In this document: piece by piece, positions 1 to 64,000 of the stretch | Layout: every line of letters begins with the position of its first letter | Numbering within the stretch: the stretch's first letter is position 1 | Assembly: GCA_026390575.1 (NCBI GenBank) | Contig: JAPLFR010000016.1 | Coordinates: 534,737-598,736 of the forward strand | Direction: 5' to 3' | From: Ignavibacteriales bacterium | GTDB taxonomy: Bacteria; Bacteroidota; Ignavibacteria; UBA10030 | Length of the DNA: 64,000 nucleotides | Notes under the pieces: generated by a model | What the model saw: the letters and a program-made list of their open reading frames with translations, nothing else | Database searches by the model: none | What the model was told of the DNA's origin: nothing | Made by a program: the position numbers and the translations under genes

Positions 1-481
1 CTACTTCATCCGCCCACAGAAGCGCGTCTTTACCCGTTGATTCCGTGCCGGCCTTTGTCCATACTGTCCAGCTTCCATTGTTTTTTTTAACATCAAGAGC
101 AACGACAACCGATTGCGAGCCAACTCGCTTGCTTGCCTCATCAATAAACGATGGGCACGCAAGCGCTGCAGAATTGAGCGAAACTTTATCTGCGCCTGCA
201 TCTAAAGCACGTCCGGCATCGTCCACAGTACTAATGCCGCCGCCCACGGTAAATGGAATTTGAATAGCTTCCGCTACACGTTCGACCATTTGTAAAAAAG
301 TTTTTCGCCCTTCGAGCGTTGCACTAATGTCAAGAAAAACCAATTCATCAGCGCCTTCTTCGGAATATCGTGCAGCTAACTCCACTGGATCGCCAGCATC
401 ACGAAGCTGCAAAAAATTTGTGCCCTTCACGGTTCTACCGTCTTTCACATCGAGACAAGGGATGATACGTTTCGTCAACAT
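1..481 (-). CDS. hisF: Imidazole glycerol phosphate synthase cyclase subunit HisF (N-terminal ~160 aa; gene continues beyond window start)
   Basis: Minus-strand frame from ATG at 479-481 translates [100 protein letters not shown]. This is a canonical HisF N-terminus. It is absent from the ORF track because no stop lies inside the window. The start overlaps the hisA stop. Confidence 0.9.
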
Positions 482-1203
482 ACGGCACCGTTCATCTTTG
501 CAAGTTCATCGATTGGCAGCTTATTCTCATAGATGGCTTTGCCGATAATCACTCCGGCAAGCTCTGCTTTTTTCAATACTTGTACATCTTCCAGTGTCGA
601 GATGCCTCCGGAAGCGATAATGGATAGTTTTGGGAAAGCAGATTTTAGATTTTGATAAAAATCAATATTCACTCCGCCCAGCATTCCATCGCGTGAAATA
701 TCGGTGCAAATGAATATTTTTGCACCACGCCTTATCATGTCCAGCACAAATCCCATTGGCGCACGATGACTGTCTTCTAACCATCCACTGATGGCAACCG
801 TATCGTCTTTCACATCCATGCCGACAACAATCCTATCGGCGCCAAATTGTTTAATCCAATACTCTACTAACTCTGGTGACTTTGCCGCCGCACTGCCGAT
901 CACAACGCGCGACACTCCGATTTCAATCAGTTTCTTTATATCGTCCGTTGTGCGAATTCCGCCTCCGACTTCCACTTGTAATCCCGGCACTGCGATGATA
1001 GATGCGATGGAATCCCAATTGACAATCTTCTTTTCCTTTGCTCCCTGTAAATCCACAATGTGTAAAAACGTGAATCCGGCTTCCGCAAATTGCTTTGCAA
1101 TCTCTGCAGGCGATGCCCCGTAAACAGTTTTCTGATCGTAATTGCCTTGACGCAGGCGGACGCATTTACCGTCAATAATATCGATTGCTGGAATTATGAG
1201 CAT
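475..1203 (-). CDS. hisA: ProFAR isomerase HisA
   Basis: 242 aa with the [20 protein letters not shown]...GGGIRT...ASGGIS (beta/alpha)8 HisA signature. Sits in his operon context. Confidence 0.9.
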
Positions 1204-1790
1204 AATTCAATAAAATTTTTCAGAAGCTGCAACCCGACTTTGCTGGATTTTTCAGGATGGAATTGAACCCCGTAATAATTCTTTTGTTGCATTGCTGATG
1301 TGAATTGTACATCATAGTCCGTCATACCGATGGTTGCCGGAACAATCGGTGCGTAATAGGAATGGACAAAATAGAAATATTCGCCAAATTTAATTCCGGA
1401 GAATAACGGATTTTTACCATCCTGCTGAACCTGGTTCCATCCCATGTGTGGTACTTTGAGTTTGGACTTTTCGCTCTTGAACCGCTCGTTTGTTCCGGAA
1501 ATCATACCGAGGCAATCGGTGGCTCGTTCTGTCGTATGTTCAAATAACAATTGCATTCCCAGACAGATTCCAAGAAATGGAACGGTCACTTCTTTCAGCC
1601 AATCAGTGAGCCCAGCGCGTATAAGTGCATCCATCGCACTTCGTGCTTCGCCGACTCCAGGAAAAATAAGTTTATCGGCTTTATTAAGTTCACCGCAATC
1701 ATGAGAGATAAAATGCGGTACACTGAGCCGATTGAGCGCATTGCTTACCGATCGAATATTGCCAGCACCGTAATTAATAATCCCAATCAC
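1194..1790 (-). CDS. hisH: Imidazole glycerol phosphate synthase glutaminase subunit HisH
   Basis: 198 aa class-I GATase with catalytic Cys motif GICLGMQLL and C-terminal HPEKS. Overlaps hisA and hisB by a few nt. Confidence 0.9.
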   Translation of the reverse strand: MIGIINYGAGNIRSVSNALNRLSVPHFISHDCGELNKADKLIFPGVGEARSAMDALIRAGLTDWLKEVTVPFLGICLGMQLLFEHTTERATDCLGMISGTNERFKSEKSKLKVPHMGWNQVQQDGKNPLFSGIKFGEYFYFVHSYYAPIVPATIGMTDYDVQFTSAMQQKNYYGVQFHPEKSSKVGLQLLKNFIELCS

Positions 1791-2884
1791 AGCATACCTT
1801 TCGTTGAAGGAAGCACATCGGCATTTTGTTCGTTCTGTGTTACCGCCTGCCGCAACGCACGCGCTACCGCTTTGAAGATTGCTTCAATCTTATGATGGTC
1901 GTTTCTGCCGGCAACAGTAATATGGAGATTTGCCCGCAAGCCGTCGGCAAATGCACGGAAGAAATCTTCCACTAATTCTGTTGGAAATTCGCCGACCTTT
2001 TCGCGCTCGAATGGCGCATTAAACGAACAGAATGGCCGCCCGCCCAAATCCAGCGCAACTTGCGCCATCGATTCGTCCATCGGCAGAAGAAATCCGTACC
2101 GCTCGATACCGCGCTTATCGCCAAGCGCTTGCCGGATCGCTTCGCCAAGCGTTAACCCTGTATCTTCGACGCTGTGATGTTCGTCCACTTGAAGATCGCC
2201 TTGTACTTCGATTTTCATATCGATGCCGGAATGTTTCGCTAGTAAAGCAAGCATGTGATCGAAGAAACCGATACCTGAATGTATTTCATAACTGCCTGTA
2301 CCATCCAAACATACTTCCACAGAAATTTTTGTCTCCGCTGTATTTCGCTTGAGGGCTGCCGAGCGATCCGATCGAACGATATAACGGCATGCTTCAATAA
2401 AGCTTCCAGTTTTAAAATCAGCGCTCGTTGATTCATTGGATGTCAAGCGAATAGCTTTGCAGCCGATATTGCGTGCAAGATGGACATCCGTCTCACGATC
2501 TCCAAATACAAATGACCGAAAAAGATCGACTTCATGAGAACGAATAAACTTGTCTACTAAACCTGTTTTGGGTTTCCGACACGCACAATTTTCATTTGCA
2601 CCATGTGGGCAAATGAATACAGCATTGATTTGAATTCCTTCACCATTCAGCAACCGCATTAATTTGTTCTGAACGATTTCGTACTTTTCATTCGGATATG
2701 CTGATGATCCAAGATTGTCTTGATTCGACACAAGCACAAAAATATATCCACGATTCTGCAAAAGTCGCAGCCCTTGAATGACGCCTGGAATTAATTCAAG
2801 CTTCTCCAAGGAATCCACTTGTTCATCTGGCGGTTCCACAATAATAGTGCCGTCACGATCAAGAAAAATAACTTTCATGCACAA
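1787..2884 (-). CDS. hisB: Bifunctional histidinol-phosphatase / imidazoleglycerol-phosphate dehydratase HisB
   Basis: 365 aa. N-terminal HAD-type DxD motif (FLDRDGTII). C-terminal IGPD motifs (HHxxE, HITVAGRNDHHKIEAIFKAVARAL). Confidence 0.85.
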   Translation of the reverse strand: MCMKVIFLDRDGTIIVEPPDEQVDSLEKLELIPGVIQGLRLLQNRGYIFVLVSNQDNLGSSAYPNEKYEIVQNKLMRLLNGEGIQINAVFICPHGANENCACRKPKTGLVDKFIRSHEVDLFRSFVFGDRETDVHLARNIGCKAIRLTSNESTSADFKTGSFIEACRYIVRSDRSAALKRNTAETKISVEVCLDGTGSYEIHSGIGFFDHMLALLAKHSGIDMKIEVQGDLQVDEHHSVEDTGLTLGEAIRQALGDKRGIERYGFLLPMDESMAQVALDLGGRPFCSFNAPFEREKVGEFPTELVEDFFRAFADGLRANLHITVAGRNDHHKIEAIFKAVARALRQAVTQNEQNADVLPSTKGML

Positions 2885-3921
2885 TATTCCTTTATGGCAC
2901 GAATCAATTGTTCGTTCTCATGCCGAGTACCGACGGTAATACGCAAACAATTTTCCAGGAGCGGTTCTGTCGTGCGATTACGAATAATAATTTCTTTTGA
3001 TGCCAAATATTTATAAAGAGCCGTTGCATTTTTGCATCGAACAAGAATGAAGTTTGCGTCAGATGGAAAAACATGTTCTATGCACGGTAGAGCTGTCAGT
3101 TGAGCGGAAAGCCATTCGCGTTCTTCCACAATTAAATCAATCGTTCGGCGCACTTCTTCTCCTTTGCGAAGCGCTTGCAGCGCTGCCCGGCTTGTCAGCG
3201 CGTTTATATTGTAGGGCGCTTTAACCTTCATCATAAAAGATATAACAATCGGATCGGCTATGCAGTACCCGAGACGAATTCCAGCCAATCCCCACGCTTT
3301 TGAAAGTGTGCGCATCACAACTAAATTAGGATGCTTGGACGATTGTTTTCCCATCGATGTTGATCGTGCAAAATCTATATACGCTTCGTCAACAATGACC
3401 ATAGCTCCAAGTTCACACAATGCAAGAATATCTTTTGAATATAATAAATTTGCTGTTGGATTGTTTGGTGAACAACAGAAGATCAGCTTCGTCGTTTCAT
3501 CGATTGTCTTTTTCACTGCATCAAGATCAATTTGGAATTTGTCGGTCAGCAGGCATGGATGAATTTGAACATTTTGAATTGACGAAGCGACACGATACAT
3601 ACCATACGTCGGTTCCAAGAGAAGGACAGAATCACGCTTCGGTTCACAAAACACGCGCACGAGCAGATCAATAACTTCATCCGATCCCACACCAACAAAT
3701 ACATTCTCTACTCCAACGCCATTCATGTCGGCAAGGACAGTTCGCAATTCACACTGATATGGATCAGGATAACGGTTAAGAGATACGTCATCAACTATCA
3801 GTGAGCTTCCAAAAGAATTCTCATTGGCATCAAGAAGAATACCGGAGAGGAAATCCTGACGCGCGCTGTGATACGGTTTCAATGCGCGAATGTTTGCTCG
3901 AATAAGTGATTCTATATTCAT
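2875..3921 (-). CDS. hisC: Histidinol-phosphate aminotransferase
   Basis: 348 aa class-II aminotransferase with PLP-lysine region (RTLSKAWGLAGIRLGY). Position between hisB and hisD. Confidence 0.85.
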   Translation of the reverse strand: MNIESLIRANIRALKPYHSARQDFLSGILLDANENSFGSSLIVDDVSLNRYPDPYQCELRTVLADMNGVGVENVFVGVGSDEVIDLLVRVFCEPKRDSVLLLEPTYGMYRVASSIQNVQIHPCLLTDKFQIDLDAVKKTIDETTKLIFCCSPNNPTANLLYSKDILALCELGAMVIVDEAYIDFARSTSMGKQSSKHPNLVVMRTLSKAWGLAGIRLGYCIADPIVISFMMKVKAPYNINALTSRAALQALRKGEEVRRTIDLIVEEREWLSAQLTALPCIEHVFPSDANFILVRCKNATALYKYLASKEIIIRNRTTEPLLENCLRITVGTRHENEQLIRAIKEYCA

Positions 3922-3933
3922 ATGATTGAGCTA

Positions 3934-5223
3934 TTACTTTAAAAGTCGGGATGTGACAGCGCGGGCATGTGCCTGTAAACCCTCGACAGACGCAAACGCG
4001 GTTAATGTCGGTGCCAAGCTTTCAAGGCCAGATTTCGTAATAGATTGAAACGTAACATTTTTCAGAAAACTATCAAGTGAGACTCCACTTGCCCAGCGGG
4101 CAGTACCGCTGGTCGGCAACGTATGGTTTGTGCCCGACGCATAATCTCCCGCCGTTACTGGAGCAAATTGTCCCACAAACACAGATCCGGCATTCATAAT
4201 CGATGGAACAATTGCTTCAGCATTTTGCATATTGATGATGAGATGCTCCGGCGCATAATCGTTAGAAAATCTCACAGCCGACTCAAATGAATTCGCAATA
4301 ACAATGTAGCCGTGTTCCAATGATGACTCGACAATTTTATTCCGTGGAAATTCTGATGCATTCTGCGGTAAAATTCGCAGTACTTCCTTCGCTAATAATT
4401 CACTTGTTGTTACCAGCACAACCTGAGCATCAGCATCGTGTTCTGCCTGGGAGAGCAAATCATACGCTACAACTTCCGGATTCGCTGTTTCATCAGCAAG
4501 AATAAGAACTTCAGATGGTCCAGCAAGTAAATCAATTGCTGCACCCTCAGGATCGGTCGAAACGAATTGTTTCGCAGCGGTCACGTAGCGATTGCCCGGA
4601 CCGAATATTTTATGAACCTTCGGAATGGTTTCTGTTCCGTATGCCATCGCTGCAATTGCCTGTGCACCGCCAACTTTGTACACTTCAGTAATTCCAATCA
4701 TTGCTGCGGCTGCAAGCACGAGCGGATCGACAGTGCCATTCGTCTTCGGCGGTGAACATAACACGATGCGCGAACATCCAGCAAGCACTGCCGGTATTCC
4801 AAGCATCAATACTGTTGACGGCAACGGTGCCGAACCAGCAGGCACGTATAAACCAACCCGTTCAAGAGGGCGAGCTTCACGCCAGCATACAACACCTTCC
4901 ATTGTTGTGATACGCTGTGTTTTATTCAACTGAGATTCATGGAACGTACAGATATTTTTTGATGCAACATGTAATGCGTCTCTAAATTCAGGTGAGAGCT
5001 GTTTTTTTGCCGCTTCAAATTCTTCTGACGATACACGAATTGTTTGCACTTCCGCTTTATCAAACTTTCTGCTATACTCATGCACCGCGTCGTCGCCACG
5101 CCGTTTGATCGTGAGGCACACTTCCTGAATGATATTCCCAGAATCGCTTTGTAGAGTGCTCGGACGCTGAAGAAGAGAAATGCGTTCTTCTCTCGTCAAT
5201 GTATTTTCAGAATAAATCTTCAT
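3934..5223 (-). CDS. hisD: Histidinol dehydrogenase
   Basis: 429 aa with characteristic HisD motifs (GPGNRYVTAAK, QAEHD, DYxAGxNHxLPT). Confidence 0.9.
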   Translation of the reverse strand: MKIYSENTLTREERISLLQRPSTLQSDSGNIIQEVCLTIKRRGDDAVHEYSRKFDKAEVQTIRVSSEEFEAAKKQLSPEFRDALHVASKNICTFHESQLNKTQRITTMEGVVCWREARPLERVGLYVPAGSAPLPSTVLMLGIPAVLAGCSRIVLCSPPKTNGTVDPLVLAAAAMIGITEVYKVGGAQAIAAMAYGTETIPKVHKIFGPGNRYVTAAKQFVSTDPEGAAIDLLAGPSEVLILADETANPEVVAYDLLSQAEHDADAQVVLVTTSELLAKEVLRILPQNASEFPRNKIVESSLEHGYIVIANSFESAVRFSNDYAPEHLIINMQNAEAIVPSIMNAGSVFVGQFAPVTAGDYASGTNHTLPTSGTARWASGVSLDSFLKNVTFQSITKSGLESLAPTLTAFASVEGLQAHARAVTSRLLK

Positions 5224-6095
5224 CGGATAATCGTTTCAATAGGCACCACAATAATATCACTGGCGCCTGCCTTTTTAAGTTTTTCCATCACATCCCAAAA
5301 TACATCTTCTGCCACGACAGAGTGAATTGCTACCATGCCCGTTTCTGCAAGCGGCACCACCGTCGGACTTTTCAAACTCGGAATAACACGCTTCAACCTC
5401 GCGACAGAATCAGCCGGTGCATTCATCATAAGATAACGCTTGCCGCCAGCTTCCTGCGAACCATGAACACGAATCATGAGTCGATCGATAACTGCGCGTT
5501 TTTTCTTATCGCGCATCGATGCCGGATTTGCTACCAGCACTGCCTGTGATTCTAATACGGTGCAGAATGTGCGCAAACCGTACATCTTTGCAGTGGTGCC
5601 GGTTGAGACTATATCACAAATGACATCGGCAACATTAAGGCTCGGAGCCAATTCCACCGAACCGCTCAATTCGACAATTTCCGCACGTACCTTATTGTCT
5701 TTTAAAAATGATTTGAGAATTGTAGGATACGTTGTGCCGATACGCTGACCATTCAAGTCCGAGATTTTACGAACAGCAGATCTCTGCGGCACACTGATCA
5801 TGAGTTTACATCCGCCGAATCCCAGCGGTGCAAGGAGATGGACATGGGCGTTTCGCTCCTGCAGTACATTTTCTCCGATGATTCCAAGATCCGCAACACC
5901 ATCCTGCACATATTCAGGAATATCATCATCCCGAATCGCCAGCACATCCAGGTCAAAGTTGTTGCAGGGTGAGTAGAGACTTTGTTTTTGAAATTCAAAA
6001 CTTAATCCGCATGCACGGAGCAACGAAACCGAATCTTCGGTAAGACGTCCGTTCCGCTGGATTGCTATTTTCATTCTTCCATTTGTCGCAAGCAT
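5220..6095 (-). CDS. hisG: ATP phosphoribosyltransferase (long form with C-terminal regulatory domain)
   Basis: 291 aa. MKIAIQRNGRL...DLGIIGENVL...TGTTAKMYGL motifs. It is the first gene of the minus-strand his operon. Confidence 0.9.
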   Translation of the reverse strand: MLATNGRMKIAIQRNGRLTEDSVSLLRACGLSFEFQKQSLYSPCNNFDLDVLAIRDDDIPEYVQDGVADLGIIGENVLQERNAHVHLLAPLGFGGCKLMISVPQRSAVRKISDLNGQRIGTTYPTILKSFLKDNKVRAEIVELSGSVELAPSLNVADVICDIVSTGTTAKMYGLRTFCTVLESQAVLVANPASMRDKKKRAVIDRLMIRVHGSQEAGGKRYLMMNAPADSVARLKRVIPSLKSPTVVPLAETGMVAIHSVVAEDVFWDVMEKLKKAGASDIIVVPIETIIR

Positions 6096-6137
6096 ACTTT
6101 ATCCTGATAAAGTGTTTAGTCCAAAAAAAATGTATTG

Positions 6138-6422
6138 TTATTTTGTCGTTCGTTTTAACATCATCGAATATCCGCCCTTACCCTTTTTCAGCCATCTGCC
6201 TACGCGGGCGATTGTGCGTGTGCTCAACCCGGTTTCAGCTTCGATTTGCGTGTACGGGATGCCGTCTGCCAGCATCTGCGCTGCTTTCCAGCGTTCTACG
6301 AATTCTTTAATTTCGTATTCTGTGAGCAGATCGCGAAAGAACCGCCGGCATTCATCCACTGAATTGAGCTGGAGAATAGCGTTATACAGATCGTCAACTT
6401 CTTTTATACTTGGTTTTTTCAT
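6138..6422 (-). CDS. TrpR-like DNA-binding protein, YerC/YecD family (candidate histidine-operon regulator)
   Basis: 94 aa. Strong similarity pattern to B. subtilis YerC (FFRDLLTEYEI...MLADGIPYTQIEAETGLSTRTIARVGRWL, an HTH of the TrpR superfamily). Immediately upstream of and co-directional with hisG. Confidence 0.7.
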   Translation of the reverse strand: MKKPSIKEVDDLYNAILQLNSVDECRRFFRDLLTEYEIKEFVERWKAAQMLADGIPYTQIEAETGLSTRTIARVGRWLKKGKGGYSMMLKRTTK

Positions 6423-6459
6423 ACTTTACTCTGATATTTTTTCATACTTTACTCTGATA
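6414..6459. repeat. Perfect 23-bp tandem duplication (TTTTTTCATACTTTACTCTGATA x2) spanning the start codon of the TrpR-like gene
   Basis: Positions 6414-6436 and 6437-6459 are identical. On the minus strand each copy carries an ATG. The distal copy encodes uORF MKKYQSKV. Its TGA overlaps the regulator ATG (gtATGAaa). Confidence 0.85.
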
Positions 6460-6560
6460 AAAGATTAGAGAATTTTTTCCAGAGTGTCAAGTATTTTTTT
6501 TCTCTTGTCAAAGAAAATCATTTTCTCTACTTTGCAACTGCATAAAATAGCGAAATTTAT

Positions 6561-7508
6561 ATGATTTCAGTTACTGATATTGAACTTGCGTATACCATCG
6601 TCAAACCGGTGGTTCATAAAACTCCGCTCCTTACCTCTCGCAGGATGAACGAGATATGCGGCAACGAAATCTTTTTGAAAGCAGAGAATCTTCAACGGGT
6701 TGGTGCATTTAAAATTCGCGGCGCATACAATAAAATTGCTTCGCTTACGCAGGACGAGAAACACAGGGGTATTGTAGCACATTCCTCCGGTAATCATGCA
6801 CAGGGGGTAGCACTTGCCGCCAAGCTGTTACATGTAAAAGCTGTTGTTGTTATGCCGAAGAATTCTCCTCGCATTAAAGTCGATGCGACTCAATCATACG
6901 GTGCCGAGGTTGTTTTTTGCGAAGATTCTTCTGATGACAGGGAACGAGTTGCAAAAAAATTGCAGACGCAATTTGGCTATGCAATGGTACCTCCATTCGA
7001 TGATGATAAAATTATCGCTGGACAAGGAACGTTGATGCTGGAAGTTGCACAGGAACGTACTTCGATCGACTATCTTTTTGTTCCTGTTGGCGGCGGCGGT
7101 CTTATCAGTGGATGTGCCGTTGCCGCAAAGCATTTTTTTCCACATATCAAGGTCATCGGCGTGGAGACTGAACCGGCGAACGACTGCCAGCAGTCATTTC
7201 GAAAAAAAGAAATCGTACGCATTGCTCCGCCAGATACCATTGCCGACGGTATGCGAACGCAGTCTGTTGGCAAACGCAACTTTGAAATTATTATGAAGTA
7301 TGTCGATGACGTTATCACTGTGACCGATACACAGGTGATCGAGATGATGCGCTACTGCATGCAGCGTATGAAAATTATTGTCGAACCGACCGGCGCAGTT
7401 GCTCCGGCGGCTGTCTTCCATAATGTTCTCAAGTTATCCGGTAAGAAAATCTGTGCCATCATCAGCGGCGGGAATGTGGAACCATCTCTCCTCAAACAAT
7501 GGTTATAG
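6561..7508 (+). CDS. Threonine/serine dehydratase (PLP-dependent, short catabolic form without ACT domain)
   Basis: 315 aa. PLP-lysine motif AFKIRGAYNK, SSGNHAQGVALAAK, and glycine-rich GGGGLISG loop. These are typical of the threonine ammonia-lyase/serine racemase family. Confidence 0.8.
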   Translation: MISVTDIELAYTIVKPVVHKTPLLTSRRMNEICGNEIFLKAENLQRVGAFKIRGAYNKIASLTQDEKHRGIVAHSSGNHAQGVALAAKLLHVKAVVVMPKNSPRIKVDATQSYGAEVVFCEDSSDDRERVAKKLQTQFGYAMVPPFDDDKIIAGQGTLMLEVAQERTSIDYLFVPVGGGGLISGCAVAAKHFFPHIKVIGVETEPANDCQQSFRKKEIVRIAPPDTIADGMRTQSVGKRNFEIIMKYVDDVITVTDTQVIEMMRYCMQRMKIIVEPTGAVAPAAVFHNVLKLSGKKICAIISGGNVEPSLLKQWL

Positions 7509-7605
7509 ATAACAACGAGTCTACTCTTGATGAGACTTGTTCGTTTATGAAAACTTTCCTATTTTATAAATAGGCAATCATCCATTACTAATAACGAAAC
7601 ACACT

Positions 7606-8352
7606 ATGAAACTTGCAGTTTGTATTAACCATGTACCTGATACGGCGGCAAAAATCAATATTGCGTCAGATGGGAAGAATATTGATAAAACCGGTATGAC
7701 GTTCGTTCTCAATCCTTACGATGAATACGCTATTGAAGAATGCCTTCGGTTAAAAGAAAAGAACACCGGCGAAGTAATCGCCATATCGCTTGGCGGCGAC
7801 TCGCACAAAGAAACATTGCGCAAAGCACTGGCGATGGGCGTTGATAGAGCAGTTCTATTGAAAGATGATTCACTGCGCGATTCTTTTGCTGTTGCCCGCG
7901 CACTTGCCGATGAGCTTAAAGAAATTTCTGCCGATGTTGTTTTCTTCGGTAAACAATCTGTCGATTCAGATGATGCGGCGGTTGGAACTATGGTTGCAGA
8001 AATGCTGGGATTGCCTTCCATTTCTGTCGCGGTAAAATTGGATATTGCGAACGGTAGTGCAATTGCAGAACGCGAAATCGAAGGCGGCAAAGAGAAAGTT
8101 CAAACAACACTTCCCGCAGTGTTCACGGCACAAAAGGGATTGAACGAACCGCGGTATCCATCGCTCAAAGGAATTATGTCGGCCAAGAGCAAGCCCATCG
8201 AAGAGAAAGTGCCAACACCATCGCAAGTGAAAGCAGAAGTGCTGGCAATGCGTAAACCTCCTTCCAAGAACGCCGGAAAAATTATCGGAACCGATGTGAG
8301 CGCAGTACCGGAGTTGATCCGCTTGCTCCACGAAGAAGCCAAGGTTATTTGA
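7606..8352 (+). CDS. etfB: Electron transfer flavoprotein beta subunit
   Basis: 248 aa with N-terminus MKLAVCINHVPDTAAKI and ETF-beta signature. Followed by etfA. Confidence 0.85.
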   Translation: MKLAVCINHVPDTAAKINIASDGKNIDKTGMTFVLNPYDEYAIEECLRLKEKNTGEVIAISLGGDSHKETLRKALAMGVDRAVLLKDDSLRDSFAVARALADELKEISADVVFFGKQSVDSDDAAVGTMVAEMLGLPSISVAVKLDIANGSAIAEREIEGGKEKVQTTLPAVFTAQKGLNEPRYPSLKGIMSAKSKPIEEKVPTPSQVKAEVLAMRKPPSKNAGKIIGTDVSAVPELIRLLHEEAKVI

Positions 8353-8424
8353 TTCTTTTCGATATATAATTTTAGATGAGCAGTAAACTGTTTTTTATTT
8401 AATAATTTTTCTTTTTGAATTGAT

Positions 8425-9399
8425 ATGAAAATACTTGCATTCGCAGAACAAAGAGACAATAAATTTAAAAAGTCGGCATTTGAAGTTATTCGCACAGCTC
8501 GAACAATCGCAGATCAAACAGGCGGAGACGTCATTGCTTTGGTTATCGGCGATCAAGTGCAAGCCATTGCCGGCGAGCTTGGCGGATACGGCGTATCGAA
8601 GGTTCTTATCGTCGAACAATCGAAACTTGGAAAATATTCTTCCACCGCATACGCCAAAATCATTGCGGAGGCGGCAAAAAAAGAACAGGCAGATATCATT
8701 TTTCTTTCTGCAACAGCAATGGGCAAGGATGCAGCGGCGCGTATTGCCGTGAAACTTGATGCCGGCCTTGCTTCAGATTGCACAGCTTTAAAAGTTGATG
8801 GCGGCAATATTATCGCAACACGTCCCGTGTATGCGGGCAAAGCGCTGACCGAAATAAAAATCAATTCGGCTGTTAAGGTTTTTACGCTTCGTCCTAATGT
8901 CTTTCCCGCCGGAGCAAGCACCGGTGCCGCGGCAACTGTTGAGGTCATGGATATTCCTCTTGCCGAATCAGATTTCGCATCGCTTGTCATTGAAACGATG
9001 CAAGCATCCGGCAAAATAGATGTTGCAGAAGCGGATATTATCGTTACCGGCGGACGCGGAATGAAGGGTCCGGAGAATTTTAAAATGATTGAAGACCTCG
9101 CTCATGTTCTTGGTGGAGCTGTCGGAGCTTCGCGCGCCGTTGTTGATGCCGGCTGGCGTCCGCACAATGAGCAAGTTGGACAAACCGGAAAGACTGTTTC
9201 ACCATCACTCTACATTGCTGTGGCAGTCTCGGGAGCTATTCAACATCTTGCCGGTATGTCATCCTCAAAGTATATCGTTGCCGTCAACAAAGACAAAGAC
9301 GCACCTATTTTTCAGATTGCTGATTATGGTATCGTGGCCGATGCATTTGTAATCGTTCCTGCAATCATGCTCGAAGCGAAAAAGCTTCTCGGGAAATAA
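8425..9399 (+). CDS. etfA: Electron transfer flavoprotein alpha subunit
   Basis: 324 aa with C-terminal FAD-binding region (VAVSGAIQHLAGMSSSKYIVAVNKDKDAPIFQIADYGIVADAF). Confidence 0.85.
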   Translation: MKILAFAEQRDNKFKKSAFEVIRTARTIADQTGGDVIALVIGDQVQAIAGELGGYGVSKVLIVEQSKLGKYSSTAYAKIIAEAAKKEQADIIFLSATAMGKDAAARIAVKLDAGLASDCTALKVDGGNIIATRPVYAGKALTEIKINSAVKVFTLRPNVFPAGASTGAAATVEVMDIPLAESDFASLVIETMQASGKIDVAEADIIVTGGRGMKGPENFKMIEDLAHVLGGAVGASRAVVDAGWRPHNEQVGQTGKTVSPSLYIAVAVSGAIQHLAGMSSSKYIVAVNKDKDAPIFQIADYGIVADAFVIVPAIMLEAKKLLGK

Positions 9400-9400
9400 T

Positions 9401-9991
9401 ATGTCCACAGAGGACAAAGTTCAAGTCGATATTCTAGGATTGTCCAGCAGTCAAGCCAGCGGCGGTGCATACGCGCTGATTTTAAAAGAGACCAACGGGG
9501 CACGCCGGCTGCCTATTATCATCGGTGCGTTCGAAGCACAATCCATTGCATTAGAAATGGAAGGCATCAAACCTCCGCGTCCGCTGACGCACGATCTCAT
9601 AAAGAATCTTATCGATCTGCTTGGCGGCGAGCTCATAGATGTCCTGATTAGCGAATTACGCGATGGCACCTTCTACGCCCGCATCAATCTTGACACACAA
9701 GAAATAGACTCGCGCCCGAGCGATGCGATTGCGATCGCTGTACGGTACGGTGCACCAATTTATGTTGCCGAAAAAGTAATGGCAGAAGCGTCGTTTGTGT
9801 CTGAAGGCGGAGAAGAAGAAAAAGCAATTCCACCCAATGCGAAACCTGAACAGGAAGAACCACCTAATCCCCAGCTTTCTCAGCTCGAACAATTGACAAA
9901 ACGTCTTGAGGACGCCATCGCCAAAGAAGATTATGAAAAAGCGGCGCAACTGCGCGATGAGCTTAAAAAGCTTCAAGGGCGAAATTCATAA
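9401..9991 (+). CDS. Bifunctional nuclease family protein (BFN/DUF151) with C-terminal UVR motif
   Basis: 196 aa. LPIIIGAFEAQSIALEMEGIKPPRPLTHDL matches the BFN domain. The C-terminal EDYEKAAQLRDELKKL is a UvrB/C-type UVR motif. Confidence 0.7.
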   Translation: MSTEDKVQVDILGLSSSQASGGAYALILKETNGARRLPIIIGAFEAQSIALEMEGIKPPRPLTHDLIKNLIDLLGGELIDVLISELRDGTFYARINLDTQEIDSRPSDAIAIAVRYGAPIYVAEKVMAEASFVSEGGEEEKAIPPNAKPEQEEPPNPQLSQLEQLTKRLEDAIAKEDYEKAAQLRDELKKLQGRNS

Positions 9992-10063
9992 CATAATTCT
10001 TTGGTATCATACAACAATTCATTTGGCATTTTTCTTCACTTACATATCAAGGAGGATCATACC

Positions 10064-10864
10064 TTGAAACACATTTCCAATTCTCTGTTACTCATTCTTT
10101 TTGTTGGCCTTTGTGTGTCTGCAGCGAACGTTTACGCGGCAACCGTTGCAGACGATTCAAACAAAGTCAGTCAATTGATTGCGGAAGGAAATAACTTTTC
10201 AGAAAAAGTGTTTGACAACAAGAAAGCATTGGAAAAGTACAACGAAGCGCTTTCTCTTTCACCAAATGATTATGAAATCCTCTGGCGACTGAGCCGCACT
10301 TATGTTGACATCGGTGAACATCTTTCCGGTAAAACGGATGCAGAAAAACAAAAGCAACTGGAATTTTATGAGAAGTCTTTAGACTATGCAAAAAAAGCGA
10401 TTGCTGCCAACCCTCAGGGTGCAATGGGGTATACAAGAGAAGCAATTGCGAATGGTCGCATTGCACTCTTCCGTGGTGTTTTTGAATCGCTGAGTCTCGT
10501 TAAACAAACAAGGGCAGATTGTGAAAAAGCAATTTCTCTCGATGTAACAGAGCCGGCAGCATACTACGTACTGGGGCGCACAAATGCAAAGCTTTGCGAG
10601 AAACCAAAGTTTGTTCGCTGGCCATTGGGAATTGGTTGGGCAAACATGGATGATGCAATAAAGAATTACGAAAAATCAATCGAATTACGTCCGAACTTTA
10701 TAATGTACCGACTCGATTGTGCCCGCGCCTACGTTGAGATGGATGAATATGGAAAGGCGCGCGGGCATTTGATAAAAATTGCAACGTTGCCTAAAGAAGA
10801 CGAAGACGATGATGTCTTTCGGAAAGAAGCGTTAGAGTTGATAGAGAAGATAAAAGATAAGTGA
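10064..10864 (+). CDS. Secreted tetratricopeptide-repeat protein
   Basis: Start reassigned to TTG at 10064, preceded by AAGGAGG. This gives the signal peptide KHISNSLLLILFVGLCVSAANVYA. The remainder is TPR-like helical repeats. Confidence 0.55.
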   Translation: MKHISNSLLLILFVGLCVSAANVYAATVADDSNKVSQLIAEGNNFSEKVFDNKKALEKYNEALSLSPNDYEILWRLSRTYVDIGEHLSGKTDAEKQKQLEFYEKSLDYAKKAIAANPQGAMGYTREAIANGRIALFRGVFESLSLVKQTRADCEKAISLDVTEPAAYYVLGRTNAKLCEKPKFVRWPLGIGWANMDDAIKNYEKSIELRPNFIMYRLDCARAYVEMDEYGKARGHLIKIATLPKEDEDDDVFRKEALELIEKIKDK

Positions 10865-10887
10865 AGAACTACGAGACGGAAAAAGGA

Positions 10888-12075
10888 ATGATTATGGAAC
10901 ATAAGAAAGAATGTCCGGGCAAAGATAAATATTTAACCGGAAAGCGTGTTCTTCCCGCACCAATTTCCAAAGAGAGTACTCTTGCATCCGTTATTGACAA
11001 CATGGATGCTTACAATGGCGGAAGACTGAGAGCGGCGTGTCAATTACTGCGTGATAAATACTCCCAGGAAGATGTGACTATTGGTTTGAGTATTGCAGGT
11101 GCAATGACACCCGCAGGACTCGGTCCATCGACCATTATTCCATTAATGAATCATGGATTTGTAGATTGGCTCGTTGCAACCGGTGCGAATATGTACCACG
11201 ATCTCCATTTTGCTTTCAATATGCCGCTCTTCCGCGGTAGTCATAACGTGGATGATGCCGATCTTCGCGACAAAGGGGTGACAAGAATTTACGACATCCT
11301 TTTTGATTATCAAGATGTACTGATGGAGTCAGATAAAATTTTACGGAAAATTATGCTGCGTCCTGAATTCCAAAAGGAGATGGGAACCCGGGAATACTAT
11401 TATCATCTTGGCAAAGTGATCAATGAATACGAGCATAAGAGTAATATCGGTCAGGTAAGTGTGCTCGCGGCTGCATATCGAAATGGTATTCCAGTCTTCA
11501 CATCCTCCCCCGGCGATTCAACAATTGGTATGAATGTAGCTGGATTGGAATTGCTTGCAGAAGCATCCGGAATGCTCGATCGATTCAAACTCAAGATTAA
11601 TCCGAGTATCGACGTCAACGACTCGACCGCCATCATACTGAACGCCAAGCAATATGAAAAAGGAAAAACCGGCGTTATTCTCATCGGCGGCGGCAGCCCC
11701 AAGAATTTTATGCTACAAACTGAGCCGCAAATTCAGGAAGTATTGATGATTCCTGAAGCAGGTCAGGATTATGATATTAATATCACCGATGCACGACCGG
11801 ACACTGGCGGTCTTTCCGGTGCACCGCCAAGCGAAGCGGCCAGCTGGGGTAAAATAGATCCTACTAAACTTGACGAAACGGTAACCGCATATGTAGATTC
11901 GACTATTGCCTTTCCACTCATGGCGGCTTATGTCATACAAACAACAAAGCCAAAGAAACTGAAACGACTGTACGATCGCGGCGATGAACTTCGGCAGAAA
12001 CTTATCAAATCGTATCTTGAAAACAATAAAGAAGTTGAGGAATTAAAATCGCTTATGAATAAGCTTTTTGCATAA
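10888..12075 (+). CDS. Deoxyhypusine synthase-like protein (possible homospermidine synthase)
   Basis: Aligns by eye to eukaryotic/archaeal DHS. Ours: GARPDTGGLSGAPPSEAASWGKIDP...YVDSTIAFPLMAAYV. Human DHS: GSDSGARPDEAVSWGKI...YADASLVFPLLVAETF. Start set at the ATG following a GAAAAAGGA RBS. The ORF track starts 27 nt earlier at a GTG. Confidence 0.7.
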   Translation: MIMEHKKECPGKDKYLTGKRVLPAPISKESTLASVIDNMDAYNGGRLRAACQLLRDKYSQEDVTIGLSIAGAMTPAGLGPSTIIPLMNHGFVDWLVATGANMYHDLHFAFNMPLFRGSHNVDDADLRDKGVTRIYDILFDYQDVLMESDKILRKIMLRPEFQKEMGTREYYYHLGKVINEYEHKSNIGQVSVLAAAYRNGIPVFTSSPGDSTIGMNVAGLELLAEASGMLDRFKLKINPSIDVNDSTAIILNAKQYEKGKTGVILIGGGSPKNFMLQTEPQIQEVLMIPEAGQDYDINITDARPDTGGLSGAPPSEAASWGKIDPTKLDETVTAYVDSTIAFPLMAAYVIQTTKPKKLKRLYDRGDELRQKLIKSYLENNKEVEELKSLMNKLFA

Positions 12076-12095
12076 TTTCCTACGAGACTCAATAG

Positions 12096-12148
12096 ACCGC
12101 AAAGAACGCTGAAGATATGCTTCACGCACTGAGCGGTTTTATTTTTAT
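12096..12148 (+). terminator. Weak hairpin plus T-tract between the DHS-like gene and the decarboxylase (possible terminator/attenuator)
   Basis: accgc...gcggt outer stem with inner gaagatatgcttc hairpin, followed by ttttatttttat. Confidence 0.25.
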
Positions 12149-12169
12149 ACAACAAGGAAAGAAATAGAA

Positions 12170-13303
12170 ATGAAAGAAGCGCTTCTGAAATTAGTAGAAC
12201 AGCATGGCACTCCGTTGTTCATACTCGATCACGATAAAATTCGGGAAAACTACCGGACATTTAAAAAACACTTACCGCGGGTTCAGTGTTATTACGCAGT
12301 CAAAGCAAATTCCACTCAGCAGATTATCGAGACTTTGTTCAAAGAAGGATCCAGTTTTGATGTAGCATCATACAACGAATTCATGCAGGTGTACCAGTAT
12401 ATAAAACATTTCGACAAAAAAGATAAAAAGCATTTTGTCTGGGATAAGATTATTTTTTCCAACACAATCAAAGACAAAATCACGCTGAGCAAGATCAAGC
12501 AATACAAACCCTTGGTGACATTTGACAATAGCGACGAACTGAAAAAGCTAAAAGATCATTGCGAGACTGCAGGATTGGTTGTGCGGCTGAAAGTTCCAGA
12601 TACCGGTTCACAAGTTGAAATGAGTTCAAAATTTGGCGCCGAACCTGCCGATGCACAAAAACTGATACAACAAGCATTCGATATGGGATTAAAGGTTGAA
12701 GGTATTAGTTTTCACGTAGGCAGCCAATGTACAAATTTCGACAATTTCACAGCAGCGCTTGCTATCACTTCAGAGATTTTTAACGATGCCCGTAGAAAAG
12801 GATTCAATCTCAATTTGGTAGATATTGGCGGCGGATTTCCAGTTCCGTACGATCCGCAAGTACCGGAATTTAAAGTTCTTGCCGGTTTATTGAATTCAGA
12901 ATTCAAAAGGCTGTTCCCGGATGACATTGAAATTCTTGCTGAACCTGGACGTTTCATGGTAGCAACCGCCGCGACGCTCGTTTCTGAAATCATCGGCAAA
13001 GCCCGCAGAGATGGAAAAGTATTCTATCATATCAATGATGGGGTGTATCATACTTTTTCTGGAGTAGTATACGATCATTGGATTCCGAACTTCAGTGCTT
13101 GGAAGGAAGGTGAAAAAGAAATATGCGCAGTGGTCGGACCCACATGCGACAGTTTCGATAAAATTACGTTATCGGCGGAACTGCCGGCAAGCCTGGAAGT
13201 TGGCGATTATCTTTTAACTGACAATATCGGAGCGTACAGTACAGCGTCGTCTACAAAATTTAACGGATTCAACGGATCAAAAATTATACACATGAATTTG
13301 TGA
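12170..13303 (+). CDS. Ornithine decarboxylase-like PLP-dependent decarboxylase (alanine-racemase fold, eukaryotic-type ODC family)
   Basis: 377 aa. YAVKAN PLP-lysine motif, GGGFPVPYD, and C-terminal GAYSTASSTKFNGF matching the ODC GAYTVAAASTFNGF. Confidence 0.75.
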   Translation: MKEALLKLVEQHGTPLFILDHDKIRENYRTFKKHLPRVQCYYAVKANSTQQIIETLFKEGSSFDVASYNEFMQVYQYIKHFDKKDKKHFVWDKIIFSNTIKDKITLSKIKQYKPLVTFDNSDELKKLKDHCETAGLVVRLKVPDTGSQVEMSSKFGAEPADAQKLIQQAFDMGLKVEGISFHVGSQCTNFDNFTAALAITSEIFNDARRKGFNLNLVDIGGGFPVPYDPQVPEFKVLAGLLNSEFKRLFPDDIEILAEPGRFMVATAATLVSEIIGKARRDGKVFYHINDGVYHTFSGVVYDHWIPNFSAWKEGEKEICAVVGPTCDSFDKITLSAELPASLEVGDYLLTDNIGAYSTASSTKFNGFNGSKIIHMNL

Positions 13304-13310
13304 GATATTA

Positions 13311-13739
13311 TTATTCATCGATTTGTGCGACAGTACCACGGTTTATTCGCGCCTGTACTAACTTACCAATCCAAGCACTCATCGAAGTATAAGAAAATAC
13401 CACAACTGCCCAAAAGTAATAGAAACCAATGGTTTTAGGTATAGAATAATGACTCACTGCCATTGTTCCGTAATACAATAATGCTGAAATACCCGGTTCA
13501 AATATTGCTTTCCCTTTTGAGCGATAGCCGATATAGAATGCAATGACTATAGTTTCAAGGGTGGCAATTAATCGGACTATAGTGGGGGTGTTAATCAGGA
13601 CGTTTAAAATATTAATATTTATATAGACCAGCACAACGCTGAAAATAATGCCGGGTAATAAAAGAACGACAACCATAAAACAATACCCAATTCCTACCCA
13701 CCTCCAATCAATATGAATTTTCTTATCCGTTCTGAGCAT
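13311..13739 (-). CDS. Small polytopic membrane protein (4 predicted TM), unknown function
   Basis: 142 aa of strongly hydrophobic segments. Last gene of a minus-strand run. Confidence 0.5.
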   Translation of the reverse strand: MLRTDKKIHIDWRWVGIGYCFMVVVLLLPGIIFSVVLVYININILNVLINTPTIVRLIATLETIVIAFYIGYRSKGKAIFEPGISALLYYGTMAVSHYSIPKTIGFYYFWAVVVFSYTSMSAWIGKLVQARINRGTVAQIDE

Positions 13740-13772
13740 TTTCTTTCTCCTTACTACAAAAACGATATACTC

Positions 13773-14567
13773 TTACTCTTTAAACTTACCGAAATATTGC
13801 CAATCACTCATTTTTCCATGGTTATCTATTCGCACTTTAACACTGGCATCCGAATAAATCTTTGATTGGCCGGTGAGAATAACAGTACTATCCATACCGG
13901 ATGTTGTATATGTGCCATTTTCAGTCTCTGAAAGTTTAACTGGTAATATATATCCAATAAACGATCCATGACCACCGCCCAATTCATGAGGCAATGCTTT
14001 ATACTGATGCACTTGCCAGGCAGTCGCATTGAGATCATTGATGATATTGTCCTTGTTGGTTTGGATTGCCGTCGAGGCTCTCAATGGGTTATCTATTATT
14101 TTTATTTCTATATACATTTTCAAAAAAGAATAGATTGCCAAGGCAAGAATAAAGGAACCTCCAATTATTGACAATATCGTATATGCTCGAGGAACATTAT
14201 TATTCTTTTCTGTCGTTTTTTCTTCGTATCGTTTCTTCCAACCCAAGAAAAAGAGGGCCGGTGCAATGATAAAAAGAAGAATGCTGATGAGCAAATAAAG
14301 ACGCTGAGAAAAAGGAACAAGATCAAGCGGGCTGCCTGAGAATTCTTTTTCACTATTCTTTATGGTTAAGTTTGATGCTTTATTCCAAGGCGAAGAGGTA
14401 ATGCCGAAATTTCTATCAGATGTTCGATCAGGTAGGAAATAATAATTGAAAAAAAGTGAAAAGAGCACAGCGCCAGTGAGAATGACAAGCATGAATATAA
14501 AATCATTAGAGAAACCCAACGGCTCTTTCTTTTTATCCGGTTCAGGAGTATCAATTTTCTGATTCAT
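13773..14567 (-). CDS. Membrane protein (3 TM plus ~120-aa C-terminal domain), unknown function; distant paralog of the next gene
   Basis: 264 aa. TM segments then a soluble C-terminus. The segment STVILTGQSKIY resembles LTVLTDTQVIVVAQDRY of the 14551..15207 product. Confidence 0.5.
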   Translation of the reverse strand: MNQKIDTPEPDKKKEPLGFSNDFIFMLVILTGAVLFSLFFNYYFLPDRTSDRNFGITSSPWNKASNLTIKNSEKEFSGSPLDLVPFSQRLYLLISILLFIIAPALFFLGWKKRYEEKTTEKNNNVPRAYTILSIIGGSFILALAIYSFLKMYIEIKIIDNPLRASTAIQTNKDNIINDLNATAWQVHQYKALPHELGGGHGSFIGYILPVKLSETENGTYTTSGMDSTVILTGQSKIYSDASVKVRIDNHGKMSDWQYFGKFKE

Positions 14568-15207
14568 GGTTTACTCCTTGCTCTGTGAGAATAAATTTTT
14601 CCTGTATGGTCCCTTTTTTGCCATTGATATTTTCAAAAAGCGGATTTCTTCCTCGTGCGTATCTATCTTGCGCAACGACTATTACTTGAGTATCTGTTAA
14701 AACAGTCAATGTGCATACCATTGAGGTATCCCATGCCTCGTGTAACTGATGGATATTTGATTGCACGGGAGCATGTGGATATGTTTGCTGAAATATTTGA
14801 CCAAGAGTAGTATTCTTTACTTTTCCTTGAGTATGAAAGAGCTCAAGAACTTCGATGAGGTCATTCGGTACTTCAGATAAAATCAAGTCACGGCCAATAA
14901 TACTTCTAATCGAAAGAAGCGTTTCTTTCTGCCAATAACTTTGATTTTCCGAGGTGATCCATGTCGTGATGATACAACCCAAGACGACAATACTGCAAAT
15001 CACAGCGATAATGCGTGTCCGTACTGGGAAAGGATACCTTAATGTATAGATCATAAGTGCTGCAATGTAAAGCATTGCAATTATTCCGGCAGTATCCATC
15101 GAGGGCCACAATTCTGGCGAATTGCCCGGAAGAAAGAAACCAATGGTTACAATGGTGATGCCGACAAGAAGCCATTTTACTATCATATTACCCCCTATTC
15201 TGAACAC
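14551..15207 (-). CDS. Membrane protein (3 TM plus C-terminal soluble domain), unknown function
   Basis: 218 aa. Overlaps the downstream gene by 17 nt. Similar architecture to the 13773..14567 product. Confidence 0.5.
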   Translation of the reverse strand: MFRIGGNMIVKWLLVGITIVTIGFFLPGNSPELWPSMDTAGIIAMLYIAALMIYTLRYPFPVRTRIIAVICSIVVLGCIITTWITSENQSYWQKETLLSIRSIIGRDLILSEVPNDLIEVLELFHTQGKVKNTTLGQIFQQTYPHAPVQSNIHQLHEAWDTSMVCTLTVLTDTQVIVVAQDRYARGRNPLFENINGKKGTIQEKFILTEQGVNHESEN

Positions 15208-15293
15208 AAAGTATAAAGAAGCTCTACATGTTCAAACAAATGAGTTAAAATATGCAGTTCGTTGTCGATTGCTATATTGGCATTGTCACGATG

Positions 15294-16700
15294 CTAAAAA
15301 TAACTTGATCCATCCCAGCAATGTGTGCAGAGTTTCTCCTTGGGTAGTCCTATCGCTTCGACCAGATCATCCAGTTTCTGATATTGTAAAGATGTAAAAT
15401 CAAGTCTCTTCCTAACTTGTTCTACCATAGATTTGTATTTATCATTTTCGGGATCAGAATACCCTTTCATATCGCAATCTTCTCTACCGGTAAGTTCTTT
15501 GACTGCAATGTACGATGCGAGATCCATGTTAGATCTAGAGCGGCTGAAATTAAGAAACTCACATGGAAATGTGAGAGGTGGACATGCGATACGCATGTGA
15601 ACTTCCTTCATACCCGCATCATGCAAATCACGCACGTTATCTTTCAGCTGGGTGCCCCGCACAATCGAGTCATCAAGGAATATTCCTCGTTTTCCTTTTA
15701 TCACCGATTCATTTGGTATGAGCTTCATTTTGGCAACTAAGTCACGCATATGTTGGCTTTGCGGCATAAAACTCCGCGGCCATGTAGGCGTGTATTTTGC
15801 ATAGGGCCTTTTTAACGGAATTCTTTTTTCGTTACTGTATCCCATCGCATGCCCAATGCCGGAATCAGGAATGCCTGCAACAAAGTCCGCCTCTACAGAA
15901 TCTCTCTTGGCAAGTGCTGCACCGCAGCGGTAACGGCATTCGTCGACATTTTTGCATTCATAAAACGATGGCGGATAACCATAATACACCCAGAGAAATG
16001 AACATATTTGCATGTTATCATTCGGCTTGCGCAATTGTTCATATCCATCTGCCGTGATACGTATAATTTCTCCGGGGCCTATATATTTTTCAATCTCATA
16101 GTTCAGGTTCGGGAATGCGCATGTTTCAAAAGCAACGGCATACGCTTCTTTTTTCTTTCCTAAAACAATGGGTGTCCTTCCAAGTTTATCGCGGGCCGCA
16201 ATAATGCAATCCTCAGTTAAAATCAATATGGAGCAAGAACCTTTCACAAGATCATACACATTTTGTATACCGGATGTAAAGTCATCCCCTTCGGCAATCA
16301 GCATTGCAACCAGTTCAGTTGGATTAATTGCACCCTGACTCGTTTCTGTAAATGTGTGCCGCAATTTTAGGCATCGCTTTTCTAACTCTGCAATGTTGAC
16401 AATCTTGCTTACCGTTGCCACAGCAAAGCGTCCCATATGCGATGTAACAAGAATCGGCTGAGCGTCAGTATCGCTGACGACACCGATTCCAAGATTTCCT
16501 GTGAAGCCGGTAATATTGGCTTCAAATTTATTTCTGAAATATCCGTCTTCTAGACTATGAATGGCACGCTGAAATCCGTTCTCTTGAGAGAAGAATGACA
16601 TTCCTCCCCTTTTTGTGCCGAGGTGAGAATGATAATCGGTGCCGTAAAAAACATCCGACACACAGGAATGTTTTGCGATACTGCCAAAAAATCCACCCAT
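15294..16700 (-). CDS. Amidophosphoribosyltransferase (PurF)-like protein with catalytic N-terminal Cys replaced by Gly
   Basis: 468 aa. PRTase motifs: DDSIVRGTQ and PCEFLNFS (cf. PCFYGID). C-terminal CTHCWDGSSYF resembles the PurF Fe-S CxxC region. The Ntn domain begins MGGFFGS where PurF has (M)CGIVG. Upstream AAGGAAAATT precedes the ATG. No in-frame Cys codon is available. Confidence 0.7.
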   Translation of the reverse strand: MGGFFGSIAKHSCVSDVFYGTDYHSHLGTKRGGMSFFSQENGFQRAIHSLEDGYFRNKFEANITGFTGNLGIGVVSDTDAQPILVTSHMGRFAVATVSKIVNIAELEKRCLKLRHTFTETSQGAINPTELVAMLIAEGDDFTSGIQNVYDLVKGSCSILILTEDCIIAARDKLGRTPIVLGKKKEAYAVAFETCAFPNLNYEIEKYIGPGEIIRITADGYEQLRKPNDNMQICSFLWVYYGYPPSFYECKNVDECRYRCGAALAKRDSVEADFVAGIPDSGIGHAMGYSNEKRIPLKRPYAKYTPTWPRSFMPQSQHMRDLVAKMKLIPNESVIKGKRGIFLDDSIVRGTQLKDNVRDLHDAGMKEVHMRIACPPLTFPCEFLNFSRSRSNMDLASYIAVKELTGREDCDMKGYSDPENDKYKSMVEQVRKRLDFTSLQYQKLDDLVEAIGLPKEKLCTHCWDGSSYF

Positions 16701-16824
16701 AATTTTCCTTATGCAAGAATAAATATTTGGGGATGAAAAAATCTAGGCTGCGATGATGAAACAACATCGCTACAATAATACAAGAATATTTCTAATTATC
16801 TTAGAACTATTTTGAGGAAGACAT

Positions 16825-18042
16825 TCAGGCTATATGTAAACTTGTTGGATTCTTTTCACGCCGCTTCTTGAACATCAATGCAAAATAAACGCCGAGCATT
16901 AACAACACAGCTGATAGTATGTACGGTCCAGAATGATGAATCTCGTACAAAAAGCCAGAAAGAATCGGTGCTATCACCATATATGCAGACATCAGCGCAG
17001 AGAGAACTCCCATCGTCTCTCCTTTCTTTGAAGGATCGGCTGCGGCTGCAGCTTGACTTGTAATAACAACGCGGAGTATAGCCTGGCCTGTTCCTGAACC
17101 AAGAAAGCTCAGATAAAACAACAATAAGATTTCTGTCGAGACCATGAGAGAGGAAATCGCTAGCACTAGAAGCATCATAATTTCAAGTTTTGACTCCGAA
17201 AATTTTTCCAGCCAAAACTTCTTAAGTAGAAAGCCCTGGTTCATCACAACAATCACACCGACCATCGTGAACATCATCCCGGTTTGAAACGCGCTAAATC
17301 CAAACACATCTTTTACAAATAGACCGAAGACTGTCTGGCTTGTTACAATGGCGAAGGCAAAGAATGACCATGTGAAATAAAGCGGGCGCAATTTTTCATC
17401 TCGTGCTGCTCGCATGAGCGGTGCAAGTGGATTAAAATTCATCGGACTGTGCGCATCGCGTTTATGATGTGTCTCTGGTAGAAAGAAAAATGCAGAGACA
17501 GCGTTTGTTGTGGCAAGTGCACCCGCGATCCAAAATGGAAATGCATGCGACACTTTACTTAACGCACCGCCAATCAAAGGGCCTAAAATGAATCCTATAC
17601 CGAATGCCGCTCCAATAAGTCCAATATTTGCGGACCGCTCCTTTTCATCTTTCGCAAGATCTACCATATAACTTTGTGCCGTCGTGAAGTTTCCTGCAGC
17701 GCATCCGTCGATAATACGGCCAAGGAAAAGCATCCAAAGAGAATGTGCACTCGCAAAGACGAACCATCCTATTGCCGTGCTGGCAACACTGAGAAGAAAG
17801 ATCGGTCTTCGTCCGATTCTATCTGACCACGCTCCGAGCAGCGGCGCACTCAAGAACGAAAAAAAGGAAAATGTGGCAAATAAAAGCGTAACGATGACTG
17901 CCGAAGCGCCGAATTCCGTAACATAGAACGGCAAGATAGGAATGACAATGCCGAATCCGATGACATCGACCAGAACAGACGAAATAACAATGAGTTTTTG
18001 TTTTTGCATATTTGAATTTAAAATAATATTAATTTGAATCAA
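16825..18042 (-). CDS. MFS transporter (drug:H+ antiporter/TCR-like)
   Basis: 405 aa with 12 hydrophobic segments and MFS motif GAWSDRIGRRPIF between TM2 and TM3. Confidence 0.75.
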   Translation of the reverse strand: MIQINIILNSNMQKQKLIVISSVLVDVIGFGIVIPILPFYVTEFGASAVIVTLLFATFSFFSFLSAPLLGAWSDRIGRRPIFLLSVASTAIGWFVFASAHSLWMLFLGRIIDGCAAGNFTTAQSYMVDLAKDEKERSANIGLIGAAFGIGFILGPLIGGALSKVSHAFPFWIAGALATTNAVSAFFFLPETHHKRDAHSPMNFNPLAPLMRAARDEKLRPLYFTWSFFAFAIVTSQTVFGLFVKDVFGFSAFQTGMMFTMVGVIVVMNQGFLLKKFWLEKFSESKLEIMMLLVLAISSLMVSTEILLLFYLSFLGSGTGQAILRVVITSQAAAAADPSKKGETMGVLSALMSAYMVIAPILSGFLYEIHHSGPYILSAVLLMLGVYFALMFKKRREKNPTSLHIA

Positions 18043-18178
18043 TTATTGAACACTGAAGTGATACGAAGAGGTTCCGTTTATCCTCACCTGCTGTCGAAAT
18101 AACCGGACAGGAGATTCACAGAGACAATTGTTACGCTTGACATCGCACACCATTCACCGTACCTTACTGCCGAGGTGA

Positions 18179-19234
18179 GTGATGCCCGAAGTTACTTTGA
18201 AAGATATCCTTGCTGACCATACGAAAGAAGGCGAACTATACACCAAGTTATCAAATAACTGGGTGCAGTGTTTTGCTTGCGGACATCGATGTAAAGTCCC
18301 GCCGGATAAGGATGGAATTTGCAAAATTCGATTCAATCGACACGGAACGCTATTTGTTCCGCAGGGGTATGTCTCCGGTATTGCAATTGATCCAATAGAA
18401 AAGAAACCATTTTTTCATGCCTATCCGGGATCTTCTACTTTAAGTTTCGGTATGCTTGGCTGCGATTTTCATTGCTCATTTTGTCAAAACTGGATAACCT
18501 CACAAACTCTGCGCGATCCTCATGCCGTTTCTACTATCGAGGTAATAACGGCTGAAGAAATTGTTCGTCTTGCTCTTCGGCATAAAACGCCAATCATCAC
18601 CAGTACCTACAACGAACCGCTCATTACAACTGAATGGGCTGTAGAAATATTCAAACTTGCAAAGAAGGCCGGACTTGTTACTTCGTATGTGTCGAACGGC
18701 AATGCCACGCCGGAAGTGCTCGACTATCTTCAGCCGTGGATTGATCTCTATAAAGTTGATTTGAAATCATTCCGTCAAAAAGCATATGGACAAATGGGCG
18801 GAGTGCTGCAGCATGTGCTTGACACAATCCCATCTCTGCACAAGCGCGGTAAGTGGGTTGAAGTCGTTACGCTTGTTGTTCCGGGAATGAATGATTCAAA
18901 CGAAGAATTAACCGATATCGCCAAATTTATTCATTCCGTCTCGCCTGATATTCCTTGGCACGTGACGGCATATCACCAGGGATATAAAGTGACAGGTGAA
19001 GAGTTCACTCCCATCTCCACACTCATTCGTGCGGCAGAGATCGGTTACAAAGAAGGATTGCACTTTGTCTATACAGGCAATCGTCCGGGACAAACGCGCA
19101 ACTACGAGAATACGTATTGTTATTCTTGTAACGAACTGCTTATTGAGCGCCGAGGGTTCCAGGTATTGCGTAACCGAATATCAAACGGAACGTGCTTCAA
19201 ATGCGGCACAAAGATAGCCGGCAGATGGAAATGA
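18179..19234 (+). CDS. AmmeMemoRadiSam-system radical SAM enzyme (PFL-activase-like)
   Basis: 351 aa. CDFHCSFCQN CX3CX2C cluster motif. N-terminal C-rich CFACGHRC and overall pattern of the AmmeMemoRadiSam radical SAM family. Confidence 0.7.
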   Translation: MMPEVTLKDILADHTKEGELYTKLSNNWVQCFACGHRCKVPPDKDGICKIRFNRHGTLFVPQGYVSGIAIDPIEKKPFFHAYPGSSTLSFGMLGCDFHCSFCQNWITSQTLRDPHAVSTIEVITAEEIVRLALRHKTPIITSTYNEPLITTEWAVEIFKLAKKAGLVTSYVSNGNATPEVLDYLQPWIDLYKVDLKSFRQKAYGQMGGVLQHVLDTIPSLHKRGKWVEVVTLVVPGMNDSNEELTDIAKFIHSVSPDIPWHVTAYHQGYKVTGEEFTPISTLIRAAEIGYKEGLHFVYTGNRPGQTRNYENTYCYSCNELLIERRGFQVLRNRISNGTCFKCGTKIAGRWK

Positions 19235-19270
19235 TATGATTTATATTATAATTGCTCAAGAGGAGATAAT

Positions 19271-19771
19271 ATGAATTTTACTTTCTTGCCTGATATTGTT
19301 AGTTTTTTCTTGCTTTGCTGGGCATTTAACTTGCTCTGGAAACAGCGGAAACAGTTTCAGTCTTTAATTCCAATTGCGATTGCTGTTGTTTTCTTATCCA
19401 TCGGTAGAATTTCGGATGTTATTCTTGACTTATCAATATCTCGCTACTCGTCGTCTCCGCTTGGCTGGAAGCGCGAAAGTTTTGATTTAATTTTGACAAA
19501 CGCCGGCAACATTTGCGATGTTTTAGGAATATTGCTTCTTGTTTACGGATTTCTTAAAACAATCGAGTTCCAGAAAAAGGAAAAAAAGCGGATTCAAGAT
19601 TTGGAAACTTTGCTTCCGCTTTGTGCATGGTGTAAAAAATATCGCGCGGAAAACGGCGAGTGGAAACCCATTGAAGATTATCTCCGCGATAGCGGTGCAC
19701 CGGCAGTGACACATGGTATTTGCCCGGAGTGTGCCGTTGAGCAAATGAATATAGCAAAACAAAAAGATTAA
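19271..19771 (+). CDS. Small membrane protein with C-terminal Cys4 motif (CAWCKK...HGICPEC)
   Basis: 166 aa with 3 TM segments. The conserved-looking module is LCAWCKKYRAENGEWKPIEDYLRDSGAPAVTHGICPECA. Confidence 0.5.
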   Translation: MNFTFLPDIVSFFLLCWAFNLLWKQRKQFQSLIPIAIAVVFLSIGRISDVILDLSISRYSSSPLGWKRESFDLILTNAGNICDVLGILLLVYGFLKTIEFQKKEKKRIQDLETLLPLCAWCKKYRAENGEWKPIEDYLRDSGAPAVTHGICPECAVEQMNIAKQKD

Positions 19772-19825
19772 CAAACCACCAGATTGTTTCAACACGAAGC
19801 GACAATAAAGATCAAAGGACGGACA

Positions 19826-20233
19826 ATGAAAACAAAATCATTCACCATCGCTGCATCGTTTCCATTTTCACCTGAAGCCGTATTCACGGCTCTCACAAAT
19901 GTACGCCAGATAGCCAAATGGAGTGGTCAGAATGGGAAAGTACAACCGACTATCGGCGGAAAGATGGAACTGTTCGATGGCTGGGTAAAAGGAATAGTAC
20001 TCGCGTACGAATCAGGCAAACGGCTTTCCTTCACATGGAAACCTTCGGAATGGGCGAAGGAAAACAAAGCATCTATCGTCACGTGTCACTTCAAACCGAC
20101 AAAAACCGGAACGAAGCTCACCTTGAAACACTCAGGTTTTCCGAATGACGGCGAACGGCAAAGCCATAAAATTGGCTGGACTGAATTTGTATTCGAACCG
20201 TTGAACATGTATCTTACATCAAAACAAATATAA
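19826..20233 (+). CDS. SRPBCC-superfamily protein (Aha1/AHSA1-like activator-of-Hsp90 ATPase homolog domain)
   Basis: Start taken at the internal ATG (MKTKSF...). Pattern FTxxASxExVFxALT...WxG is typical of the AHSA1 domain. Confidence 0.55.
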   Translation: MKTKSFTIAASFPFSPEAVFTALTNVRQIAKWSGQNGKVQPTIGGKMELFDGWVKGIVLAYESGKRLSFTWKPSEWAKENKASIVTCHFKPTKTGTKLTLKHSGFPNDGERQSHKIGWTEFVFEPLNMYLTSKQI

Positions 20234-20308
20234 GATATCTAGGTACCACATTGTGAATTGATGAAGCGAACCTTTTATATTTCCCTAAATTCTTTTATGA
20301 TAAACCCG

Positions 20309-21088
20309 ATGAAGACAATCATGTTACGTGCATGCATACTTGCACCAACGATGTTGTGCCTGTACAGCTGCGCAACGCCGCCGAAAGCCGAGAAGGAAGC
20401 GGTAGCAAAAAAACCCGAGATCACCATTCAGATTGCAAGCATCAATCTTGCCAATTTTAGCAAGAGAATTGAACGAAATAATATAATCGAACTCGTGAAG
20501 ACTCTTAAAAGTGAACAAGTTGAAATTCTTGCAATACAAGGTATTTCGCGTTATCCTGGCGTTTCATCGCGAGTAGATTTTATCAATGAACTTTCTGCAA
20601 AGATCGACTGGCGCAATGCTTTCGGCGAAATGCAGAATATTTCCGGCAGACAAACTGGAAATGCAATTTTCAGTGTGTACCCTCTGCTTTCCCACTATAA
20701 TTTTTCATGGGACGCGGTGAGATCAACAAGCTTCGAGGCGGCATTGCAAGCGACCGTTGACGCAGGAGCGCGATCGCTCGTCGTTGTAAGCACGCAATTG
20801 CCGCCTAAAGCAACAGCAAATGAGCAGGCACAATGCTTAAAATTGATTGCCGCCATGAATCCTGATACAACCCATCAGCTTCTTATTGTTGCCGGAAATA
20901 TGCCGACGGATGAAATCATTCGCACGACAAATTCGTTCGCCGAGGTTCCACCACCTGAATCCGTTAAAAGTACAACTTCAAGAATATGGTATTCGGCAAG
21001 TACATCGCTTCAATTACTCACAACCCGATCGGTGGAAACGGTGTTTGGAACACTAGTCATTGCTCAGTTTGGAGTATTGAGACAATGA
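20309..21088 (+). CDS. Lipoprotein, endonuclease/exonuclease/phosphatase (EEP)-like fold, probably degenerate
   Basis: Lipobox LYSCA. IQIASINLANF...EILAIQGI resembles the EEP N-terminal motif, but the LQE Glu is Gly. Call is weak. Confidence 0.3.
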   Translation: MKTIMLRACILAPTMLCLYSCATPPKAEKEAVAKKPEITIQIASINLANFSKRIERNNIIELVKTLKSEQVEILAIQGISRYPGVSSRVDFINELSAKIDWRNAFGEMQNISGRQTGNAIFSVYPLLSHYNFSWDAVRSTSFEAALQATVDAGARSLVVVSTQLPPKATANEQAQCLKLIAAMNPDTTHQLLIVAGNMPTDEIIRTTNSFAEVPPPESVKSTTSRIWYSASTSLQLLTTRSVETVFGTLVIAQFGVLRQ

Positions 21089-21143
21089 AAGCATTGAAAT
21101 TCCAATGATCAATTGATTATTCAGGAGTTAAGACAGCAGCACT

Positions 21144-21668
21144 ATGTGGACATTTAATATTTCACTCCTAGAAGTTGCGCTAAGAACTGTTATCGTGTAT
21201 GCAATTGTACTGGCGGGAATTCGCCTCACGGGCAAGCGTGAAGTCGGGCAAATGGCATCATTTGAATTGGTGCTTATCTTGCTTCTGGCAAATGCTGTGC
21301 AGAACGCAATGACTGGCCCAGATACATCTCTTACTGGCGGCGTTGTTGGGGCATGCACGCTGCTCGTTACCAATGCAATCGTTACTCGAGTTTCTTCTCG
21401 CTCACGCAAATTGCGTACAGCACTTGAAGGAACACCAACGGTGCTCATACACAGGGGAGTTGTGGTTAAAAAGAATATGGAGAAAGAACACATCGCGAAC
21501 GAAGAACTTGAACAGGCACTTCGTGAGCATGGCATTTCAAAATTTACAGATGTTGGCATTGCAGTGCTGGAAGTTGATGGATCCATCAGTGTACTGAAGA
21601 AAGATGAATTGCCCTCCGCAGTCCGCCCGCATCATCATATCCGATTTATTGTGAAAAATAAAAGCTAA
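21144..21668 (+). CDS. DUF421/YetF-family membrane protein
   Basis: 174 aa. TM N-terminus then the conserved YetF-like C-terminal domain (LIHRGVVVKKNMEKEHI...LEVDGSISVL). Confidence 0.6.
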   Translation: MWTFNISLLEVALRTVIVYAIVLAGIRLTGKREVGQMASFELVLILLLANAVQNAMTGPDTSLTGGVVGACTLLVTNAIVTRVSSRSRKLRTALEGTPTVLIHRGVVVKKNMEKEHIANEELEQALREHGISKFTDVGIAVLEVDGSISVLKKDELPSAVRPHHHIRFIVKNKS

Positions 21669-21706
21669 TTGTCATACTGAGAGCCAAAATTACTTAACAA
21701 AAACCT

Positions 21707-22891
21707 ATGTCGAACGAAAACAAACTTGACCTGCAGGCATTAAAAGAGCGCATCGGCAAACATCTGCGGACAGCAGATGAATTTACACGCTACCAGCGTT
21801 ACGAAGAAGCAATTTTAGAAATAGACTCTGCCTTAAAAATCGATCCAAAAAATAATTTCGCACGCTCGTTTCTTGAACGAGTCAAGCTCATGCAAAAACG
21901 CTCACAACAAAACGCAGCCGTGCAAAGCGGTCCGGCAGAGCTGACGCTGGAAGAGCGTATGGAAATTATTTCCCGGCACCTTTCTACGGCAGAAGATTTT
22001 GTCAACAAAAAAGATTATAAAGCTGCACTGGAAGAGATTGCAGAGGTTTATAAAATTGACCCCAAGAATTACTATGCCCAAACATTTTCCGAACGGATTG
22101 ATACATTGATGCAAGAAGGAAGTGTTGATGGGGCGAAGTTATTCAAACCGGTACTACAGGCAGAAGAATCAGACCGTGTGAGGCCTCAAGAGGATGAACG
22201 GGGCAGCATCATTATGTATCGTGAGCTTCTTAAAAATGTCTGGCTCGATGGAAAGGTAAGCGACGAGGAGGCACAGGAACTCACCGCTGTGCGAGAGCTG
22301 TTCGGCATTACTCAGGAAGACCATGAAAAACTTGAGCGCCATGTTAAAATTGAAGCGTATCTCGAAGCACTCCACATTGCATGGCGGAACAATCTTCTGA
22401 CAGAAGCAGAAAAGAAGACCCTGCACATGATGCGTGAAAAATATGACATCTCGCCGGAAGAACAAAAAATCTCAGAAGCGCGATACGATGAGGTGAAACG
22501 TCCATCAAAGTCGCACGGTACAATCCTTATTGTTGATACCGATCGAAAGATACTTGTGTCATTGGGCAAAGCCCTCAAACAACGGGGATATACTATCCTG
22601 ATGGCACAGAAAGTAGAAGACGCTTACCAGATTCTTTCCGCACAGACTCCTCATATCATCATGTCGGAACTCTTTTTTACGAATTCACAAATTGACGGTG
22701 TAGCCTTTTTCGAGAAGCTGCGAGAACATTCTGTCCTTAAGGATGTGCCATTTGTTATTATGAGTTCTCTTACTGATAGGAAAATTATTCAAGCAGGTTT
22801 GCGCCTCGGTGTTGATCATTATATCACGAAGCCGGTTGATATCGACTTATTATTAGCAATAATAGATGGAAAGTTGCGAACGTCATTGTGA
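21707..22891 (+). CDS. Atypical response-regulator-like protein: TPR-like hairpins + TerB-like repeats + receiver domain with phospho-acceptor Asp->Glu
   Basis: 394 aa. Repeated YKIDPKN helical hairpins and a repeated W.DG...E..L...R..Y.IS.EE module. C-terminal REC (ILIVDTD...PHIIMSELFF...SSLTD...ITKPVD) with E at the phosphorylation site. Confidence 0.6.
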   Translation: MSNENKLDLQALKERIGKHLRTADEFTRYQRYEEAILEIDSALKIDPKNNFARSFLERVKLMQKRSQQNAAVQSGPAELTLEERMEIISRHLSTAEDFVNKKDYKAALEEIAEVYKIDPKNYYAQTFSERIDTLMQEGSVDGAKLFKPVLQAEESDRVRPQEDERGSIIMYRELLKNVWLDGKVSDEEAQELTAVRELFGITQEDHEKLERHVKIEAYLEALHIAWRNNLLTEAEKKTLHMMREKYDISPEEQKISEARYDEVKRPSKSHGTILIVDTDRKILVSLGKALKQRGYTILMAQKVEDAYQILSAQTPHIIMSELFFTNSQIDGVAFFEKLREHSVLKDVPFVIMSSLTDRKIIQAGLRLGVDHYITKPVDIDLLLAIIDGKLRTSL

Positions 22892-23237
22892 CCCCGCAAA
22901 TATTCTCGTTCGCTTGGATTTAAAAGTCGTTGAAACAGCATCAATAATATTGCTTTATACGAATGCAGAAAAAAGGAAATAAGAAGGAATAGATTGCCCC
23001 GGAATAATTCTACCAATCACTGCATAACTGCACGGCACTTTTGGTCAGAGACATTGTCTTACCGCTCATGAAGTAGATAAGTATACAAAAAAATCGAAGA
23101 AAAACGCACATCCATCGATTGTATGTCTGCTGTATCACATCTTGTTCCTACATCACATTCGGTTTCCCATCCGTAATATATCTTTCATTCGAAAATTCAT
23201 TGAAGTAATATTTACAATAGAATGAAAACATAATAAT

Positions 23238-24545
23238 TTGGATTCATCGAAAATGGAAAAAACAATGTTCACGAAAAGACCACTTTCTGTTGATACAACA
23301 AAAGAATTCACCGGCGAACATCTTCGAGAGGCAGACAAGTTCGTCCGTCTCAAACGGTATGATGACGCCTTGCAGGAAATTGAAACCGCCTATAAAATTG
23401 ATCCGAAAAACGCATACATTCGTTCTTTTCTTGAACGGACACAGTATATGATCGAGAAGGAAAATGAAAAGCGATCGCAGGTGTTCGGTGAAACGAGCAA
23501 GACGAACGAAGACCGTATGGAAGTCATATCAGAATTGTTCGCATCCGCAGAAACCTTCACGAAGGAAAAAAAATACCCAAAAGCATTGAATGAGCTGGCA
23601 AAAGTATATCGTATTGATCCAAAGAATTATAACGCCCATGCATTATCAGATCGTATCGTGGCATTGATGCGGGCTGAAAAGGACTTACCTAAAACGCAGA
23701 CTCCTCAATCTATCGAATCAACGCCGGACATAGTTCTGTTAGAAAAACCAGTCAATGTTGTAGAAAACGAAATACCAACGCAGCCTGTAGATATTCCGCA
23801 GCCGCAATCAACACCAATCAGCGAGCAGCAAGAAGAGTTTAGCCGGTTCGCATTATACAGGGAGTTGCTCAAGGAATGCTGGGCAGACGGTGTTATTACT
23901 CACGAAGATTCTGAGATGCTTCATCGTGCGCGTTCACAATATTCAATTTCCTTTGATACCCATTGCCAAATTGAAGTTGACATCAAGATCGATGCGTACG
24001 TTGACGCGTTACGTATTGTGTGGAGAGACGGCGTTGTGGATGATCATGAAAATGAAATCTTAGAAATCATGCGTAAGAAATACGGAATCACACAGGAAGA
24101 ACAAGCGGCAGCAGAGAAGAAATTTTCTGCATTTCGTACAACCAACCAATCAAAGGCAATGATCCTGATCGTAGAGAATGATCATGATAACTCGATATAT
24201 GTTGCGCGGGCACTTATGAATCATGGCTATGATGTTAAAATTGAACGACACCCGGATGATGCGATTCACTTTCTAAGCACACATACACCGGATCTCATTC
24301 TGAGTGAAGCTGTTTTTCCACAAGTGAACACAGATGGTTTTGAGTTCTTTCAGAGAACGCGTTTGGACAAACGGTTGAGTCCGATACCATTTCTCATGAT
24401 GACGGAACTCGGCGATGCGCGCGTTATGCGAGCGGGATTACGCATGGGAGTGGATTATTTTATTCCCAAACCTTTACATATCGGTTACATGGTGGCAATT
24501 ATAGAGGGCAAACTCAAATCTGAACTGCAAACAACTTCGAAGTAA
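23238..24545 (+). CDS. Paralog of 21707..22891 (TPR-like + TerB-like repeats + pseudo-receiver, Asp->Glu)
   Basis: 435 aa with the same architecture. REC segment PDLILSEAVFPQ...MMTELGD...IPKPL. Confidence 0.6.
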   Translation: MDSSKMEKTMFTKRPLSVDTTKEFTGEHLREADKFVRLKRYDDALQEIETAYKIDPKNAYIRSFLERTQYMIEKENEKRSQVFGETSKTNEDRMEVISELFASAETFTKEKKYPKALNELAKVYRIDPKNYNAHALSDRIVALMRAEKDLPKTQTPQSIESTPDIVLLEKPVNVVENEIPTQPVDIPQPQSTPISEQQEEFSRFALYRELLKECWADGVITHEDSEMLHRARSQYSISFDTHCQIEVDIKIDAYVDALRIVWRDGVVDDHENEILEIMRKKYGITQEEQAAAEKKFSAFRTTNQSKAMILIVENDHDNSIYVARALMNHGYDVKIERHPDDAIHFLSTHTPDLILSEAVFPQVNTDGFEFFQRTRLDKRLSPIPFLMMTELGDARVMRAGLRMGVDYFIPKPLHIGYMVAIIEGKLKSELQTTSK

Positions 24546-24578
24546 ACAATGCTTTGGGTCGAAAGCAAAAAGTGTCTT

Positions 24579-25760
24579 TTACTCTGGACTGATAACCTCA
24601 CCGACCACAGGCAAATGGATCAATTGAAGCTCCTTCTTTCCTTCTTTACTCACCATTGCATGCTCAAAATAAAATTTAACTCCTTTGGCGTTTTGCAGGT
24701 ACGGTGAATCCTGCAAATGATAATGCAGTACCGGCTCTGTTGCATTTCCAGAACTGCCGCACTTTGCAAGCACTTGCCCGCGGATTACTTTATCTCCCAC
24801 TTTTACACGAATACTTCCTTGTTTCAAAAAGGCAAGAACTGAATATTCTTTTCCGGAATGCTGGATGATTATTGTGTTGCCGATTTGTGCGTACGGATTG
24901 CGCGTGCCGGGAGAATTCTCACGAATGCCGTCAATAACTTCAACAACCGTACCGTTGGCTGGAGCGATAATATCCTTTCCGTATCCGACATAATCTTCAT
25001 TTGCTTTTCCATCATTCTTATAGCGAGATCCGCCTGCATCTGTTCCGGAAAATTCGTACGCATACTGTTGCTGCAGCAAGTTACTCTGCGATGTGCCTTC
25101 GCGTAATTCGCCGCCGGCGATGACAGCCCACGTGCCTGTAAATGGTACATATAATTGCGTCTGTTGTTTGTCGCGAACGACTGGAGCAACGGGCTGCTTC
25201 ACCGGACTGGGTGATGGTGTGGAACTCGGTGCAACTTCCTTCACAGCTTCTGAATATGCGGAAGAATCTGAGTTAGATTTAGGTGCTGCCGGCTTCGCGG
25301 ACGACGAAATTGGTGTTTGGACTGCCGCTGCATTTGGTTCTGTTGTATTTGATGGATTCGGTTGAGGTTCCGAAGCAACGTGAGTAGTAAAAAGAAAACC
25401 TTTTATCTTTCCTTGATCATCGATGTAAAGCGTCAAATCTTGTGCACCGCGTTCGGAATACATAACACAAAAAGCTTGGTCTACTGCTCTCACTTCAGGC
25501 GGATCTACTTTGATAACTTTTCCGAAAGTATCAAAATTGTTTTTAAAAAAATACGTCGTTTTAAAAAGGGGAAACGCAGCCGACATCCCTTTGTCGTACT
25601 CCCGCACTATTCCATTATAATCCTGGTTGTTCATTGCCTCAACCAGCCGGTTGATAATTTTTACAAACCTCTCTTTTCCCTGTTCCTGTGCAAACAGCGG
25701 CTGCGCGATGCCCAAGAATAAAAGAATGTATATCGTTCTCCTCATGATCGATCCTTTCAT
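24579..25760 (-). CDS. Secreted M23-family (LytM-like) metallopeptidase
   Basis: 393 aa with signal peptide and Pro/Ala/Ser-rich linker. C-terminal M23 motifs HxxxD-like (GKDIIAPANGTV...IQHSGKEYSVLAFL...LHYHL). Confidence 0.75.
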   Translation of the reverse strand: MKGSIMRRTIYILLFLGIAQPLFAQEQGKERFVKIINRLVEAMNNQDYNGIVREYDKGMSAAFPLFKTTYFFKNNFDTFGKVIKVDPPEVRAVDQAFCVMYSERGAQDLTLYIDDQGKIKGFLFTTHVASEPQPNPSNTTEPNAAAVQTPISSSAKPAAPKSNSDSSAYSEAVKEVAPSSTPSPSPVKQPVAPVVRDKQQTQLYVPFTGTWAVIAGGELREGTSQSNLLQQQYAYEFSGTDAGGSRYKNDGKANEDYVGYGKDIIAPANGTVVEVIDGIRENSPGTRNPYAQIGNTIIIQHSGKEYSVLAFLKQGSIRVKVGDKVIRGQVLAKCGSSGNATEPVLHYHLQDSPYLQNAKGVKFYFEHAMVSKEGKKELQLIHLPVVGEVISPE

Positions 25761-25871
25761 AAGACTCTGCTTCGCTTGGTTTCCTTTCTGAGGAGCCGGC
25801 GTTCAATTACACGACCGAACCGTTGAACATTAGACCTTTTTTTTGTAAGAATCAATATCTGAGTACCCATC

Positions 25872-25905
25872 AAAAAAAAGGCAGGTTGGTCACCTGCCTT
25901 TTATT
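25872..25905 (-). terminator. Rho-independent terminator downstream of the outer-membrane beta-barrel gene
   Basis: ggcaggt-tggtc-acctgcc perfect 7-bp stem. A-run on the plus side (T-run on minus) and ttttatt on the plus side. Bidirectional in form. Confidence 0.6.
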
Positions 25906-25925
25906 ACCTCATTTAGAATTTCATT

Positions 25926-26510
25926 TCAAAATTTGCCGAATTTGAATGTTAGATTCGCTGAAGGTCCGCTCAAATCAGCGTTGGTAGATACTACGCTCTT
26001 TAAACCGCTCACATACCGATAACTGACGCCGGCGGCAACGCGAAAGAAGCGTGTAACATTGAGATTCGCATTGATATTTGGTTCAAATACAAAAAATGCG
26101 TTCTTATTGTGTGAAGCATTAAAGGCATCATTGTCTTCAAATTTATATCCTATTCCGCCTCCGCCAACAAGCATGCCTATGGAAAGGTGAATAAGATCAT
26201 TGGACGATGCAATGTATTCAAGCTCTAAACCACCGTATCCCATTTCGATATACTGATGAACTGAATCTGATACCTTCGATTTCACGTCAGTCACTAACCC
26301 ATACCCCCCGCCGCCAAGAATGAACGAATGATTGATAATCCATCCGCCGCGACCGCCGACCATGACTGAATTTTCGCCGTTGATATTTGTTACTTTGAGA
26401 ACCGGGCCGCCGAATCCGCCGCTTTCAATCTCGCCGTTGATGAGCGTTGCTTCCTGTGAAAAGGCAGAGAACGTGAATACAATAACGAGAAGAAACAAAA
26501 GTTTTTTCAT
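25926..26510 (-). CDS. Small outer-membrane beta-barrel protein (OmpA-like/OMP_b-brl family)
   Basis: 194 aa. Signal peptide, Gly/Tyr-rich alternating strands, C-terminal FKFGKF aromatic terminus. Confidence 0.65.
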   Translation of the reverse strand: MKKLLFLLVIVFTFSAFSQEATLINGEIESGGFGGPVLKVTNINGENSVMVGGRGGWIINHSFILGGGGYGLVTDVKSKVSDSVHQYIEMGYGGLELEYIASSNDLIHLSIGMLVGGGGIGYKFEDNDAFNASHNKNAFFVFEPNINANLNVTRFFRVAAGVSYRYVSGLKSVVSTNADLSGPSANLTFKFGKF

Positions 26511-26615
26511 GATAACCTCGATTGTTACGGTGTAACATTTATGTGTGATTTATACCGATGAAAAACATGTATTATTACGGTAACAACTGCGAAGAAGTTG
26601 CAGGAAGGCGGATTC

Positions 26616-26903
26616 CTAATGATCTTTCCAATTCCACCAGAGAAGCAGTTCAGGATCATGACGCTTGTGCGAAGCATAATACACTGCGCATCGAAATACA
26701 TACAACAAACAGCGATCAACCGGTTGTCCAACCAGAACGCAGTGTTTCCAATAAAGCAATTCTGGATTCTTATTCTTCAACGCATCAACGGAGCGAATAC
26801 CGAGATTCCAAAGATCAAGCGAAATGCTTTTACCAACACCTGGAATTGTACATAGTTCTTGAATTACTTTTTCTCTGTGCAAAATATTGTTTGAGGCATT
26901 CAT
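26616..26903 (-). CDS. Helix-hairpin-helix DNA-binding protein (Cdd1/pathogenicity-locus-like)
   Basis: 95 aa with IPGVGKSISLDLWNLGIRSVDAL, a HhH motif. Confidence 0.5.
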   Translation of the reverse strand: MNASNNILHREKVIQELCTIPGVGKSISLDLWNLGIRSVDALKNKNPELLYWKHCVLVGQPVDRCLLYVFRCAVYYASHKRHDPELLLWWNWKDH

Positions 26904-26958
26904 CGTCTTTCATCTTTTCCTACTATGTTCGCTCATATCTATGAATGGAGAGTGCTGC

Positions 26959-27399
26959 CTACGACGGATTTTCTGACAATGAATTCAATTGCGTATGAAT
27001 CTCCTGCAGTAATCTGAATGTCAGCCAAAAGGCAATCACTTCTAACACCAGCACAATCCCAAACGAGCTTTCATAAAGAATCTTCCAGAGTAACGCTGGC
27101 TCCTCAACGCTGTACGGCACTGGAGCACTGAATCTTGTATAAATGTTGTAGATCAATTCTGCCGGCAATATGCCAAGCAATACGACTGCCCCCTGTCGCG
27201 CTGACGGCGTGGATAAAAAGAGAACTGCTGCAAGAGGTGCCAGACAGAGTATTAAAAAGATCGGCATGTAGTCCGTCAACACATACAGTAGATCTATTTT
27301 TCCATGGGCATAATTATAAAGAATATAAAGTACTGTGTGCGCTGAAATCAAATACGTTGCTTGCTTAGCACGCAAGCGGGTATTTTCGTTTTGTACCAT
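26959..27399 (-). CDS. Membrane protein, unknown function
   Basis: 146 aa with 4 hydrophobic segments. Confidence 0.45.
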   Translation of the reverse strand: MVQNENTRLRAKQATYLISAHTVLYILYNYAHGKIDLLYVLTDYMPIFLILCLAPLAAVLFLSTPSARQGAVVLLGILPAELIYNIYTRFSAPVPYSVEEPALLWKILYESSFGIVLVLEVIAFWLTFRLLQEIHTQLNSLSENPS

Positions 27400-27437
27400 G
27401 ATAATCTCCTTTCAAGAATTAGAGTGAACGGTGCCGG

Positions 27438-28631
27438 TCAGTTCTGAAGAATTCTCCGTGCACGCACGAACTTCTTCAGGAGCGGCTCTTCATAATAGTC
27501 CGATGATGGATTCAAACTGCTCACCCGTACTCTTTTTGAACTGTGAAGGTACAATCCGTTTTCCAGGTATAAAGCAACATGGGTAATACGTTCCTGCCGT
27601 TTCGCTGTCGCTTTTCGGCCGAAGAATAGTAAATCCCCCTTCTCCAAATTTTGGAAATTCTCCCCCGGCTCAATGGGCTTTCCTTGCTGTGCCTGCTGCC
27701 TGGCATCACGATTTAATTCCACGCCATTCAAATGGTACACAGTTTTTACAAACCCTGAACAATCCATACCTTTCACTGACATGCCGCCCCAGAGATAACG
27801 AATGCCCAAAAATGATCTCGCGGTCTTCTCAAGATTCTCGCCTGTCGGCACCCGGCTTCTCTTCCATTCGTCAAGGTCTTGAACAAGCGACTCCGGCACA
27901 AATCCATTTTTTCCATCTGCACGTTCCACTGCAATCCACCCGTTTTGCCTGCCGTTGTTTTTCAAAATACATCCGTCAATTATTTCGCACACAGCTGTAG
28001 AGGATGTATCTGTTCGTGCATGTACTACGCCCATAAAATTTGTGACAATCACTTTGGAGGCAGCATTCCATGCATCCACACCAGCTTGATTGCACACAAC
28101 CATGGAAGCAGAATCGAGCCAGCCAAGATAGTGATCGGGAGTTTGAATGAAAAAATATCCGCGTTCCTTTTTCAGCAATGTAACAATAGTCCCCATCAAT
28201 GCTTGCGTCAGAAGCTCTTCCTGCTTTCCTGGTCTCCGGCGAACATCAGCCACAGGAAGTGTAACGATACCCGCTATGTTCGGTCCGAGTGCAGCTTCGG
28301 GCAACACATGGATACTGTCGATCACTGTGCCCTTGACAATTTTTTGCAATGCATGAATTACAGCACTCTTCGCTTCAGGGTTATCGACTTCTCCATGGAG
28401 GATAATTCCTTTTTCGACCTGTCTATAAGAAATGTCAAAAACTGCGAGCTGCAAATCTGGTGCATAACGCTGCTGAACGGATTGGAGAATGTGTTTGATT
28501 TGGACAGTATTGATCTGACTATTATTACGGATAACTCCCATACGCTGTTGATATGGTGTAACTCGTGCCGCTCCTGCGAACAGTAAGAGAAGAACAACAA
28601 TAGAATATTTTGCGAAAAAAAATTTCATCAA
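27438..28631 (-). CDS. NlpC/P60-family peptidoglycan endopeptidase with SH3-like domain
   Basis: 397 aa. Signal peptide. C-terminal RYLWGGMSVKGMDCSGFVKTVY (catalytic Cys) ...HVALYL (His). Confidence 0.8.
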   Translation of the reverse strand: MMKFFFAKYSIVVLLLLFAGAARVTPYQQRMGVIRNNSQINTVQIKHILQSVQQRYAPDLQLAVFDISYRQVEKGIILHGEVDNPEAKSAVIHALQKIVKGTVIDSIHVLPEAALGPNIAGIVTLPVADVRRRPGKQEELLTQALMGTIVTLLKKERGYFFIQTPDHYLGWLDSASMVVCNQAGVDAWNAASKVIVTNFMGVVHARTDTSSTAVCEIIDGCILKNNGRQNGWIAVERADGKNGFVPESLVQDLDEWKRSRVPTGENLEKTARSFLGIRYLWGGMSVKGMDCSGFVKTVYHLNGVELNRDARQQAQQGKPIEPGENFQNLEKGDLLFFGRKATAKRQERITHVALYLENGLYLHSSKRVRVSSLNPSSDYYEEPLLKKFVRARRILQN

Positions 28632-29000
28632 CGCACAGTCTTACGATAAGTGAAAAAAGTTTTATAGGAAGAATATACAAGAAATCTTCACCTCGTTCAA
28701 CCGTTGCAAAATGATGCCTATCTATCAGACATGGGTGTCACGGTCCCCCGTAAAATACACGAGGCAGGCATACCGTGACACTAAAATGAATTGTTATCAA
28801 TAACTCCTCGTCACGAAGTGGTTCGTGACGCCCCAGTGTAAAATACCTTGCATTTAGATTACCGATTAAATAGATTAACCGGAGAAAAGCGGGCGGGCTG
28901 TTGGGGATTGATGGGCGGGTAATAAAAGCAGGGCAGGTTCCTTTCAGTGCCAACCACAAGCCGTTGTAGAATATTGCCGCCTAACCAAACGATTTCTACT

Positions 29001-29031
29001 ATCCCGCATGAAAACAGTGGGAGTTTCCAAC
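29001..29031 (+). promoter_or_regulatory. Island motif copy 1 (ATCCCG-N4-AAAACAGTGGGAGTT), 20 bp upstream of 29051 start
   Basis: ctATCCCGcatgAAAACAGTGGGAGTTtccaac. TCCCG/TGGGA dyad, allowing a G-U pair. Confidence 0.5.
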
Positions 29032-29050
29032 TATTAGACACCATTTATTT

Positions 29051-29818
29051 ATGAGAGAAGAACATTACGACATTTCCGGTATAAACTTTAACTTCTCAAT
29101 AATGAGGATTAATACCCTAAGCGTTCTTTGGATTTGTGCGTTAGTTGTGGCAATCAGAATGAATTATGAAGCGACATTCCTGACCTGGGAGCAGGGGCCA
29201 CAAATGATAGGATTTAGTTTTGTTCATTCCTATGGGGCATTATTGATATTAGCGTCGCTCATTCTAATCATAATAACTTTTATCCAGATGGTTAGAATAA
29301 TAATCAAGTTATTCAAGAAATCGAAGATTGAACGTCAATACTTTATTTGTTTCATAATTTCGATCTTCTTTATTTGCTTAAACTTTATTCCTTATAGTGT
29401 TGCACAGACATTTATGATTCATTCCCAAGGATTACCAAAAGATACTCTACGATTCTTTACAAACGCAGCACATGATGGCGATCTAGGAATAATGAAATTG
29501 ATGATAAAGAAAAGGTATCAGCCAGACAGCACCGTCTTTTCGACTTGTTTGTTTAATGCTTGTTTCAGTGGACATAGAGATGTTATAGAGTATTCCTTGG
29601 AACATGGTGCCAACATCAATTATCAAACCGATGATTTTAAGACGACACCATTAATGATTGCTGCCGAGAAAGACGAATCAGAAACAATTGAATTTTTATT
29701 GGCGCATGGGGCTAATCCTAGGTTAAGAGACGAATTTGAAGAAGAAAGAACAGCGTTGGATTGGGCTGTATATTATAAAAATAAAAAAAGTATTTCAATA
29801 TTGAGCAAGTATAAATAG
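29051..29818 (+). CDS. Membrane-anchored ankyrin-repeat protein
   Basis: 255 aa. N-terminal TM segments. C-terminal ANK repeats (TPLMIAAEKDESETIEFLLAHGANP...). Very AT-rich codon usage. Confidence 0.65.
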   Translation: MREEHYDISGINFNFSIMRINTLSVLWICALVVAIRMNYEATFLTWEQGPQMIGFSFVHSYGALLILASLILIIITFIQMVRIIIKLFKKSKIERQYFICFIISIFFICLNFIPYSVAQTFMIHSQGLPKDTLRFFTNAAHDGDLGIMKLMIKKRYQPDSTVFSTCLFNACFSGHRDVIEYSLEHGANINYQTDDFKTTPLMIAAEKDESETIEFLLAHGANPRLRDEFEEERTALDWAVYYKNKKSISILSKYK

Positions 29819-29883
29819 TGTTTCTCTACACCATCATCCTCTTCACGAGAGTTGTTATGATCAAACATATAAAAGGATAACTC

Positions 29884-30384
29884 ATGACTATTACCAGAGT
29901 ATTTTTTACCGGTGTCATTATTTTGTGTTTCATTACAATTCGAAATGATGCAAGACAATCACGACCCGAAATACTCACCATCGATCCAATAAAACCCTCT
30001 AATCTTGTTTTAACTGGAGATTCCGCCTTCTTTAGCAGGGATGCAAAAAAAGTTAAAAAACACAGAAAGATGAAAGATACATCAGATGCTCCGCCCTATG
30101 AAGGAATTCCTCTTTCACAGCAACCGACATTCTTGAAAATGATTATTCCTAAATGTCCCAAGGAAGCAATCATTAAATCAATGACTGGTACAACCAAAGT
30201 AAAAGTTTGGGTTGATGAGCATGGTAATCCAAGGCTTGCAGTAATAATGGAATCATCAGACAAGATTTTCAATGAGTGTTCATTGATATCGGCAATGCAG
30301 TGGACATTTAAACCAGCAATGAACGACAATAAACCAACTTCATCATGGATGTATATTCCATTTCGTTTTCGGAACTGTAAATAA
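29884..30384 (+). CDS. TonB C-terminal domain protein (N-terminal TM anchor)
   Basis: 166 aa. KCPKEAIIKSMTGTTKVKVWVDEHGNP...AMQWTFKPA matches the TonB_C fold signature. Confidence 0.55.
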   Translation: MTITRVFFTGVIILCFITIRNDARQSRPEILTIDPIKPSNLVLTGDSAFFSRDAKKVKKHRKMKDTSDAPPYEGIPLSQQPTFLKMIIPKCPKEAIIKSMTGTTKVKVWVDEHGNPRLAVIMESSDKIFNECSLISAMQWTFKPAMNDNKPTSSWMYIPFRFRNCK

Positions 30385-30415
30385 TTCATTGGCGTCTAGC
30401 CTGCGGCTCCCCGCA

Positions 30416-30446
30416 ATCCCGATAGAAAGCGGCAGGAGTTATCATA
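30416..30446 (+). promoter_or_regulatory. Island motif copy 2, 25 bp upstream of 30471 start
   Basis: caATCCCGatagAAAGCGGCAGGAGTTatcata. Confidence 0.45.
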
Positions 30447-30470
30447 AGTTAGGTTCATAAGAGGAAAAAA

Positions 30471-31163
30471 ATGGAAAGTGATTATGCCGAATGCCGGATC
30501 TGCAAGTACCAGTTCCACAAACCTGACGTTGATGATACTGGCATAAGAATTAAGTGCCCATCTTGCGGAGGACTTGCAAGGAACTATTATGTCTCGCTTA
30601 GTGGTACGGTATATGCGGTTGGTTCGGTAGAAGCTACTCTTACAGTCGCAAGTGAACCTAACCCGGAGATCGAAGCTGTTTTTAAGCTAGATGACAAGTT
30701 CGCCGGAAAAAGTATAATTGAATATTCAAACATTGTCGACGAGAAGCTAATAGATTACTTTAGTGCGCACCCACAAGAACTAAAGACAATGAATCGCAGA
30801 GGTTTTGAAGATCTAGTTGCAGAACTATTCCACGGATTTGGCTACGATGTCGAGCTAACTAAGCAGACTCGTGATGGTGGCAGAGATATCATAGTTGTCA
30901 GAAATTCTGAGGTTAAGGTAAAGTACTTAATCGAATGCAAGAGACCTGACCCCGGGAAAAAAGTTGGTGTGCAGCCAGTTAGAGAACTTTTTGGTGTAAA
31001 AAATGACGAGTTGGCTACAAAAGCAATTCTCGCCACAACAGCATACTTCTCAAGGGATGCAAAATTATTTTATGAAAAGCATGAATGGGAACTCGAATTA
31101 AGAGATTACAATGACTTGATTGAATGGATAAGAATATATCTAAATATGAAAGGCAGAGGATAA
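30471..31163 (+). CDS. Zinc-ribbon + Mrr_cat (PD-(D/E)xK restriction-endonuclease-like) domain protein
   Basis: 230 aa. N-terminal CxxC...CxxC (CRICKY...CPSCGG). C-terminal FEDLVAELFHGFGYDVELTKQTRDGGRDIIVV...YLIECKR...TTAYFSRDAKLF matches the Mrr N-terminal catalytic domain pattern (D...ExK). Confidence 0.65.
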   Translation: MESDYAECRICKYQFHKPDVDDTGIRIKCPSCGGLARNYYVSLSGTVYAVGSVEATLTVASEPNPEIEAVFKLDDKFAGKSIIEYSNIVDEKLIDYFSAHPQELKTMNRRGFEDLVAELFHGFGYDVELTKQTRDGGRDIIVVRNSEVKVKYLIECKRPDPGKKVGVQPVRELFGVKNDELATKAILATTAYFSRDAKLFYEKHEWELELRDYNDLIEWIRIYLNMKGRG

Positions 31164-31226
31164 GCCTAGCCGCCATCCATTAAGTAGTGTATAATCGGAG
31201 AATAAACAAAGGAGCGTCTCATAAAG

Positions 31227-31715
31227 GTGAAATCAATATTTTTTATTTTAATTCCGATTTTTATTTCTTGTTCCCACTCAACCACTCCGCCTGAAATGAG
31301 AGACTTTAATTTTAAGTTCAGTTATGGGGTTAACGAACGGAATATTATCAACACATTTCAAAATACCTATACAAAGGATTTAATTTCCGATGGAGATACT
31401 ACGGTTCCATTTACACTATCCGCCAATGACTTGAAGCAAATTTTGGATAAAATGAATGAAATCGGTTTTTTTGAATATCCTGATACTTTTATTGTACCTA
31501 CAGAGGGCCCCGTTACAATAGTGAGACCTTTTTCGATATACAGATTTGATGTATGCGCTAAGGTGTCGAAAAAACACCTTTACTGGAAAGATGAAATAAA
31601 GAATGAAAATGCTCAGGCGACAAAACTGCGAGAACTTAATGCACTCATCATAGGAATTATACAATCGAAACCGGAATATTCACAGCTGCCTCTCGCAAGC
31701 GGTGGTTACTTATAA
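31227..31715 (+). CDS. Lipoprotein, unknown function
   Basis: GTG start. Lipobox LIPIFISCS. 162 aa. Confidence 0.45.
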   Translation: MKSIFFILIPIFISCSHSTTPPEMRDFNFKFSYGVNERNIINTFQNTYTKDLISDGDTTVPFTLSANDLKQILDKMNEIGFFEYPDTFIVPTEGPVTIVRPFSIYRFDVCAKVSKKHLYWKDEIKNENAQATKLRELNALIIGIIQSKPEYSQLPLASGGYL

Positions 31716-31732
31716 ACAATATGTGGCCCACA

Positions 31733-31763
31733 ATCCCACCGGAAAACAGTGGGAGTTGCACCC
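31733..31763 (+). promoter_or_regulatory. Island motif copy 3, 46 bp upstream of 31809 start
   Basis: caATCCCAccggAAAACAGTGGGAGTTgcaccc. Perfect TCCCA/TGGGA dyad. Confidence 0.5.
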
Positions 31764-31808
31764 TGCGAGACGGCGAAGGCATACACGTAACAATAAAATG
31801 ATATTATC

Positions 31809-32366
31809 ATGACTTCTCCAATGCACTTCACACGTACACATCTTGAACAAGCCTTAACAGCGGAACAATTGCGAGGAATTCTCATCATTAGAATTGCTCT
31901 GATGCTTGGAATCTCGTTCTATTACTTCGTCGTTTTTCTCTTGTACTCCATGTTCAATCCTGAAGGCTTTAGCAAACAAGATGTGTCGTTGATGCATGTG
32001 CTTTCCACAGCACATGCTGTGTTTACGCTGGCAGCTGCTACAACAGCGTTCTATCTCTCAAGCCTTCAACTGCGTCCCGAACGTCTCACCGGGCAGTCAG
32101 ACATTCAAACACCGGAAGATGCGGCTTTGTATGCCGTGGGATTATACCGGACAAGTTCAATAATACTCATGGCGCCAATTGAAGGAGCATCCTTCTTCGG
32201 AGCCGTGATTTGTATGATAGGTGTTCAGAACGGGACAATCGAATTTTATCCGATGTATTGGCTGAATGCTGCATCTGCTGTTTTATTAGTCTTGGTAGGA
32301 ATCATGACATTCCCGACACGCAAGAGGGTTCTCGAAACGTTGGAGTCTGCATTCGTGCAACGGTGA
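31809..32366 (+). CDS. Membrane protein, unknown function
   Basis: 185 aa with 4-5 hydrophobic segments. Confidence 0.45.
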   Translation: MTSPMHFTRTHLEQALTAEQLRGILIIRIALMLGISFYYFVVFLLYSMFNPEGFSKQDVSLMHVLSTAHAVFTLAAATTAFYLSSLQLRPERLTGQSDIQTPEDAALYAVGLYRTSSIILMAPIEGASFFGAVICMIGVQNGTIEFYPMYWLNAASAVLLVLVGIMTFPTRKRVLETLESAFVQR

Positions 32367-32404
32367 TTCTTATGAGGCTGCGGGCTAGATAGCAATTCTC
32401 CGCT

Positions 32405-32435
32405 ATCCTGTTTTTAAACAGCGGTACTGTGAGCG
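32405..32435 (+). promoter_or_regulatory. Island motif copy 4 (weaker), upstream of isochorismatase-family gene
   Basis: ctATCCTGttttTAAACAGCGGTACTGtgagcg. Confidence 0.3.
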
Positions 32436-32465
32436 GCATTTTAACTATTGGTCAATTGGAGAAAA

Positions 32466-33002
32466 ATGAAAGTATTATTAATCATAGATATGCAGGTGGG
32501 ATCTTTTAAGCCTGAAACGCCGCGCTATGATGCCGATGGTGTTGTGGAAAGAATAAATTCATTATCAGATTATTTCCGGCATAATGGAGACAAAGTAATT
32601 TTTATCCAACACGATGGAACGAAGGAAAATTCATATATTCCCGGTACATCTGATTGGAATATTTTACCAACGCTCATTCAGCGTCCGGATGATATTATCC
32701 TGGGTAAAACGGCTAACGATTCATTCTATAATACAGATTTAGAAACCATATTGAAAAAAAATGATATAACTGATTTATTTATTACTGGCTGTGCGACAGA
32801 TTTTTGTGTCAACGCGACTGTGCATTCTGCTTTAATCAAGGATTATAATATTTTCGTGGTCAAAGATTGTCATACAACAGCAAATCGTTCTTATTTGAGC
32901 GCTGAAAAAGTGATTCAATATCATAATTGGCTCTGGGAGAATATGACTCCCACGAATGGACAAATAAAATTAGTTTTATCAAAGGATTTAATAAAAGTTT
33001 AA
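32466..33002 (+). CDS. Isochorismatase-family cysteine hydrolase
   Basis: Start taken at MKVLLIIDMQ. Catalytic Cys region ITGCATDFCVNATV. Confidence 0.7.
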   Translation: MKVLLIIDMQVGSFKPETPRYDADGVVERINSLSDYFRHNGDKVIFIQHDGTKENSYIPGTSDWNILPTLIQRPDDIILGKTANDSFYNTDLETILKKNDITDLFITGCATDFCVNATVHSALIKDYNIFVVKDCHTTANRSYLSAEKVIQYHNWLWENMTPTNGQIKLVLSKDLIKV

Positions 33003-33041
33003 AATCCCATTCCACCCGATGTTTTTGCAGAAGGAAGATAA

Positions 33042-33476
33042 ATGGCAAAAAGACTTCCGATAACAGATGTTCCTTGTAATGGCTGTACCCTGTGTTGCCA
33101 GGGCGACGCCGTGAGGCTTGAGAAAGATGACACTGCGATGCAGTATGAAACCGAACCTCATCCATTCATACCGGGCGCATTCATGCTTGCTCACAAATCA
33201 AATGGTGAATGTATATACTTGGACAAAAATGGCTGCAGAATCCATGAGCACGCACCCTCTTTGTGCCGGCTCGCCGATTGCCGCAGTCTCGCTCTACGGA
33301 TAGACTATGAAACAGCAAGGCGGCTTCATTTTATGAACAGATTGGATATTCGAGTATGGGATCAAGGACATAAACTTCTCGAAAAAATGGTTGTACAAAA
33401 CAATAATGATCATTCATGTGCGGCTATTGCCGATATGAGAAAACGCCTAAGCAGGCACTCTCCACTATCCCGTTAA
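33042..33476 (+). CDS. YkgJ-family cysteine-cluster protein (CxxCxxCC, UPF0153)
   Basis: CNGCTLCCQGD N-terminal motif. Additional Cys at ECIYLDKNGCRIHEH...CRLADC. Confidence 0.6.
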   Translation: MAKRLPITDVPCNGCTLCCQGDAVRLEKDDTAMQYETEPHPFIPGAFMLAHKSNGECIYLDKNGCRIHEHAPSLCRLADCRSLALRIDYETARRLHFMNRLDIRVWDQGHKLLEKMVVQNNNDHSCAAIADMRKRLSRHSPLSR

Positions 33477-33525
33477 AAACATCGGGACACATAAAACGCG
33501 GAGAGCAGTGGGAATTGCAACTCCC
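33467..33525 (+). promoter_or_regulatory. Island motif copy 5 (extended/duplicated form), 71 bp upstream of 33596 start
   Basis: ctATCCCGttaaAAACATCGGGACAC...aaaacgcggagagCAGTGGGAATTGCAACTCCC. Confidence 0.45.
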
Positions 33526-33595
33526 GTCGGTCAAGCGGCTTTTATAAAAGTTCAGTAGAATCTTCAAGAACTATAAGGGGAAATAAGGTAAGAAT

Positions 33596-34084
33596 ATGGA
33601 AACAATTATTAATTCAAAGAATGAAATGTTCCGTCATAGTATCGCAACCTTAGCGTATCGTGCGGCAAAAACGCTCCGTAATGCCCCTGAAAATTTTGCC
33701 ACATTTCGGATCGATGCTAAATCCAGAACATCTGTTGAAATTCTAACGCACATGGGCGACCTCATAGTTTGGGCGCTTTCGATGGCAAAGGGAAAAGGCA
33801 TCTGGCATGAATCAACTCCACAGGATTGGGAGAGTGAAGCTGCTCGTTTCTTTGACTCTATAAGACAATTTGATACATACCTGGCAAGCGGTTCTACGAT
33901 TGCATGCCCATTGGAAAAGTTATTTCAAGGACCAATCGCTGACGCGCTGACGCACGTTGGCCAGCTTGCTATGCTGCGGCGTCTGGCAGGAGCTCCAATC
34001 ATAGGCGAGAACTATTTCGTAGCAGATATCATAGTTGGACGTGTCGGCCCTGAGCAATCTCAACCTCGAAAGACGTTTGGTTAA
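33596..34084 (+). CDS. DinB/YfiT-like (DinB_2) family protein
   Basis: 162 aa. The HMGDLIVWAL...H...H pattern is typical of the DinB four-helix bundle metal site. Confidence 0.5.
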   Translation: METIINSKNEMFRHSIATLAYRAAKTLRNAPENFATFRIDAKSRTSVEILTHMGDLIVWALSMAKGKGIWHESTPQDWESEAARFFDSIRQFDTYLASGSTIACPLEKLFQGPIADALTHVGQLAMLRRLAGAPIIGENYFVADIIVGRVGPEQSQPRKTFG

Positions 34085-34148
34085 AGTATTACAGAACTCC
34101 AGACTGTAAGGCGGTCATGAGTCAACCCTTCCAGAAAGAGAGGAATAA

Positions 34149-34511
34149 ATGAATGAATTATTTTCGTACTGTGGCCTCGTTTGCAGCACCTGCCCTATTT
34201 ACTTGGCAACGAGAGAAGTCAACAAAGAAGAGCAGATAAAAAAGAGAACCGAGATCGCCAGAATTTGTAAAGAACACTATAGAATGAATTACGAGCTGTC
34301 AGACATCACTGATTGCGACGGCTGCCACACGGAAGGCGGAAGATTGTTTTCAGGATGTACGACGTGCACTATAAGAGAATGCGCAAAACAAAAGGCAATA
34401 GAAAACTGCGCGTATTGTTCAGAATATATCTGCCAGAAACTTGAATTATTTTTCGTCCAGGATCCATCTGCAAAGATACGTTTGGACGAGATAAGAAATA
34501 GAATTTCTTAA
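34149..34511 (+). CDS. Cysteine-rich DUF3795-like protein
   Basis: 120 aa. CGLVCSTCPIY, CDGCH, CTTCTIRECA, CAYCSEYICQ motifs. Confidence 0.5.
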   Translation: MNELFSYCGLVCSTCPIYLATREVNKEEQIKKRTEIARICKEHYRMNYELSDITDCDGCHTEGGRLFSGCTTCTIRECAKQKAIENCAYCSEYICQKLELFFVQDPSAKIRLDEIRNRIS

Positions 34512-34790
34512 AATAGGCATCAAATGAACAGCCAGTTTTTCAAGTTCGGCTTATCCACTCACATGCATCGGGCAAAACACAATTTCTCAATGTTCAAATT
34601 ATGAATCAGTGTATAGATGAAAATATTGATTTATGAAGCGCAATATTTGTAAATTCATCATGTCATTTCTGATATTCATCTTAGAGTGAAATAAGAAGAA
34701 AGAAAAAGATATGGTGATTGTCGCACCGGGAAAATATTTAAAAGAATACTGTTTCCATTATTTCAAGCGTTGCTATCTATGTCATGAAAG

Positions 34791-36587
34791 ATGGTTGATA
34801 GAATGACGGCAGATATAATTATATCAATGATTGCAGCGGTTGGATTTATCCTGGCGTCGCTCTATGTTATCATCGCACGCAGGGTGAGACCATCGTGGAA
34901 AGCCGGTGTTTTAATTTTACTCTCGTGCGCCGATGTCACTCTGGCACATGCTTTACAAGGTATCAATTTTGATTTTGCAACAAAAGTATTCTGGTACAAG
35001 ATGTGCATTTTGGGTTTTACCATTACTCCTACGGCATTCTTCTGTCTTACTCTGCGTTACGGCGGATGGGGGAACATACTCACAACCCGTACGCTTGTTA
35101 TGCTTAGTGTTTTCCCTGCCTTGAGCGCAGGGCTTATTCTCACGAACGAAATACATGGCTTAGTCTGGAATCCTGCGAGTATAGCACGTATCGTAAACAT
35201 AACAACCTTTGTTTCTATTACCGACGCGCGTATCTGGTATTGGTTATTTGTTGCTTACTCGTATTTACTCATGGGCGTCGGCTGCTTTTTTCTTATCCGA
35301 TTATTGATATTGTCGCATGGAATCTATGGATGGCAAGCCGGTGCAGTAGTATTTGCTGCAATACTTGCATTGCTTGGTGTTCTGTTGGATTTTCTCGTTA
35401 TGAGCCCTCTCCCGCCATTCGCAGCAACTGCATTGGGAATGGCTGCAGGATCTATTACAGTAGCTTTTCTTTTACCCTCTCTCCGGCGTCGCGATCTGAT
35501 ATATATTTCTCGCAGAGCAATCATTGACAGTATTAGTGATAGTATCATGGTCGTGGATGGAGAAAATCGTATTGTGGAAATGAATCCTTCAGCAGAAAAG
35601 TTGATAAGCGAACTTGCCTCGCAAGCAATCGGCAAACATATAGATCAATTTTTGCCGGAATTGAGTTCACATTGGATTCATAATGCCAATATCAGCAGTG
35701 AGGTGACACTGAAGCGTGGAGAGACGACATATATCTTTGACCTGCACGTTTCGATCATTCATGATTGGCAAGGGCACATCGCAGGTCGATCGATTGACCT
35801 GCATGATATTTCAGACCGGAAACGTGCAGAAGAACAAGTCCGTACATTGAATGAAGAGTTGGAATTCCGTGTCATCGAACGCACAAAACAGTTGGAAGCA
35901 GCAAACAAGGAACTTGAAGCTTTTGCATATTCGGTTGCGCACGATTTGCGCGCACCACTAAGAGCAATCGATGGCTTTGCGCATATTCTGCTGGAAGATT
36001 ATGAAAATTTACTGGGCAAGGAAGGGAAACGTTTGTGTACTATTATTTACGGCGAGTCACAGCAAATGGGCAGATTGATCGACGATCTTCTTGCTTTCTC
36101 TCATATCAGCCATACTGAAATACAAATGACCTTGATCGATATGGAGGATCTTGTAAAATCCATTTTCTACAAATTATCAACCCCGAAAAGTCGAGAACGT
36201 ATTGATTTCCAGGTAGGTCCTTTACCGAAAACAATGAGCGACATAACGCTCATCAGCGAGGTGTGGCTCAACCTCATCTCCAACGCTATAAAATTTTCCT
36301 CTAAGCGGGAGCGTGCGATCATTGAAGTGAGTTATCTCCAAGAAGGAGATAACATCATATACTTGGTTCGGGATAATGGAGCCGGATTTGATATGCGATA
36401 TGCAGGCAAGCTCTTTACCATTTTCTGGCGCATGCACAGTGATAAAGAATTTGAAGGCACCGGCATTGGTTTGGCTATTGTTCAGCGTCTCATTCGTCGG
36501 CATGGCGGAGAAGTATGGGCCGAGAGTGAAGTGGATAAAGGCGCAACTTTTTATTTTACTCTTCCACAGAAAAGAAGTCGATCGTGA
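34791..36587 (+). CDS. Sensor histidine kinase (polytopic N-terminal membrane domain, PAS, HisKA, HATPase_c)
   Basis: 598 aa. 6-7 TM N-terminus. H-box FAYSVAHDLRAPLR. N/G boxes (NAIKFS...DNGAGFD...GTGIGLAIV). Confidence 0.8.
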   Translation: MVDRMTADIIISMIAAVGFILASLYVIIARRVRPSWKAGVLILLSCADVTLAHALQGINFDFATKVFWYKMCILGFTITPTAFFCLTLRYGGWGNILTTRTLVMLSVFPALSAGLILTNEIHGLVWNPASIARIVNITTFVSITDARIWYWLFVAYSYLLMGVGCFFLIRLLILSHGIYGWQAGAVVFAAILALLGVLLDFLVMSPLPPFAATALGMAAGSITVAFLLPSLRRRDLIYISRRAIIDSISDSIMVVDGENRIVEMNPSAEKLISELASQAIGKHIDQFLPELSSHWIHNANISSEVTLKRGETTYIFDLHVSIIHDWQGHIAGRSIDLHDISDRKRAEEQVRTLNEELEFRVIERTKQLEAANKELEAFAYSVAHDLRAPLRAIDGFAHILLEDYENLLGKEGKRLCTIIYGESQQMGRLIDDLLAFSHISHTEIQMTLIDMEDLVKSIFYKLSTPKSRERIDFQVGPLPKTMSDITLISEVWLNLISNAIKFSSKRERAIIEVSYLQEGDNIIYLVRDNGAGFDMRYAGKLFTIFWRMHSDKEFEGTGIGLAIVQRLIRRHGGEVWAESEVDKGATFYFTLPQKRSRS

Positions 36588-36773
36588 ACTGGCACACCAT
36601 GAATAATTATCGAGGTAAGAAAGAGAATTCCTTAACATAGTTTTTACATGAACGAATGATGCTATGCAACACTCCCGCCTAGCATAGTACCGTATTGCAG
36701 GTCCATGTGCGATGGTATTCTCATTGTAAATCCTCCTTTAGCTCTTCCTGAAAATTAGGTATATTGTATATCC

Positions 36774-37382
36774 ATGCTGCTTCTCACAGTGATAGAAATA
36801 TTGGGAATCTTTGTTGCGGCGCTTTCCGGCATTCTGGAAGCAAAGCGCAACGATATGGATTTGATCGGCATTTACACGGTAGCATTTATCACAGCCCTCG
36901 GCGGCGGAACTATCCGCGACGTTTTGTTGAACCGTTATCCAATTTTTTGGGTCATTCATCCAGAATATGCTGCAGGAATTTTTATCCTTTCGGTTATCAC
37001 AGCACTTATTCTTCGGTACAAGCAAATTACTATTCGCCCGTATGCGATTATCATTCCAGATGCACTTGCACTCGGTTTGTACAGCGCGATTGGCGCTGCG
37101 TATGCTCTAGAATTGAATGTTTCTTGGTTCATTGCTGTGCTTATGGGAACCATTACGGCGACCTTTGGAGGAGTGATGCGCGATATCCTTTGCAATAAAG
37201 TTCCGGATATATTTAAACATGGCGGACATTTATATGCAACATGTGCACTGAGTGCGGCAGTGATGTATATCATCGTGAAGTCGCTCACAAACGATCATGC
37301 ATCCGCAGCGACTGCGAGTTTGATGACAGCAACAGCTCTCCGGCTGCTATCTGTGAAGTTTGATATTACATTGCCAATTTAG
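36774..37382 (+). CDS. UPF0126 (YadS/TRIC-like, duplicated Gly_transporter domain) membrane protein
   Basis: 202 aa with two repeats each containing ALGGGTIRDVL / TFGGVMRDIL. Confidence 0.6.
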   Translation: MLLLTVIEILGIFVAALSGILEAKRNDMDLIGIYTVAFITALGGGTIRDVLLNRYPIFWVIHPEYAAGIFILSVITALILRYKQITIRPYAIIIPDALALGLYSAIGAAYALELNVSWFIAVLMGTITATFGGVMRDILCNKVPDIFKHGGHLYATCALSAAVMYIIVKSLTNDHASAATASLMTATALRLLSVKFDITLPI

Positions 37383-37463
37383 AAAGATAAACTCCCAAAT
37401 CTGTAATTCATGGTAAATGGAACTGCAATTCTCTAACGTGTGTTGTTGATACGAGAAGAAAAT

Positions 37464-38402
37464 ATGCCAAGAGAACGAAAATATACCTTTGGTCCTGTTC
37501 CGTCGAGGCGATTAGGTTTATCACTGGGTGTAGATATTATCCCGAATAAACTCTGCTCACTTGATTGTGTGTACTGCGAAGTCGGCATCACCGACAAACG
37601 CGGCCTTGCAAGGAAAGAATATTTGCCAGCAAATGAAATTCTTGCCGAGGTGAAAGACGTGATCGCAGAATATCCGGATCTCGACCATATTACCATCTCC
37701 GGCTCCGGCGAACCGACATTGAACTCAAAAATTGGCGACATCATCCGCGGCATCAAGCACATGACGAGTGTTCCAGTTGCTGTGCTCACAAACGGGACGC
37801 TTTTGGATAATCCAGAAGTACGGCGCGACTTGATGGATGCAGATATTGTTTCGCCATCGCTGGATGCGGTCTCGGCAGATGTATTTGAAAAAGTCGACCG
37901 GCCCAATCCGAAACTCCGTATAAGCACTATTATCGACGGCATCAAAGCGTTTCGGCGGGAATACCAGGGCAGAATGTGGATCGAAATTCTTTTTGTCAAA
38001 GGAATGAACGACCACGATGAGGAAGTATTCAAGATGAAACAGGTGCTGGATGAAATCCTACCGGAAAAAATTCATCTCAATACCGTCATCCGCCCGCCGG
38101 CATACGCAATTGCACAGCCGGTTGATGAAGACCGCTTGAAGGAGATTCAAAAGATATTGGGTGAACGGAGTGAAATAGTCGGTATCTTCAAAGAAACACA
38201 TAAGACACAAAAGCACAGTATTGACGGACAAGCGATTCTTGCGCTCCTCAAGCGCCGTGCAATGACTGTTGATCAGATGACGGAATCATTGGCTATGCAG
38301 CAAGAAGAAATTATTGCAACTTTGAAACAGTTGGATCAAGGAAAATGTCTTAAGTCGTATGTGTTCAACGGAGAAGAATATTACCAGGCACTACAGAAGT
38401 AA
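37464..38402 (+). CDS. Radical SAM protein (COG0731-like Fe-S oxidoreductase)
   Basis: Start at ATG MPRERKYTFGPVPSRRLGLSLGVDIIPNKLCSLDCVYCE (CX3CX2C). The ORF track begins 24 nt earlier at GTG. Confidence 0.65.
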   Translation: MPRERKYTFGPVPSRRLGLSLGVDIIPNKLCSLDCVYCEVGITDKRGLARKEYLPANEILAEVKDVIAEYPDLDHITISGSGEPTLNSKIGDIIRGIKHMTSVPVAVLTNGTLLDNPEVRRDLMDADIVSPSLDAVSADVFEKVDRPNPKLRISTIIDGIKAFRREYQGRMWIEILFVKGMNDHDEEVFKMKQVLDEILPEKIHLNTVIRPPAYAIAQPVDEDRLKEIQKILGERSEIVGIFKETHKTQKHSIDGQAILALLKRRAMTVDQMTESLAMQQEEIIATLKQLDQGKCLKSYVFNGEEYYQALQK

Positions 38403-38489
38403 TTTGTGCTATTTTACTCTAACAAAAAACGAGATCGCACCAGGATAAACCACTACCTTGCTCCTCATCTCATCCAGAGGAAAAAATCT

Positions 38490-39218
38490 TTACAAACCTA
38501 GGAATTGGATCGCAATTCCGCAAAAGAATATTGAAATTCCCGCGAGCGCATGAGTGTAGCGCTCAAAATGCCCCATAGGAAGCAAGCGTAAACCGGCAAT
38601 GGAACTGAGAACAATACCAACCATTGTGCCAATGGTAATCAAACCGAAGACAAGACTTACGATAACAACATTAAGAATATGACCGTGAGCAGCCGGGTAC
38701 ATAAGTATTGGAATTAATGGCTCACACGGGCCAAGAACAAAAATGATGAACAGCACCCAGGGCGTCATACTCGGACTGTCAGGCTGTTCATGCACGTGTG
38801 CGTGTTCTTCTGCATGGACATGTGTATGGCTGTGTGTATTGCCATCACTGTGAGGATGCCAGTGAGTATGCGGTTTATTCAGATATGCTCTGCGAAGTCC
38901 CCAAATTCCGTAGATCAATCCGAAAGCGATTAATATCCAACCGGCAATGTTTCCGCGGATCGATTCGATCGACTGCAGATGCGCAACGGCAATTCCAAGT
39001 CCTACCCCCACAAATCCAAGGACAACAGAGCTACCCACATGACCGATGCCGCAGAAGATGGTGACAAGCGTTGTCTTAAACGTGGACCATTTGCCGGCCT
39101 TGGCCATAACAATAAATGGTACGTAATGATCTGGGCCAAGAATCGTATGAACGAGCGCGACGGATACAGCCGTTATTATGAGTATGCTAAGTTCTTGATT
39201 CATTTTACTGTAGGACAA
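38490..39218 (-). CDS. His-rich-loop metal transporter, NicO/RcnA-like (Ni/Co-type)
   Basis: 242 aa with 6 TM. HTILGPDH motif resembling RcnA HGLEPGH. Cytoplasmic loop HTHWHPHSDGNTHSHTHVHAEEHAHVHE. Confidence 0.4.
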   Translation of the reverse strand: MSYSKMNQELSILIITAVSVALVHTILGPDHYVPFIVMAKAGKWSTFKTTLVTIFCGIGHVGSSVVLGFVGVGLGIAVAHLQSIESIRGNIAGWILIAFGLIYGIWGLRRAYLNKPHTHWHPHSDGNTHSHTHVHAEEHAHVHEQPDSPSMTPWVLFIIFVLGPCEPLIPILMYPAAHGHILNVVIVSLVFGLITIGTMVGIVLSSIAGLRLLPMGHFERYTHALAGISIFFCGIAIQFLGL

Positions 39219-39413
39219 TATAATGAAAATACTGGAAAGAAGAATCCATCATTTCCGCGATAATAGTATGCATTTAATCATTTGATACATAAAACCTGCA
39301 ATACATGGAATGATAAACGTTAAACTCCCTATGATGAAACTATGGTTTCATACTATGTTGAATTTATTGTTCATAATCAAAAACATGTGGAGGTCGGGTT
39401 TCAAGAATCTTTT

Positions 39414-39803
39414 CTAGTTCTTATTCCATCTCCACATCAGCCGCGGAGCAATCGTTACCCATACGAGCACGAGAATCCACACTCGTCCTTCAAGTATGTT
39501 ATAATCATGAAGGAGAATACTCCACGGCACTTCCCTTACAAAATGAAAGAAGAGAAACTCGAAGGCGACTGTCATGCTCAACCACATAAAACCGATTCGC
39601 CAAGCCTGGCTTGAAGATGAAAGAGGCCAGCGTTTACTGAGATACCAGATGAAAAACCCAAAAAAGGATATTCCTATTGCTACCGAGATTTGATGTGAGA
39701 GCAAATCACCAAGAAATGGTTTATAGACTAAATCGCGAAGTGCGCCATTGATTATGGCAATAAATAATAATCCAAACCAGCTGAGAATATACTTATGAAT
39801 CAT
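39414..39803 (-). CDS. Membrane protein, unknown function
   Basis: 129 aa with 4 hydrophobic segments. Confidence 0.4.
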   Translation of the reverse strand: MIHKYILSWFGLLFIAIINGALRDLVYKPFLGDLLSHQISVAIGISFFGFFIWYLSKRWPLSSSSQAWRIGFMWLSMTVAFEFLFFHFVREVPWSILLHDYNILEGRVWILVLVWVTIAPRLMWRWNKN

Positions 39804-40084
39804 TGGTTATTTCTTTTCTATAAATATAATACTTTGTTCACGACGAATGGAAACAAAGCTTTTTGTCTTACTGATGTTCTGTCTTATTGTAATTAGAATT
39901 ATTTTTCCATGCAGTACGGTGTCTCTCTTTCTGAATATTATAGAAATTTGAGATAGAGTCAATAAATCAAATTTGTAATGATGTTGTACAGCAAAGCATA
40001 TTGAGAAGCATATACTCTTGCAAACGGAAAAGAGGTGCAGTATCTTATAGGCGATGGATTGCGAACAGAGGATATAACGACAAA

Positions 40085-41152
40085 ATGATATCAAACAAAA
40101 CTATGATACTCGATGCATTGTCACAATTGCTTAGGCAAAAAAGCCTCTCCCGAATTCGCGCTGTGGTTCATGACGTCAAAAAAGATATTGAAATGCTATC
40201 GTATGATGAACATGGGGTTCGAAAGATTACGATCAACGGAAAATCGATCAAGGTTCGATCGGAATATGTATTTGGTGAGCTTGACCAAATTCTTGTTACG
40301 CGAACCATTGAACGAGCCAAATACTATATCCAACGATTAGTCCGCGCACTCTCGGAAACAAAGACCGGGAAGGTGAACGATCTGAATGTACATAGATGGA
40401 AGGAATATGATGATATTCTTACGGATAGTCTTTGGATTCTAGAAAAACGTAACACTTCCGGATCTCATAGCGGAGGTTATTGGGGTAACTTTATTCCGCA
40501 AATTCCCAATCAACTGTTAAGACGTTATACAAAAAAAGGTGAGTGGGTGCTGGATGCATTTCTTGGAAGTGGTACCACGTTAATAGAGAGCAAACGATTA
40601 GGCCGGAATGGTGTCGGAGTAGAACTTCTGCGAAAAGTTGCACATTCGGCTTCAAAAGCAATTGAACAGGAAGACGATCGTTATTCGACCAGAACGGAAA
40701 TAATTGTGGGTGACAGTTCACACTTGGATTTTAAATCCGAACTGCATCGGCGGAAAATTAAAAATGTGCAATTCTTAATGATGCACCCGCCGTACTGGGA
40801 TATTGTCAAATTTAGCAAAGACAAAAGAGATTTGTCAAATGCAAAATCCATAAATGAATTTTTAAATCTTTTCGGAAAAATCGTCGATGCTACGTATCCC
40901 GTGTTAGACAAAGGCCGGTATTTTGCACTTGTTGTTGGTGACAAATATTCCGCCGGTACTTGGATACCGCTCGGTTTCTATACGATGCAAGAGGTGTTAA
41001 AACGGGGATATTCCTTGAAGTCTATTATCATAAAAAATTTCGACGAAACAAAGGGAAAAAGAATGCAGAAAGAACTTTGGCGGTATCGTGCATTGGTCGG
41101 CGGTTTTTACATTTTTAAACACGAGTATATTTTTTTATTTAAGAAGGGATAA
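40085..41152 (+). CDS. SAM-dependent N-methyltransferase (DNA N6/N4- or UPF0020 RNA-methylase-like), motif I upstream of an HPPY motif IV
   Basis: VLDAFLGSGTTLIES (motif I, as in DPFxGSGTT) at ~aa 165-180. MMHPPYWD (motif IV-like) ~70 aa later. VLDKGRYFALVVGD follows. Start moved to the first ATG. The ORF track start is a TTG. Confidence 0.55.
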   Translation: MISNKTMILDALSQLLRQKSLSRIRAVVHDVKKDIEMLSYDEHGVRKITINGKSIKVRSEYVFGELDQILVTRTIERAKYYIQRLVRALSETKTGKVNDLNVHRWKEYDDILTDSLWILEKRNTSGSHSGGYWGNFIPQIPNQLLRRYTKKGEWVLDAFLGSGTTLIESKRLGRNGVGVELLRKVAHSASKAIEQEDDRYSTRTEIIVGDSSHLDFKSELHRRKIKNVQFLMMHPPYWDIVKFSKDKRDLSNAKSINEFLNLFGKIVDATYPVLDKGRYFALVVGDKYSAGTWIPLGFYTMQEVLKRGYSLKSIIIKNFDETKGKRMQKELWRYRALVGGFYIFKHEYIFLFKKG

Positions 41153-41282
41153 CGATCACTGCAATTCCAAGAGAATCTCTTCGTGACAGGCGCAAAATAT
41201 ACACTGTTGAAAATTTCGTCCTTTGCATTAAAAAAAATAGTATAATTCGTTTGACAACTTATTACTACTACAGGAGGGATCA

Positions 41283-41846
41283 ATGTTCTTCTTTATTTTT
41301 CTTGCGATCATAATAATCTTTGTTGCCGTTGCGATTGGCGGCTACAATTCTCTTATCCAAATTCGGAATCAAGTACGGAACGCTTGGAAACAAATAGATG
41401 TACAGCTCAAACGCCGGCATGATTTGATTCCTAATCTCGTCAATGCGGTGAAGGGACAAATGGAATTTGAGAAGGGGACATTAGAAAGTGTCATTCAAGC
41501 CCGTGCCGCAGCTGTTGGTGCAAATACGATTGCCGACAGCATGGCGAAAGAAGATGTGCTGTCATCGGCGCTCTCCAAACTTTTTGCCATTGTTGAAAAT
41601 TATCCTACGTTGAAAGCGAACGAAAGTGTTCAACCGCTGATGGAAGAATTGACGACGACCGAAAACCAAATCACATTTGCCCGCCAATTCTACAACGATA
41701 TCACAACGACCTATAATACAAAATTAGAAATTTTTCCCACAAATTTATTCGCATCGTCGTTTGGTTTCAAACTTTTCCCGCTCTTCCAAGTAAAAGATGC
41801 GGCTGAGCGCGAAGTGCCAACGGTGGACCTCTCGCTGAAAAAATAA
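41283..41846 (+). CDS. LemA family protein
   Basis: 187 aa. N-terminal TM then GYNSLIQIRNQVRNAWKQIDVQLKRRHDLIPNLV, the LemA signature. Confidence 0.8.
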   Translation: MFFFIFLAIIIIFVAVAIGGYNSLIQIRNQVRNAWKQIDVQLKRRHDLIPNLVNAVKGQMEFEKGTLESVIQARAAAVGANTIADSMAKEDVLSSALSKLFAIVENYPTLKANESVQPLMEELTTTENQITFARQFYNDITTTYNTKLEIFPTNLFASSFGFKLFPLFQVKDAAEREVPTVDLSLKK

Positions 41847-41918
41847 TTCTCTGGCGAAACCTTCGCAAGGTTTACCTGTACAATCTATGAGACCATGCGA
41901 AGGTTATCGAGGCGACCA

Positions 41919-42905
41919 ATGTCCGAACCCATTCTAACAAAATCACGCAACATCTACGAGCAGCAGGCGCATAATCGCCGCATGACCTGGTGTATTGTGG
42001 GATGCATCATTGTGCTTTTTGCGGTTATCGGGTTGGGAGTTGATTACTTTTATCTAGGAATATTTAACACTCGTAATGGAATTCCGATTGTGACAATCCT
42101 TACTTTGGTATTGAGTGTTATATTTGCATTATGGAGTCTTCAGAGTGGCGCTTCGGCGGTACTGTTATCAGCTCAAGCAGTTCCGGCAGACCCAACAAAC
42201 GCAGATCAACGCCAGCTTCTCAATGTTGTTCAAGAAATATCTCTTGCTTCCGGATTACCGGCACCAAAGGTATACGTTATTCCCGATGATGATCCAAATG
42301 CATTTGCGACGGGAAGGGATCCGCAGCACAGTTACATTGCCATTACCCACGGACTTCTCACCACTCTTGAGCGCGACGAATTGCAGGGCGTGATCGCGCA
42401 TGAAATGAGTCATATTCGATATTACGACATCCGTTTGATGACGCTCGTCGCAGCATGTGTCGGTGCCATTGTTTTATTGGCAGATATTTCTGTCCGAGGA
42501 ATGCGATTCAGACTTTTTTCAAGCCGTGGTCTACGATCGAAAGGGAAAAATCCTTTAGGAATAATATTTCTTCTTCTCTGGCTTCTTACAGTAATCCTCG
42601 CTCCCATACTTACACAACTCATGGCAATGATGATTTCACGTAAACGCGAATATCTTGCCGATGCTTCCGCTGCCGAGCTCACGCGAAATCCGCTCGCTCT
42701 TGCTAAAGCTCTGCAAAAACTGGAGAATGCATCAGCACCAACTGCTGCTATTAAGCGGGGCATTGCGCATCTGTGTGTCGTAGATCCATTGGGTAAAAAA
42801 GTAAATGAGAAAGAAGGATTTTGGGCTGAACTCTTTGCAACGCATCCTCCAATACAAAAGCGTATTATGCTGTTAAAGTCGATGGCATATCAGTACTCAA
42901 AGTAA
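41919..42905 (+). CDS. M48-family zinc metalloprotease, HtpX-like (copy 1)
   Basis: HEXXH site GVIAHEMSHIRYYD with TM segments before and after. Start set at MSEPILTKS by homology to the paralog N-terminus. The ORF track starts 24 nt earlier. Confidence 0.75.
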   Translation: MSEPILTKSRNIYEQQAHNRRMTWCIVGCIIVLFAVIGLGVDYFYLGIFNTRNGIPIVTILTLVLSVIFALWSLQSGASAVLLSAQAVPADPTNADQRQLLNVVQEISLASGLPAPKVYVIPDDDPNAFATGRDPQHSYIAITHGLLTTLERDELQGVIAHEMSHIRYYDIRLMTLVAACVGAIVLLADISVRGMRFRLFSSRGLRSKGKNPLGIIFLLLWLLTVILAPILTQLMAMMISRKREYLADASAAELTRNPLALAKALQKLENASAPTAAIKRGIAHLCVVDPLGKKVNEKEGFWAELFATHPPIQKRIMLLKSMAYQYSK

Positions 42906-42909
42906 GACC

Positions 42910-44175
42910 ATGTCTGAGCCTATCTTAACTCACGCGCGTAATATTTATGAACAACAAGCGCACAACCGCCGGATGACATGGCTCCTCATTATCATTTTCG
43001 TTCTTCTGATCGCGGTGATCGGAGCGGGATTGGATATATTCTTAACGATCGACACTCCGGTTCGATTCATTATGCTTCCATTTGTTCTTCTGATGGCCGG
43101 CTCTGGCATTTGGAATTTTCAGCAGCGGGCAGCATCAGGATTGTGGGAAGAGTCAAAGAAATTTGCCGATGACGACGGCGAGTTCAAAATAATCGGGTGG
43201 AGTCTATATCTCATAATTTTTACAATGATAGTAATTCTAATATTATTCCTGCTACTGCCGTTTTATGTTATGAATCCTCGTCCAGTTGACCATCTGATCT
43301 CCGGTTTTTTAAAGAATATTTCAGAGATTTCCAAAATCCCTGTTTTGCAATACCTTCCAATTGGAACAACTTTAGCCGTCATTATCGGTATTGTCTCCAT
43401 CCTCACAAGTCTTCGCTGGGGAATGAATTCGGTCCTCTGGTCTGTGCATGCCGAACAACCTGATGAAACCTTTGCGGCTCTGCCGGAGTTATTAAATGTA
43501 GTAAAAGAAATAAGTCTTGCGGCAGGAATTCCTTCTCCCAAAGTGTATATCGTGAAAGATTCAGATCCCAATGCTTTTACCATTGGAACCATCCCGACGG
43601 AGAGCTCGATTGTCGTCACTACTGGATTGATTGCAATGTTGAACCGCGAAGAATTGCAGGGCGTCATCGCACATGAAATGAGCCACATACGTAATTCCGA
43701 TACTCGGTTGCTGACAATCATTACGGTTTTGTTTGGCGCAGTGCTTTTGCTTTCTGAGTGGATGAAGAAGAGTGCTTTTCTCGGAGGATTTGCAGGGAGC
43801 CGCGTGCCCGGTGCCGGATGGATGTTACGCGGTGTCTTGTTTATTGGTTGGCTTCTCACAATTCTCTTTGCTCCTTTGATCGCGCGCATCGTAGCGATGG
43901 CAGTATCACGTCAGCGGGAATATTTGGCAGATGCAGGTGGCGCAGAATTGACGCGCAATCCCAAGGCACTTGCCAATGCTTTAAAGAAAATCGAAAATGC
44001 TGATGCACCTACGATATCTTTTCAAAAAGGTATCGCTCATTTATGTGTCGTTGATCCTTTAGGAAGAAGAATTAATTCGAAAGAAGGATGGTGGGCCGAC
44101 TTATTCGCAACCCACCCGCCGATGAAAAATCGTATTATCCTTTTAAATGCTATGGCCTACGAGATGATGAAGTAA
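42910..44175 (+). CDS. M48-family zinc metalloprotease, HtpX-like (copy 2, tandem paralog)
   Basis: 421 aa. Shared N-terminus MSEPILTHARNIYEQQAHNRRMTW. GVIAHEMSHIRNSD. Extra TM insertion relative to copy 1. Confidence 0.75.
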   Translation: MSEPILTHARNIYEQQAHNRRMTWLLIIIFVLLIAVIGAGLDIFLTIDTPVRFIMLPFVLLMAGSGIWNFQQRAASGLWEESKKFADDDGEFKIIGWSLYLIIFTMIVILILFLLLPFYVMNPRPVDHLISGFLKNISEISKIPVLQYLPIGTTLAVIIGIVSILTSLRWGMNSVLWSVHAEQPDETFAALPELLNVVKEISLAAGIPSPKVYIVKDSDPNAFTIGTIPTESSIVVTTGLIAMLNREELQGVIAHEMSHIRNSDTRLLTIITVLFGAVLLLSEWMKKSAFLGGFAGSRVPGAGWMLRGVLFIGWLLTILFAPLIARIVAMAVSRQREYLADAGGAELTRNPKALANALKKIENADAPTISFQKGIAHLCVVDPLGRRINSKEGWWADLFATHPPMKNRIILLNAMAYEMMK

Positions 44176-44305
44176 CAATAAAACCTATCTTCAAGAAAAC
44201 TGAGTACCTATCCTTTCTCTTAACAATGATTCAGAATTAATCAGTATATTTCGTTCGTCCTGGCGGAAGGAACTTCTCTCCTCCTCATGAAGTCGAAAGC
44301 ATAAG

Positions 44306-45637
44306 ATGGTAATAAGAACCTCTCAAATGAAATTACATGGATTGGCATCGCAGCTCTGCCGATTTGTTATTGACGGACTTGGTTGCATTCTGATTTTAAT
44401 TCTTTATTCATCTATAAGTTATCCTCAAACCAAGCTTCTCATTCCGATGGATTTGAAACAAACCGATCATCTTAAACCGTATGGGATAGCGTTTTGGCTG
44501 CTGGAACATAACGGCGAAGTAGATTGGCTTCTCAATTATAGGGGAGGGTCATTTCTCTGCGACTATAGCGGTGTATTAGCAAACGAATGCCGTGTCCGTG
44601 GAGTTTTTTTTGAACCGCTCGCCGCCAGCGAAGCAGCTTCCCTGTATGCCGAAGTCCAGCGTGAGGACAACAACGAAGACGTTGTGCGATTAGAGAAGGC
44701 GCCGAAGATTGCCGTCTATGCACCGCCCGGATTTAAACCATGGGACGATGCCGTTACGATGGCTCTCGAGTATGCAGAAATTCATTATACGAAAGTGTGG
44801 GATGAAGAGGTTCTTTCCGGTAAGCTTGCAGAGTACGATTGGCTTCACTTGCATCATGAAGATTTTACCGGGCAGTATGGAAAGTTCTATGCTAACTTCC
44901 GAAATGCGTCGTGGTATATTGAACAGCAAATGCTGTACGAGCGCGAAGCAAAGCGGCTTGGATATAAGAAAGTATCCGAAGCAAAGAAAGCAGTTGCACG
45001 TTCTATTAAGGAATTTATCGGCAACGGCGGATTTATGTTTGCTATGTGCTCGGCAACCGACAGTTACGATATCGCACTCGCCGCAGAGAACGTAGATATT
45101 TGCGATGTGATGTTCGATGGCGACCCGGCTGATCGCAATGTTCAAGCGAAACTCGACTTCAGCAAAACATTGGCATTCGAGAATTTTACGCTTGACATGA
45201 ATCCGCTACGCTACGAATATTCAGATATTGACATCCCAACAAGCGACCCCCCGCCCATTCGCGATCCGAATACGGATTATTTTACGCTCTTCGAATTCTC
45301 AGCGAAGTACGACCCCGTGCCAACGATGCTGACACAAGACCACGTCAACATCATCAAAGGATTTATGGGACAGACAACAGCGTTCAAGAAAAGTTTGATT
45401 AAGAAGACAATCACAATTCTTGCAGAGCGCGAAGGAACGGAAGAAGTGAAATATATCCACGGCAACTTCGGACGCGGCACATTTACATGGTACGGTGGAC
45501 ACGATCCGGAAGATTACCAGCATGCCGTCGGCGATCCGCCTACCGATTTGAATCTGCATAAAAACTCACCCGGCTACCGGCTCATATTGAACAACGTTCT
45601 GTTTCCTGCGGCGAAGAAGAAACAGCAGAAAACGTAA
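44306..45637 (+). CDS. Hypothetical protein with possible ThuA-like / class-I glutamine-amidotransferase-like domain
   Basis: 443 aa. N-terminal signal-anchor. KIAVYAPPGF...EYDWLHLHHEDF...GNGGFMFAMCSATDS resembles the ThuA GGGFVGIHSAADT region. Weak call. Confidence 0.3.
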   Translation: MVIRTSQMKLHGLASQLCRFVIDGLGCILILILYSSISYPQTKLLIPMDLKQTDHLKPYGIAFWLLEHNGEVDWLLNYRGGSFLCDYSGVLANECRVRGVFFEPLAASEAASLYAEVQREDNNEDVVRLEKAPKIAVYAPPGFKPWDDAVTMALEYAEIHYTKVWDEEVLSGKLAEYDWLHLHHEDFTGQYGKFYANFRNASWYIEQQMLYEREAKRLGYKKVSEAKKAVARSIKEFIGNGGFMFAMCSATDSYDIALAAENVDICDVMFDGDPADRNVQAKLDFSKTLAFENFTLDMNPLRYEYSDIDIPTSDPPPIRDPNTDYFTLFEFSAKYDPVPTMLTQDHVNIIKGFMGQTTAFKKSLIKKTITILAEREGTEEVKYIHGNFGRGTFTWYGGHDPEDYQHAVGDPPTDLNLHKNSPGYRLILNNVLFPAAKKKQQKT

Positions 45638-45657
45638 GTGGAATAGTTGAAATAAGC

Positions 45658-46269
45658 ATGGCAGACGTAAATAAAATCAGGAGCTTTGAATCTCTTGAAG
45701 ATCGTATGAAACGGGTTGTGCAGGAAGAGGTTGTTATCGTTCCATATAATCCAGATTGGCCAAGGATGTTTGAAGAAGAGAAGAAACATCTTTTCTCCTG
45801 CCTGCCGCATGAAATTATTACGAGAATTGAGCACTTCGGAAGCACGGCAATCCCAGATTTATCGGCAAAACCAATTATTGATATCTTGGTGGAGGTGACT
45901 TCTCTTGAAGAAACCAAGAAGGTTGTTGTGCCTATATTAACTACGCAAGGATATGATTACTTTTGGCGGCCGACGCATGGCGATGACGGTCTGCCATTTT
46001 ATGCATGGTTCATCAAACGAGATGTGCACGGACTTCGCACGCATCATATTCATATGATAGAACGTGGCTTCGAGCACTGGGATAGATTGTTCTTTCGAGA
46101 TTATCTGATTGAACATCCGTGTCTTATAAAAGAATATCAACAGCTGAAAATACAGTTGGCGAAAAGTTTTACACACGATAGAGTCGCGTATACTACTGCG
46201 AAAACAAAATTCATTGTGAAGACTACTCTGTCGGCAAAGGAATATTATAAAATGAAAAATCACTCGTGA
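45658..46269 (+). CDS. GrpB-family (UPF0157) nucleotidyltransferase-fold protein
   Basis: 203 aa. IVPYNPDWPRMFEEEKKHLFSCL...IEHFGSTAIPDLSAKPIIDILVEV matches the GrpB pattern. Confidence 0.65.
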   Translation: MADVNKIRSFESLEDRMKRVVQEEVVIVPYNPDWPRMFEEEKKHLFSCLPHEIITRIEHFGSTAIPDLSAKPIIDILVEVTSLEETKKVVVPILTTQGYDYFWRPTHGDDGLPFYAWFIKRDVHGLRTHHIHMIERGFEHWDRLFFRDYLIEHPCLIKEYQQLKIQLAKSFTHDRVAYTTAKTKFIVKTTLSAKEYYKMKNHS

Positions 46270-46493
46270 CAAGGAAAGTAGGATTGTCAGATCTGGATGC
46301 GATCACTGATATTGAAGATGAAGAAATTCTTACGACCACTGTAAGATATTTGTGTAAATTGATTTTATTTATATTATCGACTAAATTTTCGGAGAGCATG
46401 CATTTAAGAACTTTGTCCTATAGCGCGTGAAACGATAATCCATTCTACCGGTACCGTTCATCAAAAAGAACGAACGAGAAAGAAATTATTTCT

Positions 46494-47048
46494 ATGAAAG
46501 AAAAAATACAATTCATCGCTGAGCGGATAAAGGAATTGAGAGAAATTTCCGGAATTTCCGCGGCTTCACTGGCGCAAGAACTTGGAATTTCACTAGATGT
46601 CATGACCCAATACGAAAGCGGGACGGTTGATATTCCTGTTGGATTCCTTTATAAGGTGGCACATAAATTCGGCATAGAACTGACAGCAATCCTTACCGGA
46701 GAAAACCCCAGACTTCATGTCTATTGCGTCGTGCATAAAGACAAAGGATTGAGTGTGGAAAGAAGAAAGCAGTACAAATATGAAAGTCTCGCATTTAATT
46801 TTATCAATAAAAAAGCAGAACCGTTCATTGTCAAAATTGACCCGGATATAGAACTTACTCCCGCGGAATTTAATTCGCATCCCGGCCAGGAATTCAATTA
46901 TGTTATCGAAGGGACGATGAAGATCGTCATTGATACTCATGAGATTATTCTGAATACAGGCGATTCTATCTATTTTGATTCAACGTATAAACATGCGGTG
47001 AAAGCGATGAATCAAGCACCGGTGAAACTGCTTGCAATCGTTTTATAA
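46494..47048 (+). CDS. XRE-family HTH + cupin domain transcriptional regulator
   Basis: N-terminal HTH ([23 protein letters not shown]). C-terminal cupin beta-barrel. Confidence 0.7.
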
Positions 47049-47071
47049 ATATTAGAATAAAGAGAATAATA

Positions 47072-48730
47072 ATGCTTAATAACTATCTTTCACAAACAGA
47101 CTTCAGTTCCTATCAAGAATTCATTGATGCATTCGAGATCCGAATACCAGAACACTTTAACTTTGCATTCGATGTGGTCGATGAGATTGCCCTTCACACT
47201 CCCGATAAAATTGCGATGGTGTGGTGTGATGACAAAGGAGGAGAAGCAACATTTACATTTGGACAAATGAAGCGCTTTAGTGATAAAGCAGCAAATTTCT
47301 TCAGATCAACAGGCATCTGCAAAGGGGATCCTGTGATGCTGATCTTGAAACGTCGTTATGAATATTGGTTCTGCACACTTGCGTTAAATAAAATCGGTGC
47401 GATTACTATCCCTGCGACGCATCTTTTGAGCACAAAAGATATTGTCTATAGAAATAATGCTGCAGACATAAAAATGATTGTCTGTGTGCAGGATCCCGAT
47501 GTTGTTAAGCATGTAGAAGAAGCAGAAGCGAAATCACCAACGTTACGGCATAAAGCTTTAATCGGTGCAGCGCGTGACGGGTGGTTGAACTTAACGGAAG
47601 AAATGGAAAAAAGTCCGGAAACGTTTGACCGGCAATCGCTTGAGGAAAAAACGACAATAAACGACACCATGCTTCTGTATTTTACATCCGGCACAACAGG
47701 AATGCCCAAGATGGTGAATCACAATTTTGCATATCCACTCGGACATATATTGACAGCAAAATATTGGCAAAACGTGCAAGAGAACGGCCTTCATTTTACC
47801 GTTGCGGATACCGGATGGGCAAAATCTGCTTGGGGAAAAATATACGGTCAATGGCTTTCGGGATGCGCTGTCATGACATATGATTACGATAAATTCGTCC
47901 CGAAACACCTGATGAAAATTATTGAGAAGTACCACGTAACCTCGTTTTGTGCACCGCCGACTATCTATAGGTTTTTAATAAAAGAAGATTTGAGACATTA
48001 TGATTTGAAACACCTGCACTATTGTGTCGTAGCCGGTGAACCGTTAAATCCCGAGGTGTACAAACAATTCTTGGAAATGACAGGCATTCGGTTAATGGAG
48101 GGATATGGACAAACAGAATGTACGGTTGCAGTAGCAACGTATTCATGGATGGAACCTAAACCCGGTTCCATGGGAAAACCTTCACCAGGGTACGATATCG
48201 ATCTTATCGATCTAGATGGTAAAGTGTGTGAAGTGGGTGAAATCGGACAGATCGTCATTTATACGAAGAAAAGAAAACCCGTTGGGATGTTCGATGGCTA
48301 TTTTCGGGATGAAGAGCTAACAAAAAAAGTATGGCAGAACGGGATCTATTATACGGGCGATACAGCGTGGCGCGATGAAGACGGGTATTTCTGGTTTGTC
48401 GGCAGAGCTGACGATATTATAAAAAGTTCCGGTTACCGAATTGGTCCGTTTGAAGTGGAGAGCGCTCTATTGGAACACCCGGCAGTGTTGGAATGCGCCA
48501 TTACTGCTGTTCCGGATCTCGAGCGAGGTCAAATCGTGAAGGCGACCGTTGTTCTTTCAAAAGACTATCAGCCAAACGATACATTGGCGCACGAGTTGCA
48601 AAATCATGTGAAGAAAGTGACAGCACCGTATAAATATCCCAGGATAGTCGAATTTGTCACGGAACTTCCAAAAACTATCAGCGGCAAAATAAGACGTGTG
48701 CAAATACGCGGTGAGGAAAGCAATGAATAA
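47072..48730 (+). CDS. AMP-dependent acyl-CoA synthetase (medium-chain type)
   Basis: 552 aa. AMP-binding motif [14 protein letters not shown]...[13 protein letters not shown]-terminal [10 protein letters not shown]. Confidence 0.85.
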
Positions 48731-48858
48731 ATGTTTTTTTGTTGAGACAATTCAAAATCTGGAAAGTGTACACAACATACTATTCATACAGCTATTTCCA
48801 GGCTATAATTATATTTAAATTCTAAAAATTTTTCTTACCTGTATTTTTCTGGAGTAAA

Positions 48859-49296
48859 ATGATGGCTGAAATGCAAATTACATATCGCGGTGTTGTTCAT
48901 CCATGGCATTGCGATATTATGGGTCACATGAATGTCGTTTGGTACGTCAGTAAGTTTGATGAAGCGTCCTGGCAGTTTGCTTCAATGCTAGGTTTGAATA
49001 ATTCATATTTTACAAAAAAACATATGGGCATTGCCGCCCTTCAGCAGAACATAACGTATACATCTGAGATAGTCGCCGGAAGCACGGTGACCGTGCGCTC
49101 AGGCGTTCTTGAAATGAAAGAAAAAGTTATACGGCTTGTTCATGAAATGCGTAACGATACAACGGGTGAAATTGCCGCAGTGATGGTGATGACCGTCGTT
49201 CATTTTAACACTCGAAAAAGAAAATCTTGTCCGTTTCCAAAAGCAATACTGAAACGCGGAAGAAATCTCCTTGTGTCGTACGATATAAAGCCATAA
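48859..49296 (+). CDS. Hotdog-fold acyl-CoA thioesterase (4HBT/YbgC-like)
   Basis: 145 aa. VVHPWHCDIMGHMNVVWY pattern typical of the 4HBT family. Confidence 0.65.
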   Translation: MMAEMQITYRGVVHPWHCDIMGHMNVVWYVSKFDEASWQFASMLGLNNSYFTKKHMGIAALQQNITYTSEIVAGSTVTVRSGVLEMKEKVIRLVHEMRNDTTGEIAAVMVMTVVHFNTRKRKSCPFPKAILKRGRNLLVSYDIKP

Positions 49297-49300
49297 ACGA

Positions 49301-50026
49301 GTGAGCACGACCATGAACAGAATGAATGTCCATTATTTTCAGCATGTTCCCTTCGAAGGCTTGGGAAGCATAGAGCTATGGATGAAGGCGAAGCCCGCCA
49401 AAATTTCTATAACAAAATTTTATAAGGATATCACTTATCCAAGTATTCGCGAAATCGATTGGCTTATCATTATGGGCGGGCCCATGAGTGCGAATGACGA
49501 GCAAACGTATCCGTGGCTGCGAGCGGAGAAGAAATTCATTGCTGAGGCAATTGCAGACGGAAAGAATGTTCTCGGTGTGTGTCTTGGTGCCCAGTTAATC
49601 GCATGTGCCCTCGGAGCCAAAGTATATCCGAATCGGGACCGGGAAATTGGCTGGTTCCCTATTGAGTCTTTAGTACAGAGGAAAAATACAAACCTAAAAA
49701 ACATTTTTCCTTCGCATTTGGAAGTTTTTCATTGGCATGGTGAGACATTTGATCTCCCGGCACATGCTGTTCACCTTGCACGGAGCGAAGGTTGCGACAA
49801 TCAAGCTTTCTCTATCGGTGAACGTGTTTTGGGATTGCAATTTCATCTTGAAGTTACACCGCTCACTATCAAGTCGTTGACAGAACAATGTCAGAACGAT
49901 CTTGTCCCCGGACGTTATGTGCAGTCCGCTGCCGAGATGCTTTCTGTTCCTTCAAGATTTCATCGCATGAACAGCGTCATGGATTCTCTTCTTGATCATT
50001 GGAACAATTTTGAATCCAAACCATAG
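49301..50026 (+). CDS. Class-I glutamine amidotransferase-like protein
   Basis: 241 aa. VLGVCLGAQL catalytic Cys context. HWHGETFDLP His region. Confidence 0.7.
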   Translation: MSTTMNRMNVHYFQHVPFEGLGSIELWMKAKPAKISITKFYKDITYPSIREIDWLIIMGGPMSANDEQTYPWLRAEKKFIAEAIADGKNVLGVCLGAQLIACALGAKVYPNRDREIGWFPIESLVQRKNTNLKNIFPSHLEVFHWHGETFDLPAHAVHLARSEGCDNQAFSIGERVLGLQFHLEVTPLTIKSLTEQCQNDLVPGRYVQSAAEMLSVPSRFHRMNSVMDSLLDHWNNFESKP

Positions 50027-50362
50027 TTGCTATGAAATCGCAACATGGTACTTTAACCATTTACCACATATTAATTATTTTTGCTTTTCTATTCTCCATT
50101 CACCGATTCGTTTCTCTTAGTTACCGAAATCGCTGAAATTATTTTCTCGTTATTATGTATGTTGGATCAACAAGATTAAAACAACTCTTGTGTAACTATA
50201 TATCATTTCACTCTTGTACCGTCTGTGGGACTGTAACTTTTTCGACTCAACGTTCGTTTTAGGTAACAATACCAAATGCATTTGATTCAATCCTGAACGA
50301 ACCTGCTGAATTTTTGCATTTTATTAACGTGTTTTTACTGAATCTAACATCGGCCAAAAATT

Positions 50363-52879
50363 ATGAAATCTATCGCATTTGTCATATTCGCCTGCCTTAG
50401 TGTATCCCAACTCTTCGCACAACCGTTTAAAGGTGACATCGTTGGACGTGTTTTAGATGGAAAAACTCAGGAACCCTTGCCTGTTGTCAACGTACAGATT
50501 GTGGAACAACCAACCTTTGGTACTGTCTCGGACACCTCCGGAAATTTCACTATCAAAGGAATTGAAGTCGGCACATACAGCCTCAAAGCAACTCTTGTTG
50601 GATATGAAGGTATCATTGTAACGAACATTGTGGTGTCCACCGGACGCAGCACAAAAATCTCCATCAAGCTCAACGAACAGGCGGTACAAGTTGGCGGTGT
50701 AACAGTGAACGCGACATACTTCAGCCGCAACAATGAATTAAGTCCACTGAGTGTAAATAATTATGACCGTGCCGAAGTGAAGCGTCAGCCGGGTTCGGTG
50801 CAGGATGTCCAGCGTGTCGTGCAGAATCTACCCGGTGTCGCAAGTTCAAATGACAACATGAATGAATTGATCGTTCGAGGTGGTTCTCCCAGCGAAAACC
50901 TTACTATTCTGGAATCTATGGAAATCCCCTCCATCAACCATTATCCCAATGAATTTAATTCCGCGGGTCCGATCAACATGATTAATATCGATCTCGTGGA
51001 AGATGTACAATTTTCCGCCGGCGGATTTCCGGCCCAGTATGGCGACAAAACATCTTCTGTCATGGATATCACGATTCGTGAAGGAGACAGGGAAAAAGGT
51101 TTTGCATCTAATACCGGATTCAATATGGCCGGAATTGGCACCTTAATGGAAGGGCGGTTAGCCAATGGTAGGGGCTCGTGGATCTTCTCCGCTCGTCAGA
51201 GTTTACTGGAATTTATAGATAAACTTTTTGGTATGTCCGTTATTTCGTTAACAGCTATTCCCAAATATTGGGATGCGCAAACAAAAATTGTGTACGACCT
51301 CTCTCCCAATCATAAATTGTCATTGAATGGTCTTTATGGTGACAGTAAAATCTATATCGAAGGAGATCCAAAGGAGGAAAAAACATACTTAGCAAATCAA
51401 ACATATTCATCCAGTATTGAATTTGTCGATGTCCACAGCAAGCAGTATGTTCTCGGTGTGAATTTAAAAAGTCTGTGGGGGAAAGATGGATATTCAATTC
51501 TCTCCTTATATACAAACGGTACTCAAAACAATACAGATGTCCGGGAAGATTTTATTCAGCATACCTACGGATCACAAGGCGAGGTAGTCAATTATAAAAC
51601 TCTCTCTTCTCGCGATGTATTCGATGATCATTCCGATGAAGCATTCTATGCACTGAAATATGAACTATTCTATCGCATCCATCCAAAACACGAGTTGATG
51701 ATGGGCGGTCAGATTCAGACAACTAACCATTGGACCGGCATGACAAAATTCGGCGGAGATACCATTCGATATGACAGAAATATGGACGGCCGTTTTGATA
51801 CAATAGTAACAACTTATCCTGGTTCTATCGGAACTGACTTAAAATTCGGCGATGCAAGCAGAACATATGCATATATCAGCGACAAATATCATATTACACC
51901 CGAGCTGTATATTACACTTGGATTACGGTACGATTATTTTTCCTATTCCCAACAAGGGCAAATTAGTCCTCGCGGCTGCATAGCCTATGAACTTCTTCCA
52001 ACGACAACGCTCTCGCTTGCGCTCGGACAATACTGGCAAGAACAACCACTTCCCTATTACAGTGATTATCGAAACATCGGATATAATAAACATCTTGCCA
52101 ATGCTGAAGCTGATCATATTGTGCTCGGCCTTCAGCATATTCTGGACGACGGAATAAAGTTGAGCGTGGAGACATACTATAAAAAGTTTAAGAATATTGG
52201 TGTCACGGAAAATTTTATTCGTTCTTTTCTCGATTCGACTTTTTGGTCCGATAAGAACTTTGCACTCGGTAAAAGGACTTCGTACGGTTTAGAATTTCTC
52301 CTTCAGAAAAAACAGGTTACAAATTACTATGGAACGGTCAGCGTTTCACTTTCGAAAACAGTTGATGATGATCCGCGATTGGGAAAAGAAGGCGGAACGT
52401 ATCCTTCTCAATATGATTACCCCGTCATTATCAATCTCGTCGGAGGCAAGATTGTAAAAGGAGTTCGCTCATGGCTCGACAATCAAATATTCTTTATCAA
52501 ATATCCATCGTACATTTTACCATTCTCCGACGAAATGGAAATCAGCTTTAAATATCGGTACCAGACAGGTGGCCCATATACTCCTCGAGAGCGCACTACT
52601 TTTAGACAATACCGAGAAGGGGGAGTCAAGTGGTCACAATATAGTTGGCTTGCATCGAACGATATCAACTCAGCTCGATACCCTGATTACAGTAGGTTGG
52701 ATATCGAATGGATCAGCCGGTTTTACATGCAGAATTGGAACATCAATGTGTATATCGCCCTTATGAATGTATTTGACACAAAAAATGTCTTCTTTTATAA
52801 TTACCGCAGTGATGGTACTGTTGGAGTAACATATCAGTTCGGCTTTTTCCCTGTCGGAGGTATCGAGATAGAATTTTAA
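50363..52879 (+). CDS. TonB-dependent outer-membrane receptor (CarboxypepD_reg + plug + barrel)
   Basis: 838 aa. Signal peptide. N-terminal carboxypeptidase-regulatory-like domain (GRVLDGKTQEPLPVVNVQI). Plug motifs. C-terminal ...GGIEIEF aromatic terminus. Confidence 0.8.
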   Translation: MKSIAFVIFACLSVSQLFAQPFKGDIVGRVLDGKTQEPLPVVNVQIVEQPTFGTVSDTSGNFTIKGIEVGTYSLKATLVGYEGIIVTNIVVSTGRSTKISIKLNEQAVQVGGVTVNATYFSRNNELSPLSVNNYDRAEVKRQPGSVQDVQRVVQNLPGVASSNDNMNELIVRGGSPSENLTILESMEIPSINHYPNEFNSAGPINMINIDLVEDVQFSAGGFPAQYGDKTSSVMDITIREGDREKGFASNTGFNMAGIGTLMEGRLANGRGSWIFSARQSLLEFIDKLFGMSVISLTAIPKYWDAQTKIVYDLSPNHKLSLNGLYGDSKIYIEGDPKEEKTYLANQTYSSSIEFVDVHSKQYVLGVNLKSLWGKDGYSILSLYTNGTQNNTDVREDFIQHTYGSQGEVVNYKTLSSRDVFDDHSDEAFYALKYELFYRIHPKHELMMGGQIQTTNHWTGMTKFGGDTIRYDRNMDGRFDTIVTTYPGSIGTDLKFGDASRTYAYISDKYHITPELYITLGLRYDYFSYSQQGQISPRGCIAYELLPTTTLSLALGQYWQEQPLPYYSDYRNIGYNKHLANAEADHIVLGLQHILDDGIKLSVETYYKKFKNIGVTENFIRSFLDSTFWSDKNFALGKRTSYGLEFLLQKKQVTNYYGTVSVSLSKTVDDDPRLGKEGGTYPSQYDYPVIINLVGGKIVKGVRSWLDNQIFFIKYPSYILPFSDEMEISFKYRYQTGGPYTPRERTTFRQYREGGVKWSQYSWLASNDINSARYPDYSRLDIEWISRFYMQNWNINVYIALMNVFDTKNVFFYNYRSDGTVGVTYQFGFFPVGGIEIEF

Positions 52880-52990
52880 AAAAACCTATTTGACCGGGAG
52901 AACATTTCCTGCCATATTAGAGAAAATAGAAGTGATCGTGGAAAAATCGTCGGCCGCTTCATCTATAATATCATTAAACAGGAAATCGGT

Positions 52991-53788
52991 TTGCCCGGCA
53001 GAATATTTGTAATCGCAGTTCTTTTTGTGCTGTATCTCGCACCACCAACCTTTGCACAATCCGCAGTGCCGATCATGGCAGATTCCTCTCATTCTTCTCA
53101 ATTGAATATGTACATCGGCATTGGCGGTGCTGTGCTTTTGACTGCTGTGATGTTTCAGTACGATCAGCAGATTTATGACGATCTGTATAGTTGGAAGATG
53201 AACAATCCAGCGATAAAAAAGGTCAGTCCGATTATTACTGATCTTGGTGATGGATCGGTTTCGATGGGATTATTCGGAGGATTTGTCGGATATGGATTGA
53301 TCTTCAAGGATAAGAAGGCTTTTGAAGTCGGAAAAATCGGTCTTGAATCATTTCTTCTTACCGGCGTGACCGTTCAATTGTTCAAACATCTCTGCGGCCG
53401 CGAGCGCCCAAGTGCTGCAACACGTGACGGCGGATTTTGGCATGGGCCATTTTCGTATATACGTGAGCCGAAAGGAGGTAAAGGAATTTCTTCGTTCGAC
53501 GCTTTTCCGTCCGGACATACTGTAACAGGATTTGCTGCTGCCACGACTATTTCAGATTTTTACACAGAACCATGGGTTTCTTACACATGTTATTCCCTCG
53601 CTTCATTCGTTGCTATTAGCAGAGTGATGGAAAGTACACATTGGTTGAGTGATTGCTTTGTTGGAGCACTCATTGGGCACTATGGCACAAAATTGGTTGA
53701 GAAATTAAATTATGGTTCCGGCAGTATCACACTTTTACCGCAAGCAGATGAACACCAATACGGATTACTCCTTAGCGTGAAGTTTTAG
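52991..53788 (+). CDS. PAP2-family phosphatase (copy 1)
   Basis: KHLCGRERPS, PSGH, SRVMESTHWLSD. These are the three PAP2 signature motifs. Confidence 0.75.
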   Translation: MPGRIFVIAVLFVLYLAPPTFAQSAVPIMADSSHSSQLNMYIGIGGAVLLTAVMFQYDQQIYDDLYSWKMNNPAIKKVSPIITDLGDGSVSMGLFGGFVGYGLIFKDKKAFEVGKIGLESFLLTGVTVQLFKHLCGRERPSAATRDGGFWHGPFSYIREPKGGKGISSFDAFPSGHTVTGFAAATTISDFYTEPWVSYTCYSLASFVAISRVMESTHWLSDCFVGALIGHYGTKLVEKLNYGSGSITLLPQADEHQYGLLLSVKF

Positions 53789-53797
53789 AAGGATAGT

Positions 53798-54709
53798 ATG
53801 AAGCAATTTCTTTTTCCCGCAATTCTTTTTCTCAGTGTAGTCATCTTTAGTTCCCGCAAGAGCCAAGCACAAGAAACACAAAATTTCTCTACGCCCGATT
53901 CAATGTCCATGTTCAATAAAGTTGATTTAGAAAATGTTCAATGGTATACAATGTTTGCGAACATTCCGCGCGACTGGGAGCGCTGGTATGATGTTTCTTT
54001 CCGGAAAGAGCGCATCAATGAATGGCTTTTCATCGGAGGGCTAACGCTTGCAACGTATCTGACCGATGATATCACGTATACACCGTCAGAAAAATTTTAT
54101 CACAGTTCAACATCAGCAAAAAATCTGAGCGATTTCTGTGCGAACATCGGCGATGGCACAACGCAGTTTGCGCTTGCCGGATCATTTGGTGCTTATGGTC
54201 TCCTCTTCAAAGATCAGAAAGCGCTGCGCACAGGCAGTCAGATTGTACAGGCCGTCCTCGCCTCCGGAGCAGTCATACAAGTGCTCAAACATATTACCGG
54301 CCGCGAAAGTCCGTTTGTACGCACGACACCGTTCGGAGTGTGGAAAATTCTGCCAAATCAAATTGATTATCATCGCAGGGTACCTCAATTCGACGCGTAT
54401 CCATCCGGACATATCTGTACATCTATTGCTACCGTTATTGTCATTGCAGAAAATTATCCGGGCGCAAAATGGATTCGTCCAGCGGGATATGCATTCACCA
54501 CACTTGTTGGACTTGGTATGCTCAGCAACGGCATTCACTGGGTGAGTGATTACCCTCTCGGATTGTTCATTGGATATTATTTTGGAATGCTTGCCGCACA
54601 CCCGGAAGGAATGCCGGTCATGGATTCCGGAGATGGAAAACTAAAAGTGCATATCCTTCCAAATATCACACCACTCGGAACAGGTGTCAGCCTGACTATG
54701 AGTTTTTGA
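53798..54709 (+). CDS. PAP2-family phosphatase (copy 2, tandem paralog)
   Basis: KHITGRESP, PSGH, SNGIHWVSD. Confidence 0.75.
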   Translation: MKQFLFPAILFLSVVIFSSRKSQAQETQNFSTPDSMSMFNKVDLENVQWYTMFANIPRDWERWYDVSFRKERINEWLFIGGLTLATYLTDDITYTPSEKFYHSSTSAKNLSDFCANIGDGTTQFALAGSFGAYGLLFKDQKALRTGSQIVQAVLASGAVIQVLKHITGRESPFVRTTPFGVWKILPNQIDYHRRVPQFDAYPSGHICTSIATVIVIAENYPGAKWIRPAGYAFTTLVGLGMLSNGIHWVSDYPLGLFIGYYFGMLAAHPEGMPVMDSGDGKLKVHILPNITPLGTGVSLTMSF

Positions 54710-54776
54710 TAGGGGAATCAAAAGGATAACATCTAACGTGAATTGAATTGATGTTACAAAAACTTTCCGTTATTAG

Positions 54777-54839
54777 CTGATAACTGATTGCTGATTACTG
54801 ATTACTTACAACTGATTACTGACTACTGACGACTGATTC
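54777..54839. repeat. Degenerate heptanucleotide tandem array (CTGATTA)x9
   Basis: ctgataa ctgattg ctgatta ctgatta cttacaa ctgatta ctgacta ctgacga ctgattc. It lies between the convergent PAP2 and ychF genes. The aacatc...gatgtt hairpin at 54730-54765 precedes it. Confidence 0.7.
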
Positions 54840-54848
54840 CTTTTTTCC

Positions 54849-55946
54849 TTACACATTAAACCGCACAAACATAACATCTCCATCTTCTATTATATAATCC
54901 CGCCCTTCAACATGAAGAAGACCAGCATCTCGAATGACAGCTTCAGAGCCGAGCCGATCCAAATCTGCACATTTAATAATTTCTGCTCGAATAAAGCCCT
55001 GTTCAAAGTCACTATGAATTTCTCCCGCCGCTTGCGGCGCGGTTACGCCTTGTTTCATAGTCCATGCGTGTACTTCTTTCGTACCGGCAGTAAAGAATGT
55101 AATCAGGTGCAATAACTCGTACCCTTCGTGGATAACCTTGCTCAATCCGGATTCCTGCAGTCCAAGTTCAGCAAGAAACGCTTGCCGGTCGCTTTCAGGC
55201 AACTGCGAGATTTCTGCTTCTACTGCCGCACTCGCAATCACAACTTTAGCATTTTCTATTGCGGCAACTTCGCGGACTTGATTCACGTACGTATTGTCGG
55301 CAGTCAATTCCTTCTCATGGACGTTGCAAAGATACATGACCGGTTTATTGGTCAGGAGGTGCATATCATGGAGATACAAAGACTCCTCCTCGCTCCTCGG
55401 CGTGATGTATCGCGCAAGTCTTCCGGCAAGCAGATGATTTTTGACCGCCGTACAAAATTCTTCTTCTGCCTTTACTTTCTTATCACCGGTTTTTGTACGC
55501 TTTTCAGCATCTGCTAGTTTTTTCTCAACGGTCTCAACATCTTTCAAAATCAATTCTGTTTCGATAACTTCAATATCGTATTTTGGATTAATCGCACCGT
55601 TGACATGAATGATATTTGGATCATCGAAACATCGGACAACATGCACGACAGCATCTACCATCCTGATATGCGAGAGGAACTGGTTGCCTAATCCTTCGCC
55701 TTTGCTTGCACCCTTCACAAGACCGGCAATATCGAGAAACTCAAGCGTTGTTGGAACAACTTTTTGCGGTGTATAAATTTCCGCTAATTGCTCCAATCGG
55801 CGATCAGGCACAGGAACTACTCCGACATTTGGGTCTATGGTACAAAATGGATAGTTGGCAACATGAGCACCAGCCGCTGTGATTGCGTTAAACAATGTTG
55901 ACTTGCCAACGTTCGGCAGTCCCACTATTCCACATGTAAATCCCAT
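54849..55946 (-). CDS. ychF: Ribosome-binding ATPase YchF
   Basis: Start set at MGFTCGIVGLPNVGKSTLFNA (Walker A), giving 365 aa. C-terminal TGS domain. The ORF track adds an 84-aa upstream extension that is not supported. Confidence 0.85.
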   Translation of the reverse strand: MGFTCGIVGLPNVGKSTLFNAITAAGAHVANYPFCTIDPNVGVVPVPDRRLEQLAEIYTPQKVVPTTLEFLDIAGLVKGASKGEGLGNQFLSHIRMVDAVVHVVRCFDDPNIIHVNGAINPKYDIEVIETELILKDVETVEKKLADAEKRTKTGDKKVKAEEEFCTAVKNHLLAGRLARYITPRSEEESLYLHDMHLLTNKPVMYLCNVHEKELTADNTYVNQVREVAAIENAKVVIASAAVEAEISQLPESDRQAFLAELGLQESGLSKVIHEGYELLHLITFFTAGTKEVHAWTMKQGVTAPQAAGEIHSDFEQGFIRAEIIKCADLDRLGSEAVIRDAGLLHVEGRDYIIEDGDVMFVRFNV

Positions 55947-56095
55947 GTTTTTGTTCCTCGTGACAAATAAAAGATAGCCAACGGTTTCCTGCAAACCAAG
56001 AGGGGTTCTGAAATGTGAATAATTTTTCACTTGCATAATTATCCATTTTACGGTATATTCATACAATTCTAAAATGAATGAGGTAGAGTGAATAT

Positions 56096-57112
56096 ATGAT
56101 TTCTGTTTCTGTTGTTGGTGCATCAGGGTATTCGGGTATTGAACTTTTAAAGATCCTCGCTCGGCATCCCGGCGTGCGGATAGACAAACTCTTTGCAAAT
56201 TCTTCCGCAGGCAAACTTCTTGCCGATGTCGTACCCGTGTTCAGTAAAACATTAGACAGAGTGCTTGAGCCGTACTCTATTGATAAAATATTAAAGAACG
56301 ATCTCATTTTTGTCGCACTTCCATCAGGCGAAGCGATGAATCTTGTGCCGGCGATGCTTTCTGCAGGAAAACGGGTCATTGACCTCGGCGGCGACTTCCG
56401 CTTACAAGATACATTATTGTACGAACGGTACTATAAACGAACCCACTCCGCAAGCGCAATTTTACAACAATCTGTGTACGGATTGCCGGAATGGAATTCT
56501 CCACAGATCAAATCGGCATCTCTTATCGCTAATCCAGGGTGCTATCCAACAAGCGCCATCCTTCCGCTTGCTCCTTTGTTGAAAGAAGGCATAATTGAAC
56601 CAACTGGCATTGCTGTCAGTTCCCTCTCGGGTGTCTCCGGCGCCGGACGCAGTTCCTCAATCGAGATGTCGTTTGGTGAGGTGAACGAATCGGTACGTGC
56701 ATACAAAGTCGGCACGCATCAACACATTCCGGAAATTAAAACGGTATTGGAATCACTTTCCAACACGCAAGTGAAGTTCTCGTTTGTGCCTCATCTTCTT
56801 CCCATCACACGCGGCATTTTTACTTCATCGTATGCAACATTGAAAAAGCCCGTGCAGGAACAGACAATTCTTGCGGTCTATGAAAAATATTACGCAACAG
56901 CGCCTTTCGTTCGCTACTCGGCATCGGCAATTCCGGAGATTAAAAATGTTACGCACACCAATTTCATCGATATAGGTTTCCGTATCAATCAAGAAGATGG
57001 ACAGCTCATTGTTCTTTCTACGATCGACAATCTCATAAAAGGCGCAGCGGGACAAGCTGTGCAAAACATGAATATCATGTTTGGACTCAATGAAACAGAA
57101 GGGTTACAATAA
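56096..57112 (+). CDS. argC: N-acetyl-gamma-glutamyl-phosphate reductase
   Basis: 338 aa. VVGASGYSG N-terminus. Catalytic Cys region ANPGCYPTS. Confidence 0.9.
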   Translation: MISVSVVGASGYSGIELLKILARHPGVRIDKLFANSSAGKLLADVVPVFSKTLDRVLEPYSIDKILKNDLIFVALPSGEAMNLVPAMLSAGKRVIDLGGDFRLQDTLLYERYYKRTHSASAILQQSVYGLPEWNSPQIKSASLIANPGCYPTSAILPLAPLLKEGIIEPTGIAVSSLSGVSGAGRSSSIEMSFGEVNESVRAYKVGTHQHIPEIKTVLESLSNTQVKFSFVPHLLPITRGIFTSSYATLKKPVQEQTILAVYEKYYATAPFVRYSASAIPEIKNVTHTNFIDIGFRINQEDGQLIVLSTIDNLIKGAAGQAVQNMNIMFGLNETEGLQ

Positions 57113-58329
57113 TGGAAATTGATGCATCTCAAGAATGCACCGGCGGTGTAACAGCTGCACAAGGATTTATTGCCGGCGGAATTTATTGCGGTATTCGTAA
57201 AGCAAAAAAGGATCTCGCTATTGTGCAGTCGGAGAAACCGGCAGTGGTTGCCGGTGTTTTTACACTGAACAAGGTCGTTGCTGCACCTCTGTTGGTTGAT
57301 AAAATTCAGCTCAAGAATTCAAATATCTGCTCAGCGGTCGTTGTCAACAGCGGCAATGCCAACGCATGCACGGGTGAGCAGGGAATGCAAGACGCGTGGA
57401 CAATGGTCAATACAACCGCCGAGGTTCTTCATCTGCCGCGTGAGCAAGTGCTCGTCTCTTCCACCGGTGTCATCGGACAATATCTTCCAATGGAAAATGT
57501 CTTGAATGGCATCCACGATCTTTCAACAAAACTTACTACAGATGGAAATAAAGATGCCGCGGAAGCGATCATGACAACGGATATTTTTCCTAAGGAATGC
57601 GCTTTGCGGTATTCCATCGGTTCTTCTGTTATCACAATTGGCGGAATGGCGAAAGGTTCCGGCATGATTGCGCCGAACATGGCAACAATGCTTGCGTTTG
57701 TTACCACCGACGCTTTCATCACGCCATCAGCGTTGCAGTCGGCGCTGCGCATTGCAAACAATCATTCTTTCAATCGCATTACCGTCGATGGAGATATGAG
57801 CACGAACGACATGCTGCTCGTGCTTGCTAATGGATTAGCGAAGAACGAAGAGATTAAGGAAAACACTCCTGCGTTTTACCGGTTTCTTGCCGCACTCGAA
57901 TACGTTCTCATCAAACTTGCAAAGATGATTGCTCGCGACGGTGAAGGCGCTACAAAATTCATAGAAGTTGTCGTGAGCGGAGCGGGAACGGAAGACGAAG
58001 CTGTACGAGCTGCACGAGCTGTAGCAAATTCCAATCTCGTCAAGACTGCGCTTCACGGCGCTGATGCAAACTGGGGACGTATTCTTTGCGCTGTCGGTTA
58101 CTCCGGCATTGATTTCGATCCGGCACATGTGTCGATTGGCTTTAACAATTTGCCCGTGTTGAAACCGAATTACGAAATTGTTCTTGATGAAGAAAAGGCA
58201 AAGGCGACGCTCTCACAGGATACTGTCACAGTGCAGATTCATCTGCACCAAGGCTCTGCGGAAGCGCGCTTCTGGACGTGCGACTTAACAAAAGAATATA
58301 TTCACATCAACGCAAGTTATCGTTCATAA
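57112..58329 (+). CDS. argJ: Bifunctional ornithine acetyltransferase / N-acetylglutamate synthase
   Basis: 405 aa. ATML self-cleavage region (APNMATMLAFVTTD). Start overlaps the argC stop (TAATG). Confidence 0.9.
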   Translation: MEIDASQECTGGVTAAQGFIAGGIYCGIRKAKKDLAIVQSEKPAVVAGVFTLNKVVAAPLLVDKIQLKNSNICSAVVVNSGNANACTGEQGMQDAWTMVNTTAEVLHLPREQVLVSSTGVIGQYLPMENVLNGIHDLSTKLTTDGNKDAAEAIMTTDIFPKECALRYSIGSSVITIGGMAKGSGMIAPNMATMLAFVTTDAFITPSALQSALRIANNHSFNRITVDGDMSTNDMLLVLANGLAKNEEIKENTPAFYRFLAALEYVLIKLAKMIARDGEGATKFIEVVVSGAGTEDEAVRAARAVANSNLVKTALHGADANWGRILCAVGYSGIDFDPAHVSIGFNNLPVLKPNYEIVLDEEKAKATLSQDTVTVQIHLHQGSAEARFWTCDLTKEYIHINASYRS

Positions 58330-58352
58330 TTGCGAATGAACTACAATTACTC

Positions 58353-58380
58353 CTGACAACTGAAAACTGATTACTGAGAA
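58353..58380. repeat. Second short array of the CTGAnnA heptad family (x4)
   Basis: ctgacaa ctgaaaa ctgatta ctgagaa in the argJ-argB intergenic region. Confidence 0.5.
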
Positions 58381-58385
58381 CTTGC

Positions 58386-59234
58386 ATGCCACACACCCAA
58401 ACTAAAGAAGACGTTCTTATTGAAGCGTTGCCGTACATTCAAACGTACGAAGGTAAAACATTCGTCATCAAATATGGCGGCGCGGCAATGAGAGACGAAC
58501 GACTCAAAGCCTCTTTTGCCCAGGATGTAACAATTCTCCGCAAGATCGGCATCAACATCATCATTGTGCACGGAGGTGGAAGAGATATTACCGATCTCGC
58601 TTCCGCATTGAACATTCCGACTCGTTTCGTCGACGGACAGCGTTATACCGACGAAAAAATGGTTGATGTAGTTCTCATGGTGCTGGCAGGAAAACTGAAT
58701 AAAGAAATTGTCAATCTCATCAATACAAACGGCGGCAATGCCGTTGGTCTTTGCGGTATGGATAATGGATTGCTCAAGGCACAGCGCATTACAGAAAAAG
58801 ATCTCGGTTTGGTTGGTGATGTGAGTTTTGTGAACACGGCCTTTTTAAATCTCCTTTTAAATAATGGAATGATGCCGGTCATTGCTCCCCTTGCTGTAGG
58901 AGAAGACAACAAAATACTGAACATCAATGCCGATCTGGCGGCGAGCGCCATAGCAATCGCATTGAAAGCAGAAAAACTTGTCTATCTGAGCGATATCGAA
59001 GGCGTGCTGGTGGATAAGCAGTTAATTTCATCTCTGACATATGCGGAAGCAGAATCGCTCATTGAACGCGGGGCAATTCACAGCGGAATGATTCCGAAAG
59101 TACGCTCAGCTTTTACCACGCTCGATGCTGGTGTCAATAAAGTTCACATTATTGATGGGCGCATTAAGCATTCACTTCTTCTGGAAATTTTCACCGACGA
59201 AGGTGTCGGGACCCAAATGATACATCCATCATAG
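58386..59234 (+). CDS. argB: Acetylglutamate kinase
   Basis: 282 aa. KYGGAAM...VHGGG amino-acid kinase family motifs. Confidence 0.9.
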   Translation: MPHTQTKEDVLIEALPYIQTYEGKTFVIKYGGAAMRDERLKASFAQDVTILRKIGINIIIVHGGGRDITDLASALNIPTRFVDGQRYTDEKMVDVVLMVLAGKLNKEIVNLINTNGGNAVGLCGMDNGLLKAQRITEKDLGLVGDVSFVNTAFLNLLLNNGMMPVIAPLAVGEDNKILNINADLAASAIAIALKAEKLVYLSDIEGVLVDKQLISSLTYAEAESLIERGAIHSGMIPKVRSAFTTLDAGVNKVHIIDGRIKHSLLLEIFTDEGVGTQMIHPS

Positions 59235-59245
59235 GGAATACGAAT

Positions 59246-59701
59246 ATGGAAAAACAGCGACGTCATCTTACAATCAAACAAATTCTCGCCAGCCGTACAA
59301 TAACGACGCAAAGCGAATTGGCATCCGCGATGCGGAAGGAAGGTTTTAAGACTACGCAAGCGACTCTCTCGCGAGACATGAAAGAGCTTGGCATTGCATG
59401 GGTCTATACACCGAGCGGCGCAAAATATATGCTCAGCCCGGAACAGGAAGAAGAACGTATGACCACGCTCATCGGTTTTGAAATTGAACAGATTGATGCA
59501 AATGAAAGCATTGTAGTCATTAAGACTCTGCCCGGTCGGGCACAGGGTGTTGCAGAAATAATAGACCATCTTCGTCTCCCATCTGTTCTTGGTACGCTTG
59601 CAGGCGACAACACAGTATTTATTCTTCCGCGTTCGATTAAGAAGATCAAAGAAACCATCAGTGCGCTTCGCGGCGTTCTTGAAAAAAACAAACAAGTATA
59701 A
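59246..59701 (+). CDS. argR: Arginine repressor
   Basis: 151 aa. N-terminal winged-helix (ITTQSELASAMRKEGFKTTQATLSRDMKEL). C-terminal oligomerisation/Arg-binding domain (GTLAGDNTVFIL). Confidence 0.85.
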   Translation: MEKQRRHLTIKQILASRTITTQSELASAMRKEGFKTTQATLSRDMKELGIAWVYTPSGAKYMLSPEQEEERMTTLIGFEIEQIDANESIVVIKTLPGRAQGVAEIIDHLRLPSVLGTLAGDNTVFILPRSIKKIKETISALRGVLEKNKQV

Positions 59702-59741
59702 ACACAGGCCTTACTCTTGAAATAAAATTGAATAATGAGCA

Positions 59742-60080
59742 ATGTATTTCCACACGATTGATATTGCCCATCCGCCGCTTACATCCGAGATCGCCGAGGA
59801 AGTGCTTGATGATGAAGTGATCCATGTCCGTTTCACACAAAAATGGCGCGTGCTGAAAGTAATCCATGGTCATGGGATAAACGATCGTCCTGCAGTATTG
59901 AAACAAGTTGTTTATAACTGGGCGTATCGCAATCGAAAGCATCTGAAGGCGGTCATTCCTGGAGAAGAATACAATATTGTAGATACAAGAACACAAGAAA
60001 TGCGAAAACAATGCGGTCAGGTAGCGGATGTGGACCTTGGTGCGTCAAATCCTGGCATGACGTTAATTTGGATAAAATAA
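59742..60080 (+). CDS. Smr-domain protein
   Basis: 112 aa. IDIAHPPLTSEIAEEVLDDEV...VLKVIHGHGINDRPAVLKQVV matches the Smr LDLHG...IHGKG pattern. Confidence 0.5.
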   Translation: MYFHTIDIAHPPLTSEIAEEVLDDEVIHVRFTQKWRVLKVIHGHGINDRPAVLKQVVYNWAYRNRKHLKAVIPGEEYNIVDTRTQEMRKQCGQVADVDLGASNPGMTLIWIK

Positions 60081-60271
60081 TTGTTTGAGTAGTTGAGAGT
60101 AGTCGCTGAAAATATTAGTAAGTGATGTTACACAATGTCAGTTGATTTATAGCCACGACCTGTCCCGAAGGGATGGCGTTGCCAAAGGTCGTGGCAATAT
60201 TTTGTTGCATTCTGCGTAATATCAATTAGTAATTGAACTATTGAGAGAATATAATAATCAGGAGAATACAC

Positions 60272-61489
60272 TTGAAAAAAGAACGAATTGCCGTCGCGTA
60301 CTCCGGCGGCCTTGATACATCGGTCATTGTGAAATGGCTGCAGGAAAAATACAATGCAGAGATTATTACTGTTACCGGAAATTTGGGACAGAAGAAGGAA
60401 CTTGCAGGCGTGAAAGAAAAAGCGCTCAAGACCGGTGCAAAGAAAGCATACGTTCTGGATTTGCGAAAAGAATTTGTGGAAGAATATATTTGGCCGGTGC
60501 TCAAAGCCGGTGCGATCTACGAGTTTAACTATCCGATGGCAACAGCAATTGGCCGCCCGTTGCTTGCAAAATCCTTAGTGGAAGTCGCTTTGAAAGAAGG
60601 ATGTTCCGCGGTTGCGCATGGCTGCACAGGGAAAGGAAACGATCAGGTTCGTTTTGAAGTTGCCGTTGCGGCGCTCGCCCCGGAATTAAAAGTGCTTGCG
60701 CCGGTGCGTGAGTGGGAATTTAAATCGCGTGAAGAAGAAATTGCGTACTGCGAGAAGTATGGCATTCCAGTTTCCGCAACGAAGAAGAATCCCTATTCAA
60801 TCGATGAAAATCTGTGGGGCACTGCGATCGAGTGCGGCGTATTGGAAGATCCGATGGTCGAACCGCCGGCCGATGCGTATCAACGAACAGTACCAGCGAA
60901 CATGGCGCCGGATGAACCAACGTACGTCACTATTGAATTCAAGTTTGGTGTTCCCATTACATTGAACGGCAAGAAAATGAGCGGTGCAGAATTGATCGAC
61001 CGTCTTAATGACATTGCGGGGGCAAACGGAGTCGGCAGACTTGATCTTGTTGAGAATCGCCTTGTCGGTATTAAGTCCCGCGAAGTGTATGAAGCTCCCG
61101 CGGCGACAGTTCTTCACTTTGCCCATCGCGAGCTTGAACGGCTTGTGCTGGACAAAGACACCGCACACTTTAAAGCCAAACTTGCCAACGATTACGCCGA
61201 CATGATTTATAACGGATTGTGGTTCACACCTCTTCGGGTTGCAATGGATGCGTTTGTGAATGAAACACAAAAAGTAGTGTCCGGATTGGTGAAAGTGAAA
61301 CTCTATAAAGGCAATCTCGATATTGCTGGGCGCACTTCGCCTTCTTCACTCTACGATACGAAGCTGGCGACGTACACAGAGGAAGATTCGTTCGACCATA
61401 AAGCGAGTGTCGGCTTTATCAAAATCTATGGCTTGCCGATAAAAACATTTTATCAGGTGAATAAAGGCTTACTGAAGAAGAAAAAGTAG
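60272..61489 (+). CDS. argG: Argininosuccinate synthase
   Basis: TTG start after [22 protein letters not shown]-loop. 405 aa. Confidence 0.9.
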
Positions 61490-61579
61490 AACATAAATTA
61501 CATTGCATTCACTCAAAAGCCGATAGTCATAGACATCGGCTTTTTTATTCCAAACAGAACTTGAATTTCACCGCATTTC

Positions 61580-63448
61580 TTGCCTGATTACTACCAAACA
61601 TCCATATCAATATCAGGAAATTTCGTGCTTCGTTCATTTTTCACAATACTTCTTTTCACTTCGAGCATTATAGCTCAGGTCAAAATCGATTCTGTCCTGC
61701 AAAAATCTGTTCCGCTCTATACAAACAAGGATACTTTGTTTCTACAGGTCCAGCGTCCGGACAAGGATACCGTACGGACATTTGCCCCTCGTTATCGGAT
61801 AGCCGCCTGCACACGACCTGATGCGAAAGCATTCATCAACAGTAAGCAGACAAAAGTGTATGCAAGCGGCGCTTTTGTTGATCTCCTGCCGATACGTGTC
61901 GATACTAATACTTTTCGTTTCACAGTAAAATCTGCCACAGGAGATTCGCTGTGGAAAGAATTCGTCATCATCCGTCCGCAGCCGATGAAGAATTCCCCGC
62001 ATGATACGCTCGTCATCGAACAAGCGATGATGGAGCCTGCGGAAGATAGTTGGCTTACATCCGGCGATGTATTGGAAGTGAAGTTTAAAGGAAGTCCGGG
62101 GTGGGAAGCATCGTTTGATATACCGGATGTTGAATCAGGTATTCCCATGCGAGAACTGTCGCCCGCCGAAGGCGGCGGATTTGCCGGGATCTACATTGGC
62201 CGGTATATCGTGAAGCCGGCAGATGAAGCACGAGACGTGCAAATTAAATTTCGTCTCAAGAAAAGTTTTTGGAGCAGCGAAAAGGCTTTATCGAAGGCAA
62301 AAATATCAATACTACAAAAAGATTTGCCGCGCATTGCAGAAGTTGTGGGCAAGCGTCCATATCTCAATGCCGGGCTCGGCGAAGATCGGCTTGGCGGTTC
62401 GAAGCTGGGTTTTCTTCAAGAGGGGGTTCGAGTAGAAATCAACGGTAAGATCGGCTCCCAATATCGTGTTAAACTTTCTGCATCTATGGAAGCATGGCTG
62501 CCGGAAGAATTCGCAAAACTTTTACCGTCTGATACACCGCTGCCGCGCGTGCTCGCCGGAGCCATTTCTGCAACAAGCAACGGCCCGGAAGACATTGTCA
62601 CACTTCCACTTTCCGAAAAACTTCCCTACACCAGTGAATTGTTCGTTCACCCCAATGCACTTGCTGTCGATGTCTATGGTGCAACATCGAACACAAATTG
62701 GATTTCACAGTCTCGTTTCGTAAAAGGAATCGAGAGCATTACATGGAAACAGGTTGCCGCCAATCAGTACCGCATGATTATCGACCTGCTCTATCCGCAC
62801 TGGGGGTACGATATTGATTATACGGGCAGTTCACTGCGAATAAAAATCCGCAGGCCTCCTGTGGTTGCTTCGCCTGATTCAGTCCTTTCAGGACTCATGA
62901 TTGCTGTCGATGCGGGACACGGCGGCGACAGTCATGGTTCTATCGGTGCAACCGGAGTGCTTGAAAAAGATGTGAATATTTTGATGGCTCGTCATCTTGA
63001 AACAATCCTCACTTCTAAGGGCGTTCAGGTTGTGCTCACGCGTACAGAGAACGACGTTCCGGCGATGTCCGAACGTATTGATAAAATTATTCGTTCCAAT
63101 GCACGTTTGCTTGTAAGCATTCACTGTAACTCTGCAGGCGATGCATCCGATCCAATTGCGCTCAGAGGCGTCAGCACGTATTACCGGTCTCTTGGATTCA
63201 AACCGCTTGCCGATATTATGTATGATAAGATGCTTGCACTCGGATTGAAACCATTTGGCGAGGTGGGCGGTTTCAACTTTACGCTCAACTCGCTGACGCA
63301 GCTGCCAAATGTATTGGTGGAAACGGCGTTTCTTTCCAATCCTGAAGATGAAATGCTTCTACTGGATGATGGATTTCGGAAGAAAGTGGCAGAGCAGATA
63401 GTAAAGGGATTGGAAGAGTTTGTCAGAACTTATACGGAAGTGAAATGA
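61580..63448 (+). CDS. N-acetylmuramoyl-L-alanine amidase (AmiC-like, C-terminal Amidase_3 domain)
   Basis: C-terminal AVDAGHGGD...VSIHCNS...ETAFLSNPEDE. The true start is probably the GTG at 61625 after AGGAAA (signal peptide LRSFFTILLFTSSIIAQ). Confidence 0.8.
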   Translation: MPDYYQTSISISGNFVLRSFFTILLFTSSIIAQVKIDSVLQKSVPLYTNKDTLFLQVQRPDKDTVRTFAPRYRIAACTRPDAKAFINSKQTKVYASGAFVDLLPIRVDTNTFRFTVKSATGDSLWKEFVIIRPQPMKNSPHDTLVIEQAMMEPAEDSWLTSGDVLEVKFKGSPGWEASFDIPDVESGIPMRELSPAEGGGFAGIYIGRYIVKPADEARDVQIKFRLKKSFWSSEKALSKAKISILQKDLPRIAEVVGKRPYLNAGLGEDRLGGSKLGFLQEGVRVEINGKIGSQYRVKLSASMEAWLPEEFAKLLPSDTPLPRVLAGAISATSNGPEDIVTLPLSEKLPYTSELFVHPNALAVDVYGATSNTNWISQSRFVKGIESITWKQVAANQYRMIIDLLYPHWGYDIDYTGSSLRIKIRRPPVVASPDSVLSGLMIAVDAGHGGDSHGSIGATGVLEKDVNILMARHLETILTSKGVQVVLTRTENDVPAMSERIDKIIRSNARLLVSIHCNSAGDASDPIALRGVSTYYRSLGFKPLADIMYDKMLALGLKPFGEVGGFNFTLNSLTQLPNVLVETAFLSNPEDEMLLLDDGFRKKVAEQIVKGLEEFVRTYTEVK

Positions 63449-63574
63449 TATTGGAAACATAAAGCTGTTGCACCTTTTCACTTTTTCCTTGCTTTCATTG
63501 CTCCCTCCCCTATTTTTAAGTAAATTGAATGAAGCAGTTCTCTTATATCAATCATTATTACTCGGATATCGATC

Positions 63575-64000
63575 ATGCCTACTCAAACGCTTTGGGGCGG
63601 AAGGTTTAAAGAACCTCTTGCTGAAATCGCACTAAAATTTTCTTCTTCCATAGAGTTCGACAAAATACTCTACGAGGAAGATATTGCCGGAAGCATCGCA
63701 CATGTGGAAATGCTTGCAGCGTGCAAAGTACTGACGGCAACTGAGATGCGGCGTATCCGTACAGCCCTGAAATCAATCCAGAAAGAAATTGAAACCGGTA
63801 AGTTTGATTTAACTGCCGAATACGAAGACGTACACATGGCAATCGAACAGCGGCTGACACAAAAAATCGGAGCGCTCGGCGGAAAACTGCACACGGCACG
63901 AAGCCGCAACGATCAGATTGCACTTGACGAACGGTTATTCCTCCGCACTGCAATTCGCGAAATCAGCAAACTTGTCATCAATCTCCAGCGCGTACTGCTT
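63575..64000 (+). CDS. argH: Argininosuccinate lyase (N-terminal 142 aa; continues beyond window end)
   Basis: MPTQTLWGGRFKEPLAEIALKFSSSIEFDKILYEEDIAGSIAHVEMLA...TARSRNDQIALDERLFL. Canonical ArgH N-terminus and S-R-N-D motif. Not in the ORF track (no stop in window). Confidence 0.9.
   Translation, partial: MPTQTLWGGRFKEPLAEIALKFSSSIEFDKILYEEDIAGSIAHVEMLAACKVLTATEMRRIRTALKSIQKEIETGKFDLTAEYEDVHMAIEQRLTQKIGALGGKLHTARSRNDQIALDERLFLRTAIREISKLVINLQRVLL

Follow-up and report, generated by a model that had tools for sequence, protein, structure and literature searches.

The question raised by this locus is why a perfect tandem duplication should sit on the start codon of a small regulator gene, and whether the regulation of that gene is changed by it. 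The gene was described in the initial annotation as encoding a TrpR-like regulator, and one outcome of the duplication is an 8-codon upstream open reading frame (uORF). The reading that we favor for the 64-kb stretch of Ignavibacteriales DNA analyzed here (the window), at a probability of about 0.7, is that there are 2 operators of the HisR type, one at the promoter of hisR itself and one on the start of hisG, and that a 23-bp segment has been duplicated in one strain with side effects that are incidental.

HisR, of which YerC is the founding member, belongs to the TrpR family and represses genes for the biosynthesis and transport of histidine, which also serves as its co-repressor (PMC9413887). 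Its definition came from comparative genomics (Ashniev et al. 2022, PMC9413887), with in vitro validation of the Ruminococcus gnavus protein, which binds a 20-bp site only with histidine present. The same study gives cacTTTAnnnnnnTAAAgtg as the common operator consensus of Firmicutes, Actinobacteria, and Synergistetes, and reports the layout having hisR first in the his operon with the site just upstream from Proteobacteria, Elusimicrobium, and Pyramidobacter (PMC9413887). Ignavibacteriota, Bacteroidetes, Chlorobi, and Patescibacteria are not mentioned in it, and we found no later literature on HisR outside Firmicutes besides that paper. The phylum of the present host, Ignavibacteriota, is placed in Bacteroidota in some record titles.

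The Tandem Duplication

TRF reports one array at the hisR start with a period of 23, 2.0 copies, 100% matches, no indels, and the unit TTTTTTCATACTTTACTCTGATA; it is the sole repeat of such length and perfection in the window. The coordinates of this and the other features are collected in Table 1. By direct reading, the order on the minus strand is TTGACA-N17-TAATCT-tt-[TATCAGAGTAAAGTATGAAAAAA][TATCAGAGTAAAGTATGAAAAAA]-CCAAGT..., with one unit in each outer bracket. By our own arithmetic, chance would produce a perfect tandem copy of 23 bp within 64 kb with a probability of order 1 × 10−9, so the repeat is a true duplication event. Each unit, read on the minus strand, contains one ATG preceded by the same 14 nt (TATCAGAGTAAAGT), and its content amounts to the 3' 13 bp of a 20-bp HisR operator plus the hisR ATG and 2 Lys codons. 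The perfect duplication, the 2 minus-strand ATGs in the same context, the peptide MKKYQSKV, and the ATGA overlap with the regulator gene had all been correctly described in the initial annotation. Elsewhere in the window, TRF finds an imperfect tandem array at 54772–54838 having a 7-bp unit, ATTACTG, in 9.4 copies (also reported with a 21-bp period × 3.1).

Table 1. Features of the hisR locus and his operon, with positions in the window
Feature	Position	Strand	Basis
Perfect tandem duplication, 2 × 23 bp; minus-strand unit TATCAGAGTAAAGTATGAAAAAA	6414..6459	-	TRF and direct sequence
Distal (promoter-proximal) repeat unit	6437-6459	-	
Proximal (hisR-adjoining) repeat unit	6414-6436	-	
Putative hisR/his operon promoter: TTGACA 6490-6485, 17-nt spacer, TAATCT 6467-6462	6462..6490	-	Sequence and conservation
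O(hisR), full putative HisR operator: TCTTTTATCAGAGTAAAGTA, core TTTA-N6-TAAA	6445..6464	-	PWM, conservation, published consensus
Degenerate operator copy made by the duplication: AAAAATATCAGAGTAAAGTA	6422..6441	-	PWM, 5.5 bits
O(hisG), putative HisR operator: CACTTTATCAGGATAAAGTA	6095..6114	-	PWM, pattern match, conservation
uORF from the duplication: ATG AAA AAA TAT CAG AGT AAA GTA TGA = MKKYQSKV*	6419..6445	-	Translation
hisR, 94-aa YerC/YecD-family TrpR-related repressor	6138..6422	-	PF01371, TIGR02531
his genes directly after hisR, whole block	475..6095	-	
hisG	5220-6095	-	Pfam and NCBIfam equivalog matches
hisD	3934-5223	-	Pfam and NCBIfam equivalog matches
hisC	2875-3921	-	Pfam and NCBIfam equivalog matches
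hisB (bifunctional)	1787-2884	-	Pfam and NCBIfam equivalog matches
hisH	1194-1790	-	Pfam and NCBIfam equivalog matches
hisA	475-1203	-	Pfam and NCBIfam equivalog matches

The two-copy sequence recurs identically in 2 Logan contigs from other sequencing runs, ERR15302175 and SRR25046533 (loci L014 and L015). These contigs match the window with 100% identity, over 3285 and 1895 bp, so what they confirm is the allele in the same strain and not in independent lineages. There are 22 contigs on record with the exact HisR protein; 2 of them were inspected, and both are two-copy. The duplication is real and was reproduced in 3 assemblies, all of one strain, the only strain from which it is known.

As relatives we use 21 Ignavibacteriota loci, about 71% to 91.5% identical to the window in DNA sequence, made up of 11 species-representative genomes, 5 metagenome contigs found by the promoter-operator pattern, and 5 contigs traced via HisG homologs; they are labeled L001–L011, L016–L020, and L021–L025. 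Every one of the 21 has a single copy of the 23-bp unit, and the sequence of the nearer ones is that of the window minus exactly one unit. To date the duplication, HisG homologs at 96% to 98% amino acid identity were traced to their contigs. All of these are single-copy, including the nearest non-identical relative, L023, which at 91.5% DNA identity was the best obtained, and the tracing found none between 91.5% and 100%. Among the loci examined, 2 copies are present only in contigs that are 100% identical to the window, that is, in the same strain.

These comparisons bear on the age of the duplication. The initial annotation had proposed comparing one versus two copies in related genomes, and the answer is that the duplication is conserved in none of the 21. 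Of the origins it had listed, a recent slippage event gives the best fit, given that all the relatives are one-copy; as to the slippage mechanism itself, no flanking microhomology that could explain it is found at the array, where the period is broken by the flanking base on either side to leave exactly 2.0 copies. We do not accept the opinion that such a duplication can hardly be neutral and long-lived, since nothing points to a long life: 46 bp is too short to show age, and perfect identity over that length limits the age of the duplication weakly. What we have is a recent, lineage-specific micro-duplication within a known kind of regulatory site.

The HisR Protein and the his Operon

The 94-aa protein matches PF01371 (Trp_repressor, Pfam) with 78.2 bits (cut-off 27) and TIGR02531 (NCBIfam "YerC/YecD family TrpR-related protein") with 85.2 bits (cut-off 42.2). 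These sequence matches place the TrpR-like regulator in the YerC/YecD family, the same family as that of HisR, the histidine repressor. Among solved structures, the protein is closest to PDB IDs: 3KOR, 3FRW, and 3G1C, scoring from E = 1 × 10−13 to 1 × 10−16, with 3G1C at E = 1.2 × 10−13; the last of these has been treated as a HisR structure (PMC9413887). In the helix-turn-helix (HTH) of HisR, the conserved residues are a helix 1 Tyr and, within the recognition helix, T-A-T-I-S-R (PMC9413887). In our protein the helix 1 Tyr is present (IPYTQI), and the recognition helix, at residues about 61 to 68, keeps Thr, Thr, Ile, and Arg while reading STRTIARV where 3KOR and 3FRW have STATISRV, the changes being Ala to Arg and Ser to Ala. 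Despite these 2 changed residues, the operator consensus agrees with that of Firmicutes.

The operon order is hisR-hisG-hisD-hisC-hisB-hisH-hisA, with hisR first and all genes on one strand. The adjacency of hisR and hisG is found in all 21 Ignavibacteriota relatives, and hisD comes next wherever the contig reaches that far. On the other side, a divergent threonine/serine dehydratase-like gene (6561–7508, plus strand) shares the intergenic region with hisR.

Operators and Putative Promoter

The segment that was duplicated crosses the edge of a motif that has a second full occurrence at the start of hisG. To score the motif, a PWM was built solely from the sites of the relatives and then run over the 64-kb window, where it ranks O(hisG) first with 28.4 bits and O(hisR), the distal hisR site, second with 21.3 bits. 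Next after these 2 operators comes the best unrelated (non-his) site, at 38410–38429 with 9.7 bits, and no further convincing HisR sites are found in the 64 kb. The proximal repeat copy is at rank 7. Both operators match the published consensus, the hisG site reading CACTTTAtcaggaTAAAGTa and the hisR site tctTTTAtcagagTAAAgta.

O(hisR) reaches from within the 3' end of the −10 hexamer to the A of the upstream ATG (ATG#1), its last 13 bp lying within the distal unit. O(hisG) includes a perfect 8-2-8 palindrome, ACTTTATC-AG-GATAAAGT, and is positioned 42 bp past the hisR stop, where it overlaps both the hisG start codon, at its A, and a Shine-Dalgarno-like AGGA. No other site in the window fits ACTTTA-N6-TAAAGT without a mismatch, and the 2-mismatch matches to that pattern at 29367 and 37376 are within chance (4 found, 2.9 expected). 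The degenerate copy made by the duplication has the right half-site TAAAGTA intact and the left half-site replaced by the A-run of the preceding unit, and it fails the same pattern at 2 mismatches. A 17-mer core picked out in the initial annotation has, at up to 3 mismatches, 3 matches in the window against 0.05 expected, with the third at 6093–6109 on the hisG start codon. This third and better copy of the motif had been overlooked there, as had the his operon downstream.

Both operators are kept in all 21 relatives, with invariant TTTA/TAAA arms and a variable central N6 and flanking intergenic DNA, and in the more distant relatives the intergenic DNA around the boxes is unalignable. In L011 the hisR ATG is 11 nt further from the box and the box is still beside the promoter. 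That the box stays with the promoter and not with the ATG argues for an operator acting at the DNA level over a translation signal. Within the window, TAAAGTATG is confined to the 3 motif places and is thus no generic translation-start context. Upstream of the 43 long ORFs, too, no such motif is present except at hisG itself.

Just upstream of the hisR box, CTTGACAC and TAAyCT are kept 17 nt apart even where the spacer and the upstream DNA of the relatives can otherwise not be aligned, and it is for this phylogenetic conservation that we retain TTGACA and TAATCT as putative −35 and −10 elements. A sigma-70 consensus scan makes no call for TTGACA-17-TAATCT, for the −10 threshold is missed by TAATCT, which is a weak −10 having 3 of the 6 positions of TATAAT. 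A second TTGACA is located at 6509–6504 on the minus strand, 19 bp upstream of the conserved −35, in most of the closer relatives (16 of the 21 loci); it is absent from L001 and from the more distant L006–L011. Between the hisR stop and the hisG operator there is a run of 7 to 9 T (6125–6132 in the window, minus strand) that is kept in every relative while the surrounding bases vary. No hairpin comes before this run, so there is no obvious terminator, and it could be a UP-like or promoter element for hisG.

The uORF and the Leader RNA

ATG#1 of the uORF is at 6445–6443, and its TGA at 6421–6419 overlaps the hisR ATG at 6422–6420 in the sequence ATGA. The peptide contains no His codons. At the orthologous position the uORF is absent from all 21 relatives, with their 71% to 91.5% DNA identity, and it occurs only in contigs 100% identical to the window. 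The leader folds with a minimum free energy (MFE) of −1.9 kcal/mol (z = +1.3). Neither form of the leader, one-copy or two-copy, is more stably folded than shuffled sequences, and the same applies to the hisG junction (z from +1.1 to +1.45). A 7-bp AU hairpin is possible from the hisG palindrome, though weak and not significant. No terminator-like site was found in the leader, and an Rfam scan of 5900–6700 identified no family, its sole match being a spurious one to mir-59 with 19.5 bits against a gathering score of 80. The uORF looks like a by-product of the duplication and is no member of any conserved leader family. Known regulatory leader peptides, in contrast, are conserved and have sensing codons or stalling motifs, whereas this uORF is known from one strain, has neither, and arises mechanically.

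Proposed Regulation and the Effect of the Duplication

By analogy with the Firmicute homolog, the HisR of R. gnavus, from which the co-repressor and the mode of repression are carried over, HisR with bound histidine would occupy O(hisR) and block either transcription initiation or promoter escape, giving autoregulation together with repression of the operon. Since O(hisR) spans the region from the −10 element to the start codon, occupancy would repress initiation. HisR on O(hisG) may add further control of hisG and the later genes, acting either as a roadblock or at a putative internal promoter.

The duplication took a 23-bp segment across the boundary between operator and start codon and repeated it in tandem, which recreates both of the original junctions. 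At the distal copy the promoter still precedes a complete operator, and at the proximal copy the hisR coding sequence keeps its native 14-nt initiation context. The side effects are a leader that is 23 nt longer, an orphan half-operator, and an out-of-frame ATG opening the 8-codon ORF, whose frame runs to the TGA inside the next ATGAAA. Ribosomes that start at ATG#1 would stop on the hisR ATG, where reinitiation could follow. The ATGA overlap thus probably preserves HisR synthesis, which would explain why the allele is tolerated. The duplication probably survives because the promoter-operator and start-site junctions stay intact, and we infer that the two-copy allele is near-neutral, tolerated rather than designed. 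Its presence as the consensus in 3 assemblies of the strain fits drift or hitch-hiking and equally fits selection.

Relation to Known Systems

Shared with the HisR (YerC) regulon are the protein families PF01371 and TIGR02531 (YerC/YecD); the 20-bp palindromic operator, with TTTA-N6-TAAA as its core and cac/gtg as its flanks; the set of targets, namely hisR itself and the his operon; and the layout with hisR first. The window differs in having a second operator at the hisR-hisG junction over the hisG start, in the partial duplication of one operator in its strain, and in the 2 recognition-helix residues that are changed against the PDB homologs. It is unusual for an operator to lie within an operon where 2 genes join. 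Judged by sequence, the protein family, operator, and his gene context of the HisR system are all found in the window, and histidine dependence would be expected by analogy with R. gnavus.

With Escherichia coli TrpR, the predicted HisR has in common that it is a small all-helical repressor dependent on an amino acid co-repressor, that it represses its own gene, and that its operators cover the promoter or start region. The TrpR operator, TGTAcTnGTnnACnAgTACA, and the TrpR effector differ from those of HisR, and the extra half-site in the window is a strain-specific accident and not a conserved design. The uORF has the same geometry as ATGA-coupled ORFs and short bacterial uORFs, in which the stop of the short ORF overlaps the downstream start so as to permit termination-reinitiation.

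Homologs of HisR with 48% to 49% amino acid identity occur in Patescibacteria, where they are preceded by abutting pairs of CTTTA-N6-TAAAG boxes at 18-bp spacing (L013, 3882–3915; L012, 1026–1096). In L013 a second box pair is located at 5935–5968, just upstream of a PNP_UDP_1 nucleoside phosphorylase gene (6012–6791). Between the regulator and that gene are encoded a HAD hydrolase and a phosphoribosyltransferase-like ORF, the latter scoring 20.9 bits, which is below the Pfam cut-off of 26.3 bits. This arrangement suggests that in Patescibacteria a HisR/YerC-like regulator with the same box controls nucleoside salvage and not histidine genes.

Alternative Explanations

The duplication might have been selected for what it does to translation, with the uORF capturing ribosomes at the 5' end and delivering them to the hisR ATG by termination-reinitiation at ATGA, thereby resetting the HisR level and the set-point of the operon. 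The uORF does have a native initiation context and the ATGA overlap with hisR, and the allele is the assembled consensus in 3 runs of the strain. With a ribosome on ATG#1, the initiation region of the hisR start, ATG#2, would be occupied, so that the 2 starts would have to interact. Furthermore, if transcription starts about 7 nt after TAATCT, the ancestral leader was probably about 10 nt, and lengthening it could alter translation efficiency. Against this, all the features follow automatically from duplicating a segment that contains ATGAAA, with no design needed; the uORF is missing from every one of the relatives, its peptide has no histidine-sensing content, and its leader has no structure. 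The rules of initiation here are also uncertain, strict Shine-Dalgarno cores being found ahead of 10 of the 43 long ORFs in the window. We regard this route to adaptation as unlikely.

The other way in which the duplication could matter is through the half-operator, which would recruit a further HisR dimer beside the full site and so tighten autorepression or add a roadblock before hisR. Tandem binding to half-sites is established for E. coli TrpR, and TrpR operators with differing numbers of adjacent half-sites are known. The proximal copy keeps the right half-site and the center (TCAGAG-TAAAGTA) at 23 bp, or about 2.2 helical turns, from the full site, and the abutting pairs of full boxes upstream of the homologs in L012 and L013 give some precedent for adjacent sites. 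Those natural pairs, however, consist of full sites spaced by 18 bp, not 23 bp, none of the 21 relatives has a second site upstream of hisR, and the proximal copy scores lower than the best unrelated site in the window. The suggestion of duplicated operator half-sites for autoregulation is in this sense half right: the repeat unit does carry HisR-type operator sequence, but only 13 of the 20 positions, and what results in the proximal copy is a half-site with 5.5 bits against the 21.3 and 28.4 bits of the full operators. That it functions as an added HisR site seems to us quite improbable.

Whether through a coupled uORF, an extra HisR half-site between the operator and hisR, or both, a selected regulatory innovation that resets the threshold of his repression is an outcome on which we would not wager. 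If it were true, HisR synthesis would be uncoupled from the ancestral, nearly leaderless start, and the locus would be a natural case of regulatory tuning by tandem duplication of a module made of operator and start site.

That the true genome is one-copy and the second copy an assembly or sequencing artefact is very improbable. A systematic error could in principle recur, given that the window and both confirming contigs are 100% identical, but the same sequence is obtained in 3 assemblies from different runs, and gene callers put the same 94-aa ORF downstream of the array in the 2 Logan contigs. With a period of 23 and 2 copies, no 31-mer recurs in the array, so a de Bruijn assembler should have met no ambiguity in the graph by which to expand it.

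The leader-peptide suggestion, taken as a his-type transcription attenuator, is effectively refuted: the uORF does stand before a his operon, and in Proteobacteria the classical way to control such operons is by leader-peptide attenuation (PMC9413887), but his attenuator leaders have consecutive His codons and alternative terminator/antiterminator hairpins, whereas MKKYQSKV has no His codon, the leader is without such a fold (its MFE and z are given above), a terminator-like site, or an Rfam family, and the uORF is missing from all relatives.

Implications

Returning to the reading with 2 HisR-type operators and an incidental duplication, the perfect repeat at the start codon is best explained by the HisR operator that underlies it. 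As the sequences of the relatives indicate, it is the HisR operator and not the duplication that is the conserved feature of the locus. On present evidence, the duplication is an ordinary strain-level polymorphism and not a new mechanism. The one-copy and two-copy alleles differ only by the uORF and the half-operator, and hence they constitute a natural experiment by which the contribution of each could be measured. At the level of the family, the histidine regulon of HisR is extended by sequence evidence to Ignavibacteriota, a phylum outside the founding comparative study, in a layout where one operator is at the promoter and a second is on the hisG start.

Follow-up and report, generated by a model that had tools for sequence, protein, structure and literature searches.

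Some reactions have ammonia- and glutamine-dependent isozymes, as with AsnA/AsnB and both types of NAD synthetase, and in such pairs the ammonia-dependent enzyme lacks a glutaminase domain or is of another fold. For the glutamine PRPP amidotransferase PurF (EC 2.4.2.14), the closest described counterparts of the protein considered here are the Fe-S type enzyme of B. subtilis (structures 1AO0 and 1GPH), the Cys1 mutants of the E. coli enzyme, and a natural PurF paralog without Cys1. In E. coli PurF, replacement of Cys1 by Ala or Ser abolished the activity with glutamine and left the use of ammonia (Mei & Zalkin 1989, as summarised in PMC3261824). The natural paralog coexists with a Cys-containing PurF, and a role as glutamine amidotransferase was judged unlikely by the authors who described it.

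The window, i.e. the whole 64,000-nt stretch of DNA that was analysed, contains a gene for a PurF-like protein, followed by three genes for membrane proteins, here termed cassette genes 1 to 3. These four minus-strand ORFs, their motifs and their spacings were recovered where a first-pass annotation of the same DNA had placed them (Table 1). The reported spacings (86 nt, a 17-nt overlap, 33 nt) hold for the ORFs; the first gap becomes 107 nt after revision of the start of cassette gene 1, because all homologs and public gene calls give a product of 211 aa, so that translation most likely begins at Met8 (ATG at 15186, preceded by AGGGGG). The MFS gene described upstream was likewise found (MFS_1, E=2.5e-54); its matches to Tet families were all under the cutoff, and its product has 394 aa in public gene calls. 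No other PurF was detected in the 64-kb window.

Table 1. Positions of the features discussed, counted from the first letter of the window
Feature	Position	Strand	Description
PurF-like gene	15294..16700	-	468 aa, MGGFFGS...; Cys-less 'GTDYHSHLG' PurF-like family; ORF call and GATase_7, TIGR01134 and PDB matches
Ntn-amidotransferase-like domain	16017..16700	-	codons 1-228; G2, L27, S76, D77, V97, S98, P127; profile alignment, residue map
Type-I PRTase domain	15501..16016	-	codons 229-400; GIPDSG, flexible loop, PRPP loop, C233, C380; alignment to B. subtilis PurF
C-terminal tail	15297..15500	-	codons 401-468; ends C458-x-x-C461 (LCTHCWDGSSYF), remaining two putative [4Fe-4S] ligands
PurF-like 5' leader	16701..16745	-	in-frame TAG 16745-16743, stray in-frame TGC 16715-16713, RBS AAGGAAAA
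Cassette gene 1	14551..15186	-	211 aa from Met8; ORF 14551-15207, start revised
Cassette gene 2	13773..14567	-	264 aa
Cassette gene 3	13311..13739	-	142 aa, small polytopic membrane protein
MFS (DHA1/Tet-like) transporter	16825..18009	-	394 aa from Met12; ORF 16825-18042
Homospermidine-synthase-like gene (DHS)	10861-12075	+	Pfam and NCBIfam matches; convergent
Ornithine/DAP-decarboxylase-like gene (ODC)	12170-13303	+	Pfam and NCBIfam matches; convergent

The PurF-like protein matched GATase_7 (E=2.5e-9) and PurF entries of the PDB (E=4e-49), and positions 3-410 of a profile built from its family were aligned to residues 2-411 of the B. subtilis PurF chain (1AO0/1GPH; E=1.6e-56). The AlphaFold model is of low confidence (pLDDT 52); homology to solved PurF over residues 3-410 is strong. 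With the PurF equivalog model TIGR01134, 198.1 bits were scored by the window protein and 184.4 by its Phocaeicola ortholog, both under the curated cutoff of 350 bits. Measured against glutamine PRPP amidotransferase, the window protein thus remains below the equivalog cutoff and lacks the N-terminal Cys and the glutamine residues; it has the PRPP loop with the Arg/Lys of the flexible loop, and the four Cys of the putative [4Fe-4S] ligand set. It shares with B. subtilis PurF the two-domain layout, as predicted from sequence, the length class, DDSIVRGT, the flexible loop, the equivalents of C236 and C382 and the C-terminal CxxC; unlike that enzyme, it has neither propeptide nor Cys1 and carries GTDYHSHLG in place of LQHRGQ.

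The Gly-for-Cys substitution named at first pass was reproduced, as the family profile puts position 2 (Gly) on Cys1 of B. subtilis PurF, and the residues that had been proposed for checking (Arg26, Asn101 and Gly102 in E. coli numbering) proved to be replaced as well. According to the residue map, R26, R72, Y73, N102, G103 and D127 of B. subtilis PurF (R26, R73, Y74, N101, G102 and D127 in E. coli), which bind glutamine or form the oxyanion hole, correspond to L27, S76, D77, V97, S98 and P127, and diverse family members are altered likewise; the sole residue kept at the glutamine site is the Gly after R26 (G28). The position aligned to Cys1 varies among G, S, T and A and is therefore not a conserved nucleophile. 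Lacking a side-chain nucleophile at position 1 as well as the residues for glutamine binding and the oxyanion hole, the Ntn-type domain is predicted to be no longer able to hydrolyse glutamine.

By sequence comparison the PRTase half is intact: it retains both the PRPP and the flexible loop, and four of its cysteines correspond to the [4Fe-4S] ligands of the B. subtilis type. The motifs FLDDSIVRGTQL, LTFPCEFLNF and LCTHCWDG were all found as first read, and the PRPP loop D343-D344-S345-I-V-R348-G-T is exactly that of B. subtilis. The columns of GIPDSG, of the flexible loop (K302, R309, S310, Q316, R319 and K326), of the PRPP loop with D344, S345 and R348, and of C233 and C380 were invariant among 24 diverse members of 35-55% identity. 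C233 and C380, two of the putative Fe-S ligands, correspond to B. subtilis C236 and C382, and the terminal C458-x-x-C461 to the CxxC found in PurF of plants and of the B. subtilis type; in the same 24 members C461 was invariant and C458 at least 90% conserved. The replacement of Cys1 and six further residues, together with the retained PRTase and Fe-S residues, supports one of the options first offered for this gene, a glutaminase-dead or ammonia-dependent PurF paralog.

Judged by its sequence, the window's 468-aa protein is typical of a large and old PurF-paralog family, which is provisional and was delimited in this analysis by sequence. Its signature consists of M-[GSTA]-G-h-h-G, [YF]G[TV]DY[HNQ]xH[LM]G, a length of ~468 aa and a C-terminal CxxC, all present in the window protein; the common form combines the N-terminus M-[G/S/T/A]-G-F-F-G with GTDYHSHLG, which falls within YGTDYHSHLGT at residues 19-29 of the window protein. 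The best 120 homologs were 78-94% identical to it, 114 of them being exactly 468 aa long, and the proteins from 80 metagenome loci 56-79% identical; the same type of N-terminus was seen in full-length representatives down to 36% identity. Members occur in Ignavibacteriota, Calditrichia and Bacteroidota, including Phocaeicola, Parabacteroides, Alistipes, Bacteroides and Segatella. Orthologs from named gut Bacteroidales fell into clusters of 147-7395 members, and the family was found in most human-gut Bacteroidales. Canonical PurF enzymes with a natural Gly start had been named in the first-pass annotation as evidence against its reading; homologs with such a start exist in their thousands within this family, as putative PurF-like enzymes. 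Everywhere the database label of family members is "amidophosphoribosyltransferase". A literature search yielded no paper on the Cys-less PurF-like family, which is apparently unstudied.

The family is taken to be paralogous to PurF because a Cys-containing PurF adjoins members in two genomes, L071 and L085. In L071, a 633-aa PurF (12451-14349) with HECGIAF, QHNRGQDGAG, GHLRYGT, GNFNLTN and KTDT is encoded 1 kb downstream of the family member; in L085, the C-terminus of a canonical PurF lies directly upstream (157 bits over 169 aa). At most family loci no purF adjoins. The long Bacteroidales PurF of L071 has a PRPP loop (VIDDSIVRGTT) like the family member of the same genome; unlike the family, it keeps the Cys (HECGIAF), R26 (NRGQDGAG), R72/Y73 (GHLRYGT), N102 and D127, is 165 aa longer and has no C-terminal CxxC tail. 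It is presumably the glutamine-dependent enzyme.

Our best guess for the PurF-like protein is an ammonia-dependent phosphoribosylamine synthase. It would still bind PRPP and make phosphoribosylamine (PRA) from free ammonia (PRPP + NH3 -> PRA + PPi), and the remodelled N-domain could act as a lid, form a channel or entry for ammonia, or have a regulatory function. Where oxygen is absent and ammonia plentiful, as in gut, sediment or digesters, such an ammonia-dependent isozyme might spare glutamine and ATP. To the joint reading, in which an ordinary member of the PurF-paralog family acts as such a synthase and the membrane cassette is separate, its adjacency reflecting local history, a probability of roughly 0.45 was assigned. 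The E. coli Cys1 mutants resemble the family in having no N-terminal Cys, and the ammonia-only activity summarised for them is the behaviour proposed here; they were made in the laboratory as point mutants, lack an Fe-S cluster and have a glutamine site that is otherwise unaltered, whereas in the family the entire site has been rebuilt and is conserved in this form across phyla. The natural Cys1-less paralog, compared by its description, is a recent lineage-specific duplicate of its own purF, whereas the present family is old and broad and has a signature of its own. With AsnA/AsnB and the NAD synthetases, the logic would be shared, namely that a bacterium keeps a free-ammonia version of an amidotransferase reaction; unlike in those pairs, a dead glutaminase domain is retained and strongly conserved.

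In Bacteroidales, the PurF-like gene is followed by pepT and gcvT, co-directional in ~19 loci with differing flanks, a context compatible with purine synthesis. The top-residue frequency was 0.52 for the Ntn-like domain vs 0.58 for the PRTase half, with conservation among the highest over the first 40 residues; in the N-domain, M1, G3, Y23 and G33 were invariant and G6, G20, D22 and H26 at least 90% conserved (members of 35-55% identity). Such near-equal conservation of the N-domain and the PRTase hints at a specific role of the former active site, since plain ammonia diffusion would predict weak constraint.

An unlikely alternative is that the protein is a pseudoenzyme without catalysis, which would bind PRPP and/or purine nucleotides, perhaps sense O2 via its Fe-S cluster, and either modulate the Cys-containing PurF by assembling into mixed oligomers with it or serve to sense a metabolite. 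The loss of all glutaminase residues, the position beside a Cys-PurF in L071 and L085 and the high conservation of both domains, as expected for an interface-constrained protein, are in keeping with it. At the corresponding locus of the close relatives L028, L029/30 and L031, moreover, the PurF-like gene is absent or truncated, and may be dispensable there or relocated. At most loci, however, a purF to be regulated does not adjoin, and at 35-55% identity it is the catalytic PRTase elements, beyond those for binding, that are invariant (PRPP loop, Arg/Lys of the flexible loop); such a tight hold on catalytic residues is unusual for a pure regulator.

A repurposed enzyme, in which the N-domain with its free small N-terminal residue and D22-Y23-H24-x-H26 has acquired new chemistry, is also doubtful. 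The N-domain might then free ammonia from some donor that is not glutamine, or it might bind another amine for the PRTase to couple to PRPP, and the product might not be PRA from free ammonia. Within the N-domain, conservation peaks in the segments of the former active site, and position 2 invariably carries a small residue (G, S, T or A), which fits Met removal and an exposed alpha-amine; the synteny with pepT and gcvT, the latter for an ammonia-releasing aminomethyltransferase, points the same way. This synteny is limited to one order, though, no partner gene is conserved across phyla, and the DYHxH motif could be structural alone. We consider it improbable that the N-domain, by way of its exposed small N-terminal residue and D-Y-H-x-H, carries out some novel reaction, or a sensing step, whose output goes to the intact PRPP site. 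Such a step might involve an alternative nitrogen donor; or else it might provide a purine-insensitive source of phosphoribosylamine for thiamine synthesis. If true, the gene annotated as purF in most gut Bacteroidales would encode an enzyme not recognised before.

The ammonia-dependent reading treats the membrane proteins as separate. Cassette gene 1 encodes three predicted TM helices and, C-terminally, a soluble domain of ~130 aa whose last residues are HESEN, and gave no match in Pfam, NCBIfam, PADLOC or PHROG; cassette gene 2 encodes three predicted TM helices and a ~115-aa C-terminal helix-and-beta domain (AF2 model of low confidence, pLDDT 47). The 17-nt overlap of these two genes is kept at every homologous locus. 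Cassette gene 3 always stands third, and its product is 48% identical to the L025 copy (dN/dS 0.69). The impression that two of the products are distant paralogs found no support, as BLASTP gave E values of at least 0.2 for all three pairs and hhalign of two family profiles a probability of 0.4%.

That the PurF-like protein and these three membrane proteins, possibly together with the MFS transporter, constitute an unrecognised membrane-associated module, as initially suggested, is very improbable. All the genes are co-directional, 107 nt separate cassette gene 1 from the PurF-like gene (no terminator was predicted in this gap, pattern scans being no better than shuffles), and the order of PurF-like gene and cassette recurs in three related lineages, i.e. 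the window, L025-27 and the P0130 contig. The nearest relative, L018, however, whose PurF-like protein is 94% identical, has neither MFS gene nor trio and reads radical SAM gene, PurF-like gene, ODC, with an 11-nt gap; this is the missing synteny that had been named beforehand as speaking against the module. Both the MFS gene and the cassette are also absent from L001, L002 and L021, and the cassette from all more distant PurF-like loci; a few close Ignavibacteriales relatives excepted, the trio is missing at 17 genome and 80 metagenome PurF-like loci. Conversely, the cassette exists without the PurF-like gene between an alanine racemase gene and ODC in L029/30, and between an MFS gene, directly before it, and a TPR-repeat gene in L031/32. 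The MFS transporter is outside the conserved context of the PurF-like gene. The usual 3' neighbour of the latter in the clade of the window is the ODC-DHS block, on which the PurF-like gene converges in L001, L002, L018, L021 and L025.

Homologs of the cassette form ~6 clusters among 5.8 billion proteins (6 being the figure found for cassette gene 1) vs thousands for the PurF-like family. Selection regimes and synonymous divergence differ sharply too, with dN/dS of 0.25-0.69 for the cassette vs 0.03-0.04 for the PurF-like gene and ODC, and a divergence at four-fold sites of 0.34 vs 0.59 for the flanks (p=4e-7). By these measures the evolution of the cassette appears decoupled from that of the PurF-like gene. 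The trio is a separate three-gene accessory cassette confined to few Ignavibacteriales lineages; it occupies a rearrangement-prone spot, its place beside the PurF-like gene being a matter of local history and not of function.

A Cys1-containing PurF hidden by a sequencing error or a wrong start was rejected, as six other glutaminase residues are also replaced, hundreds of homologs of the same length begin M-[GS]-G-F-F-G, and the Gly is not a sequencing error, as the identical protein is found on 23 contigs and Gly/Ser at this position is the family rule. The RBS AAGGAAAA was confirmed 5 nt upstream of the PurF-like ATG, and the leader matched no Rfam family. The statement that no in-frame Cys codon lies upstream was wrong, since there is a TGC 5 codons before the ATG; its context is C-I-R-K-I-M, not C-G-[IV]-[FV]-G, it adjoins the RBS, and no start codon occurs between it and the in-frame TAG. 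This stray TGC is not conserved, L018 reading LKRNN-MGGFFG at the same place.

The PurF-like protein showed clear homology to PurF proteins of known structure (B. subtilis 1AO0, E = 4e-49), with GATase_7 as its sole Pfam match, and scored 198 bits against the PurF equivalog model TIGR01134, far below the cutoff of 350. A profile of 27 family members was aligned to B. subtilis PurF (family residues 3–410 to residues 2–411, E = 1.6e-56); family position 2, Gly in the window protein, fell on Cys1, confirming the G-for-C substitution proposed in the first-pass annotation. All residues of the glutaminase machinery were replaced in this map, namely C1 by G2, R26 by L27, R72 by S76, Y73 by D77, N102 by V97, G103 by S98 and D127 by P127 (B. 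subtilis PurF first, window protein second). Kept were the PRPP loop D343-D344-S-I-V-R-G-T, the GIPDSG segment and the flexible-loop residues K302, R309, S310, Q316, R319 and K326. The motifs FLDDSIVRGTQL, LTFPCEFLNF and LCTHCWDG were all found, two cysteines matched the B. subtilis Fe–S ligands C236 and C382, and a C-terminal CxxC was also present. Across a 24-member alignment, whose members were only 35–55% identical to the window protein, K302, R309, S310, R319, K326, D344, S345, R348, C233, C380 and C461 were invariant and the remaining kept PRTase and Fe–S residues were at least about 90% conserved. Judged from sequence, the glutaminase site is dead, and the PRTase site and the Fe–S ligands are intact. 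The protein would most resemble PurF of the B. subtilis type without the glutaminase half-reaction. It does not belong to the PurF equivalog family in its curated sense: it scores under the HMM cutoff, has no Cys1 and has lost the residues of the glutamine site. An AlphaFold2 model built with 27 close homologs reached pLDDT 52, too poor for fold comparison.

Positions of features in the window
Feature	Position	Strand	Basis or remark
Apparent histidine-biosynthesis gene run	475–6095	minus	ORF layout, N-terminal sequences
ETF gene	8425–9399		
BFN gene	9401–9991		
TPR gene	10001–10864		
Cassette gene 3	13311–13739	minus	ORF call
Cassette gene 2	13773–14567	minus	ORF call
Cassette gene 1, as first called	14551–15207	minus	ORF call
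PurF-like gene	15294–16700	minus	ORF call; 468 aa, begins MGGFFGS
In-frame TGC before PurF-like gene	16715–16713		five codons before the ATG
In-frame TAG before PurF-like gene	16745–16743		
MFS transporter gene, upstream of PurF-like gene	16825–18042		MFS_1, E = 2.5e-54
Radical SAM gene, AmmeMemoRadiSam system	18179–19234		TIGR04337, 270 bits
Two adjoining TPR-like/receiver genes	21707–24545		
Likely LemA-type gene, then two tandem M48-peptidase paralogs	41283–44175		LemA type from N-terminal sequence only
Arginine-biosynthesis-like genes	56096–61489	plus	ORF layout, N-terminal sequences

The window gene is a typical representative of a widely distributed Cys-less family. The best 120 database matches, from Ignavibacteria, Bacteroidales, Prolixibacteraceae and others, were 78–94% identical, 114 of them exactly 468 aa long, and were labelled "amidophosphoribosyltransferase" where named; 115 began MSGFFG and four MGGFFG. 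Among 1.84 billion cluster representatives, full-length relatives were recovered down to 36% identity, starting MGGFFG, MSGLFG, MTGIFG or MAGLFG and carrying GTDYHSHLG in place of the LQHRGQ of PurF, and a metagenome scan with a diverse alignment added 80 loci at 56–79% identity. MGGFFG was the commonest start among the PurF-like genes called across the collected loci (44), followed by MSGFFG (36). The residue at the Cys1 position varies (G, S, T, A) and is therefore not a conserved nucleophile. Exact look-ups placed the annotated amidophosphoribosyltransferases of Phocaeicola vulgatus, Parabacteroides distasonis, Alistipes indistinctus, Bacteroides spp. and Segatella copri in the family, in 90%-identity clusters of 147 to 7395 members. 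An initial impression of extraordinary conservation (~80% identity across phyla) was softened, as these gut Bacteroidales orthologs were only 56–60% identical. One database homolog of 592 aa (P0014) carried an N-terminal extension of ~124 aa with Pfam PF24390, which may reflect a genuine fusion or a wrongly placed start. Three contigs of one Calditrichia MAG (CAVZSQ01; L004, L015, L016) held one PurF-like copy each, ~81% identical, and the tblastn match was in two pieces in all three; these copies probably reflect long-read frameshift errors and strain redundancy of the bin, not true triplication.

As the main reading, the PurF-like protein would make phosphoribosylamine (PRA) from PRPP and free ammonia, an isozyme that would suit the anoxic, ammonia-rich habitats of the family; on sequence evidence this is given a probability of about 0.45. 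When Ala or Ser replaces Cys1, E. coli PurF loses glutamine-dependent activity but remains able to use ammonia (Mei & Zalkin 1989, as summarised in PMC3261824). Among natural proteins already described, the closest analogue found was the methanogen protein Mlab_0150, a Ser-for-Cys PurF duplicate that its authors suspected of not being the real enzyme; a full-text literature search did not find a paper on a bacterial Cys-less PurF family. The main doubt about an ammonia-dependent synthase arises because the remodelled N-domain is strongly conserved: in the diverse alignment its top-residue frequency was 0.52 against 0.58 for the PRTase domain, and its first 40 residues were among the best conserved. 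This conservation would fit a regulatory pseudoenzyme equally well, a reading considered unlikely, and it would equally fit a new function of the N-domain, which is considered just as unlikely.

The first-pass annotation had offered, as one option, a glutaminase-dead PurF paralog, and this half of its interpretation is supported: the glutaminase residues are replaced, and the gene is a paralog of Cys-containing PurF in at least two genomes, the paralogy evidence being adjacency at two loci. An Alistipes-like gut contig (L071) encoded, 1 kb downstream of the Cys-less gene, a 633-aa PurF homolog that keeps the Cys (HECGIAF), R26 (QHNRGQDGAG), R72/Y73 (GHLRYGT), N102 (GNFNLTN) and D127 (KTDT). 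This form scored only 117 bits against TIGR01134, so both Bacteroidales PurF homologs lie below the curated cutoff. At L085 (3–2054), a canonical PurF represented by its C-terminal 169 aa (157 bits, TIGR01134) ended ~150 nt upstream of the Cys-less gene. The Cys-less protein therefore coexists with Cys-containing PurF in at least these genomes; no second PurF was found within the 64-kb window. In L071 (10001–14352), a rubrerythrin-like gene lies on the opposite strand between the two PurF homologs.

Gene neighbourhoods were compared in a synteny scan of genome contigs (17 loci, patterns from one sequence, flanks of at most 10 kb) and in the 80 metagenome loci, and no partner gene was conserved across phyla among the Cys-less loci compared. 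In the Ignavibacteriales clade the PurF-like gene was convergent with a pair of ornithine-decarboxylase-like (ODC) and homospermidine-synthase-like genes. About 19 Bacteroidales loci, whose outer flanks differ, place it co-directionally before peptidase T (M20) and then gcvT, the glycine-cleavage aminomethyltransferase gene (among them loci of Bacteroides, Phocaeicola and Parabacteroides; L062, L064, L069, L072, L073, L075–77, L079, L089, L090, L094, L096–98, L100, L107). This arrangement may be an operon tying the Cys-less gene to glycine, one-carbon and ammonia metabolism, and the gcvT link, though limited to one order, is compatible with a supply of glycine, one-carbon units and ammonia to purine synthesis.

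The interest of the locus rests on the family, a PurF variant that is very common, highly conserved and routinely given the wrong label; the membrane cassette is of lesser importance. The label "amidophosphoribosyltransferase" stands in thousands of genomes, dominant human-gut Bacteroidales included, despite failure against the curated PurF model. If the protein is an ammonia-dependent PRA synthase, it would provide an unrecognised glutamine-independent entry to purine (and thiamine) synthesis in ammonia-loving anaerobes, and a second reaction would have to be added to metabolic models; any other function would mean that the annotation is wrong for a highly conserved gene that is very common in the gut microbiome.

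The cassette, a small accessory unit that evolves fast and is restricted to its clade, always comprised the same three genes (products of 211–228, 257–264 and 137–151 aa), the first two overlapping by 17 nt. In a set of 5.8 billion proteins, genes 1 and 2 each had only six homolog clusters, every one of them from close relatives within the Ignavibacteriales. Their products were predicted to have three TM helices and a soluble C-terminal domain, that of gene 3 to be small and polytopic. For the trio, no match in Pfam, NCBIfam, PADLOC or PHROGs rose above noise (best matches Tetraspanin, E = 0.0045, below cutoff, and a PHROG, E = 0.067). The suggestion that two of the proteins are distant paralogs was not borne out (BLASTP E of at least 0.2 for all three pairs, hhalign probability 0.4%). 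AlphaFold2 of the 264-aa gene 2 product gave pLDDT 47, too poor for a fold search; the low-confidence model, a long helix then five strands, may recall pilin-like proteins, a likeness that is not claimed.

Gene orders around the PurF-like gene and the cassette (rSAM, radical SAM gene; alr, alanine racemase gene)
Order	Loci
rSAM / MFS / PurF-like / cassette / ODC	window and 22 other contigs
alr / PurF-like / cassette / ODC	L025–27 and the P0130 contig
rSAM / PurF-like / ODC, 11-nt gap, without MFS and cassette	L018 (PurF-like protein 94% identical)
PurF-like / ODC	L001, L002, L021
alr / cassette / ODC, without PurF-like gene	L029/L030
rSAM / MFS / cassette / TPR / BFN / ETF, without PurF-like gene and ODC	L031/L032
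MFS / 202-aa fusion ORF / cassette	L028

From these gene orders, all four presence/absence combinations occur inside one small clade. That the PurF-like protein and the cassette form a membrane-associated module, as first proposed, is contradicted by the comparison and very improbable: the nearest relative (L018) lacks cassette and MFS gene, and in close relatives the cassette occurs without the PurF-like gene at L029/L030 and L031/L032. Their adjacency reflects the local history of gene order at a site prone to rearrangement. At L031/L032 the MFS gene stands directly before the cassette, and these two may be the more natural unit. In a close relative (L028, 1347–1955; MFS 96%, ODC 93% identical), a 202-aa in-frame fusion stands in place of the PurF-like gene and joins a diverged second copy of the gene 1 membrane segment (38% identity) to the final ~110 aa of the PurF-like protein; it is either a real deletion/recombination variant or an assembly chimera.

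Between the window and the related locus L025, the PurF-like protein and ODC were 87–88% identical (dN/dS 0.03–0.04), and the cassette proteins (13311–15186 against 4669–6526) 71%, 60% and 53% identical in codon alignments and 70%, 58% and 48% by tblastn, with dN/dS of 0.25, 0.43 and 0.69 for genes 1, 2 and 3. Four-fold-degenerate sites at conserved residues differed less in the cassette (52/154, 0.34) than in the flanks (174/295, 0.59; Fisher p = 4e-7). Because these sites are less diverged than in the flanks despite the greater protein divergence, the data suggest that the cassette was exchanged laterally between Ignavibacteriales lineages later than the host genes diverged; they also suggest relaxed or diversifying selection on it.

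The four minus-strand ORFs lay where the first-pass annotation had put them, with the spacings it gave (86 nt, a 17-nt overlap and 33 nt) as called. The true start of cassette gene 1 is almost certainly Met8 (ATG at 15186, preceded by AGGGGG), and the gap to the PurF-like gene is then 107 nt, because all homologs and public gene calls have 211 aa. The PurF-like ATG is preceded, 5 nt upstream, by the ribosome-binding site AAGGAAAA. Contrary to the earlier statement, an in-frame Cys codon does exist upstream, but no ATG, GTG or TTG lies between this TGC and the in-frame TAG, its surroundings do not resemble the N-terminus of PurF, and the nearest relative does not share it. An artefact as the source of the Cys-less protein is hardly credible. 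Rfam gave no family at gathering score in the whole window, including any riboswitch or leader such as Fibro-purF upstream of the PurF-like gene, and the leader yielded a chance miRNA match only. The intergenic region that separates the PurF-like gene from cassette gene 1 folded no better than shuffles (z = -0.63), and promoter and terminator scans equalled shuffled expectation.

The setting of the window is ordinary chromosomal housekeeping, with the biosynthetic gene runs listed in the table. No AMMECR1 or Memo gene was present among the immediate neighbours of the radical SAM gene, which is flanked by the MFS gene on one side and by a gene for a membrane protein of 166 aa that carries a CxxC...CPEC motif at its C-terminus on the other. 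The two adjoining genes at 21707–24545 encode an N-terminal TPR-like region and a response-regulator receiver domain at the C-terminus, an unusual domain order. Both M48-peptidase paralogs open with a nearly identical SEPILT..RNIYEQQA segment.

Follow-up and report, generated by a model that had tools for sequence, protein, structure and literature searches.

The window, a 64,000-nucleotide stretch of an Ignavibacteriales contig, contains two adjacent genes on the forward strand, here called A and B, whose features are collected in Table 1. The initial annotation had described two neighbouring genes of the same architecture, and this was borne out: both ORFs were found at its coordinates and their products align end to end with 37% identity (E 4e-99), so that A and B are full-length paralogs. 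The database protein P0001, named 'response regulator [Ignavibacteriales bacterium]', is 100% identical to A. The listed B starts at a TTG codon, with in-frame ATG codons at 23253 and 23265 as alternative starts, and its nearest database relative has 427 aa. NCBIfam gave no family for A, B or the unannotated neighbours. No DNA-binding or enzymatic output domain was found in either protein, in agreement with the earlier claim that a DNA-binding output is absent. The full-length AF2 model of A has a mean pLDDT of 83 and a pTM of 0.42, the arrangement of the domains being uncertain.

Table 1. Features of genes A and B in the window (res, residues)
Feature	Coordinates	Strand	Description	Basis
Gene A	21707..22891	+	394 aa, ATG start; two TPR-like units, TerB/Tic110/ENT-like middle domain, C-terminal pseudo-receiver	ORF list
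A, TPR-like three-helix unit 1	21728..21922	+	res 8-72; LKIDPKN at 43-49; helices 9-28, 32-45, 50-71	AF2
A, TPR-like unit 2	21944..22129	+	res 80-141; YKIDPKN at 115-121	AF2 model, identity to unit 1
A, middle five-helix domain	22193..22510	+	res 163-268; duplicated W-x-D-G...E helix-loop-helix	AF2, pLDDT 89.8
A, pseudo-receiver	22514..22882	+	res 270-392	Pfam Response_reg, PDB alignments
A, DD pair position	22535..22540	+	D277 kept, T278 (DD2 lost)	'ilivdtd' vs CheY2 'vlivddq'; family table
A, phospho-acceptor position	22667..22669	+	codon GAA, E321	aligned with acceptor Asp of CheY2, Spo0F, 3t6k
A-B spacer	22892..23237	+	346 bp	partly conserved blocks in alignment with L001, L002, L004, L005
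Gene B	23238..24545	+	435 aa as listed; build as in A, with a longer Pro/Gln-rich linker	ORF list, paralogy to A
B, middle TerB/Tic110/ENT-like domain	23835..24146	+	res 200-303	middle-domain HMM match, E 1.9e-40
B, pseudo-receiver	24153..24521	+	res 306-428	Pfam Response_reg, PDB alignments
B, phospho-acceptor position	24306..24308	+	codon GAA, E357	aligned with D53 of RpaA, acceptor Asp of 3gt7, PleD

At the N-terminus, the two IDPKN hairpins that had been noticed in each protein are real; in B the motifs are YKIDPKN (residues 52-58) and YRIDPKN (residues 124-130). The two units of A share 42% identity (E 3e-15), and in the AF2 model a hairpin and a long third helix make up each of them. The TPR-like character proposed for this region was supported, with the Pfam cut-offs reached by B (TPR_19 at 28 against 25, TPR_2 at 27.1 against 27) but not by A (19.4 and 17.1, respectively); unit 1 of A gave TPR and Fis1_TPR_C matches below threshold.

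The duplicated W.DG...E module described for the middle of the proteins also exists, although it is visible only at the profile level: the half-profiles of the A domain aligned with a probability of 98% (hhalign, E 6e-14), indicating internal duplication, while BLASTP of one half against the other gave no match. Its assignment as TerB-like held only in the sense of a remote relationship. In A, TerB (PF05099) scored 11.9 bits for the full-length protein and 16.2 bits for the isolated domain, below the gathering threshold of 24.4, and the Tic110 and ENT scores equalled or exceeded that of TerB; in the Pfam search of B, ENT and Tic110 appeared below threshold and no TerB match was listed. Among 30 family members, Tic110 was matched in 29, TerB in 26 (best E 4e-6) and ENT in 25, always below threshold. 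Intermediate relatives retrieved with the domain profile do exceed the Pfam thresholds (P0139 with 72.7 bits for TerB and 84.7 for Tic110, P0144 with 53.8 for ENT), and the middle domain aligned with P0139 at a probability of 96.6% (hhalign). By sequence, the domain is thus a remote relative of TerB, the Tic110 repeats and ENT, linked to them through these intermediates. With the TerB family (including the DjlA N-terminal domain), the Tic110 repeats (PF16940) and the EMSY ENT domain (PF03735), it shares a repeated helix-loop-helix and the motif (W/A)-x-D-G-x5-E...L...(I/L)-(S/T)-x-E-E, in which D181, G182, E188, D228 and E235 (A numbering) are invariant or nearly so. The ENT hairpin was superimposed on the A model with 0.9 Å rmsd over 47 residues. 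Foldseek gave no significant match to the full domain (best E 0.84; TM-score of 0.42 for 2ou3), and a profile search of PDB sequences returned only E values of 0.11 or above. For these three models, A and B stay below every Pfam gathering score, and their setting has nothing of tellurite resistance, J-domains or chloroplasts. A literature search for TerB, Tic110, DjlA and ENT treated together found nothing relevant. PADLOC related the middle domain weakly to PDC-S48, which was not taken as a defence function for A and B.

The C-terminal domains are receivers with Glu in place of the phospho-acceptor Asp, as originally read from the sequence. Response_reg (PF00072) scored 60 bits in A and 50.3 bits in B, both above the cut-off of 30.2, and the AF2 model of A shows five strand-helix units (residues 272-393) with pLDDT above 90. 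In six PDB alignments, the site of the acceptor Asp was occupied by E321 in A or E357 in B. A true acceptor Asp at a neighbouring position, which would have contradicted that reading, was looked for in the alignments and was absent from both proteins, since the next Asp downstream is that of the conserved DG, 9 residues on. Ser/Thr and Lys are retained, as had been claimed (S353 and K375 in A, T389 and K411 in B), together with the aromatic residue at K-3 (Y372 in A, F408 in B); K+2 in A is V377. The claim that the acidic pocket is kept, on the other hand, was only half right. DD1 is D277 in A and, in B, E313, which is acidic and was counted as kept, but DD2 is lost in both (T278 and N314), so the pocket is not intact. 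A third acidic residue, two positions after DD1, is conserved (D279 in A, D315 in B). Compared with a canonical receiver, A and B therefore have Ser/Thr and Lys, lack the acceptor Asp and have an incomplete DD pair. An aspartate-less receiver was defined as PF00072 without the acceptor Asp, and a pseudo-receiver as one missing any of five catalytic residues (PMC4395418, PMC12632262); A and B belong to both classes, as PF00072 passes its cut-off and neither the acceptor Asp nor DD2 is present. On this sequence evidence, their receivers are almost certainly no longer phosphorylatable. They are under purifying selection, with dN/dS values of 0.155 (A) and 0.134 (B), similar to those of the other domains, compared with about 0.5 in the linkers.

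The family is confined to Ignavibacteria, and its 171 distinct sequences fall into two groups. In the degenerate clade (126 sequences), DD2 is lost and K+2 is A, I, L or V; the acceptor position holds E in 117, D in 6, A in 2 and G in 1, and is thus acidic in 123. In the canonical clade (42 sequences, a member from an Ignavibacterium album MAG being an example), DD2 and the acceptor are Asp and the pocket reads DD, D, S, K with Phe at K+2. Only 2 mixed cases were observed. The NJ tree places all degenerate forms, including A and B, in a single clade, and the joint variation of acceptor, DD2 and K+2 amounts in essence to a single evolutionary split and should not be counted as 171 separate changes. 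Distant relatives of the same architecture were canonical (DD, D, S/T, K) in 24 of 24 cases, so the canonical state is ancestral. Their K+2 residue is Phe in 11 and aliphatic in 13, hence an aliphatic K+2 alone is no marker of a pseudo-receiver. A metagenome scan with the alignment of these distant relatives settled on a generic receiver motif, found generic receiver loci only and revealed nothing of the genomic setting of the relatives. Cluster representatives that share the pocket of the window proteins number over 100 for the A type and about 75 for the B type, nearly all of the latter with E, T and K. The tandem arrangement is found only in the subclade nearest the window and most family members are single-copy, which does not favour the dedicated signalling pair proposed in the initial annotation. 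A literature search on Ignavibacteria response regulators with TPRs found nothing relevant.

Analysis of the genomic neighbourhood did not single out a functional partner among the related loci. Neither in the window nor at any of 59 related loci does a kinase gene adjoin the family locus, and methyltransferase and phosphatase genes are absent as conserved neighbours of the related loci. Both partner candidates suggested earlier were left unsupported. The nearest histidine kinase, an orphan 7TM-PAS protein (34791-36587), lies 10 kb downstream of the pair and is never adjacent in related loci, and was rejected as the cognate partner; the gene for the DUF421 protein adjoins the pair in only 3 loci. 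The window contains no receiver genes besides A and B. D-type and E-type clades occur in different syntenic contexts (peptidases, RdgB, amidase, radical-SAM gene, lipoprotein). The spacer between A and B gave no Rfam match and no shared or conserved RNA fold, and probably holds a promoter or operator that belongs to B.

Taken together, the initial observation was confirmed and its interpretation supported only in part. The Glu-type receiver of A and B is a known kind of pseudo-receiver, here in an unstudied protein family. The reading that we favour, with somewhat better than even confidence, takes A and B as atypical response regulators of the orphan kind, working as phosphorylation-independent adaptors with aspartate-less receivers and with neither enzymatic nor DNA-binding output. 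In this reading they descend from a canonical, phosphorylatable Ignavibacteria protein with TPR-like units, a TerB-like domain and a receiver. In the clade of A and B, the Mg2+-binding DD2 was lost, the acceptor changed to Glu and K+2 changed from Phe to aliphatic, while purifying selection preserved the fold of the receiver together with DD1, the Ser/Thr, the Lys and the aromatic switch residue. The receiver would then stay permanently in one conformation, most likely active-like, and work as an invariable module for protein interaction or dimerisation, while the binding of one or more partners would fall to the TPR-like and TerB-like helical domains. What regulation remains may act through expression level or through ligands or partners bound by the helical domains, and the tandem duplicates A and B may form a heteromer. 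Two reports are consistent with this picture. Glu is the commonest replacement of the acceptor in aspartate-less receivers (26%), in which DD1 and Lys are mostly kept and DD2 mostly lost (PMC4395418). In CheY, an aliphatic residue at K+2 favours active conformations, and such residues are over-represented among pseudo-receivers (PMC12632262). On the other side, Glu acts as a phosphomimetic in some receivers and not in others (PMC4395418, PMC12632262). A constitutive "ON" state of A and B, as proposed in the initial annotation, is a plausible candidate.

Alternatively, the receiver may be fixed in a state that is inactive or does not signal, which would make A and B kinase-blind competitors or structural scaffolds that could, for instance, titrate away partners of canonical paralogs. 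Relatives of this kind, with the same architecture, do exist in Ignavibacteriales and Bacteroidota MAGs. Besides, Asp to Glu alone fails to activate CheY, PhoB and Spo0A (PMC4395418), and some members of the degenerate clade have Val, Ala or Leu for Ser/Thr or have even lost the Lys (L045), as would fit a pocket without signalling. However, A and B keep Ser/Thr, Lys and the K-3 aromatic residue, and this retention, with the acidic acceptor in 123 of 126 sequences, favours a maintained Glu-Lys or Glu-Ser interaction over an irrelevant pocket. Moreover, K+2 is always aliphatic, the class reported as activating, and no genome in the pattern scan, including the 3.64-Mb chromosome that holds L008, carried a D-type and an E-type locus together, although divergent paralogs may escape that scan. 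We consider a locked-off or decoy role unlikely. Even less is to be expected of covalent control at another residue, whether at the Asp two positions after DD1, at a Ser/Thr or, by methylation or phosphorylation, at the Glu itself. The conservation of D279 and D315, the presence of the orphan 7TM-PAS kinase and the fact that Glu methylation and other modifications have been raised for aspartate-less receivers (PMC4395418) would agree with it. Against it, no Asp adjoins the acceptor position, the Mg2+ site for phosphotransfer was removed with DD2, kinase, methyltransferase and phosphatase genes are not conserved neighbours, and Glu phosphorylation has no known case in bacterial signalling (PMC4395418).

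That the Glu and the lost DD2 simply reflect degeneration, with one or both genes becoming pseudogenes, has a very slight probability and is close to refuted. At L026, two separate ORFs make up the A copy, with Ala in the acceptor position, and L045 has the same Ala with Lys changed to Arg; L026, however, comes from a MAG, so that an error of assembly or sequencing could account for its apparent frameshift. The two genes have unbroken ORFs in the window and at more than 10 loci, the receivers evolve with dN/dS values (0.13-0.16) equal to those of the other domains, and the A-type and B-type representatives share the pocket. A further scheme, in which a coordinated three-site change (Asp to Glu, DD2 loss, K+2 from Phe to aliphatic) rewired a phosphorylation-controlled scaffold into a phosphorylation-independent one and is combined with duplication into an obligate A-B heteromer, a TerB-like domain acting as a new sensory input (metal, ligand or chaperone client) and control of the conserved neighbouring cell-wall hydrolases (M23, NlpC/P60), is improbable.

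Phosphorylation-independent adaptors of the kind we favour for A and B resemble several known systems. The PF00072 fold is common to A and B and to the Glu-containing aspartate-less or pseudo-receivers of Chlamydia ChxR, plant pseudo-response regulators and Ascomycota Rim15p (PMC4395418, PMC12632262, PMC3960148). As in A and B, members of this group have Glu at the acceptor position, keep DD1 and Lys, lose DD2 and are encoded by orphan genes without an adjacent kinase. A and B are likewise embedded among canonical relatives, which argues for an independent origin inside a normal family. They differ from those examples in having no DNA-binding or kinase output, in carrying the receiver at the C-terminus behind TPR-like and TerB-like domains, in belonging to an Ignavibacteria-only family and in forming a tandem paralog pair. 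FrzS of Myxococcus xanthus (PDB 2gkg, 2i6f), whose receiver is a sequence match of A (E 3.5e-7), also joins a pseudo-receiver to an all-helical interaction region without enzymatic or DNA-binding output, but its receiver is N-terminal, its acceptor is Ala, its helical part is a coiled coil and it is not an orphan. RssB (PMC6546054) and CheV are response regulators of the adaptor type, which act by binding other proteins, and the CheV receiver is C-terminal. Both proteins, like A and B, join a receiver to a non-DNA-binding interaction module, in CheV in the same C-terminal order, whereas their receivers are canonical and phosphorylated and their partner domains unrelated. In Streptomyces, BldM and WhiI belong to one family within one organism, are both atypical orphan response regulators and act as a heterodimer (PMC4125116), a precedent for a paralog pair that cooperates without phosphorylation; they are DNA-binding NarL-type proteins and their genes are not in tandem. 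For A and B, an interaction is a conjecture.

Specialists would not be surprised by an acceptor Glu with DD2 loss, the textbook pattern of an aspartate-less receiver. Here the Glu-type members occur in a family in which the remaining members have retained a normal site of phosphorylation. Several percent of all receiver domains are pseudo-receivers, and the switching of those in bacteria is an open question (PMC12632262). The family offers a clean comparison within one architecture and one class, canonical against Glu-type with few defined pocket differences, in which back-mutation can probe whether Glu plus an aliphatic K+2 locks an active-like state. A further outcome of the analysis is a mobile helical domain, so far without a name and related to TerB, the Tic110 repeats and ENT, which in other proteins is fused to receivers, TPRs, HNH nucleases and Hsp70.

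Genes A and B lie side by side on the same strand of an Ignavibacteriales metagenome-assembled genome, and their products align over their full length with 37% identity (E 4e-99), in agreement with the initial annotation of tandem genes of the same architecture. Protein A matches the database entry P0001, named 'response regulator [Ignavibacteriales bacterium]', with 100% identity. For B, in-frame ATG codons at 23253 and 23265 are alternative starts, and its nearest database relative has 427 aa. The AF2 model of A had a mean pLDDT of 83 and a pTM of 0.42, so that its domains are predicted with confidence but their mutual placement is not. The N-terminal units are a genuine internal repeat (42% identity, E 3e-15), each with an IDPKN motif, and are TPR-like by Pfam, with the TPR_19 and TPR_2 cut-offs barely met by B and missed by A.

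Coordinates of the tandem pair, the modelled domains of A and neighbouring features (nucleotides of the window unless residues are indicated)
Feature	Position	Strand	Description
Gene A	21707-22891	+	ORF, 394 aa
A, three-helix units	res 9-71, 81-141		two units, AF2 model
A, linker			disordered, AF2 model
A, middle domain	res 166-264		five helices, AF2 model
A, receiver	res 272-393		(beta-alpha)5, AF2 model
A-B spacer	22892-23237		346 bp; blocks conserved in L001, L002, L004, L005
Spacer block	about 23050-23075		contains AGACAnTGTCT palindrome
Spacer block	about 23160-23205		AT-rich
Gene B	23238-24545	+	ORF, 435 aa counted from TTG
Membrane protein (predicted)	19271-19771		166 aa; C-terminal CxxC...CPEC motif
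Lipoprotein	20258-21088		276 aa; LYSC lipobox-like signal sequence
M23 peptidase	24579-25760	-	convergent to A-B
NlpC/P60-SH3 peptidoglycan hydrolase	27438-28631	-	convergent to A-B
Nine small genes	29051-34511		same strand; ankyrin-repeat, TonB_C, Mrr-type restriction endonuclease, isochorismatase, CxxCxxCC, DUF3795, three without match
Orphan histidine kinase	34791-36587		7TM-PAS-HisKA-HATPase

Both C-terminal domains scored well over the Pfam Response_reg threshold. In every alignment with PDB structures (CheY2, Spo0F, 3t6k, RpaA, 3gt7 and PleD), the Glu of PHIIMSE in A (E321) and that of PDLILSE in B (E357) were placed on the phospho-acceptor Asp, as had been proposed, and no Asp adjoins this Glu. 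The refuting case named beforehand, a true acceptor Asp retained at a neighbouring site, is thereby dismissed. The Ser/Thr and the Lys are retained, together with an aromatic residue at K-3. The acidic pocket, described initially as kept, is so only in part: the first residue of the Mg2+-binding pair, DD1, has stayed acidic (D277 in A, E313 in B), but at the second, DD2, A carries Thr and B carries Asn. Since the acceptor Asp and DD2 are missing from domains that PF00072 recognises, both receivers fall into the aspartate-less (ALR) subset of pseudo-receivers as defined in PMC12632262. Their pocket follows the pattern typical of aspartate-less receivers, where Glu replaces the acceptor more often than any other residue and where DD1 and Lys persist but DD2 does not (PMC4395418). 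Glu-type receivers of this kind are already well known, while the architecture found here is unstudied and lineage-restricted.

In a search of 5.8 billion proteins, A had at least 174 relatives and B about 89, and a genome scan gave 59 loci, every one in Ignavibacteria or 'Bacteroidota' MAGs, among them an Ignavibacterium album MAG. Key pocket positions were tabulated for 171 distinct family sequences. In 126 of them DD2 is lost and K+2 is Ala, Ile, Leu or Val, the acceptor being Glu (117), Asp (6), Ala (2) or Gly (1); in 42, DD2 is Asp, K+2 is Phe and the acceptor is always Asp; two have a mixed pocket. T+1 is Gly in the canonical group, whereas most sequences of the Glu group have Ser there. 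A neighbour-joining tree, for which more distant relatives supplied the root, has one clade of canonical forms and one of all degenerate forms. The latter comprises the clades of A and of B together with several Glu-type lineages that are single-copy, and B branches at its base, which could be a long-branch effect. The co-variation of acceptor, DD2 and K+2 is essentially a single evolutionary split and not many independent events. Every distant relative that shares the architecture (TPR-like unit, middle domain, receiver) is canonical; the canonical state is therefore ancestral, and the A and B receivers are derived from canonical ancestors. K+2 in the distant relatives is Phe or aliphatic in about equal numbers. 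Within the degenerate clade the acceptor switches between Glu and Asp (proteins P0045 and P0060, loci L015 and L024) but is acidic in 123 of 126 sequences, which points to a structural role of the acidic side chain rather than phosphorylation. Among single-copy members of this clade, the pocket is further eroded in locus L045 (7977-9143; acceptor Ala, Leu at the T position, Lys replaced by Arg), and Val occupies the T position in L017, L019, L025 and L029.

Gene decay, as an explanation of A and B, is largely excluded by dN/dS, computed pairwise between orthologs in the A and B clades separately. The values were 0.155 and 0.134, respectively, for the receiver, 0.12 and 0.21 for the N-terminal units, 0.17 and 0.09 for the middle domain, and 0.53 and 0.48 for the linker. 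Both receivers are thus kept by purifying selection, and the B-type pocket is uniform across about 75 representatives (DD1 Asp/Glu, DD2 lost, Glu, Thr, Lys, K+2 mostly Leu). Aliphatic K+2 residues favour active conformations in CheY and are enriched in pseudo-receivers (PMC12632262). The receiver of A and B would be a module for interaction or dimerisation that is permanently set, probably in an active-like state, with partner binding by the TPR-like and TerB-like domains; a locked-off decoy, or a protein under another covalent modification, are the competing readings. The earlier interpretation is supported in part, the observation behind it being confirmed except for DD2. A and B may act jointly, by analogy with BldM and WhiI (PMC4125116). 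The main worth of the family is a clean comparison of canonical and pseudo-receivers for experiments.

The middle domain had been described as a duplicated TerB/DjlA-N-like module. The duplication was seen only at the profile level (hhalign of the two halves, probability 98%, E 6e-14), with no BLASTP match between the halves. Matches of the isolated domain from 30 family members to Tic110 (29/30), TerB (26/30, best E 4e-6) and ENT (25/30, best E 4.7e-7) were all under the gathering scores. Searching 1.84 billion representatives with the domain profile gave 734 proteins at E <= 0.001, including canonical proteins with TPR-like unit, middle domain and receiver, receiver-less proteins with the first two, stand-alone domains (one named 'tellurite resistance protein' by JGI), repeat arrays fused to HNH nucleases, and one Hsp70 fusion. 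Since several relatives pass the Pfam cut-offs for TerB, Tic110 or ENT, and one of these, P0139, matched the domain profile by hhalign (probability 96.6%), while A and B remain sub-threshold, the domain is TerB-like by remote homology and A and B are not Pfam TerB members. Foldseek against the PDB gave no match at E <= 0.001; weak structural similarity was found to TerB-like 2ou3 (TM-score 0.42) and to an ENT hairpin (0.9 A over 47 residues). P0139, P0157, P0161 and P0169 carry three to five TerB/Tic110-like repeats and a C-terminal HNH nuclease; the middle domain of A has a weak match to PDC-S48, candidate defence models of PADLOC (E 7e-9), and the HNH-fused proteins may be of that type. P0207, from a Ktedonobacteraceae MAG, joins an Hsp70 ATPase to several copies of the repeat. 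DjlA combines TerB with a J domain, and together these proteins hint at a recurrent link of the fold to Hsp70 chaperones.

The A-B tandem is confined to the subclade closest to the window (L001, L002, L004, L005, L007-L012 and L026); L003, L006 and L013 have A alone within 8 kb, and the loci not listed are single-copy. The gap is 9-12 nt in L007-L012 versus 146-368 nt in the closest relatives of the window. Since comparison of the longer spacers in the window and relatives gave no Rfam match and no shared RNA fold, the spacer is probably a promoter or operator of B. In L026, an A-type copy with acceptor Ala (8001-9180) is broken into two overlapping ORFs beside an intact B, representing either a decaying gene or a sequencing or assembly frameshift in the MAG.

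The neighbourhood, in the window and related loci, points to no partner gene. DUF421, suggested earlier as a candidate partner, adjoins a family gene in three loci only, and the histidine kinase, also suggested, is 10 kb from the pair; it is the sole kinase of the window and lacks an adjoining receiver gene, and the 64 kb hold no receiver genes besides A and B. E-type loci have in common a radical-SAM gene, an AHSA1-like gene and the 276-aa lipoprotein upstream, and the convergent peptidases downstream. D-type loci lie between an S46 peptidase and RdgB, and in a third setting an outer-membrane protein is encoded upstream. No scanned genome combines both types; the only MAG with two loci has two D-types. 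The lipoprotein is the most constant upstream neighbour of Glu-type members (21 loci) and, by eye, resembles an endonuclease/exonuclease/phosphatase fold. Neither it nor the predicted 166-aa membrane protein (cluster 38), which a few related loci also have beside their radical-SAM gene, matched Pfam or NCBIfam. The M23 and NlpC/P60-SH3 genes keep their place in 13-14 related loci, which may be mere synteny among close relatives. The run of nine small genes shows no connection with A and B.

What the first reader, a model, noticed from the sequence alone, without database searches (positions are those of the whole stretch)
29051..34511. AT-rich island of nine small co-directional accessory genes
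Between the NlpC/P60 gene and the histidine kinase lies a run of short plus-strand genes with visibly lower GC. It holds a membrane ankyrin-repeat protein, a TonB_C-like protein, a standalone Mrr_cat nuclease with a zinc ribbon, a lipoprotein, a membrane protein, and isochorismatase, YkgJ, DinB_2 and DUF3795 proteins. Several genes share the upstream motif. The mix of a nuclease, ankyrin repeats (rare in bacteria, often host-interaction or phage-related) and small stress-type proteins looks like horizontally acquired accessory material. It could be a defence or stress island.
Basis: partly seen in the sequence, partly recalled or inferred. Interest (0 to 1): 0.55.

Follow-up and report, generated by a model that had tools for sequence, protein, structure and literature searches.

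The report
Decayed integron gene-cassette array
The "AT-rich island" is most likely the worn-down remnant of an integron-type gene-cassette array in an uncultured Ignavibacteriales bacterium: seven unrelated small genes, separated by copies of one about 61-base recombination-site-like repeat, at a chromosomal spot whose content differs between close relatives; this is a known kind of element, not a new defence system.

Summary
All nine plus-strand ORFs are real, and eight of the nine labels hold (DinB at fold level only; the lipoprotein call was not tool-tested). The "island" needs redrawing. The last two genes (DinB-fold protein, DUF3795) are conserved with the downstream Gly-transporter and radical-SAM genes in relatives. 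Only about 28712-33530 (i1-i7) is lineage-specific. Low GC applies to four genes, the four lowest of 66 ORFs in the window; three others are above average, so the block is a mosaic.

The shared upstream motif is part of a repeat of about 61 nt, present five times in register plus a fragment. Each copy after the first starts at or just after a stop codon, and the first four end 4-37 nt before the next start. The family consensus begins GCCTAAC and ends GTTAGGC, the integron attC core boxes. The closest relative carries an intact copy (GCTTAAC...GTTAAGC) at the same locus, next to a different gene. The nearest homologues of the ankyrin and Mrr genes lie in canonical attC-flanked cassettes.

Best reading (0.75): a decayed, integrase-less cassette array (CALIN-like). 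Horizontal acquisition is supported. A defence or stress island is not, beyond one candidate single-gene nuclease. It is a new member of a known kind, of modest interest.

The parts
28712..28826 (.). Junction DNA. Homology to the relatives' NlpC/P60 promoter region ends at about 28712. The stretch holds short hairpins (28735-28781, about 28806-28831).
   Evidence: Alignment A1. Inverted repeat I9. Two identical Logan contigs end at 28761.
28827..28889 (+). Conserved non-coding block (…CTTGCATTTAGATTACCGATTAAATAGATTAACCG…) at the head of the variable region. Presumed promoter or regulatory region; this is an inference.
   Evidence: The central about 40 nt are 95% identical (37 of 39 positions, counted on A4) to the LarE-ICMT intergenic region of relative L016, while the surrounding non-coding DNA is not alignable (A4). 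No consensus sigma-70 match was listed here.
28979..29039 (+). Repeat copy el1: GCCTAAC…ATCCCGC-loop-GTGGGAG…ATTAGAC. It ends 11 nt before the i1 ATG.
   Evidence: (nhmmer E 7e-13, a training member).
29051..29818 (+). i1: membrane protein (3 TM-like segments) with C-terminal ankyrin repeats. GC 0.346.
   Evidence: Pfam Ank_2 2.7e-22. Hydropathy. Only two full-length homologues, 51% identity; one of them (L033) lies between canonical attC sites.
29884..30384 (+). i2: N-terminally anchored TonB_C-domain protein. GC 0.365. Possibly in the same cassette as i1, since no repeat was detected in the 65-nt gap between them.
   Evidence: Pfam TonB_C 1.6e-13.. nhmmer found no copy in IG2.
30394..30454 (+). 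Repeat copy el2: GTCTAGC…GTTAGGT. It is the best preserved copy in the window; its R' box is exact and lies 16 nt before the i3 ATG.
   Evidence: (the RNA MFE pairs the two end boxes).
30471..31163 (+). i3: zinc-ribbon + Mrr_cat (PD-(D/E)xK) nuclease. It belongs to a widespread cassette-borne family and is a candidate single-gene defence nuclease (inference).
   Evidence: Pfam Mrr_cat 8.4e-26. Invariant Cys4 and D/ExK. Homologues lie in attC-flanked cassettes in L026, L027-29, L041 and L043-45; in these and in L031 the R' box lies 15-20 nt upstream of the ATG and the 5'UTR is homologous.
31164..31226 (+). Partial or decayed repeat copy. R''-like GCCTAGC lies directly after the i3 stop, and the 3' end resembles that of el2.
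   Evidence: Read from the sequence. Not detected by nhmmer or the CM.
31227..31715 (+). i4: putative lipoprotein with no known domain. GC 0.356.
   Evidence: N-terminus with ...IFISC read from the output.
31711..31771 (+). Repeat copy el3. It overlaps the i4 stop codon. The inner stem ATCCCAC/GTGGGAG is intact and the end boxes are degenerate (TATAAAC…GCGAGAC).
31809..32366 (+). i5: membrane protein of an unnamed family. GC 0.459.
   Evidence: 543 cluster representatives. A homologue at 79% aa / 83% nt identity sits in an unrelated context (L040); the DNA homology covers only the ORF plus 21 nt.
32383..32443 (+). Repeat copy el4 (GGCTAGA…), diverged.
   Evidence: Best non-training nhmmer hit in the whole window (E 0.29), and it falls in an island intergenic region. 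In register in A5.
32448..33002 (+). i6: isochorismatase-family hydrolase. GC 0.342, the lowest in the window.
   Evidence: Pfam 1e-32..
33042..33476 (+). i7: YkgJ/CxxCxxCC cysteine-cluster protein. GC 0.463. Its 3' end runs 32 nt into el5.
   Evidence: Pfam PF03692 2.8e-08. Alignment A3.
33445..33530 (+). Repeat copy el5 (GCCTAAG…), 86 nt because of a 25-nt insertion in the loop of the inner stem. It abuts the right breakpoint.
   Evidence: Sequence similarity to the region upstream of i8 in relatives starts just after it (read output).
33596..34084 (+). i8: DinB/YfiT-fold protein. NOT part of the variable block; it belongs to the conserved right flank.
   Evidence: At least 7956 homologues. 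Syntenic with DUF3795, GlyT and rSAM in L035-L039 and L046-L048. Fold.
34149..34511 (+). i9: DUF3795 protein. Conserved right flank, not part of the variable block.
   Evidence: 72-87% identical and in the same position in L016, L017, L019, L020, L035, L046 and L047.

Best explanation
The segment at about 28.7-33.5 kb is a decayed integron-type gene-cassette array with no integrase nearby, the class that IntegronFinder calls CALIN. It sits at a chromosomal hotspot upstream of a conserved block: DinB-fold gene, DUF3795 gene, (histidine kinase), Gly-transporter gene, radical-SAM gene.

Anatomy (shown). Seven unrelated, mostly promoterless-looking ORFs are arranged in five to seven units. Each of the five clear units ends in a copy of one repeat of about 61 nt. 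The layout of the repeat is: inverse-core-like box (consensus GCCTAAC), 15 nt, a 6-7 bp stem-loop (ATCCCRC / GTGGGAG), about 9 nt, then a core-like box (consensus GTTAGRC).

Mechanism (inferred from the known integron mechanism). Cassettes were inserted one at a time by an integron integrase, which recombines folded single-stranded attC sites at the G|TT of the core box. They would be transcribed from the conserved region upstream of the array.

Current state (shown). The copies in the window have lost most pairing between the end boxes, and none keeps both the AAC and the GTT triplets. The array is therefore probably frozen.

Gene functions (inferred). The cargo is a random sample of the environmental cassette pool. 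The zinc-ribbon-Mrr_cat nuclease is the only plausible defence gene, as a streamlined single-gene nuclease.
For: 1. Architecture.
- Five in-register copies share 28-38 of 61 positions, against about 16 expected by chance.
- Copies 2-5 start between 32 nt before and 16 nt after the stop codon of the upstream gene. Copies 1-4 end 4-37 nt before the next start codon; el5 ends 65 nt before i8.
- The motif occurs nowhere else in the 64 kb.

2. Consensus. The family consensus starts GCCTAAC and ends GTTAGGC, which are the canonical R''/R' boxes. The named two-stem structure is 72% paired, against 31-44% for slid controls, and the inner stem is 90% paired.

3. Intact copy in the closest relative.
- L046 is about 90% identical in DNA over i8-DUF3795.
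- At L046 54-117 it carries GCTTAAC…ATCCCGC-loop-GCGGGAC…GTTAAGC.
- Both boxes match the consensus exactly and are 7/7 complementary.
- The window-derived models find this copy: CM 35.7 bits, E 2.8e-7; nhmmer E 2e-6.
- Both stems form in the single-stranded DNA MFE.
- The copy lies upstream of a different gene (a lactonase) at the same locus.

4. Cassette descent of the cargo.
- The i3 homologues in L026, L027/28/29, L041 and L043-45 lie in attC-flanked cassettes.
- An R' box (GTTAGGT, GTTAGGC, ATTGGGC, GTTATGC, GTTAGCC) lies 15-20 nt upstream of the ATG in the window and in every one of these loci, and also in L031. The 5'UTR is homologous.
- L043 and L044/45 show the same cassette in two contexts that diverge exactly at G|TTAGCC.
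- The only close homologue of i1 (L033) lies between canonical attCs.
- i5 recurs at 83% nt identity in an unrelated context.

5. Synteny. i1-i7 are absent from both flanks in all relatives, and the content of the hotspot differs in each relative.

6. Composition. GC is mosaic gene by gene.

7. Other support.
- Relative L010 has a low-GC array with attC-like sites, including GCCTAGC…TTTAGGC with the same geometry.
- Complete integrons are already reported in Ignavibacteriae (PMC9024848).
Against: - The window's own copies are poor attC sites. A generic scan (R''/R' each with at most 1 mismatch, ends paired) passes only el2, and the same scan gives 29 hits across the window, so on its own it is not significant.
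- RNA and DNA folds of the copies have weak z-scores, and the bottom strands do not pair the end boxes.
- No copy keeps both AAC and GTT.
- The covariation counts are no better than shuffles.
- The geometry differs from textbook attC: 15 nt and 9 nt of unpaired spacer, against about 5 nt.
- The window-derived CM does not find the canonical attCs in L026, L027 or L033.
- No tyrosine-recombinase signature was found in the window, though the test was a crude regex.
- No repeat was detected between i1 and i2 or between i6 and i7.
- IntegronFinder's own attC model could not be run.
Confidence: 0.75

Rival explanations
1. An ordinary variable chromosomal region (a 'flexible islet') built by non-integron routes such as illegitimate or homologous recombination at a rearrangement breakpoint. 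On this view the 61-nt repeats are a lineage-specific intergenic repeat (REP-, terminator- or operator-like) whose ends resemble attC boxes by chance.
For: - The window copies fold weakly and fail generic attC criteria.
- There is no integrase in the window.
- The left flank is rearranged relative to all relatives: esterase and GroES are missing, and a LarE-side block is joined to the NlpC promoter.
- There is no significant covariation.
Against: - Chance does not explain the exact, mutually complementary RYYYAAC/GTTRRRY ends of the intact L046 copy.
- It does not explain the R' box at a conserved offset upstream of the Mrr gene in the window and in bona fide cassettes.
- It does not explain why the repeat is confined to the variable block: no copy elsewhere in 64 kb, and none in about 300 kb of related loci apart from L046.
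Confidence: 0.15
2. One reading: a functional defence or stress island whose genes act together (nuclease, ankyrin, TonB_C and small stress proteins).
For: - The Mrr_cat nuclease has an intact PD-(D/E)xK motif.
- There are domain-level PADLOC hits.
- Its Mrr_cat module is fused to TIR, MerR and other domains in homologues.
- Cassette-borne Mrr_cat fusions can defend against phage (Epona; 10.1101/2024.07.02.601686).
Against: - No PADLOC system is complete, and the hits cover single domains only.
- None of the neighbours co-occurs with the Mrr gene in eight other loci.
- i1 is almost an orphan.
- GC mosaicism and the repeat boundaries point to independent acquisition of each gene.
Confidence: 0.05
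3. A native, vertically inherited operon of housekeeping or stress genes that happens to be AT-rich.
For: - i8 and i9 are conserved and syntenic.
- i5, i7 and i8 have host-like GC.
- i5 has a 79% homologue in another genome.
Against: - i1-i7 are absent from this position in every relative, including one at about 90% nt identity.
- The i5 homologue sits in a different context.
- i1 has no homologue above 51% identity.
Confidence: 0.03

Closest known systems
[quoted passage not shown]
   Same: - Co-oriented small unrelated ORFs, each followed by a repeat of about 60 nt with RYYYAAC/GTTRRRY-type ends.
- Repeats are similar to one another within the array.
- Cassette content differs between close relatives at one locus.
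- The cargo genes recur in canonical cassettes elsewhere.
- There is no integrase nearby.
   Different: - Most window copies have lost end-box pairing and one of the AAC/GTT triplets.
- The spacers between the outer and inner stems are longer and asymmetric (15 and 9 nt).
- Predicted hairpins are weak.
- Not verified with the IntegronFinder attC covariance model.
Cassette-borne streamlined anti-phage genes of Vibrio superintegrons, e.g. Epona (Mrr_cat fused to a holin-like domain; Darracq et al., bioRxiv 10.1101/2024.07.02.601686)
   Same: A single small protein with an Mrr_cat effector domain fused to a short N-terminal module, carried as an integron cassette.
   Different: The N-terminal module here is a Cys4 zinc ribbon, not a transmembrane or holin domain. 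It comes from a different phylum, and no phenotype has been tested.
Type IV restriction enzyme Mrr, and the PADLOC candidate PDC-S02
   Same: A C-terminal Mrr_cat PD-(D/E)xK domain with conserved catalytic residues.
   Different: It lacks the Mrr N-terminal winged-helix domain. The PADLOC hits cover only profile positions 191-308 of 334. No full-length equivalent was found on plasmids.
tRNA-linked genomic islands with a tyrosine integrase
   Same: Lineage-specific, compositionally deviant DNA at a synteny break. Relatives L009 and L010 do have an integrase or a tRNA near the NlpC-GroES locus.
   Different: The window has no tRNA, no integrase and no flanking tRNA-derived direct repeat. The internal repeats separate single genes rather than bracketing the whole island.

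Membership tests
Integron cassette array / CALIN | At least two co-oriented attC-type sites within a few kb, each following one or a few ORFs | tested here: met
   Five in-register copies at 28979, 30394, 31711, 32383 and 33445, spaced 545-1415 bp apart and all on the + strand like the ORFs.
Integron cassette array / CALIN | attC end boxes: R'' = RYYYAAC and R' = GTTRRRY, complementary to each other | tested here: inconclusive
   The family consensus is GCCTAAC…GTTAGGC. The intact copy in relative L046 is exact and 7/7 complementary. In the window, el2 (GTCTAGC/GTTAGGT) and el1 (GCCTAAC/ATTAGAC) each have one mismatch overall, and el3-el5 are degenerate.
Integron cassette array / CALIN | An imperfect palindrome that folds as single-stranded DNA into R-box and L-box stems | tested here: inconclusive
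   The L046 copy folds with both stems. The window copies keep mainly the inner stem (90% paired), with 58-67% pairing for the outer stem. z-scores are weak and there is no significant covariation.
Integron cassette array / CALIN | Recognition by the IntegronFinder/Infernal attC covariance model | not testable with these tools
   That model is not available here. My own pattern scan passed only el2, against a background of 29 hits per window.
Integron cassette array / CALIN | Cargo genes behave as mobile cassettes: the same gene occurs in other arrays, with the boundary at G|TT | tested here: met
   i3 family: L026, L027-29, L041 and L043-45, with the R' box at a conserved offset. The L043 and L044/45 contexts diverge at G|TTAGCC. 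The i1 homologue lies between canonical attCs in L033.
Complete integron | intI integrase gene and attI site next to the first cassette | tested here: not met
   No tyrosine-recombinase motif in six-frame translations of the window (regex). The called genes within 10 kb on either side have no Phage_integrase hit. The left neighbour is NlpC/P60. The rest of the genome was not searchable.
Known anti-phage defence system (PADLOC-DB v2) | Full set of system proteins matched over most of their profiles | tested here: not met
   Only partial single-domain hits: PDC-S02, mREase_IV and ZorD for Mrr_cat, and PDC-M72A for ANK.
Mrr-type type IV restriction enzyme | N-terminal Mrr_N winged-helix DNA-binding domain plus C-terminal Mrr_cat | tested here: not met
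   Mrr_cat is present (8.4e-26). The N-terminus is a Cys4 zinc ribbon with no Mrr_N hit.
DinB/YfiT superfamily (gene i8, flank) | Four-helix bundle of DinB topology with a conserved His-containing metal site | tested here: met
   Model pLDDT 90.7, four long helices. The top Foldseek PDB hits are DinB/YfiT and mycothiol S-transferase (probability about 1). H52, D116 and H120 are invariant. There is no Pfam DinB_2 sequence hit.
tRNA-integrated genomic island | tRNA or tmRNA target, integrase, and flanking direct repeats | tested here: not met
   No tRNA in the window, no integrase, and no repeat bracketing the block.

The most novel reading that the evidence does not exclude
The 61-64-nt sites are not fossils but a functional, minimal and structurally non-canonical class of attC. 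They have a 7-bp R box, long asymmetric unpaired spacers and a 6-7-bp inner stem. An Ignavibacteriota integron integrase encoded elsewhere in the genome would use them, making this a live chromosomal cassette hotspot that turns over between populations about 90% identical in DNA. The zinc-ribbon-Mrr_cat cassette would then be a new, widespread single-protein anti-phage nuclease.
Probability: 0.12. Interest if true: 0.6.

Novelty: new member of a known kind. Interest (0 to 1): 0.36.

Why it matters
Integrons are best known from Proteobacteria. Arrays in the Bacteroidota/Chlorobi/Ignavibacteriota group are barely described.

This locus gives a worked example of how such an array looks after decay: repeats that still align to one another and to an intact copy in a sister population, but no longer fold. 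Standard attC finders may miss arrays of this kind.

It also flags a zinc-ribbon-Mrr_cat protein family: more than 500 database hits share its Mrr_cat module, and dozens of them share the zinc-ribbon architecture. The family travels as an integron cassette in several lineages. That makes it a reasonable candidate for the streamlined cassette-borne defence genes now being mined from integrons.

None of this overturns current understanding.

Tried and rejected
- tRNA and Rfam scans of the window, and a permissive Rfam scan of the island: nothing found.
- Folding of the 351-nt leader (28700-29050) and of each intergenic region: no significant structure.
- Generic attC pattern-plus-fold scan: only el2 passes, and the background is high, 29 hits per window. 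It cannot stand alone.
- Other readings of the motif, judged by inspection of the sequences:
  - dif/Xer site: no ATAA-N6-TTAT arms.
  - Sigma-54 promoter: the GG-GC spacing is wrong.
  - Genome-wide REP: only island copies in 64 kb, and none in the related loci.
- Two serial att-site insertions bracketing i1-i4 and i5-i7: superseded once five copies were found.
- The window-derived CM and HMM against canonical attCs in L026, L027, L033 and L010: no cross-hits, and only 19.7 bits for the L010 site.
- Apparent family members by eye around the i5 homologue in L040: not supported by the CM (best E 1.8), so dropped.
- Structure prediction of i3: pLDDT 51, so no fold search was attempted.
- PDB sequence searches for i3 and i8: no hits.
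- Plasmid database: only the Mrr_cat domain matches (at most 44% identity), with no full-length architecture.
- Regex for tyrosine recombinases in the window: none. The test is crude.
- One look-up of NlpC/P60 from the TTG start failed. The ATG start one codon downstream is the one used by the public gene calls.

Full report
**1. What is at the coordinates**

I call them i1 to i9.

Pfam confirms six of the labels:
- i1, ankyrin repeats: Ank_2, 2.7e-22.
- i2, TonB_C: 1.6e-13.
- i3, Mrr_cat: 8.4e-26.
- i6, isochorismatase: 1e-32.
- i7, CxxCxxCC/YkgJ: 2.8e-08.
- i9, DUF3795: 2.6e-15.

- i3 has an N-terminal Cys4 zinc ribbon. C8, C11, C29 and C32 are invariant in 33 homologues, and the PD-(D/E)xK residues are conserved.
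- i4 and i5 have no family hit.
- A hydropathy scan gives three TM-like segments in i1, an N-terminal anchor in i2 and three TM-like segments in i5. The N-terminus of i4 contains ...IFISC, which I read as a lipobox; no tool tested that.
- i8 has no DinB_2 hit at any threshold. A confident model (pLDDT 90.7) is a four-helix bundle whose best PDB matches are all DinB/YfiT proteins and mycothiol S-transferase (probability about 1, TM 0.55-0.65). The label is therefore right at fold level.

**2. Composition**

The block is 40.0% GC against 43.2% for the window. It is not uniformly AT-rich.
- Among 66 non-overlapping ORFs in the window, i6, i1, i4 and i2 are the four lowest (z -2.8 to -2.1).
- i5, i7 and i8 are above the mean.
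- The pattern is a gene-by-gene mosaic.

**3. Organism and synteny**

- Seven Logan contigs are 100% identical to the window.
- The island proteins are in NCBI as 'MAG: … Ignavibacteriales bacterium'.

*Left side.* Six related MAGs (66-76% identity in NlpC/P60) keep everything to the left of NlpC/P60: the 146-aa gene, Cdd1, M23 peptidase, two response regulators and so on.
- Immediately to its right they carry an esterase and a GroES-like gene, which are not in the window at all.
- DNA homology to their NlpC promoter stops at about 28712 (A1).

*Right side.*
- DUF3795 plus the histidine kinase are conserved in L016, L017, L019 and L020.
- The order i8, DUF3795, Gly-transporter, radical-SAM is conserved in L035 at 83-93% aa identity.
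- The order i8, Gly-transporter, radical-SAM is conserved in L036-L039.
- In the closest relative (L046-L048) DNA identity is about 90% from 15 nt upstream of i8 through DUF3795, and 95% over the Gly-transporter gene.
- By eye, similarity to L036 upstream of i8 begins near 33533 (output).

*Conclusions from synteny.*
- i8 and i9 belong to the conserved flank.
- The lineage-specific segment is about 28712-33530: a non-coding leader plus i1-i7.
- What sits upstream of the i8/DUF3795 block differs in every relative:
  - L016: ICMT and a ThyA-like gene.
  - L035: two tiny ORFs.
  - L036: rhomboid, LysE and DUF6713.
  - L046: a lactonase.
- A block of about 60 nt in the leader (28827-28889) is shared with the L016 intergenic region next to LarE. 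Its central about 40 nt are 95% identical, while the surrounding non-coding DNA is not alignable (A4).
- The head of the variable region is therefore conserved, and the window genome has additionally been rearranged on the left.

**4. The repeat**

The 'shared upstream motif' (ACAGTGGGAGTT; only three sites in 64 kb, all in the island) is the core of a longer element. Aligning the three regions showed that the similarity starts at a CGCCTAA box about 35 nt upstream (A3).

Four copies align without gaps over 61 positions. The fourth carries a 25-nt insertion in the loop.
- Coordinates: 28979-29039, 30394-30454, 31711-31771 and 33445-33530.
- Pairwise identity is 28-38 of 61.

A profile of these four has its best additional hit in the whole window in the i5-i6 intergenic region (32383-32443; E 0.29). 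A fragment (GCCTAGC…) follows the i3 stop.

Position relative to the genes:
- Every copy after the first starts between 32 nt before and 16 nt after a stop codon.
- The first four end 4-37 nt before the next start codon. el5 ends 65 nt before i8.

The consensus of the aligned family is GCCTAAC…CACTATCCCG…GAAAACAGTGGGAGTT…GTTAGGC (A5). The ends are the canonical integron attC inverse-core and core boxes, and they are reverse complements of each other.

A named two-stem structure (end boxes plus ATCCCRC/GTGGGAG) is 72% paired, against 31-44% for slid controls. The inner stem is 90% paired. Covariation does not exceed the shuffles.

**5. Independent support from other genomes**

a. *Intact copy in the closest relative.* L046 carries a copy at 54-117: GCTTAAC-15 nt-ATCCCGC-loop-GCGGGAC-11 nt-GTTAAGC.
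   - Both boxes are exact and 7/7 complementary.
   - The window-derived profile finds it (nhmmer E 2e-6), and so does the covariance model (35.7 bits, E 2.8e-7, all 13 pairs standard).
   - Both stems form in the single-stranded DNA MFE.
   - It lies upstream of the lactonase gene. The same site family therefore accompanies different cargo at the same locus in a genome about 90% identical.

b. *The zinc-ribbon-Mrr_cat gene is a cassette gene elsewhere.*
   - In L027/L028 it lies between classical GC-rich attCs.
   - In L026 (71% identity) and L041 it is flanked by attC sites.
   - In the window and in L026, L027, L029, L031 and L041, an R' box (GTTAGGT, GTTAGGC, ATTGGGC, ATTGGGC, GTTATGC, GTTATGC) lies 15-18 nt before the ATG, followed by a homologous A-rich 5'UTR. 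In L043-45 the box is GTTAGCC, 20 nt before the ATG.
   - L043 and L044/45 carry the identical cassette in two arrays whose sequences diverge exactly at G|TTAGCC.

c. *The ankyrin gene i1.* It has only two full-length homologues, both at 51% identity. One of them, in L033, lies between two strongly folding canonical attCs (ATCTAAC…GTTAGAA and ACATAAC…GTTATGT).

d. *The membrane gene i5.* It recurs at 83% nt identity in an unrelated context (L040), and the homology is limited to the ORF plus 21 nt.

e. *Relative L010.* It has a tRNA followed by a low-GC run of about ten small co-directional genes with attC-like sites. One of them (GCCTAGC…TTTAGGC, 58 nt) has the same box variant and geometry as the window repeats.

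f. *Literature.* Complete integrons have been reported in Ignavibacteriae (PMC9024848).

**6. What argues against**

- The window copies themselves are poor attCs. Only el2 passes a generic box-plus-fold scan, and that scan gives 29 hits in the window.
- Fold z-scores are weak, and the bottom strands do not pair the end boxes.
- None keeps both AAC and GTT.
- The spacer geometry is unusual.
- The window-derived CM does not reach canonical attCs.
- There is no integrase in the window by a crude motif test, and none within 10 kb either side by precomputed Pfam.

I therefore read the array as decayed and integrase-less (CALIN-like), not as an active integron. I could not run IntegronFinder's model.

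**7. Function**

- PADLOC finds no system, only partial domain hits.
- The neighbours of the Mrr gene differ in all other loci, so the genes are not a functional unit.
- The Mrr_cat module (60-66% identical) is fused to TIR, MerR, DnaA_N or sigma-70 region 4 domains in other proteins.
- Cassette-borne Mrr_cat fusions such as Epona protect Vibrio from phage (10.1101/2024.07.02.601686).
- A single-gene defence role for i3 is therefore plausible but untested.
- The other cargo (membrane-ANK, TonB_C, lipoprotein, membrane protein, isochorismatase-family hydrolase, YkgJ) has no inferable joint role.

**8. Verdict**

- The interpretation 'horizontally acquired accessory DNA' holds for i1-i7. 'Defence or stress island' does not.
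- The unifying explanation is a decayed integron-type cassette array at a conserved hotspot (confidence 0.75).
- It is a new member of a known kind, in an under-sampled phylum, and of modest interest.

Noticed in passing
window 34512-36610: The histidine-kinase gene (HisKA_7TM type) with its 279-nt upstream region is itself variably present. The closest relative L047 goes from DUF3795 almost directly to the Gly-transporter gene, leaving about 2.1 kb absent. L016-L020 have the kinase, but L016 lacks the Gly-transporter.
   Followed up: partly
window 33596-34084: i8 belongs to a very large, highly conserved family: at least 7956 hits, with the top 120 at 60-88% identity and nearly all about 162 aa. 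No Pfam or NCBIfam model covers it. It has a DinB/YfiT fold with invariant H52, D116 and H120.
   Followed up: partly
window 28761 (inside inverted repeat 28735-28781): Two independent Logan assemblies (ERR15302166, ERR15302213) end a contig at exactly this base, 133 nt upstream of NlpC/P60 and close to the synteny breakpoint. This may reflect population-level structural variation or an assembly artefact.
   Followed up: no
L043 about 1990-2016, against L044 and L045: The same zinc-ribbon-Mrr_cat cassette (identical protein) lies in two different array contexts. The sequences are identical from G|TTAGCC onwards and unrelated before it, which is a textbook cassette junction.
   Followed up: partly
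L030-L032 (e.g. L031 2267-2452, 4532-4616, 5226-5447, 5811-6000): Another run of small co-directional genes: LysM, abhydrolase, RidA, isochorismatase, DUF3795 and Mrr_cat. Its intergenic regions carry four copies of a motif of about 45 nt, GGCGGAAAAAGTGAAATGACCATAAAgAAaATTGAATGGgTT, two of them preceded by terminator-like hairpins. The nature of the motif is unknown.
   Followed up: no
L010 about 8410-8753 and 1-8400; L009 3098-3877: In relatives, the region beyond GroES-esterase-NlpC holds either a tRNA gene followed by a low-GC array (GC 0.29-0.42), which includes an Endonuclease_NS gene and a DUF6709 gene (L010), or a Phage_integrase-family gene (L009). This neighbourhood is therefore a second integration hotspot.
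   Followed up: partly
window 13311-15207 (- strand): A second cluster of three low-GC genes (GC 0.37-0.40, z -1.1 to -2.0). Not examined.
   Followed up: no
window 41895-44175: Two adjacent paralogous genes share a 71-nt stretch at 80% identity (42372-42442 and 43645-43715) that encodes an HEMSH-type metalloprotease motif.
   Followed up: no
window 54777-54838 and 58353-58386: Short tandem CTGATTA/CTGACNA heptamer-like repeats in intergenic DNA.
   Followed up: no
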